A program made the position numbers and the translations under genes. From NCBI RefSeq assembly GCF_000023205.1, contig NC_012803.1:1560001-1592000 (forward strand): a DNA stretch of 32,000 bases, in the 5' to 3' direction. The notes below the pieces were generated by a model, which did not search any database, was not told the DNA's origin, and worked only from the letters and a program-made list of their open reading frames with translations. Below are positions 1 through 32,000 of the stretch, piece after piece (within the stretch, counting starts at the first letter, position 1; the number at the start of each line of letters is the position of its first letter). Source of the DNA: Micrococcus luteus NCTC 2665. GTDB lineage: Bacteria; Actinomycetota; Actinomycetes; Actinomycetales; Micrococcaceae.

Positions 1-3369
<3,369 letters not shown>

Positions 3370-4766
3370 GGCTCTCCTGACGCTTCCGTGGGTGTTCTGG
3401 CGAGCCGTTGACGAGGGCACGCCGCTCTCTGCCTAGGTTTCTGGCTGTTGAGGTCAGTTACCTGAAGGGCGGAGAACGGCGTGCGGAACGCAAGCCTATG
3501 GCGGTCCTTGCTGGGCGTCGAGAAGACGGTCGTGGAGGGCATCGAGTTCGATGAGGACGACCAGCTCCTGGTGGCTCATGTCCGTCCCCGGGCTCGAGTG
3601 CGTGGCCGGTGCGGGCGGTGCGGGCGCAGGTCGCCCGGGTACGACCGTGGCGAGGGTCGGCGGCGGTGGCGGGCGCTGGATCTGGGCACGGTGCAGGTCT
3701 ACCTCGAGGCCGACGCCCCGCGGGTGGCCTGCCGCGAGCACGGTCCCACGGTGGCCGCCGTCCCGTGGGCCAGGCACGGGGCCGGTCACACCGTGGTGTT
3801 CGACGAGCAGGTGGCCTGGCTGGCCACGCAGTGCTCCAAGTCCGCGGTCACCGAGCTGATGCGCATCGCCTGGCGCACCGTCGGGGCGATCATCACCCGG
3901 GTCTGGGCCGACGTGGAGGCCCTCGGCGACCGGTTCGCCGGCCTGCGACGGATCGGCATCGATGAGATCTCCTACAAGAAGGGCCACCGCTACCTCACGA
4001 TCGTGGTCGACCACGACACCGGCCGGCTCGTCTGGGCCGCCCCGGGCCGGGACAAGGCGACCCTGGCGGCGTTCTTCGAGGCCCTCGGGCCCGACCGGTG
4101 CGCCGAGATCACCCACGTCAGCGCCGACGGGGCGGACTGGATCGCCGCCGTGGTCGCCGAGCGGTGCCCGAACGCGGTGCGGTGCGCTGATCCGTTCCAC
4201 ATCGTCAAGTGGGCCACCGAGGCCCTGGACGAGGTCCGTCGCCAGGCGTGGAACGAGGCCCGTGGCGCGGTCCGGCAGCGCCGGGCCGGGCGGGCCGGCG
4301 GGCACGCCAAGGCGCTCAAGCACGCCCGGTACGCGCTGTGGAAGAACCCCGAGAACCTCACCACCCGGCAGCAGGCCAAGCTCGCCTGGGTCGCCAAGAC
4401 CGACCCGCGCCTGCACCGGGCCTACCTGCTCAAGGAAGGACTGCGCCTGGTCTTCCAGCTACCCGCCGACGAGGCCGAGACGGCCCTGGAACGCTGGATC
4501 GGCTGGGCCCGACGTTGCCGCATCCCCGCCTTCGTCGAGCTCCAACGCCGCATCGTCAAGCACAAGGCCTCGATCCTCGCCGCGATCGAGCACGGCCTGT
4601 CCAACGGACGTATCGAGTCCGTGAACACGAAGATTCGGCTCATCACCCGCGTCGCCTTCGGCTTCAAGTCCCCCGAAGCCCTCATCGCCCTGGCCATGCT
4701 CAACCTCGGCGGCCACCGACCCGTCCTACCGGGCCGGAAATGACCCACGGATCAGTCAGGAGAGCC
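3370..4766 (+). mobile_element. ISL3-family insertion sequence, copy 1 (1397 bp), inside the 16S rRNA gene
   Basis: Imperfect terminal inverted repeats: 3370-3393 GGCTCTCCTGACGCTTCCGTGGGT against revcomp of 4743-4766 GGCTCTCCTGACTGATCCGTGGGT (21/24 match). It has 8-bp TSDs and a single transposase ORF. GGCTCT termini and an 8-bp TSD are typical of ISL3. Confidence 0.9.
3481..4743 (+). CDS. ISL3-family DDE transposase (420 aa, GTG start)
   Basis: N-terminal Cys-rich RCGRCGRR zinc-finger-like motif, plus GIDEISYKKGHRYLTIVVDHDTGRLVW, ADPFHIVKW and SNGRIESVNTKIRLITRVAFGF. This pattern matches the IS204/IS1001/IS1096/IS1165 (ISL3) transposase group. Confidence 0.9.
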   Translation: MRNASLWRSLLGVEKTVVEGIEFDEDDQLLVAHVRPRARVRGRCGRCGRRSPGYDRGEGRRRWRALDLGTVQVYLEADAPRVACREHGPTVAAVPWARHGAGHTVVFDEQVAWLATQCSKSAVTELMRIAWRTVGAIITRVWADVEALGDRFAGLRRIGIDEISYKKGHRYLTIVVDHDTGRLVWAAPGRDKATLAAFFEALGPDRCAEITHVSADGADWIAAVVAERCPNAVRCADPFHIVKWATEALDEVRRQAWNEARGAVRQRRAGRAGGHAKALKHARYALWKNPENLTTRQQAKLAWVAKTDPRLHRAYLLKEGLRLVFQLPADEAETALERWIGWARRCRIPAFVELQRRIVKHKASILAAIEHGLSNGRIESVNTKIRLITRVAFGFKSPEALIALAMLNLGGHRPVLPGRK

Positions 4767-6036
<1,270 letters not shown>

Positions 6037-6187
6037 AATTACAGAACAACACCGTGGCAGCCGGAAATAACCACCACGACATCCATTCAATACCTGGCAG
6101 ACCATCACCACACCACGGGGGTGGCAGGCGACGATCAACCAATATGTGTTAAAACAATTGGCATCAACAAACTTGGCACACTATTGA

Positions 6188-6201
6188 GTTCTCAAACAAC
6201 A
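6188..6201 (-). promoter_or_regulatory. boxA-like antitermination element (leader copy)
   Basis: Revcomp = TGTTGTTTGAGAAC, about 150 nt upstream of the 16S 5' end. It is identical to the ITS copy. Confidence 0.55.
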
Positions 6202-6260
6202 GGCGCTTCCAGCTTCAGCGACCCGCTCCGCGGGCCGTTTCGCTCTGGAGCAACTTCTCC

Positions 6261-6290
6261 ATCCTAGACCATCCGTTTCGACCGTGTCAA
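6261..6290 (-). promoter_or_regulatory. rrn promoter candidate (proximal): TTGACA-18-TAGGAT
   Basis: Minus-strand reading: TTGACA (revcomp of 6285-6290), an 18-nt spacer, then TAGGAT (revcomp of 6261-6266). Confidence 0.5.
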
Positions 6291-6338
6291 CTCCGTGTCC
6301 GAAGCATTCACCGTCCGTTCACATGGCCGGACTAGAAA

Positions 6339-6366
6339 ACCTTACCACGCGATCCGACAATGTCAA
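6339..6366 (-). promoter_or_regulatory. rrn promoter candidate (middle): TTGACA-16-TAAGGT
   Basis: Minus-strand reading: TTGACA (6361-6366), a 16-nt spacer, then TAAGGT (6339-6344). The flanks are similar to those of the distal copy (cttaccac..gatcc). Confidence 0.6.
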
Positions 6367-6422
6367 CTCCGCTTCCGCGGGGCCAGACACTCACCGGACC
6401 ATCCACGTGGAAGGCCTCGAAA

Positions 6423-6450
6423 AGCTTACCACATGATCCCCGGCTGTCAA
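6423..6450 (-). promoter_or_regulatory. rrn promoter candidate (distal): TTGACA-16-TAAGCT
   Basis: Minus-strand reading: TTGACA (6445-6450), a 16-nt spacer, then TAAGCT (6423-6428). Confidence 0.6.
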
Positions 6451-6677
6451 ACCAGATCATCTTCTTCAGGAATCCCGACCCGCATCACTGCCGGCCGCGC
6501 ACCCGGTGAGCACCACCCGCCCTGGACCTGCCATTCTCGGCATGAATCCGCGGATTCTGTGTTCTTCACCCCGCCTCCCGGTCACCCGGTCGGCGTCTTG
6601 AGCACGAGATGGAACTCTACACCCGAATCCCACCGAACACAAAATCAGGGGTGACACCCGGCGTCCGGGCACGACAA

Positions 6678-6719
6678 AGGGCCCCGTTCTCCGCAGAATC
6701 CTGCGGAGAACGGGGCCCT
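6678..6719 (-). terminator. tyrS intrinsic terminator (19-bp perfect stem, 4-nt loop)
   Basis: AGGGCCCCGTTCTCCGCAG aatc CTGCGGAGAACGGGGCCCT. On the minus strand it is followed by TTTG. It lies about 100 nt downstream of the tyrS stop. Confidence 0.85.
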
Positions 6720-6815
6720 GTGCTCCTCCCGTGGGCGGTTTCTCCGCCGTCGTCGCCCGTCGTGTCCTCGGTCACTTCTGGCGAGCCGGTGGACACCGGT
6801 GGTCTGCGGCCGTGG

Positions 6816-8159
6816 TCAGCCCTCCCCCAGGTCCGCGCCCGCCATGTTCTTCTTGCCCCGGCGCACCAGCAGGTGCCGGCCGGCGAAGGCGTCGTCTCGG
6901 GTGAACACCTGGTCGGCATCCGTCACCCGCACGTTGTTCACCGACGCGCCGCCGTCGCGCACCGTCCGACGCGCCTCGGAGCGCGAGGCGACCAGCCCGG
7001 TGGAGACCAGCAGCTCGACCGCGGTCACGGTGCCCGGCTCCCCCTCCCACTGGGTCCGGTCGGCCTGCGGCAGCTCGGCCAGCACGGCGGTCAGCGTGTC
7101 CGGATCCACGGTGGTGAGGTCGCCGCCTCCGAACACGGCCTGGGAGGCCTCGATGACCTTCGTCGTCGTCTCCTCTCCATGGGCCAGCGCGGTGACCTCC
7201 CACGCCAGGCGCTTCTGGGCCTCCCGGCGGAACGGCTCGTCGGCCACCTTCTGCGCGTACTCCTCGATCTCCGCGCGGGTCAGGAACGTGAAGACCTTGA
7301 GCCGGTCGACGACGTCCGCGTCCGCCGTGTTGAGCCAGAACTGGTAGAAGGCGTATGGCGAGCACATCTCCGCGTCGAGCCAGACGGCGTTGCCCTCGGA
7401 CTTGCCGAACTTGGTGCCGTCCGCGTTCGTGATCAGCGGCGTGCCCAGCGCATGGGCGTGGGTCCCCTCCACCTTGCGGATCAGCTCGGTGCCGGCGGTG
7501 AGGTTGCCCCACTGGTCGGAGCCGCCGGTCTGGAGGGTCACGCCGTGCCGACGGTGCAGCTCGAGGAAGTCGTTGCCCTGCAGCACCTGGTAGGAGAACT
7601 CCGTGTAGGAGATGCCCTCATCAGAGTTCAGGCGCTTGGCCACGATCTCCTTCTTCACCATGGTGCCGACGCGGAAGTTCTTGCCGATGTCCCGCAGGAA
7701 GTCCAGCGCGCTCATGCCCGCGGTCCAGTCCAGGTTGTTGACCATGGTCGCCGCGTTCTCCCCCTCGAAGGAGAGGTACGGCTCGATCTGCGCGCGCAGG
7801 GACTCCACCCACGCCGCCACGGTCTCCTGCGAGTTCAGGACGCGCTCCGAGGTCTGCCGCGGGTCGCCGATGAGCCCGGTGGCGCCGCCCACGAGGGCGT
7901 ACGGGCGGTGGCCGGCGAGCTGCAGGCGGCGCAGGGTGAGCAACTGGACCAGGTGTCCCAGGTGGAGGGACGGAGCGGTCGGGTCGAAGCCGCAGTAATA
8001 CGAGACGGGCTCCCCGGCCAGCGCCTGCTCCAGCGCGGCCTCGTCCGTCGAGACGTGCACGAGCCCGCGCCAGCGCAGCTCCTGCCAGACGTTCTCGAAG
8101 CTCGGGTCGTTCGCCTGTGCGCGCAGTCGGGCCGCGCGCTCCTCGTTCTGGGGTGCCAT
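6816..8159 (-). CDS. tyrS: tyrosine--tRNA ligase
   Basis: 447 aa with the class I motifs HLGH (HIGH) and KFGKS (KMSKS), GFDPTAPSLHLGH, and a C-terminal S4-like domain. The start is uncertain because it gives a ~20-aa N-terminal extension. Confidence 0.93.
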   Translation of the reverse strand: MAPQNEERAARLRAQANDPSFENVWQELRWRGLVHVSTDEAALEQALAGEPVSYYCGFDPTAPSLHLGHLVQLLTLRRLQLAGHRPYALVGGATGLIGDPRQTSERVLNSQETVAAWVESLRAQIEPYLSFEGENAATMVNNLDWTAGMSALDFLRDIGKNFRVGTMVKKEIVAKRLNSDEGISYTEFSYQVLQGNDFLELHRRHGVTLQTGGSDQWGNLTAGTELIRKVEGTHAHALGTPLITNADGTKFGKSEGNAVWLDAEMCSPYAFYQFWLNTADADVVDRLKVFTFLTRAEIEEYAQKVADEPFRREAQKRLAWEVTALAHGEETTTKVIEASQAVFGGGDLTTVDPDTLTAVLAELPQADRTQWEGEPGTVTAVELLVSTGLVASRSEARRTVRDGGASVNNVRVTDADQVFTRDDAFAGRHLLVRRGKKNMAGADLGEG

Positions 8160-8190
8160 GGCCCCCAGCCTAGCGACGCGCCCGCGGGGC

Positions 8191-10479
8191 TCACTCCGGG
8201 ACGTCCGCCAGCCCGGCCGGCAGCGCGGCCGCGTCCGTCCCGGCGACGACGGACAGCGACTGGGTGGCGCGGGTCATCGCCACGTACAGATCGCCCACCA
8301 CGCCGCGTGCGTCGGCCACGATCCGCTCGGGAGAGACGAGGACGACGGTGTCGAACTCCAGTCCCTTGGTGTCCCACGGGGTGGCGACGACGATCTCGAC
8401 GCCGGGCAGCGGCGCGGTGTCCACGGCCGCCTCCCCCCACCGCTCGCGGAGGGCCGTGAGCAACTCCCCTGTCTGCCCGGCGGGGGCGATCACGGCGGTC
8501 AGGGCCTCGGGCACGCGGCCCCGCTCGACCTCGACCGCCTCGAGGGTCAGGGCCGCCACGTCACCGCCCGGCTCCGTCACCAGGCGCGGGCGGTGATCGC
8601 CCTCACGCACGGCGCGCGGATGGGAGACCTCAAGCCCGGCCGCCCGCGCGACCTGCGCGGCCCAGCGCATCACGCGCGCCGGCGAACGGTAGTTCACAGT
8701 CAACTCTTCCAGGCGCCAGCGGTCCCCGAACTCAGGGGCGAGGACGGACGCCCACGAGCCGGCCGCGTCGCGACGGGAGGACTGCGCGATGTCGCCCACG
8801 ATGGTGAACGACTTCATCGGGCAGCGGCGCGCCAGCAGGCGCCACTGCATCGGAGAGAGCTCCTGGGCCTCGTCAACCACCACGTGCCCGTACGTCCAGG
8901 TGCGGTCGTAGGCCGCGGTCTCGGCGGTGGTCCGTCGCACGCCGCGCGCCTCATTGGCCGCGGCCAGCTGCTCGGCGTCCACGACGCCGTCGACGCCCAG
9001 GTCCGCGAGCGTCTGGTGCATGTTCTCCAGGGACGCCCGGGCGTTCTCGAGGTTGCGCTCGTGCTGGGCCGCGGATTCACCGCCCCGGCCCGGGGTCTCG
9101 AGGCGTCCGAGCAGCTCGGCCGCCTCGTCCAGGAGGGGCACGTCGGCCTCGGTCCAGGGGGCGTCGGCCGGCCGCAGGAGCGCGCCGACCTCGGCGTCGG
9201 ACAGCCACGGGGCGGCCGCCCGGAGCAGGTCCTCCCGGGTGAGGAGGTCGCCGATCAGTTTCTCCGGCGTCAGCGGCATCCAGCAGAGGTTGAGCGCGAT
9301 GCGCACGTCGCGCGAGGTGCGCACGTCCTCGAGGAGGAGGTCACGCTGCACCGGGGTGCCCGAGGACTTCTCCAGTTTCTTGCGCAGCTTCTCCGCGAGC
9401 TCGCGGACGAGGATCTTCACGAACGTCACCCGGGCCTCGTTGTGGGGCTTTCGGGTGGCCCGCGCCTTGTCCCGGGCGCGCCGGACCATGGCCGGCTTGA
9501 GCTTGACGGCCGTGCCGTCGATCATCAGGCGCCGCGGCTCGACGAGCAGGCGCTGGCGCTGCGCGACCGCGTGGGCGACGGCGTCCACCATGTCCAGCCG
9601 GCCCTTCACCGCCGCCACGTCGAGGTCCCGCTCCGGGACGGCCCGTACGCCCGGCATCAGCGTCCCCAGCGAGGACATCACGACACCGGTCTCGCCCAGC
9701 GAGGGCAGCACCCGCTCGATGTACCGCATGAACGCGGTCGACGGACCGACGATCAGCACGCCCGAGCGCGCGAGGCGCTCCCGGTGGGTGTACAGCAGGT
9801 AGGCCGCGCGGTGCAGGGCGACGGCGGTCTTCCCCGTGCCGGGCCCGCCCTGGACCACGACCGCCCCGGACAGGGGCGCGCGGATCACCTCGTCCTGCTC
9901 CGCCTGGATCGTGGCGACGATGTCCCCCATCCGCCCCGTGCGTCGGGCGGTGACGGCGGCCAGCAGCGCACCCTGGCCATCGGCGCGCACCCCGTCCTCG
10001 CCCAGCAGCGTCGGGTCCAGGATGTCGTCCTCGAGGTCGCGCACCTCGCGCCCCCGCAGCATCAGGTGACGACGACGGCGCACACGGCCCCGGTGGGCCG
10101 CCGTCGCCTGGTAGAAGGCGCCGGCCTCGGCCGCGCGCCAGTCGACGAGGAGGCGCTCGTGGTCCTCGGTGGTGAGGCCGATGCGCCCGATGTACCGCTG
10201 CTCGTCGGCCCCACCCTCCTGCTCGGCGTCGAGGTCGAGCCGGCCGAAGACGAGGCGGTCGTCCACGGCGTAGAGCTGGGCGAGTCGGTCCTCGTAGAGG
10301 CTGGCGAAGGCGTCGCGCTCGGAGTGGTTCTGCAGCGACCCCTGCGGGCCGGTCCGGCGCACGGCCGCGAGCTGGCGCTCCTTCTCCTCACGCAGGGCGT
10401 CGAGGCGGGCGTACCGCTCGGCGACCCGACCCCGCTCGAGGTCGAGCTCGGACTGGCGGACGGACACGGTATCGGTCAT
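8191..10479 (-). CDS. helD: HelD-like UvrD/Rep-family helicase (helicase IV / RNA polymerase-associated ATPase)
   Basis: 762 aa from ATG 10479 (the track ORF extends to 10548). It has an N-terminal coiled-coil-like segment, RYIGRIGL...LVDWRAAEAGAFYQAT, Walker A GGPGTGKT, Walker B VVVDEAQEL and a C-terminal TKGLEFDTVVLV. Assignment to the HelD subfamily is from motif memory. Confidence 0.7.
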   Translation of the reverse strand: MTDTVSVRQSELDLERGRVAERYARLDALREEKERQLAAVRRTGPQGSLQNHSERDAFASLYEDRLAQLYAVDDRLVFGRLDLDAEQEGGADEQRYIGRIGLTTEDHERLLVDWRAAEAGAFYQATAAHRGRVRRRRHLMLRGREVRDLEDDILDPTLLGEDGVRADGQGALLAAVTARRTGRMGDIVATIQAEQDEVIRAPLSGAVVVQGGPGTGKTAVALHRAAYLLYTHRERLARSGVLIVGPSTAFMRYIERVLPSLGETGVVMSSLGTLMPGVRAVPERDLDVAAVKGRLDMVDAVAHAVAQRQRLLVEPRRLMIDGTAVKLKPAMVRRARDKARATRKPHNEARVTFVKILVRELAEKLRKKLEKSSGTPVQRDLLLEDVRTSRDVRIALNLCWMPLTPEKLIGDLLTREDLLRAAAPWLSDAEVGALLRPADAPWTEADVPLLDEAAELLGRLETPGRGGESAAQHERNLENARASLENMHQTLADLGVDGVVDAEQLAAANEARGVRRTTAETAAYDRTWTYGHVVVDEAQELSPMQWRLLARRCPMKSFTIVGDIAQSSRRDAAGSWASVLAPEFGDRWRLEELTVNYRSPARVMRWAAQVARAAGLEVSHPRAVREGDHRPRLVTEPGGDVAALTLEAVEVERGRVPEALTAVIAPAGQTGELLTALRERWGEAAVDTAPLPGVEIVVATPWDTKGLEFDTVVLVSPERIVADARGVVGDLYVAMTRATQSLSVVAGTDAAALPAGLADVPE

Positions 10480-10577
10480 CGGGGCCCTCGCGATGCGGTG
10501 AGGGGCGGACCACGCTGCGGCCCGCCCGGCGGAAAAGTGACCACCCATGCTACGCCGACCACGGTGGACGGCGGGTG

Positions 10578-10608
10578 ACGCGGCGGCGCCCTGGGGGCAC
10601 CGCCGCGT
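10578..10608 (-). terminator. GC hairpin downstream of argH (possible terminator)
   Basis: ACGCGGCGG, a 13-nt loop, then CCGCCGCGT: a 9-bp stem about 40 nt after the argH stop. There is no U tract. Confidence 0.3.
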
Positions 10609-10645
10609 GCGGTCCGGCCGACGCCGACTCGGCCGGGCGACCGCG

Positions 10646-13433
<2,788 letters not shown>

Positions 13434-13520
13434 GTCTTCTCCTCTTTATATAGGGGGCGTCTCCGAGCGCGGCACGTGGCCGTCGGAGGCGTGCTCGTGG
13501 CGATCCTACCCGGGTCTTGA

Positions 13521-13528
13521 ATAAATAT
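13521..13528. repeat. 8-bp target-site duplication ATAAATAT (left copy)
   Basis: The same 8-mer is found at 14926-14933, directly outside the IS ends. Confidence 0.9.
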
Positions 13529-14925
13529 GGCTCTCCTGACGCTTCCGTGGGTGTTCTGGCGAGCCGTTGACGAGGGCACGCCGCTCTCTGCCTAGGTTTC
13601 TGGCTGTTGAGGTCAGTTACCTGAAGGGCGGAGAACGGCGTGCGGAACGCAAGCCTATGGCGGTCCTTGCTGGGCGTCGAGAAGACGGTCGTGGAGGGCA
13701 TCGAGTTCGATGAGGACGACCAGCTCCTGGTGGCTCATGTCCGTCCCCGGGCTCGAGTGCGTGGCCGGTGCGGGCGGTGCGGGCGCAGGTCGCCCGGGTA
13801 CGACCGTGGCGAGGGTCGGCGGCGGTGGCGGGCGCTGGATCTGGGCACGGTGCAGGTCTACCTCGAGGCCGACGCCCCGCGGGTGGCCTGCCGCGAGCAC
13901 GGTCCCACGGTGGCCGCCGTCCCGTGGGCCAGGCACGGGGCCGGTCACACCGTGGTGTTCGACGAGCAGGTGGCCTGGCTGGCCACGCAGTGCTCCAAGT
14001 CCGCGGTCACCGAGCTGATGCGCATCGCCTGGCGCACCGTCGGGGCGATCATCACCCGGGTCTGGGCCGACGTGGAGGCCCTCGGCGACCGGTTCGCCGG
14101 CCTGCGACGGATCGGCATCGATGAGATCTCCTACAAGAAGGGCCACCGCTACCTCACGATCGTGGTCGACCACGACACCGGCCGGCTCGTCTGGGCCGCC
14201 CCGGGCCGGGACAAGGCGACCCTGGCGGCGTTCTTCGAGGCCCTCGGGCCCGACCGGTGCGCCGAGATCACCCACGTCAGCGCCGACGGGGCGGACTGGA
14301 TCGCCGCCGTGGTCGCCGAGCGGTGCCCGAACGCGGTGCGGTGCGCTGATCCGTTCCACATCGTCAAGTGGGCCACCGAGGCCCTGGACGAGGTCCGTCG
14401 CCAGGCGTGGAACGAGGCCCGTGGCGCGGTCCGGCAGCGCCGGGCCGGGCGGGCCGGCGGGCACGCCAAGGCGCTCAAGCACGCCCGGTACGCGCTGTGG
14501 AAGAACCCCGAGAACCTCACCACCCGGCAGCAGGCCAAGCTCGCCTGGGTCGCCAAGACCGACCCGCGCCTGCACCGGGCCTACCTGCTCAAGGAAGGAC
14601 TGCGCCTGGTCTTCCAGCTACCCGCCGACGAGGCCGAGACGGCCCTGGAACGCTGGATCGGCTGGGCCCGACGTTGCCGCATCCCCGCCTTCGTCGAGCT
14701 CCAACGCCGCATCGTCAAGCACAAGGCCTCGATCCTCGCCGCGATCGAGCACGGCCTGTCCAACGGACGTATCGAGTCCGTGAACACGAAGATTCGGCTC
14801 ATCACCCGCGTCGCCTTCGGCTTCAAGTCCCCCGAAGCCCTCATCGCCCTGGCCATGCTCAACCTCGGCGGCCACCGACCCGTCCTACCGGGCCGGAAAT
14901 GACCCACGGATCAGTCAGGAGAGCC
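13529..14925 (+). mobile_element. ISL3-family insertion sequence, copy 2 (1397 bp), in the argG upstream region
   Basis: Same length and ends as copy 1. Every six-frame ORF inside it translates identically to its counterpart in copy 1, and I saw no nucleotide difference by eye. It sits 95 bp upstream of the argG start. Confidence 0.9.
13640..14902 (+). CDS. ISL3-family DDE transposase (identical to 3481-4743)
   Basis: Its 420-aa product is identical to that of copy 1. Confidence 0.9.
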   Translation: MRNASLWRSLLGVEKTVVEGIEFDEDDQLLVAHVRPRARVRGRCGRCGRRSPGYDRGEGRRRWRALDLGTVQVYLEADAPRVACREHGPTVAAVPWARHGAGHTVVFDEQVAWLATQCSKSAVTELMRIAWRTVGAIITRVWADVEALGDRFAGLRRIGIDEISYKKGHRYLTIVVDHDTGRLVWAAPGRDKATLAAFFEALGPDRCAEITHVSADGADWIAAVVAERCPNAVRCADPFHIVKWATEALDEVRRQAWNEARGAVRQRRAGRAGGHAKALKHARYALWKNPENLTTRQQAKLAWVAKTDPRLHRAYLLKEGLRLVFQLPADEAETALERWIGWARRCRIPAFVELQRRIVKHKASILAAIEHGLSNGRIESVNTKIRLITRVAFGFKSPEALIALAMLNLGGHRPVLPGRK

Positions 14926-14933
14926 ATAAATAT
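14926..14933. repeat. 8-bp target-site duplication ATAAATAT (right copy)
   Basis: Direct repeat of 13521-13528. Confidence 0.9.
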
Positions 14934-14950
14934 GCAACTGACGGAATATC
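14926..14950 (-). promoter_or_regulatory. Distal half of a candidate ArgR operator / argG promoter, displaced by the IS
   Basis: Minus-strand reading: GATATTCCGTcagttGCATATttat. This shares GATATTCCGT-N5-GCATAT with the argC upstream region (22185-22210). The reconstructed pre-insertion site cTTGAATAAATATGCAAc resembles an ARG box (TnTGAATwwwwATTCAnw). Confidence 0.45.
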
Positions 14951-15218
14951 AGCCCCCCGAGGGCCCCTTGACAGCCCCTCTGCGCCTGCAGCGACGGCCA
15001 CCGGCAACCATCGCTCCGCCGTCGAATCCCGGGTCGAACGCGACTCAGGTCACGGCCTCGGCCGTCGATCGTGACCTTCGCCCATACCCCTGTGACGGAG
15101 GTTGTCCACACCGGCAGATCAGACACCATGACAGCAAATCCGGCCAGTAGCGTGCATTTCATCCACGCGCCCACGACTCAGAGATCGATTCGTCACCCGA
15201 TCTCAAATGTGAGATGGA

Positions 15219-15366
15219 CGGGCAAGAATTCGTCGACCCATGATTTGACGCGAGGGGGGCTCCCGTCGTTGACTCTTCCGTAGCCGATTCGTGATCGAAC
15301 CGTGATCTGACCGAGAGGTCGGGAACGGGGAGGCCACGACATCGAACCCCCTCCGACGGTCGCCCG
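15219..15366 (+). ncRNA. Candidate ydaO-type (cyclic-di-AMP) riboswitch-like leader of rpf
   Basis: There are two pseudo-symmetric halves. The first is GAAUUC, a hairpin (CGUC..GACG), then GCGAGGGGGGCUCCC at 15226-15263. The second is GUGAUC, a GNRA hairpin (GACC GAGA GGUC), then GGGAACGGGGAGGCCAC at 15301-15337, followed by CGAACCC. A possible closing helix is CGGGC (15219) with GCCCG (15362). The alignment to remembered B. subtilis and Thermoanaerobacter ydaO sequences was done by hand, and the conserved CAGCUAACC segment is not clearly present. Confidence 0.4.
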
Positions 15367-15460
15367 CTGCTGGGTCGTCTCGAACCGACGGAGGGCATGA
15401 CCCGACCAAGGAGAAGGACGACCCCGGTGTGCCTCGGCCGCCGATCAGCGAGGACTCGCC

Positions 15461-16132
15461 ATGGACACCATGACTCTCTTCACCACTTCCGCCACCCGCT
15501 CCCGCCGTGCCACCGCCTCGATCGTCGCGGGCATGACCCTCGCCGGCGCCGCCGCCGTGGGCTTCTCCGCCCCGGCCCAGGCCGCCACCGTGGACACCTG
15601 GGACCGCCTCGCCGAGTGCGAGTCCAACGGCACCTGGGACATCAACACCGGCAACGGCTTCTACGGCGGCGTGCAGTTCACCCTGTCCTCCTGGCAGGCC
15701 GTCGGCGGCGAAGGCTACCCGCACCAGGCCTCGAAGGCCGAGCAGATCAAGCGCGCCGAGATCCTCCAGGACCTGCAGGGCTGGGGCGCGTGGCCGCTGT
15801 GCTCGCAGAAGCTGGGCCTGACCCAGGCTGACGCGGACGCCGGTGACGTGGACGCCACCGAGGCCGCCCCGGTCGCCGTGGAGCGCACGGCCACCGTGCA
15901 GCGCCAGTCCGCCGCGGACGAGGCTGCCGCCGAGCAGGCCGCTGCCGCGGAGCAGGCCGTCGTCGCCGAGGCCGAGACCATCGTCGTCAAGTCCGGTGAC
16001 TCCCTCTGGACGCTCGCCAACGAGTACGAGGTGGAGGGTGGCTGGACCGCCCTCTACGAGGCCAACAAGGGCGCCGTCTCCGACGCCGCCGTGATCTACG
16101 TCGGCCAGGAGCTCGTCCTGCCGCAGGCCTGA
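15461..16132 (+). CDS. rpf: resuscitation-promoting factor: secreted Rpf (transglycosylase-like) domain, Ala/Glu-rich linker and C-terminal LysM domain
   Basis: 223 aa with GAGGA 7 nt upstream of the ATG. It has a signal peptide ending AQA|ATV and the Rpf-domain motifs WDRLAECESNGTW and GGVQFTLSSW. The LysM-like C-terminus reads VVKSGDSLWTLANEY...YVGQELVLP. From memory, the sequence matches the founding M. luteus Rpf. Confidence 0.95.
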   Translation: MDTMTLFTTSATRSRRATASIVAGMTLAGAAAVGFSAPAQAATVDTWDRLAECESNGTWDINTGNGFYGGVQFTLSSWQAVGGEGYPHQASKAEQIKRAEILQDLQGWGAWPLCSQKLGLTQADADAGDVDATEAAPVAVERTATVQRQSAADEAAAEQAAAAEQAVVAEAETIVVKSGDSLWTLANEYEVEGGWTALYEANKGAVSDAAVIYVGQELVLPQA

Positions 16133-16163
16133 GACGCCTGACCGGCCCCCCGGACCGGTACCA

Positions 16164-16204
16164 CACGAGGAAGGCCCCCGCCGTCGGCGGGGGCCTTCCT
16201 CGTG
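16164..16204. terminator. Bidirectional terminator between the convergent rpf and argR genes
   Basis: CACGAGGAAGGCCCCCGCC gtc GGCGGGGGCCTTCCTCGTG: a 19-bp perfect stem with a 3-nt loop. It lies 32 nt after the rpf stop and 43 nt after the argR stop. Confidence 0.8.
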
Positions 16205-16246
16205 CCTGGTGCCCGTCACCCGCGCAGGCGGGGCCGGACGGGTCGG

Positions 16247-16734
16247 TTAGCCCGCCAGACCCAGCAGGTGGGCCGCGACGGCCGGGGCGGACGTGGTCCC
16301 CGTGGTGATGAGAAGGATGGTGTCATCGCCGGCGATCGTGCCCATCACGTGCTCCACGCGCGCCTGGTCGATCACGCTGGCCAGGAACTGCGCCGCGCCC
16401 GGGGGCGTGCGCAGGACCACGAGGTTCGCGGTGGGCTCGGCGGAGACGAGCAGCTCGCGGGCCATGCTCGCCAGCCGATTCAGCTGCGCGTCCGAGCCGC
16501 GGCCCGGCACGGCGGCGTCGTCGCCCTCCGCCGGCAGGGCGTAGACCATGCCGGCCGGCCCGCGCCTCCGCACCGCGCCGAGGTCCACCAGGTCCCGCGA
16601 GAGCGTGCCCTGGGTGACGGACAGCCCGCGATCACCCAGGGCGTCCGAGAGTTCGGCCTGGGAGCGGATGCCCCGGGTGGCCAGGATCTCCCGGATCGCG
16701 GCCTGACGGGCGATCTTCGTCGTGGGGGCGGCCA

Positions 16735-16735
<1 letters not shown>
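16247..16735 (-). CDS. argR: arginine repressor
   Basis: 162 aa from ATG 16735 (the track ORF extends to 17005). It has an N-terminal winged-helix region (SQAELSDAL...[10 protein letters not shown]) and the C-terminal [12 protein letters not shown] motif. Its ATG overlaps the argF TGA by 1 nt. Confidence 0.9.
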
Positions 16736-18973
<2,238 letters not shown>

Positions 18974-18977
<4 letters not shown>

Positions 18978-19960
18978 GCGTCCCCCTCGGGGGTGGTCGG
19001 GGCGGTGGGCTCAGCGTCGGGCACCACCTGGGTGCCGACGCCCGCGGAGGTGAAGACCTCCAGCAGCATCGAGTGGGGGCGGCGGCCGTCCACGACGTGG
19101 GCGCGCTGCACGCCGGCGTCGACGGCCGCCAGGCACGCGGCCATCTTCGGGATCATCCCGGAGGCCAGGGAGGGCAGCAGCGCACGCAGCTGGGCGGCGG
19201 TGAGCGAGCTGATGAGGGAGTCGCGGTCCGGCCAGTCGGCGTAGAGGCCTTCGACGTCGGTGAGCAGCACGAGCTTCGCGGCGCCGAGGGCGGCGGCCAG
19301 GGCCGCGGCGGCGGTGTCCGCATTGACGTTGAGGACCTGCCCGGTGGGCTCGCCGTCGTCGTCGATCTCGGGGGCGACCGACGAGACCACGGGGATCCGC
19401 CCGGACTCGATCACGTCGAGGATCGCGGTCGGGTCGACTCCGGTGACCTCTCCCACGAGGCCGAGGTCCACCTCCTGCCCGTCCACGACGGCGCCCGTGC
19501 GGCGGGCGCGCAGCAGCCCCGCGTCCTCGCCGGAGAAGCCGACGGCATACGGGCCGTGGGAGTTCACGAGGCCGACCAGCTCGCGGCCCACCTGTCCCGT
19601 GAGCACCATGCGGACCACGTCCATGGCCTCCTCGGTGGTCACGCGCAGGCCGCCGCGGAACTCGGACGCGATGCCGAGGCGGTCGAGCATCGCGTTGATC
19701 TGCGGGCCGCCGCCGTGCACCACCACGGGGTGGACCCCCACGTGGTGCAGGAACACGATGTCCTCGGCGAACGCCCGGCGCAGCTCCTCCGACACCATGG
19801 CGTTGCCGCCGTACTTGACGACCATGACGGTGCCGGCGAACCGCCGGATCCAGGGCAGGGCCTCGACGAGGACCTCCGCCTTGGACTCGGCGCGGTCGAG
19901 CCGGTCCGCGGTGGACAGGACGGGTGCGGCCGCCGTGGCCGGGTCGGTGTGCGGGCTCAT
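18974..19960 (-). CDS. argB: acetylglutamate kinase
   Basis: 328 aa from ATG 19960 (the track ORF extends to 20491). It has the VVKYGGNAM motif and lies 11 nt after the argJ stop. Confidence 0.9.
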
Positions 19961-19971
19961 GCTGGGGGTCC

Positions 19972-22178
<2,207 letters not shown>

Positions 22179-22184
22179 CTAGCG

Positions 22185-22210
22185 TAGATATGCGTTGCAC
22201 GGAATATCTA
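22185..22210 (-). promoter_or_regulatory. Candidate ArgR operator upstream of argC
   Basis: AT-rich inverted repeat TAGATAT-N12-ATATCTA, 16-41 nt upstream of the argC ATG in the divergent argC/qor spacer. Minus-strand reading is GATATTCCGTgcaacGCATAT, sharing 16 fixed positions with the site at 14926-14950. Confidence 0.5.
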
Positions 22211-22270
22211 TGCGGTACCTCGGGTCCCCGGGCCGGGCCGGATGTCCGGGCCCGCTCCTAGAGTGGGGCC

Positions 22271-23272
22271 ATGACCACTGCGAACACCCCCGCCGTCCCC
22301 CGCACCCACCACGCCGTCGTCGTGTCCGCCACGGGCGGCCCCGAGGTCCTGCAGTGGACCGAGACGGAGGTGCCCTCCCCCGCGCCGGGGCACGTGCTGG
22401 TGCGCACCGCCGCGGCGGGCCTGAACTTCATCGAGACGTACCAGCGCTCCGGGGTCTACGCGATGGACCTGCCCTTCACCCCCGGCACCGAGGGCTCCGG
22501 CGAGGTCGTCGCGCTCGGCGAGGGCGTGGACGCCGCGCTCCTGGGGGCCCGTGTCGCCACCGCGACGGCCACCGGTGCGTACGCCGAGCACTTCACCGCC
22601 CCCGCGGATCGTCTCCTCGCCGTCCCGGAGGGCGTCGACCTGGCCGAGGCCGCCGCCCTTCCGCTGCAGGGCATGACGGCCCACTACCTCTGCCGGTCCA
22701 CCTTCCCGGTGGAGGAGGGCCACACGGTGGTCGTGACGGCCGGTGCCGGCGGCGTGGGGCTCCTGCTCACCCAGCTCGCGACGGCCCGCGGCGCCCGCGT
22801 GATCACCACGGCGTCCACGGAGGAGAAGCGGGAGCTGTCCCGGGGCGCGGGCGCCGCCGCCGCGGTGGACTATCCGGACCTCGCCGCCACGGTGGCGGAG
22901 CTGACCGACGGCGAGGGCGCGCACGTCGTGTACGACGGCGTGGGGAAGGACACCTTCGACACCTCGCTCGAGGTGCTGCGCGTGCGCGGCACGCTCGTGC
23001 TCTTCGGCGGGGCCTCCGGGCAGGTGCCCCCCTTCGACCTGCAGCGGCTCAACGCGGCCGGCGCGCTGTACGTCACCCGGCCCTCGCTGGTGCACTACAC
23101 GCGCACGGGCGAGGAGACCCGCTGGCGTGGTGGAGAGGTGTTCGGGGCGTGGGCCTCCGGTGAGCTCGACGTACGGATCGGCGAGCGCTTCCCGCTGGCG
23201 GACGCGGCCGCCGCGCACGCCGCCCTGGAGTCCCGGTCGACGACGGGCAAGGTGCTGCTCACCCTGTCCTGA
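22271..23272 (+). CDS. qor: NADPH:quinone oxidoreductase (zinc-independent MDR superfamily)
   Basis: 333 aa. It has the GLNFIETYQRSGVY and PFTPGTEGSGEV pattern, the cofactor loop VTAGAGGVGLLL, and a C-terminal TTGKVLL. Confidence 0.85.
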   Translation: MTTANTPAVPRTHHAVVVSATGGPEVLQWTETEVPSPAPGHVLVRTAAAGLNFIETYQRSGVYAMDLPFTPGTEGSGEVVALGEGVDAALLGARVATATATGAYAEHFTAPADRLLAVPEGVDLAEAAALPLQGMTAHYLCRSTFPVEEGHTVVVTAGAGGVGLLLTQLATARGARVITTASTEEKRELSRGAGAAAAVDYPDLAATVAELTDGEGAHVVYDGVGKDTFDTSLEVLRVRGTLVLFGGASGQVPPFDLQRLNAAGALYVTRPSLVHYTRTGEETRWRGGEVFGAWASGELDVRIGERFPLADAAAAHAALESRSTTGKVLLTLS

Positions 23273-23299
23273 GCCGGACCCGCCCGGTGCCTTCCGGGC

Positions 23300-23323
23300 G
23301 CCCCGCGCGGCCGCGGGCGGGGC
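23300..23323 (+). terminator. GC hairpin after qor (possible terminator)
   Basis: GCCCCGC pairs with GCGGGGC, plus 2 further bp around a GCCG loop. There is no T tract. Confidence 0.3.
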
Positions 23324-23324
23324 A

Positions 23325-23330
23325 TAGAAT
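23325..23330 (+). promoter_or_regulatory. Possible -10 box TAGAAT for the pls-like gene
   Basis: This is the only AT-rich hexamer in the qor-pls spacer, 65 nt upstream of GTG 23395. I found no convincing -35 box. Confidence 0.25.
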
Positions 23331-23394
23331 GTTCCGCTGCGGCCTGGTCCGTGTCCGACCCTCGGTTCGCCGCTCACACCCCCCGGAGGCCCCT

Positions 23395-26300
23395 GTGTCC
23401 CTTTCGTCCGCCGCGCCCACCCCGCCCTCTGTCCCCCTCGACCCTGCGGGCGCACCGCATCGGCCGCAGCTGCCCGGCTCCGAGCGCACCCCGCCCGCCC
23501 GGACGCTCGTGGAGCTCTTCGACGCCACGGCGCGCGAGCACCCGGACGCGACCGCCCTGGACGACGGCGTCGAGCCGCTGACGTACGCGGAGCTGCGGGA
23601 GCGGGTCGACGAGACCGCCCGCCACCTGTGGGCCGCCGGCGTGCGGAAGGGAGACCGGGTCGGCGTGCGGATCGCCTCGGGCACGGCCGCGCTGTACGTC
23701 TCGATCCTCGGCGTGCTCGCCGCCGGCGCGGCCTACGTCCCCGTGGACGCGGACGATCCGGAGGAGCGCGCCCGTCTCGTGTTCGGCGAGGCGAAGGTGG
23801 CCGGCGTCCTCACCGACGAGCGGGTCTACGCCCCGCACCCCGAGCACACCGTGGACCCGGCCGCCGAGGCCCGCGCCCCCGGGCTCGAGGACGACGCGTG
23901 GATCATCTTCACCTCGGGCTCGACGGGCACCCCCAAGGGCGTGGCGGTGAGCCACCGCTCGGCCGCGGCCTTCGTGGACGCCGAGGCGCGGATCTTCCTG
24001 GCGGACGATCCGCTCGCCCCGGGCGACCGCGTGCTGGCGGGACTGTCCGTCGCGTTCGACGCCTCGTGCGAGGAGATGTGGCTCGCCTGGCGTCACGGTG
24101 CGTGCCTGGTCCCGGCCCCCCGCTCGCTCGTGCGCTCCGGCATGGACCTCGGCCCGTGGCTCGCCGAGCGGCGCATCACCGCCGTGTCCACCGTGCCGAC
24201 CCTCGCTGCGATGTGGCCCACCGAGGCCATGGACAACGTCCGGCTGCTGATCTTCGGCGGCGAGGCCTGCCCTCCCGAGCTCGCCGCGCGCCTGGCGGAG
24301 GACGGCCGCGAGGTCTGGAACACCTACGGCCCCACGGAGGCCACCGTCGTCGCGTGCGCGGCCCCGCTCACCGGTCTCGGCCCGGTCCGCATCGGCCTGC
24401 CCCTGGACGGCTGGGACCTGGCCGTCGTCGACCCGCAGACCACGCTGCCCGTGGCCGAGGGCGAGACGGGCGAGCTGATCATCGGCGGCGTCGGCCTGGC
24501 CCGCTACCTCGATCCGGCCAAGGACGCCGAGAAGTACGCCCCCATGCCCTCCCTCGGCTGGGAGCGCGCCTACCGCTCCGGCGACCTCGTGGTCTTCGAG
24601 CCGGAGGGCCTGCTGTTCGTCGGCCGCGCCGACGACCAGGTGAAGCTCGGCGGCCGGCGCATCGAGCTCGGCGAGGTGGACGCGGCCCTCCAGGCCCTGC
24701 CCGGCGTCCACGGCGGCGCCGCGGCCGTGCAGACCACCCCGGCGGGCCACCAGATCCTCGTCGGCTACCTCGTGCCCGCGGACCCCGAGGCCGGGCTCGA
24801 CCTGCACATGGCCCGCGAGCACCTCGCGGCGGAGCTGCCGGCCGCCCTCGTGCCCCGGCTGGCCGTCGTGGACGCCCTGCCCACGAAGACCTCCGGCAAG
24901 GTGGACCGCCACGCGCTGCCGTGGCCCCTGCCCGGCGCCGAGGTGGACGAGGACGCGCCCCAGCCGGACGAGGACACCGCCGACGGCTGGGTGCTGCGCC
25001 AGTGGGCGGACGTGCTCGGCGCGCCCCCCAAGGACGCCGACACCGACTTCTTCGAGGCCGGCGGCGGCTCGCTCGCCGCGGCCCAGCTCGTGGCCCGCCT
25101 GCGCCTGCGCCACCCGGCCGTGACCGTCCAGGACGTCTACCGCAACCCCACTGCCGGGGCCCTCGTGGCCGCCGTCGTGGGCGAGGACGGCCCCCGCGGC
25201 ATCGAGGTGCACGACCGGCACGTCGACCGCACCCGCCACCGCACCCAGTGGGTCCAGACCCTCGTGGGGCTGCCCGTGTTCGTCCTGCCCGCCCTGCGCC
25301 TGGGCGTGTGGACCGGCCTGGCCCTGAACCTGCTGACGCTCTCCGGGCTGGCGCCCGGGCTGCCCACCGTGCCGTGGTGGGTGCTGATCGTGGCCGGCCT
25401 GCTGGTGGTCACCGTGCCCGGCCGCATGCTGCTCACCGCCGCGACGGCCCGGCTGCTGCTGCGCGGCGTGAGCCCCGGGTCCTACCCGCGCGGCGGCCGC
25501 GTCCACCTGCGCCTGTGGCTCGCCCAGCAGATCAGCGACCTCGTGGACCCCTACTCGCTGGCCGGCGCCACGTGGGTGCCCGCCTACGCGCGACTGCTGG
25601 GCAACCGGATCGGCAAGGACGTGGACATGCACACCGTGCCACCGGTCACCGGCATGCTCACGGTCGAGGAGGGCGCCGCGATCGAGCCCGAGGTGGACCT
25701 GTCCGGCTACTGGGTCGACGGCGACGTCGTCCGGCTCGGCGAGGTGCGCATCGGCGCGGACGCCGTCGTGGGCGCCCGCTCCACGCTCCTGCCGGGCGCC
25801 CGGGTCGGCGCCGGGGCGCACGTCGAGGCCGGGTCCACCGTCGCCGGGTGGGTGCGCGGCGGCCAGCGCCACGCCGGCTCCCCCGCCGTCAAGGTGGGCA
25901 AGGTGAAGCCCCGCGGCCCCGCCGAGGCGCCGCGGGAGACCCCGGGCTGGCGCCTGATGGCGACCGTCCTCTCGACCCTCGTCTCCCTCCTGCCGCTCGT
26001 CTCCGCCGCCGCGGCGGCCGCGGTGGCCGCGTGGTCGCTGACCTGGTGGCCGCCGGCCCCGGAGGCGGGACCGCTGGCCGCCGTCGGGACCACCGCGGCG
26101 CGCCTGCTGGCCGCGAGCCCCCTGGTGGCCGGCGTGTGGTTCCTGACCCAGATGCTGCTCGTGCTCGTCACGGTGCGCCTGCTCGCGCTCGGCATCACGG
26201 AGGGGCACCACCCCGTGCGCTCCCGGGTCGGCTGGCAGGTGTGGGCCACCGAGCGCGTCCTCGACGCCGCCCGCGACCAGCTCTTCCCGATCTACGCCTC

Positions 26301-27402
26301 CCGCTTCACGCCGACGTGGCTGCGCCTGCTCGGCGCCGAGGTGGGCCGCGGCGTCGAGGCCTCCACCGTGGTGCTCGTGCCGAGCATGACCCGCGTGGGC
26401 GACGGCGCGTTCCTCGCCGACGACACGATGGTCTCCTCCTACTCCCTCGACGGCGGGTGGATGCACGTGGCCCCCGCGAAGGTCGGCAAGCGCTCGTTCG
26501 TGGGCAACTCCGGCATGGTGCCCGGTGGCCGCACGCTGCGCCGCGACTCGCTCGTGGCGGTGCTGTCCACCACCCCGGCCAAGACCAAGGCGGGCACGTC
26601 CTGGATGGGCTCCCCACCCGTGCGCCTGCGCCGCAACGAGGTCACCGCGGACGCCTCCCTCACCTACGACCCGCCGGCCCGGCTCAAGGCCGCCCGCACC
26701 GCCTGGGAGCTGCTGCGCGCGATCCCGGTGTGGCTGCACGTGGCCCTGTCCCTCGCCGTCGGCGCGACGCTGGCCGCCCTCATCGCGGTCGGCACGTGGG
26801 TGCTGGCCTTCGTCCTGGGCGGCGTCGTCCTGCTCGCGGCCGGCGCGGTCGCGGCGGGCCTGACCGTGCTCGCCAAGTGGGTCTTCGTGGGCCGGATCCG
26901 CGCGGGCGAGCACCCGCTGTGGTCCTCGTTCATCTGGCGCAACGAGGTCGCGGACACCTTCACCGAGTTCCTCGCCGCCCCGTGGTTCACCCGGGCCGCG
27001 GCCGGCACCCCCGCCCTGGTCTGGTTCCTGCGCGCGATGGGCGCCCGGATCGGCCACGGGGCCTGGGTCGAGTCGTACTGGCTGCCCGAGGCCGACCTCG
27101 TGGAGCTCGGCGACGGCGCCACCGTGAACCGCGGCTGCGTCGTCCAGACCCACCTGTTCCACGACCGCGTGATGTCCCTGGACGCCGTCGTCCTGGAGGA
27201 CGGCGCCACCCTCGGCCCCCACTCCGTGGTGCTGCCTGCCGCTCGCCTGGGCCGCGGCACCACCGTCGGCGCCGGGTCCCTCGTGATGCGCGGCGAGGAG
27301 CTGCCCGCCGGCACGTGGTGGCTCGGCAACCCGGTCTCCCCGTGGCGTCGTCCCGACGGCGACCCCGCCGCCGCGACCACCCCCTCCCGAGAGGAAGCAT
27401 GA
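23395..27402 (+). CDS. Pls-type membrane-embedded single-module NRPS (homopoly(amino acid) synthetase-like): A-T-TM1/2-C1-TM3/4-C2-TM5/6-C3
   Basis: 1335 aa from GTG 23395, with GGAGG at 23385-23389 (the track ORF starts at 23287). Adenylation motifs are IIFTSGSTGTPKG, FDAS, NTYGPTE, YRSGDL, GRADDQVKLGGRRIELGEV and TSGKVDR. The carrier motif is FFEAGGGSLAAAQL. Three paralogous ~140-aa soluble domains follow, each preceded by two long hydrophobic stretches. There is no HHxxxDG condensation motif and no thioesterase motif. Confidence 0.88.
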   Translation: MSLSSAAPTPPSVPLDPAGAPHRPQLPGSERTPPARTLVELFDATAREHPDATALDDGVEPLTYAELRERVDETARHLWAAGVRKGDRVGVRIASGTAALYVSILGVLAAGAAYVPVDADDPEERARLVFGEAKVAGVLTDERVYAPHPEHTVDPAAEARAPGLEDDAWIIFTSGSTGTPKGVAVSHRSAAAFVDAEARIFLADDPLAPGDRVLAGLSVAFDASCEEMWLAWRHGACLVPAPRSLVRSGMDLGPWLAERRITAVSTVPTLAAMWPTEAMDNVRLLIFGGEACPPELAARLAEDGREVWNTYGPTEATVVACAAPLTGLGPVRIGLPLDGWDLAVVDPQTTLPVAEGETGELIIGGVGLARYLDPAKDAEKYAPMPSLGWERAYRSGDLVVFEPEGLLFVGRADDQVKLGGRRIELGEVDAALQALPGVHGGAAAVQTTPAGHQILVGYLVPADPEAGLDLHMAREHLAAELPAALVPRLAVVDALPTKTSGKVDRHALPWPLPGAEVDEDAPQPDEDTADGWVLRQWADVLGAPPKDADTDFFEAGGGSLAAAQLVARLRLRHPAVTVQDVYRNPTAGALVAAVVGEDGPRGIEVHDRHVDRTRHRTQWVQTLVGLPVFVLPALRLGVWTGLALNLLTLSGLAPGLPTVPWWVLIVAGLLVVTVPGRMLLTAATARLLLRGVSPGSYPRGGRVHLRLWLAQQISDLVDPYSLAGATWVPAYARLLGNRIGKDVDMHTVPPVTGMLTVEEGAAIEPEVDLSGYWVDGDVVRLGEVRIGADAVVGARSTLLPGARVGAGAHVEAGSTVAGWVRGGQRHAGSPAVKVGKVKPRGPAEAPRETPGWRLMATVLSTLVSLLPLVSAAAAAAVAAWSLTWWPPAPEAGPLAAVGTTAARLLAASPLVAGVWFLTQMLLVLVTVRLLALGITEGHHPVRSRVGWQVWATERVLDAARDQLFPIYASRFTPTWLRLLGAEVGRGVEASTVVLVPSMTRVGDGAFLADDTMVSSYSLDGGWMHVAPAKVGKRSFVGNSGMVPGGRTLRRDSLVAVLSTTPAKTKAGTSWMGSPPVRLRRNEVTADASLTYDPPARLKAARTAWELLRAIPVWLHVALSLAVGATLAALIAVGTWVLAFVLGGVVLLAAGAVAAGLTVLAKWVFVGRIRAGEHPLWSSFIWRNEVADTFTEFLAAPWFTRAAAGTPALVWFLRAMGARIGHGAWVESYWLPEADLVELGDGATVNRGCVVQTHLFHDRVMSLDAVVLEDGATLGPHSVVLPAARLGRGTTVGAGSLVMRGEELPAGTWWLGNPVSPWRRPDGDPAAATTPSREEA
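23500..24921 (+). other. Adenylation domain of the pls-like synthetase
   Basis: Core motifs A3 through A10 occur in order (aa 72-545 of the track protein). Confidence 0.85.
24973..25182 (+). other. Thiolation (PCP) domain; phosphopantetheine Ser at 25069-25071
   Basis: DFFEAGGGSLAAAQLVARLR. The Ser of GGGS is the expected attachment site. Confidence 0.85.
25489..25911 (+). other. C-terminal tandem domain C1 (left-handed beta-helix / acetyltransferase-like)
   Basis: WVPAYARLLGNRIGKDV, followed by hexapeptide-like repeats (VRIGADAVVGARSTLLPGARVGAGAHVEAGSTV). Confidence 0.7.
26224..26634 (+). other. C-terminal tandem domain C2
   Basis: TPTWLRLLGAEVGRGV, followed by hexapeptide-like repeats (VGDGAFLADDT..VGKRSFVGNSGMVPGG). 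It is paralogous to C1 and C3. Confidence 0.7.
26899..27345 (+). other. C-terminal tandem domain C3
   Basis: ALVWFLRAMGARIGHGAW, followed by hexapeptide-like repeats (LGDGATVNRGCVV..LEDGATLGPHSVVLPAARLGRGTTVGAGSLV). Confidence 0.7.
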
Positions 27403-28739
27403 GCACCGATCCCTACGTCCCGGGCGTCGGCACCGACGCCGCCACCGTCGAGCACATCGCGCTGGACCTCGACGTGCGCCTGGCCGCGAACCGGGTCTCC
27501 GGCACCGCCGTCCTGCGCGTGCGCCTGGCGAAGCAGAGCCGCCGCATCGAACTGGACCTGCACCGGCTGCGCGTCTCCCGGGTGGCCGCCGTCGTCGACG
27601 GCCGCGCCATCGCCTCCTCGTTCACCCAGCCGGGCCGCGCCCCGAGTCGCCTCGTCGTCGACCTGGGCGAGAGCCTGCCGGAGGGCACGCTCGTGGAGCT
27701 CACCGTGGTCTACGCGGGCACGCCCACGCTGCGGCGCAGCCCGTGGGGCACGATCGGCTGGGAGGAGCTCACGGACGGCGTGCTCGTGGCCGGGCAGCCC
27801 CACGGCGCCTCCACGTGGCTGCCGTGCGTGGACTCCCCCACCTCACGCTCGACGGCGGAGATCACCCTCACCTGCGATGCGGGCTACCTGCCCGTCGCCA
27901 ACGGCGTGGGCGCACCCGTGCGCACGCGCGGCTCGCGGGTCACGTGGCGGTGGCGGCTCGACCAGCCCGTGCCCGCCTACCTGCTCAGCGTGCAGATCGG
28001 CCGCTACCGGCTCGTGGACGCCGCCCCTCCCGCCGAGGGCCTGCCGGCGCTGCGCCTCGTGGTCTCCCCGCGGACCGAGCAGCGGGCCCGCCGGGCCCTC
28101 GCCCCCCAGCCGGCCATGATGGCCACGTTCATCGACGCCTACGGGCCGTACCCGTTCGAGGACTACACCGCGGTCGTGGCCGACGAGGAGCTCGAGATCC
28201 CGCTCGAGGCCGCGGGCATGTCCCTGTTCGGCACCAACCACCTGGACGGCTCGTGGGAGTCCGAGCGGCTGATCGCCCACGAGATGTCCCACCAGTGGTT
28301 CGGCAACGCCGTGACCCTGGGCCGCTGGTCCGACCTGTGGCTGCACGAGGGCTTCGCCTGCTGGTCCGAGTGGCTGTGGGCCGAGGCCTCGGGGCGGTCC
28401 AGCATCACCTCGATGGCGCGGCGGGCCTGGCAGAAGCTGGCCGCGCACCCGGTGGAGCAGGCGCTGGCCGAGCCCGGGCCGGAGGAGATGTTCGAGGACT
28501 GGGTGTACAAGCGCGGCGCGCTCACCGTGGAGGCGCTGCGGCAGCTGCTCGGCGCGGACCTCTTCGGCTCCATGCTGCGCGCCTGGGTGCGGGAGCACCG
28601 GTTCGGCACCGTCGACTCCCTGGGGCTGCGCACGCACGTGCACGCGTGGGCCCCGCACGCCGGGGTGAGCCGGGCACAGGTGGACGAGCTCTTCGACGCG
28701 TGGACGCTGCGGCCCGCCCTGCCGCCGTTCCCGGGCTGA
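27399..28739 (+). CDS. short M1-family zinc metallopeptidase (446 aa)
   Basis: Its ATG overlaps the pls-like TGA (ATGA). It has HEMSH-X18-E (28278-28349, within HEMSHQWFGNAVTLGRWSDLWLHEGFA) and the catalytic-Tyr context WVYKRG. AGMSL stands where GxMEN is expected. There is no N-terminal signal or TM segment, and the large C-terminal domain of aminopeptidase N is absent. Confidence 0.85.
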   Translation: MSTDPYVPGVGTDAATVEHIALDLDVRLAANRVSGTAVLRVRLAKQSRRIELDLHRLRVSRVAAVVDGRAIASSFTQPGRAPSRLVVDLGESLPEGTLVELTVVYAGTPTLRRSPWGTIGWEELTDGVLVAGQPHGASTWLPCVDSPTSRSTAEITLTCDAGYLPVANGVGAPVRTRGSRVTWRWRLDQPVPAYLLSVQIGRYRLVDAAPPAEGLPALRLVVSPRTEQRARRALAPQPAMMATFIDAYGPYPFEDYTAVVADEELEIPLEAAGMSLFGTNHLDGSWESERLIAHEMSHQWFGNAVTLGRWSDLWLHEGFACWSEWLWAEASGRSSITSMARRAWQKLAAHPVEQALAEPGPEEMFEDWVYKRGALTVEALRQLLGADLFGSMLRAWVREHRFGTVDSLGLRTHVHAWAPHAGVSRAQVDELFDAWTLRPALPPFPG

Positions 28740-28757
28740 CGCGGCCGCGCGGTCGAC

Positions 28758-29378
28758 TCAGCGGCCCCGCAGCGCCAGCGCCCCGACGAGACCGCCCGGC
28801 AGCCGGTCGGTGAGGTCCACCAGCACGACGTCGGCCGGCACGGTCAGCGCGTCGACGGCGGCGGGGTCGCCGGTGAAGCCGGTGCCGACGGCCTTCACGA
28901 GCGCCTCCTTGCGCGTCCACAGCCGGGCCCGCGCGGCGGGCCTCTCGGGGCCGGGAAGCTCCCGCACCCGGGCGCGCTCCGCCGTCGAGAAGCCCACCCC
29001 GCCCAGGCCGTCCTCGTCCGCGAAGGCCGCGGCGTCCGCCCGCTCGACGTCCACCCCGAGGCCGAGCCCGTCGGCGGGCCGTGCCGGCGCCCACCACGCC
29101 CCGATCCGTGCCCGGTCCTCGGCGCCGGGCATCCGGACGTGCGTGAACGAGACGAGGGCGACCCGGCCGGGGGGCAGGCCGGTCAGCGCGGGGGCGCCGT
29201 GCGCGGCCGAGCCGCAGCCCGCGCAGGCGTGCCGGAGCCCGAGCGGCCCCACCGGCACGCCCCAGGCCGCCGTCAGGGCGGTGCGCACCTGACCGAGCAG
29301 CGCGGAGACGGCGTCGGCCGCCCCCGCCGAGGCGGGGACGGCCGATGTCAGGCCCCACGGGCCGGTCGCGGCGGACAC
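28758..29378 (-). CDS. Sfp-type 4'-phosphopantetheinyl transferase
   Basis: 206 aa from GTG 29378, which is 2 nt after the pheT TGA. These are the last 206 codons of the 998-aa track ORF. Motifs are GVDVE (29043-29057), WTRKEALVKA (28890-28919) and CAGCGSAAHGAP (the HGxP region). Confidence 0.75.
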   Translation of the reverse strand: MSAATGPWGLTSAVPASAGAADAVSALLGQVRTALTAAWGVPVGPLGLRHACAGCGSAAHGAPALTGLPPGRVALVSFTHVRMPGAEDRARIGAWWAPARPADGLGLGVDVERADAAAFADEDGLGGVGFSTAERARVRELPGPERPAARARLWTRKEALVKAVGTGFTGDPAAVDALTVPADVVLVDLTDRLPGGLVGALALRGR

Positions 29379-29380
29379 GG

Positions 29381-31960
29381 TCAGCGCTGGACCGCCCCGT
29401 GCCGCTGCGCCGCGAGCGCGGTGGCCGCGGCGCGGGCCTCGGAGACCTCCTCCGCGGTGAGCGTGCGGTCGGGGGCGCGGAAGCGCAGGGAGAACGCGAG
29501 GGACTTCCGCCCCTCCGGCACGCCCGCGCCCCGGTAGACGTCGAACAGCTCGACGGCCTCGAGCAGCTCCCCGGCGCCCTCGGCGAGGGTCGCGCGCACG
29601 TCCCCGGCCACGACGGCCTCGTCCACCACGAGCGCCACGTCCTGCGTGCTCACGGGGAACGTGGACAGCGGTGCGGCGACCACGATCTCGGCGGCCGCGG
29701 CGCACAGCGCGTCCAGGTCCAGCTCCCACACGCTCGTGCGGGCGGGCAGGTCCTCGGCCTCGAGCCACTGCGGGTGCAGCTCGCCGGCCACGCCCACCAC
29801 CCGGTCCCCGTGCTCGGTCACGACGACGAGCTCGGCCACCCGGCCCGGGTGGAACGCGTGGTGCCGGCCCTGCCGGACGGTCAGCTCGACGCCGAGGACG
29901 TCGGCCACGTCGAGGGCTCCGGCGACCGCGTCCTGCCAGTCCACCGGGCGGGGGTCGTGGTCCGGCCCGGGCGCCGAGTCGTGCCCGGCGTACAGACCGG
30001 CCACGTGCCACGGCTGGGCAGGGATGCCGGCCTCGAGGTCGGCCAGGACCTCGGCGGAGGGGTGGACCGCGCGCGGCGGGATCGTCGCCGAGCCCAGCTG
30101 CGCGCCGGGCAGGAAGACCAGCCCCATCTCGTACAGCGCCAGATCGCGGAAGCCGCGTCCGAGGTTGCGGCGCGCGGTCTCGACGAGGCCCGGCAGCAGC
30201 GACAGACGCAGGTGCCGGTACTGGGAGGCGATCGGATTGGCCAGGGCCACCATCGCCAGGGCCTGGCCCTGCGCGTCCGAGTCCGCCCCGAAACGCCGGT
30301 TCTGCTCTTCGGAGACGAACGGGTAGGCGAGCACCTCGGTGAGACCTGCGGCCGCGAGCGCGGCCGACACGCGGCGACGCTGGGCCTGGCGGCGGGTGAA
30401 GCCGCGGCCCGGCGGGGCCACGGGCACCACGGAGGGGATCGCGTCGTAGCCGCGCAGGCGCGCGACCTCCTCGGCGAGGTCCTCGGGGATGCGCAGGTCG
30501 GTGCGCCACGACGGGGCGGTCACGGTCAGCCGCGGGGCGGCGCCGTCGGCGGCCTCGGTGACCCTCACCTCGGCGCCCAGGGCCCGCAGCGTCTCCACGA
30601 CCTCGTCGGTCGTGTACGCCACACCCACCAGGGCGGAGGGGAAGTCGGCGGCCATCTCGACGACGGCCGGCTCCGGCCGCGTCCCGACGTCGGTGACCCC
30701 GGGCTCGGCGGTGCCGCCGGCGAGCTCGACGAGCAGCTGGACGGCCCGCTCGGCCGCCTCGTCGGCGACCTCCCAGTCGACGCCGCGCTCGTTGCGCTTC
30801 GACGCCTCCGAGGGCAGGCGGTGTCGGCGCCGCGTTCGCGCGATCGACACGGGGTCGAAGTTCGCGGACTCGACCACGATCGTGGTGGTGGCGTCCGTGA
30901 CCTCGGTGGCGGCCCCGCCCATGACGCCCGCGAGGCCGATGGGGCCGGAGTCGTCCGCGATGAGCAGGTCCTCGGGGTCGAGCTCGCGCTCCTTGCCGTC
31001 GAGGGTGGTCAGGGTCTCTCCGGCCCGCGCGCGGCGCACCACGATCTCGCCGGAGAGCGTGTCCGCGTCGTAGAAGTGCAGGGGCTGGCCCAGCTCCCAC
31101 ATCACGTAGTTGGAGATGTCCACCGGCAGGGAGATGGTGCGGATGCCGGCCAGGCGCAGGCGCGCGGCCAGCCACGGCGGGGTCGGACGGGTCGCGTCCA
31201 CGCCGGAGACCGTGCGGGCCACGAAGCGGGTGGCCCCGGGCTCGCCGTGGATCGGCGCGTCGTCGGCGATCCGGACGGCCGGGCCGGCGTCGTCGGCCGC
31301 GGGCGGGTGGATGGCCGCGGCCGGGTCCGTGAAGGGCACGCCGGTGGCGTGCGCGTACTCGCGTGCGACGCCGCGCATCGAGAACGCGTAGCCGCGGTCG
31401 GGCGTCACGTTGATCTCGGCGGCCTCGCCGTGCAGGTCCAGGACGTCCCGGGCGTCGGTGCCCGGCTCGGGGTCGAGCCCGAGGTCGCCGAGCACGATGA
31501 TCCCGTCCGTGCCGTCGTCGCCCATGCCCAGCTCCGTGCTGGAGGCGATCATGCCGGCCGAGACGTGGCCGTAGGTCTTGCGGGGGCTGATGCGGAAGTC
31601 GCCGGGCAGCACCGCGCCGGGCAGGGTCACGACGACCTTGTCCCCGACCTCGAAGTTGTGGGCGCCGCACACGATGCCCTGCACGCCGGAGGGCTCGATG
31701 CCCTCGCCGGTGAGCGGCTGCTCGGCGCCCTCGGGCACCACCCGCACGGAGCACCAGTTGATGGTCTTGCCGTTCTTCTGCGGCTCGGGCTCCTTGGAGA
31801 GCACCTGCCCGACGACGATCGGGCCCTGCAGCTCGGCGGCCGGACGGTGGACGTCCTCCTCCTCGAGGCCGACGCGGACGAGGTCGGCCATCACGTCCTC
31901 GGCACGGTGCTCCGCGGGCACGGGGACGAACTCCCGCAGCCAGTCCAGGGGGATGCGCAT
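29381..31960 (-). CDS. pheT: phenylalanine--tRNA ligase beta subunit
   Basis: 859 aa. N-terminal MRIPLDWLREF, a tRNA-binding (OB) domain, B3/4 and B5 regions, and a C-terminal ferredoxin-fold anticodon-binding domain (KSLAFSLRFRAPDRTLT). Confidence 0.95.
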   Translation of the reverse strand: MRIPLDWLREFVPVPAEHRAEDVMADLVRVGLEEEDVHRPAAELQGPIVVGQVLSKEPEPQKNGKTINWCSVRVVPEGAEQPLTGEGIEPSGVQGIVCGAHNFEVGDKVVVTLPGAVLPGDFRISPRKTYGHVSAGMIASSTELGMGDDGTDGIIVLGDLGLDPEPGTDARDVLDLHGEAAEINVTPDRGYAFSMRGVAREYAHATGVPFTDPAAAIHPPAADDAGPAVRIADDAPIHGEPGATRFVARTVSGVDATRPTPPWLAARLRLAGIRTISLPVDISNYVMWELGQPLHFYDADTLSGEIVVRRARAGETLTTLDGKERELDPEDLLIADDSGPIGLAGVMGGAATEVTDATTTIVVESANFDPVSIARTRRRHRLPSEASKRNERGVDWEVADEAAERAVQLLVELAGGTAEPGVTDVGTRPEPAVVEMAADFPSALVGVAYTTDEVVETLRALGAEVRVTEAADGAAPRLTVTAPSWRTDLRIPEDLAEEVARLRGYDAIPSVVPVAPPGRGFTRRQAQRRRVSAALAAAGLTEVLAYPFVSEEQNRRFGADSDAQGQALAMVALANPIASQYRHLRLSLLPGLVETARRNLGRGFRDLALYEMGLVFLPGAQLGSATIPPRAVHPSAEVLADLEAGIPAQPWHVAGLYAGHDSAPGPDHDPRPVDWQDAVAGALDVADVLGVELTVRQGRHHAFHPGRVAELVVVTEHGDRVVGVAGELHPQWLEAEDLPARTSVWELDLDALCAAAAEIVVAAPLSTFPVSTQDVALVVDEAVVAGDVRATLAEGAGELLEAVELFDVYRGAGVPEGRKSLAFSLRFRAPDRTLTAEEVSEARAAATALAAQRHGAVQR

Positions 31961-31963
31961 GGA

Positions 31964-32000
31964 TCAGACCTCCATTCCGAAGTGCTGGGAGAAGCGGACG
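31964..32000 (-). CDS. pheS: phenylalanine--tRNA ligase alpha subunit, C-terminal 11 codons only
   Basis: Revcomp reads ...VRFSQHFGMEV-stop, ending 3 nt before the pheT ATG. This is the canonical pheS-pheT arrangement. Confidence 0.7.
   Translation of the reverse strand, partial: VRFSQHFGMEV

Follow-up and report, generated by a model that had tools for sequence, protein, structure and literature searches.

Gene content of the locus

The window, the whole 32,000 nt stretch of the Micrococcus luteus NCTC 2665 genome that was analysed (positions 1,560,001 to 1,592,000 of NC_012803.1), includes three adjacent genes, ORF1 to ORF3, flanked by an alcohol dehydrogenase (ADH) gene and by pheT (Table 1; all positions are those of the window). 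ORF1 begins with a GTG start codon preceded, at approximately 6 nt, by a GGAGG ribosome-binding site, and its third-position GC content is 0.98. The ORF1 stop codon (27400–27402) and the ORF2 start codon (ATG from 27399) overlap in the sequence ATGA, and the stop codon of the convergent ORF3 lies exactly 18 nt past that of ORF2. Both arrangements had been reported in an initial annotation of this DNA, which read the three genes as a Pls-type synthetase, a coupled M1 peptidase and an Sfp-type 4'-phosphopantetheinyl transferase (PPTase), and both were confirmed at these coordinates. The pheT gene is directly upstream of ORF3, and the GTG start codon of ORF3 is 2 nt after the pheT stop codon, so that ORF3 probably shares a transcript with pheT (together with pheS, the arrangement seen in relatives) instead of having a separate promoter. 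The ADH gene is 122 nt upstream of ORF1. Promoters and terminators were sought by scanning positions 22100–29500 and none were found, as expected at 76 % GC.

Table 1. Features of the pls locus of M. luteus NCTC 2665 and the basis for each assignment
Feature	Position	Strand	Basis
Zinc-type alcohol dehydrogenase/quinone oxidoreductase (context)	22271..23272	+	Pfam ADH_N, ADH_zinc_N
ORF1, pls orthologue, single-module NRPS, 1335 aa	23395..27402	+	TIGR02353 and alignment with Streptomyces Pls
Adenylation domain, residues 1–515	23395..24939	+	Match to PDB 7wew_A (S. albulus Pls A domain), E 4e-195
Thiolation (PCP) domain, residues 532–594	24988..25176	+	PF00550, 48.8 bits
TM1-TM2 hairpin, residues ~620–683	25252..25443	+	Hydropathy; AF2 helices 615–650, 661–688
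C1 soluble domain, residues ~684–852	25444..25950	+	Left-handed β-helix/hexapeptide type; Hexapep 784–818; paralogous to C2
TM3-TM4 hairpin, residues ~853–935	25951..26199	+	Hydropathy; AF2 helices 850–884, 893–931
C2 soluble domain, residues ~936–1105	26200..26709	+	Paralogy to C1 and C3
TM5-TM6 hairpin, residues ~1106–1166	26710..26892	+	Hydropathy; AF2 helices 1095–1132, 1135–1164
C3 soluble domain and stop codon, residues ~1167–1335	26893..27402	+	Weak PDB sequence matches mostly here
ORF2, PldII-type two-domain M1 zinc peptidase, 446 aa	27399..28739	+	Pfam M1_N and M1
ORF3, Sfp-type 4'-phosphopantetheinyl transferase, 206 aa	28758..29378	-	PF01648 and motifs
pheT, phenylalanyl-tRNA synthetase beta chain (context)	29381..31960	-	Pfam B3_4, B5, tRNA_synthFbeta, FDX-ACB

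Domain structure of the synthetase

The ORF1 protein matched the NCBIfam model for the Pls/PosA family, TIGR02353, at 670.6 bits (curated cutoff 423.1 bits), residues 620–1314 covering profile positions 2–695 of 695, and TIGR01733 at 340.8 bits (cutoff 317.4). AMP-binding (residues 42–370), PP-binding (532–594) and Hexapep (784–818) were the only Pfam families found in it; neither a Condensation nor a Thioesterase domain was detected with Pfam, and the HHxxxDG motif was absent in a motif scan. The adenylation core motifs were located, and the carrier motif FFEAGGGSL, in which S559 is the phosphopantetheine-attachment serine, starts at residue 552. Six hydrophobic segments, at residues 620–644/652–683, 853–883/904–935 and 1106–1130/1133–1166, form three pairs in the hydropathy profile, and three helical hairpins, each followed by a β-rich domain, occupy the same sites in an AlphaFold2 (AF2) model of residues 601–1335 (pTM 0.82). 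These three domains, C1 to C3, are paralogous to one another, sharing 27–29 % pairwise identity with E values from 1e-13 (C1 versus C2) to 3e-5. The A-T-TM2-C1-TM2-C2-TM2-C3 layout without condensation or thioesterase domains, membership of the Pls/PosA family and the six membrane helices that had been proposed in the initial annotation were thus all borne out.

Matches between the polymerisation domain and entries in the PDB were weak and confined, in both sequence and fold, to hexapeptide acyltransferases and γ-carbonic anhydrases, and no solved structure of a Pls/PosA polymerisation domain was found in the PDB search. The δ-poly-L-ornithine synthetase PosA of Acinetobacter baumannii (PMC10522769) belongs to the same NCBIfam family as ORF1 and has the same C-terminal polymerisation domain, which was modelled in that study as three packed β-helices and six membrane helices, in agreement with the AF2 model of ORF1.

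Relationship to Streptomyces Pls and predicted substrate

The Pls of Streptomyces albulus (BAG68864; 7wew) has the same domain order as ORF1 and also lacks condensation and thioesterase domains. S. albulus itself was not represented among the 80 genome loci retrieved, and a relative, Streptomyces sp. MspMP-M5 (locus L006), supplied the comparator, a Pls with 92 % identity to 7wew in the A domain. The two proteins align end to end with 53 % identity over 1311 aa. Identity is 66 % in the A domain, and C1, C2 and C3 align with the tandem domains of Pls, as the initial annotation had anticipated, at 44 %, 50 % and 56 %, respectively; it falls to 30–36 % in the linker, T and transmembrane regions.

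The specificity code of ORF1 was read as DAESIGTVVK (D222, A223, E226, S265, I286, G288, T310, V318, V319 and K502). The published code of S. albulus Pls is the same, which on sequence grounds gives L-lysine as the substrate; the predicted product is ε-poly-L-lysine (ε-PL).

The M1 peptidase

The ORF2 product, which is identical (100 %) to M. luteus ACS30940.1, matched Peptidase_M1_N (43.6 bits) and Peptidase_M1 (92.6 bits) and has a zinc site, HEMSH-X18-E, at residues 294–317. Its counterpart downstream of pls in Streptomyces sp. MspMP-M5 is 36 % identical over 418 aa, and identities to the peptidases across the three S. albulus-type loci (L006–L008) are 36–38 %. A homologue was found directly downstream of pls at 73 of the 85 actinobacterial loci, with HEXXH-X18-E conserved in every case, and in L006 the two genes overlap by 4 nt (GTGA), as they do in M. 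luteus (ATGA). In S. albulus, pldII is translationally coupled to pls (PMC9223678), and its product, an endo-type metallopeptidase of the M1 family with the same HEXXH-X18-E zinc site, degrades ε-PL. The parallel with pldII that the initial annotation had drawn stands, and the sequence evidence supports ORF2 as a conserved, translationally coupled PldII-type partner of the synthetase.

The closest relative of ORF2 of known structure is a 474 aa 'zinc metalloprotease, putative' (PDB 6a8z/6iff; E 3.5e-38 over ORF2 residues 4–445). Like ORF2, it is short and lacks the large domain found at the C-terminus of aminopeptidase N; it has approximately 40 additional residues at the N-terminus, and no link to a polymer synthetase was seen for it. 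We also considered whether loss of the exopeptidase glutamate of the GXMEN motif might account for endo-type action. However, the conserved P-x-E-A-Q-G-(M/L/I)-S-I-F probably retains this Glu and no claim is made.

ORF2 differs from the S. albulus-type peptidases at the N-terminus. Those of L006–L008 open with (T/S)RRAL(L/I)RGAAL, a Tat-like leader, and the S. albulus enzyme has been placed outside the membrane (PMC9223678), whereas inspection of the ORF2 N-terminus revealed no signal peptide, the M. luteus protein beginning directly at the catalytic fold. The sequence upstream of the ORF2 start, read in the same frame, is Arg-rich out-of-frame noise. Among the loci examined, the leader was found only in L006–L008, and most of the other peptidases appear on inspection to lack one. 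Because it has no signal peptide, the M. luteus peptidase most likely acts inside the cell.

The PPTase and the conservation of the gene block

ORF3 matched PF01648 at 48 bits (cutoff 25) over residues 106–180 of 206, in keeping with the Sfp-type assignment made initially; matches to the NCBIfam HetI and TIGR00556 models were below their cutoffs. The motifs CxxCGxxxHGxP / CAGCGSAAHGAP, VSFTH, GVDVE and WTRKEALVK are present, a set that we take to mark the Sfp type. A search for homologues of this PPTase returned 28 matches, mostly from Micrococcus, and a homologue was found no more than about 2 kb from pls or the peptidase gene in M. luteus and nine other Micrococcaceae loci, in three orientations. 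The pls, peptidase and PPTase genes occur together at 10 of 14 Micrococcaceae loci, four of them without pheT, and at none of the 71 loci from other taxa. No PPTase gene is present at the Arthrobacter globiformis locus or at three Kocuria loci. Within the Micrococcaceae, this distribution favours a PPTase that is linked to the system.

In several Micrococcaceae genera the genes lie between argC and pheT, and the block argC / ADH / pls / M1 / (PPTase) / pheT was found in Micrococcus, Citricoccus, Sinomonas, Neomicrococcus, Arthrobacter and Zafaria. This setting is specific to the Micrococcaceae and distinguishes the M. luteus locus from that of S. albulus. The ADH gene was considered as a further part of the module and rejected: at L043 it accompanies argC, and at L028 and L064 the other three genes (pls, peptidase and PPTase) form a group without it. 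For posA, no obvious cotranscribed neighbours were reported (PMC10522769).

Interpretation of the locus

Overall, we consider with good confidence that the M. luteus locus is an orthologue of the ε-PL system pls-pldII, with the Sfp-type PPTase of the family beside it. It resembles the S. albulus system in domain layout, specificity code and downstream peptidase gene with a 4 nt overlap, and activity has been proven for the orthologue from Corynebacterium variabile. In the mechanism that we would propose, the PPTase would convert Ser559 of the carrier domain to the phosphopantetheinyl form, and the A domain, given a code identical to that of a characterised Pls, would activate L-lysine with ATP and load it as a thioester. 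The three TM hairpins would anchor the β-helix domains C1 to C3 on the cytoplasmic side of the membrane, and these domains would then repeatedly pass the lysyl group to the ε-amino group of either free lysine or a free growing chain with no involvement of a condensation or thioesterase domain, as in the established mechanism of S. albulus Pls, which is transferred here by homology. Finally, the coupled M1 peptidase, as a PldII-type polymer hydrolase, could clear or recycle polymer in the cytoplasm, in contrast to the S. albulus-type enzyme with its Tat-like signal.

It is very improbable that ORF1 makes a different cationic homopolymer, such as δ-poly-ornithine, poly-Dab, poly-Dap or poly-β-lysine. 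Enzymes with those specificities do exist within the family, and the presence of the arginine/ornithine genes argC-argJ-argB-argD-argF on one side of the locus, with pheT on the other, would hint at ornithine. However, DAESIGTVVK is the code of a proven lysine Pls and differs from that of PosA (DMEHNGTVSK, with a correspondingly different substrate; PMC10522769), from that of the β-lysine enzyme (DGESISVVNK) and from those of the Dap/Dab enzymes, which have Phe at position 2, and ORF1 groups with Pls, sharing 53 % identity with it when about 30 % has been reported between Pls-type and other synthetases. The arg/pheT setting is a syntenic block found across the family, and pls, the peptidase gene and the PPTase gene also occur together elsewhere; an ornithine polymer, as suggested by the arg neighbourhood, was rejected on account of the lysine code and the occurrence of the module away from arg genes. 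Less improbable, though still on the unlikely side, is that the PPTase is the general Sfp-type enzyme of the organism, encoded in a pheS-pheT operon and adjacent to pls through synteny and not function. Its apparent co-transcription with pheT and its absence from the A. globiformis and three Kocuria loci mean that it may be general and not dedicated; it is convergent to pls and outside the pls operon, and in A. globiformis pls and the peptidase gene lie beside pheT with no PPTase gene between. Yet in L028, L043, L064 and L078 there is no pheT and the PPTase gene still adjoins pls or the peptidase gene, in L064 it is co-directional with and directly after the peptidase gene, and the other neighbours (PPK2, ATP-grasp, Asp23, ABC transporter) vary by locus.

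When expressed in Streptomyces coelicolor, the C. variabile pls orthologue led to ε-PL of 26–35 residues; in the native host both the polymer and the Pls protein were undetectable, and the M. luteus locus may for this reason be silent in the laboratory. M. luteus and A. globiformis are both listed as sensitive to ε-PL, with MICs of 4 and 8 µg/ml, respectively, which sits awkwardly with a constitutive producer shielded by its own peptidase. Another possibility is that the Micrococcaceae module, instead of being an exported antibiotic system, pairs a polymerase with an intracellular hydrolase, is inherited vertically and has a physiological function: it could handle cell-associated or transient polylysine (in storage, envelope charge or stress), or it could be essentially silent. 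Consistent with such a pair are the gene block shared among the Micrococcaceae genera named above, the intact gene across the 539-member M. luteus cluster, the leaderless peptidases of M. luteus and most other loci, the sensitivity of the hosts to external ε-PL and the lack of native expression of pls in C. variabile. Nonetheless, ORF1 is a close homologue of enzymes with a secreted product, and the missing signal peptide is negative evidence obtained by simple inspection, so that we regard this possibility as doubtful. A pairing with intracellular hydrolysis, in place of a secreted antibiotic with self-protection outside the cell, may apparently extend to the majority of actinobacteria other than the S. 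albulus group, with a PPTase of its own in the Micrococcaceae, though this too we think unlikely.

Prior knowledge and significance

The functional reading in the initial annotation, a Pls-type synthetase with a coupled M1 peptidase and a linked PPTase, is supported, but the novelty that it implied is not. The locus is already known: Jiang et al. 2021 (PMC8117764) included the M. luteus gene in their dataset, it carries the name "Pls/PosA family" at NCBI, and NAPAA regions found by antiSMASH have been reported in Micrococcus genome announcements. Public gene callers agree on these three genes across many contigs of M. luteus. As the initial annotation had also noted, no report of polymer production by any Micrococcus was found in the literature consulted, and the cluster is mentioned in neither of two M. 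luteus comparative-genomics papers. With the family, the mechanism, the peptidase partner and the presence in M. luteus all published and automatically annotated by standard pipelines, the locus has little weight as a discovery, and the additions made here are modest, namely the linkage of the three genes in the Micrococcaceae, the signal-less M. luteus peptidase and the setting of the block between argC and pheT.

M. luteus, a common bacterium of skin and air, is a classic indicator strain and is sensitive to ε-PL itself, and the pathway for a food-approved preservative in skin and food isolates is of some applied interest, as argued by Jiang et al. 2021 (PMC8117764). If the doubtful reading as a physiological pair were true, polylysine would serve in physiology, either in association with the cell or in turnover, with cyanophycin synthetase and cyanophycinase as a loose parallel.

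Organisation of the locus

The three genes in Table "Features of the window" were called identically on many public contigs by the public-assembly gene callers. The initial annotation had the ORF1 stop overlapping the ORF2 start (ATGA, formed by the TGA of ORF1 and the ATG of ORF2) and a convergent PPTase gene, ORF3, ending 18 nt past the ORF2 stop, and both were found exactly so. The third-position GC of ORF1 is 0.98, in a window of approximately 75 % GC from position 8000 on; the 55–65 % GC of the first 7 kb is due to the rRNA genes located there. M. luteus ACS30940.1 and the ORF2 product have the same sequence (100 % identity). The ORF1 cluster has 539 members and, among the 40 listed, those named are nearly all M. 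luteus and the label is "Pls/PosA family non-ribosomal peptide synthetase". RefSeq WP_100069079.1 (M. luteus, 1310 aa) begins at Leu26 of ORF1 (position 23470); the 1335-aa form is the annotation in most of the listed cluster members, and a GGAGG lies approximately 6 nt 5′ of its GTG.

Features of the window (window positions, or residues of ORF1 where stated)
Feature	Position	Strand	Details
23S rRNA	1–2670		after 16S
16S rRNA gene	3121–6035	−	Rfam SSU matches 4623–6035 and 3121–3445
ISL3-family IS, copy 1	3370–4766		1397 bp
tyrS	6816–8159		
Helicase-like gene	8191–10548	−	785 aa; UvrD/AAA_19-type signatures
Arginine biosynthesis row	10646–13445, 16735–22169	−	starts approximate
ISL3-family IS, copy 2	13529–14925		1397 bp
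rpf-like gene	15401–16132	+	transglycosylase-like + LysM
ORF1 (pls orthologue)	23395–27402	+	1335 aa; GTG start after GGAGG
ORF2 (M1 peptidase)	27399–28739	+	446 aa
ORF3 (PPTase)	28758–29378	−	206 aa; convergent
AMP-binding	ORF1 residues 42–370		Pfam
PP-binding	ORF1 residues 532–594		Pfam
Hydrophobic pair 1	ORF1 residues 620–644, 652–683		Kyte-Doolittle
Hexapep	ORF1 residues 784–818		Pfam
Hydrophobic pair 2	ORF1 residues 853–883, 904–935		Kyte-Doolittle
Hydrophobic pair 3	ORF1 residues 1106–1130, 1133–1166		Kyte-Doolittle

The synthetase

Pfam confirmed the adenylation (A) and PCP domains of ORF1 and found only Hexapep besides; as originally proposed, condensation and thioesterase domains are lacking, and a search for the HHxxxDG motif found none. 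ORF1 matches the NCBIfam Pls/PosA model TIGR02353 at 670.6 bits (cutoff 423.1), residues 620–1314 covering the full profile. The three paralogous soluble domains separated by hydrophobic pairs, and the six helices expected, were also borne out: a Kyte-Doolittle scan gave six segments in three pairs, the three stretches between pairs (C1–C3) are mutually 27–29 % identical (E 1e-13 to 3e-5), and an AlphaFold2 model of residues 601–1335 (24 homologues as input; pTM 0.82) places three helical hairpins where the hydropathy pairs fall, with helices and a beta-rich domain after each hairpin. No solved structure of the polymerisation domain was found when the PDB was searched by sequence and fold, the only matches, all weak, being left-handed beta-helix acyltransferases and gamma-carbonic anhydrases. 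For PosA, the same architecture was predicted, in which three beta-helices pack together on top of six membrane helices (PMC10522769).

The A domain matches the crystallised A domain of S. albulus Pls (PDB 7wew) with an E value of 4e-195. The ten Stachelhaus positions, assigned first from their spacing relative to conserved motifs and then from an alignment, read DAESIGTVVK (D222, A223, E226, S265, I286, G288, T310, V318, V319 and K502), which is exactly the code of S. albulus Pls BAG68864, with "lys" as nearest call (Jiang et al. 2021 supplementary table, PMC8117764). The codes of PosA (ornithine; DMEHNGTVSK), the beta-lysine enzyme (DGESISVVNK) and the Dap/Dab enzymes, which have Phe in position 2, differ from it.

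Scanning a genome collection with 7wew as the seed yielded 80 actinobacterial loci, of which L006, from Streptomyces sp. MspMP-M5, is the closest to 7wew (A domain 92 % identical). ORF1 and the L006 Pls share 53 % identity over 1311 residues, with 66 % in A, 44 % in C1, 50 % in C2, 56 % in C3 and 30–36 % in the linkers and membrane segments. As C1–C3 align with the Pls tandem domains and six helices are present, neither of the observations that would have spoken against the initial annotation was made. Three Kocuria loci (L032, L045 and L046) have pls homologues with 50–51 % identity to ORF1 and the code DAESIGTVIK, but neither an M1 peptidase gene 3′ of pls nor a nearby PPTase gene. These homologues seem to form a distinct branch of the synthetase family in the Micrococcaceae.

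The peptidase

ORF2 comprises M1 N-terminal and catalytic domains (Pfam) with the zinc site HEMSH-X18-E. Its best solved relative is 6a8z (E 3.5e-38), a 474-aa two-domain M1 "zinc metalloprotease", a format without the large domain found at the C-terminus of aminopeptidase N. The expectation of a metallopeptidase gene after pls held: in 73 of the 85 loci examined, pls is directly followed by an M1 homologue in the same orientation, all 73 with the zinc motif. In two of the 12 exceptions the contig stops before the place where the gene would lie. The ATGA overlap has its analogue in a GTGA in L006.

Though the peptidases of three S. albulus-type loci (L006–L008) open with a Tat-like leader, (T/S)RRAL(L/I)RGAAL...PLA, ORF2 does not, and on inspection it and most of the others have short hydrophilic N-termini with the catalytic fold from the start. 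Only Arg-rich out-of-frame noise was found when a leader was sought in frame 5′ of the ORF2 ATG. By inspection, the M. luteus peptidase thus appears to be cytoplasmic, and the even number of membrane helices would put all soluble domains of the synthetase on that side of the membrane too.

The PPTase

ORF3 matches PF01648 (48 bits, cutoff 25) and contains CxxCGxxxHGxP, VSFTH, GVDVE and WTRKEALVK, which we take to be marks of the Sfp type. Its GTG lies 2 nt past the pheT stop, so it is probably transcribed with pheT in M. luteus. Despite this, comparative data link the PPTase to pls. By iterative profile search, nine further loci, every one of them from the Micrococcaceae, have an ORF3 homologue within approximately 2 kb of pls or the peptidase gene (Micrococcus, Citricoccus, Neomicrococcus, Sinomonas, Specibacter, Zafaria, Arthrobacter sp. 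C2, Pseudarthrobacter and Paenarthrobacter). In four of the nine (L028, L043, L064 and L078) pheT is missing and the PPTase gene is still there, in convergent, divergent or co-directional orientation to pls and among varying other neighbours. No PPTase gene was found at the A. globiformis locus or the three Kocuria loci (profile search), nor in any of 71 loci outside the Micrococcaceae (profile and generic motif searches), all these searches being of limited sensitivity.

A polyphosphate kinase 2 gene adjoins the PPTase gene beside pls/peptidase in Neomicrococcus aestuarii (L004, 16035–16940) and Specibacter sp. (L028, 16808–18001). This is curious because polymerisation is costly in ATP, and epsilon-PL titres have reportedly been increased by engineering PPK-based ATP regeneration.

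Chromosomal setting

The minus strand carries argH, argG, argF, argD, argJ and argC, with a gap between argD and argJ where relatives have argB; argR was not located in the window. At this high GC, the stop-to-stop ORFs of neighbouring arg genes overlap extensively, hence the approximate starts. IS copy 2 and the rpf-like gene, which has the domain architecture of Rpf, the resuscitation-promoting factor of M. luteus, break the row between argG and argF, in that order, and the helicase-like gene lies between tyrS and argH.

The row is followed by ADH, pls and the peptidase gene (+), then the PPTase gene and pheT (−). The block argC/ADH/pls/M1/(PPTase)/pheT/pheS is common to Micrococcus sp. FDAARGOS_333, Citricoccus, Sinomonas, Neomicrococcus and A. 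globiformis, and in Zafaria the gene order agrees up to pheT. This recurrence across genera suggests that the block is ancient and has been passed on vertically in the Micrococcaceae. ADH was ruled out as a module member, as it does not move with the module across loci.

Insertion sequences and rRNA genes

The two IS copies are 100 % identical, with a 426-aa reading frame (420-aa ORF; Pfam DDE_Tnp_ISL3, HTH and zinc ribbon) and terminal inverted repeats starting GGCTCTCCTGAC. The 8-bp target duplications differ between the copies (CTTTTTGG and ATAAATAT), so the two were inserted independently and do not make up a composite transposon. Copy 1 lies inside the 16S rRNA gene, with SSU matches on both sides; the flanks on the rRNA strand are AATCCCAAAAAG [IS] CCAAAAAGCCGG, and the gene, as assembled, is split near position 1270.

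Relationship to known systems

Pls homologues in Micrococcus, Arthrobacter and other coryneforms, with lysine predicted from the code, were described by Jiang et al. 2021 (PMC8117764), who also remarked on the shared pls-peptidase operon and obtained epsilon-PL of 26–35 residues from C. variabile pls in S. coelicolor. Their dataset includes WP_100069079.1, the sequence of ORF1 from Leu26. Genome announcements give antiSMASH NAPAA regions for M. luteus O220 (table column assigned by likeness to the HOU01 list) and Micrococcus sp. HOU01. We found no literature report of a polymer made by any Micrococcus; M. luteus is listed as epsilon-PL-sensitive (MIC 4 ug/ml).

The sequence features of the initial annotation are correct and its reading of the locus as a Pls-type polymer system is supported. 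The family is well understood, and this member of it had been catalogued before. The additions made here are small, namely a PPTase linkage specific to the Micrococcaceae and a peptidase without a signal. Because of the latter, there is a modest chance that these bacteria handle polylysine differently from the Streptomyces model.

Follow-up and report, generated by a model that had tools for sequence, protein, structure and literature searches.

The question raised by this locus is which amino acid is activated by the adenylation (A) domain of a large synthetase-like gene of Micrococcus luteus NCTC 2665, and what kind of product may be expected from it. The window analysed is the whole 32,000-nucleotide stretch of DNA in which this gene lies, and a first-pass annotation of it had derived the specificity code DAESIGTVVK by hand and had proposed a basic, lysine-like substrate. 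The mechanically called ORF (23287..27402, plus strand) opens at GTG 23287; the best-supported start is nevertheless GTG 23395, which has a GGAGG 5 nt upstream, is used by the database gene calls on 24 contigs and yields a 1335-aa product identical to M. luteus AJO56025.1, QCY45183.1 and SQG47360.1. The A domain had been placed at aa 72-545, a numbering that runs from GTG 23287 and becomes aa 36-509 in the database protein; the change leaves the code itself untouched. The gene, its parts and its two downstream neighbours are as follows.

23395..27402, plus strand, pls-like gene: 1335-aa single-module NRPS-like membrane enzyme of the Pls/PosA family (ORF, homologues, NCBIfam)
23500..24921, plus strand, A domain, aa 36-509 (Pfam AMP-binding, E 2.6e-65)
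24988..25176, plus strand, thiolation (T, carrier) domain (Pfam PP-binding, E 9e-13)
25252..27399, plus strand, C-terminal membrane polymerisation region (hydropathy, hexapeptide repeats, TIGR02353)
27399..28739, plus strand, PldII-like M1 family zinc metallopeptidase, 446 aa (Pfam Peptidase_M1 and Peptidase_M1_N)
28758..29378, minus strand, 4'-phosphopantetheinyl transferase (PPTase) superfamily gene, 206 aa, Sfp-like by size (Pfam ACPS PF01648, E 1.5e-12)

The architecture is that of the Pls/PosA family, with an A-T pair lacking condensation and thioesterase domains (the Pfam matches are AMP-binding, PP-binding and Hexapep only, and none of the NCBIfam hits is a domain of either type), a match to NCBIfam TIGR02353 above its cut-off (670.6 against 423.1 bits; aa 620-1314, positions 2-695 of the 695 in the model) and six predicted membrane segments combined with three C domains; TIGR01733 also scores above its cut-off (340.8 against 317.4 bits). 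The putative phosphopantetheine-attachment serine of the T domain lies in a GGGSL motif (nt 25060-25074, Ser codon 25069-25071). By hydropathy, the six hydrophobic segments are paired and separate three hexapeptide-repeat domains, in the approximate layout TM1/TM2 620-683, C1 684-852, TM3/TM4 853-935, C2 936-1105, TM5/TM6 1106-1166 and C3 1167-1335. These three regions, of the left-handed beta-helix acyltransferase-like type, match PDB and Pfam entries separately, and C1, C2 and C3 are mutually homologous (pairwise z 9.6-19 against shuffles). When the C-terminal 732 aa were compared with PDB sequences, the matches were generic hexapeptide acyltransferases and gamma-carbonic anhydrases, with no solved Pls/PosA membrane domain among them. 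The best PDB match of the A domain is 7wew_A, an ε-poly-L-lysine synthase (E 4.3e-195, 654 bits, about 70% identity), the A domains of PosA (8g95) and GrsA (1amu) reaching 192 and 193 bits, respectively. Features particular to Pls are likewise found, namely a code whose second position is Ala, the residues in contact with Lys-AMP and a PldII-type M1 peptidase downstream.

The five motif strings quoted in the first-pass annotation each occur once in the ORF 23287..27402, and the codons of the ten assigned GrsA positions fall exactly where they had been placed.

24055-24078, plus strand, FDASCEEM
24175-24201, plus strand, ITAVSTVPT
24244-24264, plus strand, LLIFGGE
24319-24354, plus strand, NTYGPTEATVVA
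24889-24909, plus strand, TSGKVDR
24058-60, plus strand, GrsA 235 = D
24061-63, plus strand, GrsA 236 = A
24070-72, plus strand, GrsA 239 = E
24187-89, plus strand, GrsA 278 = S
24250-52, plus strand, GrsA 299 = I
24256-58, plus strand, GrsA 301 = G
24322-24, plus strand, GrsA 322 = T
24346-48, plus strand, GrsA 330 = V
24349-51, plus strand, GrsA 331 = V
24898-900, plus strand, GrsA 517 = K
24058..24900, plus strand, span of the ten code codons, D A E S I G T V V K (codon mapping; alignment to GrsA and 7WEW)

Since the codon of position 235 begins at 24058 and that of position 517 ends at 24900, the span 24058..24900 is bounded exactly by the first and the last of the code codons. The same ten residues are read from a MAFFT alignment with GrsA-PheA (1AMU; the reference used is identical to residues 1-556 of PDB 1amu_A save position 2) and with 7WEW, in which all five code blocks align with the Pls sequence without a gap, so that the hand-derived code is reproduced in full; reading a code off raw DNA by eye can thus give exactly the right result. 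DAESIGTVVK is carried by 118 of 120 protein homologues and, among the matches listed, by 77 of 80 genome loci.

The substrate was assigned by direct comparison of this code with those of characterised family members. S. albulus Pls (BAG68864.1) uses lysine by experiment, and its published Stachelhaus code (PMC10522769, Suppl. Table 2) is identical to that of the window at 10/10 positions, as is the code extracted from 7WEW, the sequence of the Pls A-domain crystal structure. In the structure with Lys-AMP, the α-amine and carbonyl are held by D213 and K495, and the ε-amine is salt-bridged by E217 and hydrogen-bonded by T301 and S256 (PMC11253843). D213, K495, E217, T301 and S256 correspond to code positions 235, 517, 239, 322 and 278, and all five contacts are conserved in the window as D222, K502, E226, T310 and S265 (1335-aa numbering). 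The suggestion that a cationic side chain is recognised through an acidic residue at 239 is thus, because these five contacts are conserved, a structurally established mechanism, with E217 as its counterpart, and each code residue is tied to a crystallographically defined lysine contact. A shift of the pocket residues in a structure-guided alignment had been named as grounds for abandoning the reading; such an alignment cannot shift the pocket, because over GrsA positions 235-331 the window matches the 7WEW sequence at 75/98 residues (77%) without gaps. The resemblance of the first six positions to the lysine signature DAESIG, named in that annotation for bacitracin synthetase and for Pls, holds for both: BacB module 1 (Lys) reads DAESIGSV, matching the window at 7/8 positions, and the match to Pls extends over the whole code. 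BacB module 1, however, belongs to a canonical multimodular NRPS with condensation domains and not to a homopolymer synthetase. The proposed lysine-like substrate is therefore upheld by computation, on the strength of the 10/10 Pls code and the conserved lysine contacts, and the pocket comparison supports the view that the A domain of this Pls homologue would activate lysine.

The gene context points in the same direction. The ATG of the peptidase gene overlaps the TGA of the pls-like gene (ATGA, 27399-27402), the peptidase carries an HEXXH-X18-E motif and lacks a GXMEN motif, an absence suggestive of endo-type PldII function, and a homologue of it lies directly downstream on the same strand in 67 of the 80 Pls loci among the matches listed (a set containing neither S. 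albulus nor C. variabile), including L001, in agreement with the pls-pldII operon described previously (PMC8117764). The PPTase gene (database call ACS30941.1) is convergent with that of the peptidase, and 4/5 Micrococcaceae loci among the matches listed have a homologue no more than about 4 kb from pls; this adjacent PPTase is likely to be what activates the carrier domain of Pls. Over a distance of about 10 kb, the genes identified are argH, argG, argF, argD, argB, argJ, argC, a quinone oxidoreductase, the M1 peptidase, the PPTase and pheT/pheS, the pls locus being situated between the arg and pheST operons.

Comparison with S. albulus Pls at full length was made through L001, from Streptomyces sp. 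MspMP-M5, which shares 92% identity with S. albulus Pls in the A domain and is its closest relative among the matches listed; a search for homologues of the 7WEW A domain had returned only partial proteins (up to 860 aa), with no S. albulus entry. The window protein shares with S. albulus Pls the code, the lysine contacts, the order A-T-TM1/2-C1-TM3/4-C2-TM5/6-C3 and a downstream M1 peptidase (PldII). It differs in overall sequence, with 53% identity over the full length to L001, the relative through which its distance from S. albulus Pls is measured, and in its setting, since M. luteus is a small-genome skin and environmental coccus in which the PPTase gene is adjacent and arg and pheST flank the locus. 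The closest published parallel outside Streptomyces among the systems compared is Pls of C. variabile (PMC8117764, AEM 2021), which by its published description has the same architecture, a pls-peptidase operon and a Pls-type pocket in another actinobacterium. It is 51% identical to S. albulus Pls with the same operon context, and directed the synthesis of 26-35-mer ε-PL when expressed in S. coelicolor, although in C. variabile itself neither ε-PL nor the Pls protein in the proteome was detected (PMC8117764). Synthesis of ε-PL has accordingly been established for that enzyme by heterologous expression, whereas the M. luteus enzyme is known here from its sequence; by analogy with C. variabile, its gene may be silent under laboratory conditions.

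That M. luteus encodes a Pls-like synthetase is a sound, ordinary and already known finding. The exact protein is named "Pls/PosA family non-ribosomal peptide synthetase" in the M. luteus entries of NCBI, and in most Micrococcus genomes the cluster is flagged by antiSMASH ("NAPAA"). [quoted passage not shown] With the protein public, the cluster flagged and the substrate predicted, the biological addition made here is small. M. luteus is a common skin commensal and a classic antibiotic test organism.

Following the Pls scheme, the A domain would bind L-lysine with its α-amine and carboxylate held by Asp222 and Lys502 and its ε-ammonium held at the bottom of the pocket by Glu226, together with Ser265 and Thr310, Ala223 keeping the pocket deep. 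Lysine would be adenylated and passed as a thioester to the phosphopantetheine arm of the T domain, an arm probably installed by the neighbouring PPTase. The C-terminal region, with its six membrane helices and three tandem acyltransferase-like domains, would then join lysines iteratively, the Lys-thioester being attacked by the ε-amine of free lysine or of the growing chain, and the resulting isopeptide-linked cationic polymer would be released outside the cell; the translationally coupled M1 peptidase would be the counterpart of PldII, an endo-type ε-PL degrader thought to be self-protective. Most probably, the M. luteus gene encodes a Pls-type polylysine synthetase acting in this way. Points against this reading are that the C-terminal region, on which regiochemistry and chain length depend, shares only 30-60% identity with Streptomyces Pls, that the chain-length residue W646 of S. 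albulus Pls is replaced, that the gene may be silent and that M. luteus is itself reported to be sensitive to ε-PL.

Other cationic amino acids must be weighed against lysine, since D235, E239 and K517 are common to the whole family and, alone, do not discriminate between substrates, and since PosA also accepts L-Lys weakly. An A domain taking Orn, DAB, DAP, β-Lys or Arg would make the enzyme the source of another cationic homopolymer, like PosA, PldA, PddA or the β-lysine polymer synthetase, but this is very improbable in view of a 10/10 match to Pls against 6/10 for PosA/Orn, 6/10 for DAP, 5/10 for β-Lys and 4/10 for both L-DAB and D-DAB. The first-pass annotation had expected similar but distinct codes in these enzymes and had proposed aligning characterised A domains of the family, which gives this 4-6/10 range. 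Position 2, linked to substrate chain length by PosA mutagenesis, is Ala in the window and in Pls, as opposed to Met (Orn), Phe (DAB/DAP) or Gly (β-Lys). The δ-poly-L-ornithine synthetase PosA of A. baumannii (PDB 8G95-8G98) shares the TIGR02353 'Pls/PosA' family, the general mechanism and D235/E239/K517; a synthetase of its type was rejected on its code, DMEHNGTVSK, in which the second residue, Met, limits chain length to that of Orn, and its A domain scores 192 bits, against 654 for Pls. An ε-poly-β-lysine synthetase (code DGESVSVVNK) was rejected likewise, lysine 2,3-aminomutase being absent among the genes identified within about 10 kb, as were poly-DAB and poly-DAP synthetases (DFE..., Phe at position 2), given Ala here and the absence of dat/ask or DAP-supply neighbours; throughout the window, no gene for lysine 2,3-aminomutase, DAB transaminase/aspartokinase or DAP synthesis was found.

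With lysine as the preferred substrate, the product may still depart from the classical 25-35-mer ε-poly-L-lysine, whether as a short oligomer, as a polymer in a different length class or as lysine transferred to another acceptor. Substitution of W646 shortens chains in S. albulus Pls, according to a review. Trp occupies this column in 59/79 homologues (79-sequence alignment, among the matches listed); the window has Gly there, and none of the three other Micrococcaceae sequences displayed has Trp. Moreover, 9 residues are inserted into the TM3-TM4 linker next to the L883 column, and identity to Streptomyces Pls is only 30-38% in the TM and linker regions. With W646 replaced by Gly and the insertion in the linker, product length is not predictable. 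An atypical product is unlikely overall, as neither the architecture of three domains and six TM segments nor the match to TIGR02353 is incomplete, the similarly divergent C. variabile Pls still yields 26-35-mers and the conserved PldII-like peptidase argues for polylysine. That pls is a non-functional or permanently silent relic without product would fit the lack of reports of ε-PL from Micrococcus in the literature searched, the lack of native Pls expression in C. variabile and the sensitivity of M. luteus to ε-PL (reported MIC 4 µg/ml, from a review). Against this stand an intact, full-length ORF with a GC3 of 0.97, the conservation of all core motifs and pocket residues, a 90% cluster of 539 member sequences and a peptidase and PPTase synteny kept across Micrococcaceae genera, which together argue for purifying selection and make a relic highly unlikely.

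A further, rather doubtful idea is that pls-pldII-PPTase of the Micrococcaceae represents a vertically inherited, near-core locus between arg and pheST, instead of a sporadic secondary-metabolite island, with enzymes naturally lacking W646, and that M. luteus, though sensitive to commercial ε-PL, might make a lysine isopeptide, short-chain or otherwise unusual, that has a role in its physiology or in skin ecology.

Over the region of interest, where GC content is about 75%, the Pls/PosA-type synthetase is encoded by a single open reading frame with two GTG codons considered as its start.

23287..27402, plus strand: open reading frame of 1371 codons, third-position GC 0.97
23395..27402, plus strand: pls-like gene, 1335 aa

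The GTG at 23395 is supported as the start, since it is preceded at 5 bases by GGAGG and is the one used in the deposited proteins; the GTG at 23287, from which the first-pass annotation had numbered the protein, lacks such support, and that numbering is abandoned here, while the code residues read from it stand. The 1335-aa product is 100% identical to M. luteus AJO56025.1, QCY45183.1 and SQG47360.1, and is also encoded on chromosome CP035298.1 under the NCBI name "Pls/PosA family non-ribosomal peptide synthetase".

The specificity code DAESIGTVVK had originally been derived by eye from five motif strings, each of which occurs once in the translation. The same code was recovered from a MAFFT alignment of GrsA-PheA, the window protein, the Pls A domain from 7WEW (the crystal structure of the S. 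albulus domain), at least 80 genome loci and 120 protein homologues, read at GrsA columns 235/236/239/278/299/301/322/330/331/517. The GrsA-PheA reference is identical to PDB 1amu_A over residues 1–556 except at position 2, and its columns read DAWTIAAICK, the textbook Phe code. The code codons fall as follows, so that the span under study, 24058..24900, runs exactly from the first to the last of them.

Codons of the A-domain specificity code (GrsA-PheA numbering; all plus strand)
24058-60: 235, D
24061-63: 236, A
24070-72: 239, E
24187-89: 278, S
24250-52: 299, I
24256-58: 301, G
24322-24: 322, T
24346-48: 330, V
24349-51: 331, V
24898-900: 517, K

All five code blocks align without gaps to the Pls sequence, and DAESIGTVVK is almost invariant in the sampled branch of the family, being present in 77 of the 80 loci among the matches listed and in 118 of 120 protein homologues.

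Reference codes were taken from the characterised cationic homopolymer synthetases in Supplementary Table 2 of the PosA paper (PMC10522769).

Reference specificity codes and substrates (PMC10522769)
S. albulus Pls: DAESIGTVVK, Lys
A. baumannii PosA: DMEHNGTVSK, Orn
S. celluloflavus enzyme: DFECLSAVTK, DAB
S. albulus PD-1 enzyme: DFEYVGTVTK, DAP
S. hindustanus enzyme: DGESVSVVNK, beta-Lys
Second S. hindustanus enzyme: DFECLSCVSK, D-DAB

The window protein matches S. albulus Pls at 10 of 10 positions, which bears out the Lys-like reading, and the caution that synthetases using Orn, DAB, DAP or beta-Lys carry similar but distinct codes proves well placed, as only 4–6 of 10 positions agree with theirs. 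The Lys signature of the bacitracin synthetase module BacB-M1 is DAESIGSV, with which the window agrees at 7 of 8 positions. PosA mutagenesis shows that code position 2 governs the length of the accepted side chain, with Met for Orn, Phe for DAB or DAP and Ala for Lys, and the PosA M218A mutant gained Lys activity; this position is Ala in the window protein. The top PDB match is 7wew_A, "epsilon-poly-L-lysine synthase" (E 4.3e-195, 654 bits), with lower scores for the PosA A domain (8g95, 192 bits) and GrsA (193 bits). In 7WEW with Lys-AMP bound, the amine and carbonyl are held by D213 and K495, and the epsilon-amine is bound by E217 through a salt bridge and by T301 and S256 through hydrogen bonds (review PMC11253843). 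These Lys-AMP contacts, numbered 214, 218, 257, 302 and 496 in the deposited chain (a uniform offset of one), correspond exactly to code positions 235, 239, 278, 322 and 517, and all five residues are kept in the window protein. A shift of the pocket under structure-guided alignment, which the first-pass annotation had named as grounds for refutation, is ruled out because the two sequences are identical at 75 of 98 residues, without gaps, across GrsA positions 235–331. Both the original observation and its cautious interpretation are correct, and lysine is very probably the substrate of the A domain.

Beyond the A domain, Pfam AMP-binding, PP-binding and Hexapep domains are found, and TIGR02353 (the NCBIfam terminal domain of the "Pls/PosA family non-ribosomal peptide synthetase") matches end to end, scoring 670.6 bits where 423.1 is the cut-off. 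Hydropathy places three pairs of hydrophobic segments at about aa 620-683, 853-935 and 1106-1166; the three soluble regions between and after them each carry a hexapeptide-repeat, beta-helix acyltransferase-like stretch, and are mutually homologous (z 9.6–19 against shuffles). The predicted layout is A-T-TM-C1-TM-C2-TM-C3, as described for Pls. A PDB sequence search with the C-terminal part returned no solved structure of the membrane region. The Pls of Streptomyces sp. MspMP-M5, which shares 92% A-domain identity with S. albulus Pls, served as the full-length comparator. Overall identity of the window protein to it is 53%, with 70% in the A domain, 44–60% in C1–C3 and 30–38% in the TM and linker regions.

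The main uncertainty concerns the length of the product and whether the gene is expressed. Substitution of W646 in S. albulus Pls shortens the chains (review); this column, in the TM1-TM2 linker, is Trp in 59 of 79 homologues among the matches listed, Gly in the window protein (near 25360) and a residue other than Trp in each of the three further Micrococcaceae sequences shown. In the TM3-TM4 linker (about 26040-26070), a 9-residue insertion, WWPPAPEAG, lies beside the L883 column. Together, the Gly and the insertion may indicate that the chains are shorter or of another length. The Pls homologue of C. variabile lacks native expression in its own host (PMC8117764), and a review gives M. luteus as an epsilon-PL-sensitive species, with an MIC of 4 ug/ml.

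Two neighbouring genes may be relevant to the function of the synthetase.

27399..28739, plus strand: M1 family metallopeptidase, 446 aa; its ATG overlaps the pls stop (ATGA, 27399-27402)
28758..29378, minus strand: 4'-phosphopantetheinyl transferase (PPTase) superfamily gene, 206 aa, Sfp-like by size, convergent with the peptidase gene

Both products are identical to those of the type strain (ACS30940.1 and ACS30941.1). Of the 80 actinobacterial Pls loci listed, 67 have an M1 homologue directly 3' of pls in the same orientation, that of MspMP-M5 included; the Streptomyces gene in this position has been identified as pldII, encoding an endo-type epsilon-PL-degrading enzyme, and the pls-peptidase operon is regarded as a mark setting Pls apart from DAB and DAP synthetases (PMC8117764; review). 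The pls-linked peptidase keeps HEXXH-X18-E and reads E-A-A-G-M-S-L-F at aa 270-277, in place of the GXMEN exopeptidase motif of M1 aminopeptidases; across 69 pls-linked homologues the consensus at this site is A-Q-G-[LMI]-S-[IV]-F, with Glu and Asn absent. For M1 enzymes in general, the absence of GXMEN would be consistent with an endo-type mode of action such as PldII is reported to have. The PPTase gene starts the search for an enzyme priming the Pls carrier domain as the evident candidate; it is 18 bp past the peptidase stop, and pheT ends 2 bp before it. Of the 5 Micrococcaceae loci, 4 (L023, L038, L059, L073) have a PPTase homologue no more than about 4 kb from pls, and none was found near pls in the non-Micrococcaceae loci listed.

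The remaining neighbours are housekeeping genes. Upstream, argH, argG, argF, argD, argB, argJ and argC run on the strand opposite to pls, a quinone oxidoreductase gene immediately precedes pls in the same orientation, and tyrS and an rRNA operon lie farther out; downstream is pheT, with pheS past the 3' end of the window in matching public contigs. Genes for lysine 2,3-aminomutase, DAB transaminase, aspartokinase or DAP synthesis were not found in the window. The order across 21129..31960, argC(-), quinone oxidoreductase(+), pls(+), M1 peptidase(+), PPTase(-), pheT(-), recurs in part, with the PPTase gene variable, in Zafaria, Arthrobacter and Paenarthrobacter (L030, L038, L073), which suggests vertical inheritance in Micrococcaceae; the cluster has the look of a long-established insertion separating the arg operon from pheST rather than a recent island.

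In the scheme that we propose, the Asp/Glu/Ser/Thr/Lys pocket would recognise and adenylate L-lysine, which would be loaded onto the carrier domain primed by the PPTase. The membrane-embedded C1–C3 region would then link the lysines by epsilon-isopeptide bonds, and the coupled M1 peptidase would serve, like PldII, in polymer degradation or self-protection. This complete account, with epsilon-polylysine as product, is considered likely. The synthetase belongs to a known family and has been annotated and discussed before. In 2021, heterologous expression confirmed that the C. variabile homologue is an epsilon-PL synthetase, in a study that named Micrococcus among the genera with Pls homologues, reported that the Micrococcus homologues group with confirmed Pls enzymes and that the coryneform pockets, taken together, equal or closely resemble that of Pls, and predicted lysine as their substrate (PMC8117764). 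Most of 52 Micrococcus genomes carry an antiSMASH "NAPAA" (epsilon-polylysine-like) cluster (Micrococcus natural products review), and this cluster is routinely listed in Micrococcus genome announcements. The literature searched yielded no account of a Micrococcus making polylysine.

Some database entries deserve comment. The 90% cluster of the synthetase has 539 member sequences; the 90% clusters of the synthetase and peptidase include two fragments that probably reflect contamination of the source assemblies with Micrococcus DNA, one of 81 aa assigned to Xanthomonas citri pv. citri (MBD4603738.1, 245-bp contig) and one assigned to Streptococcus pneumoniae as a 'lysyl-aminopeptidase' (CVM62682.1). 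A metagenome-assembled genome labelled Candidatus Melainabacteria (L051) carries an actinobacterial-type Pls A domain, 68% identical to that of S. albulus, with a linked M1 peptidase, and could represent a mis-binned contig or horizontal transfer.

Elsewhere in the window, two 100% identical ISL3-family insertion sequences of 1397 bp are each bounded by their own 8-bp target-site duplication, CTTTTTGG and ATAAATAT.

3370..4766: ISL3 copy 1, transposase ORF 3481..4743
13529..14925: ISL3 copy 2, transposase ORF 13640..14902

Copy 1 lies within the minus-strand 16S rRNA gene, at about 16S position 1270-1290, and cuts it into 4767..6035 and 3121..3369, so that one rrs copy of the strain is interrupted.
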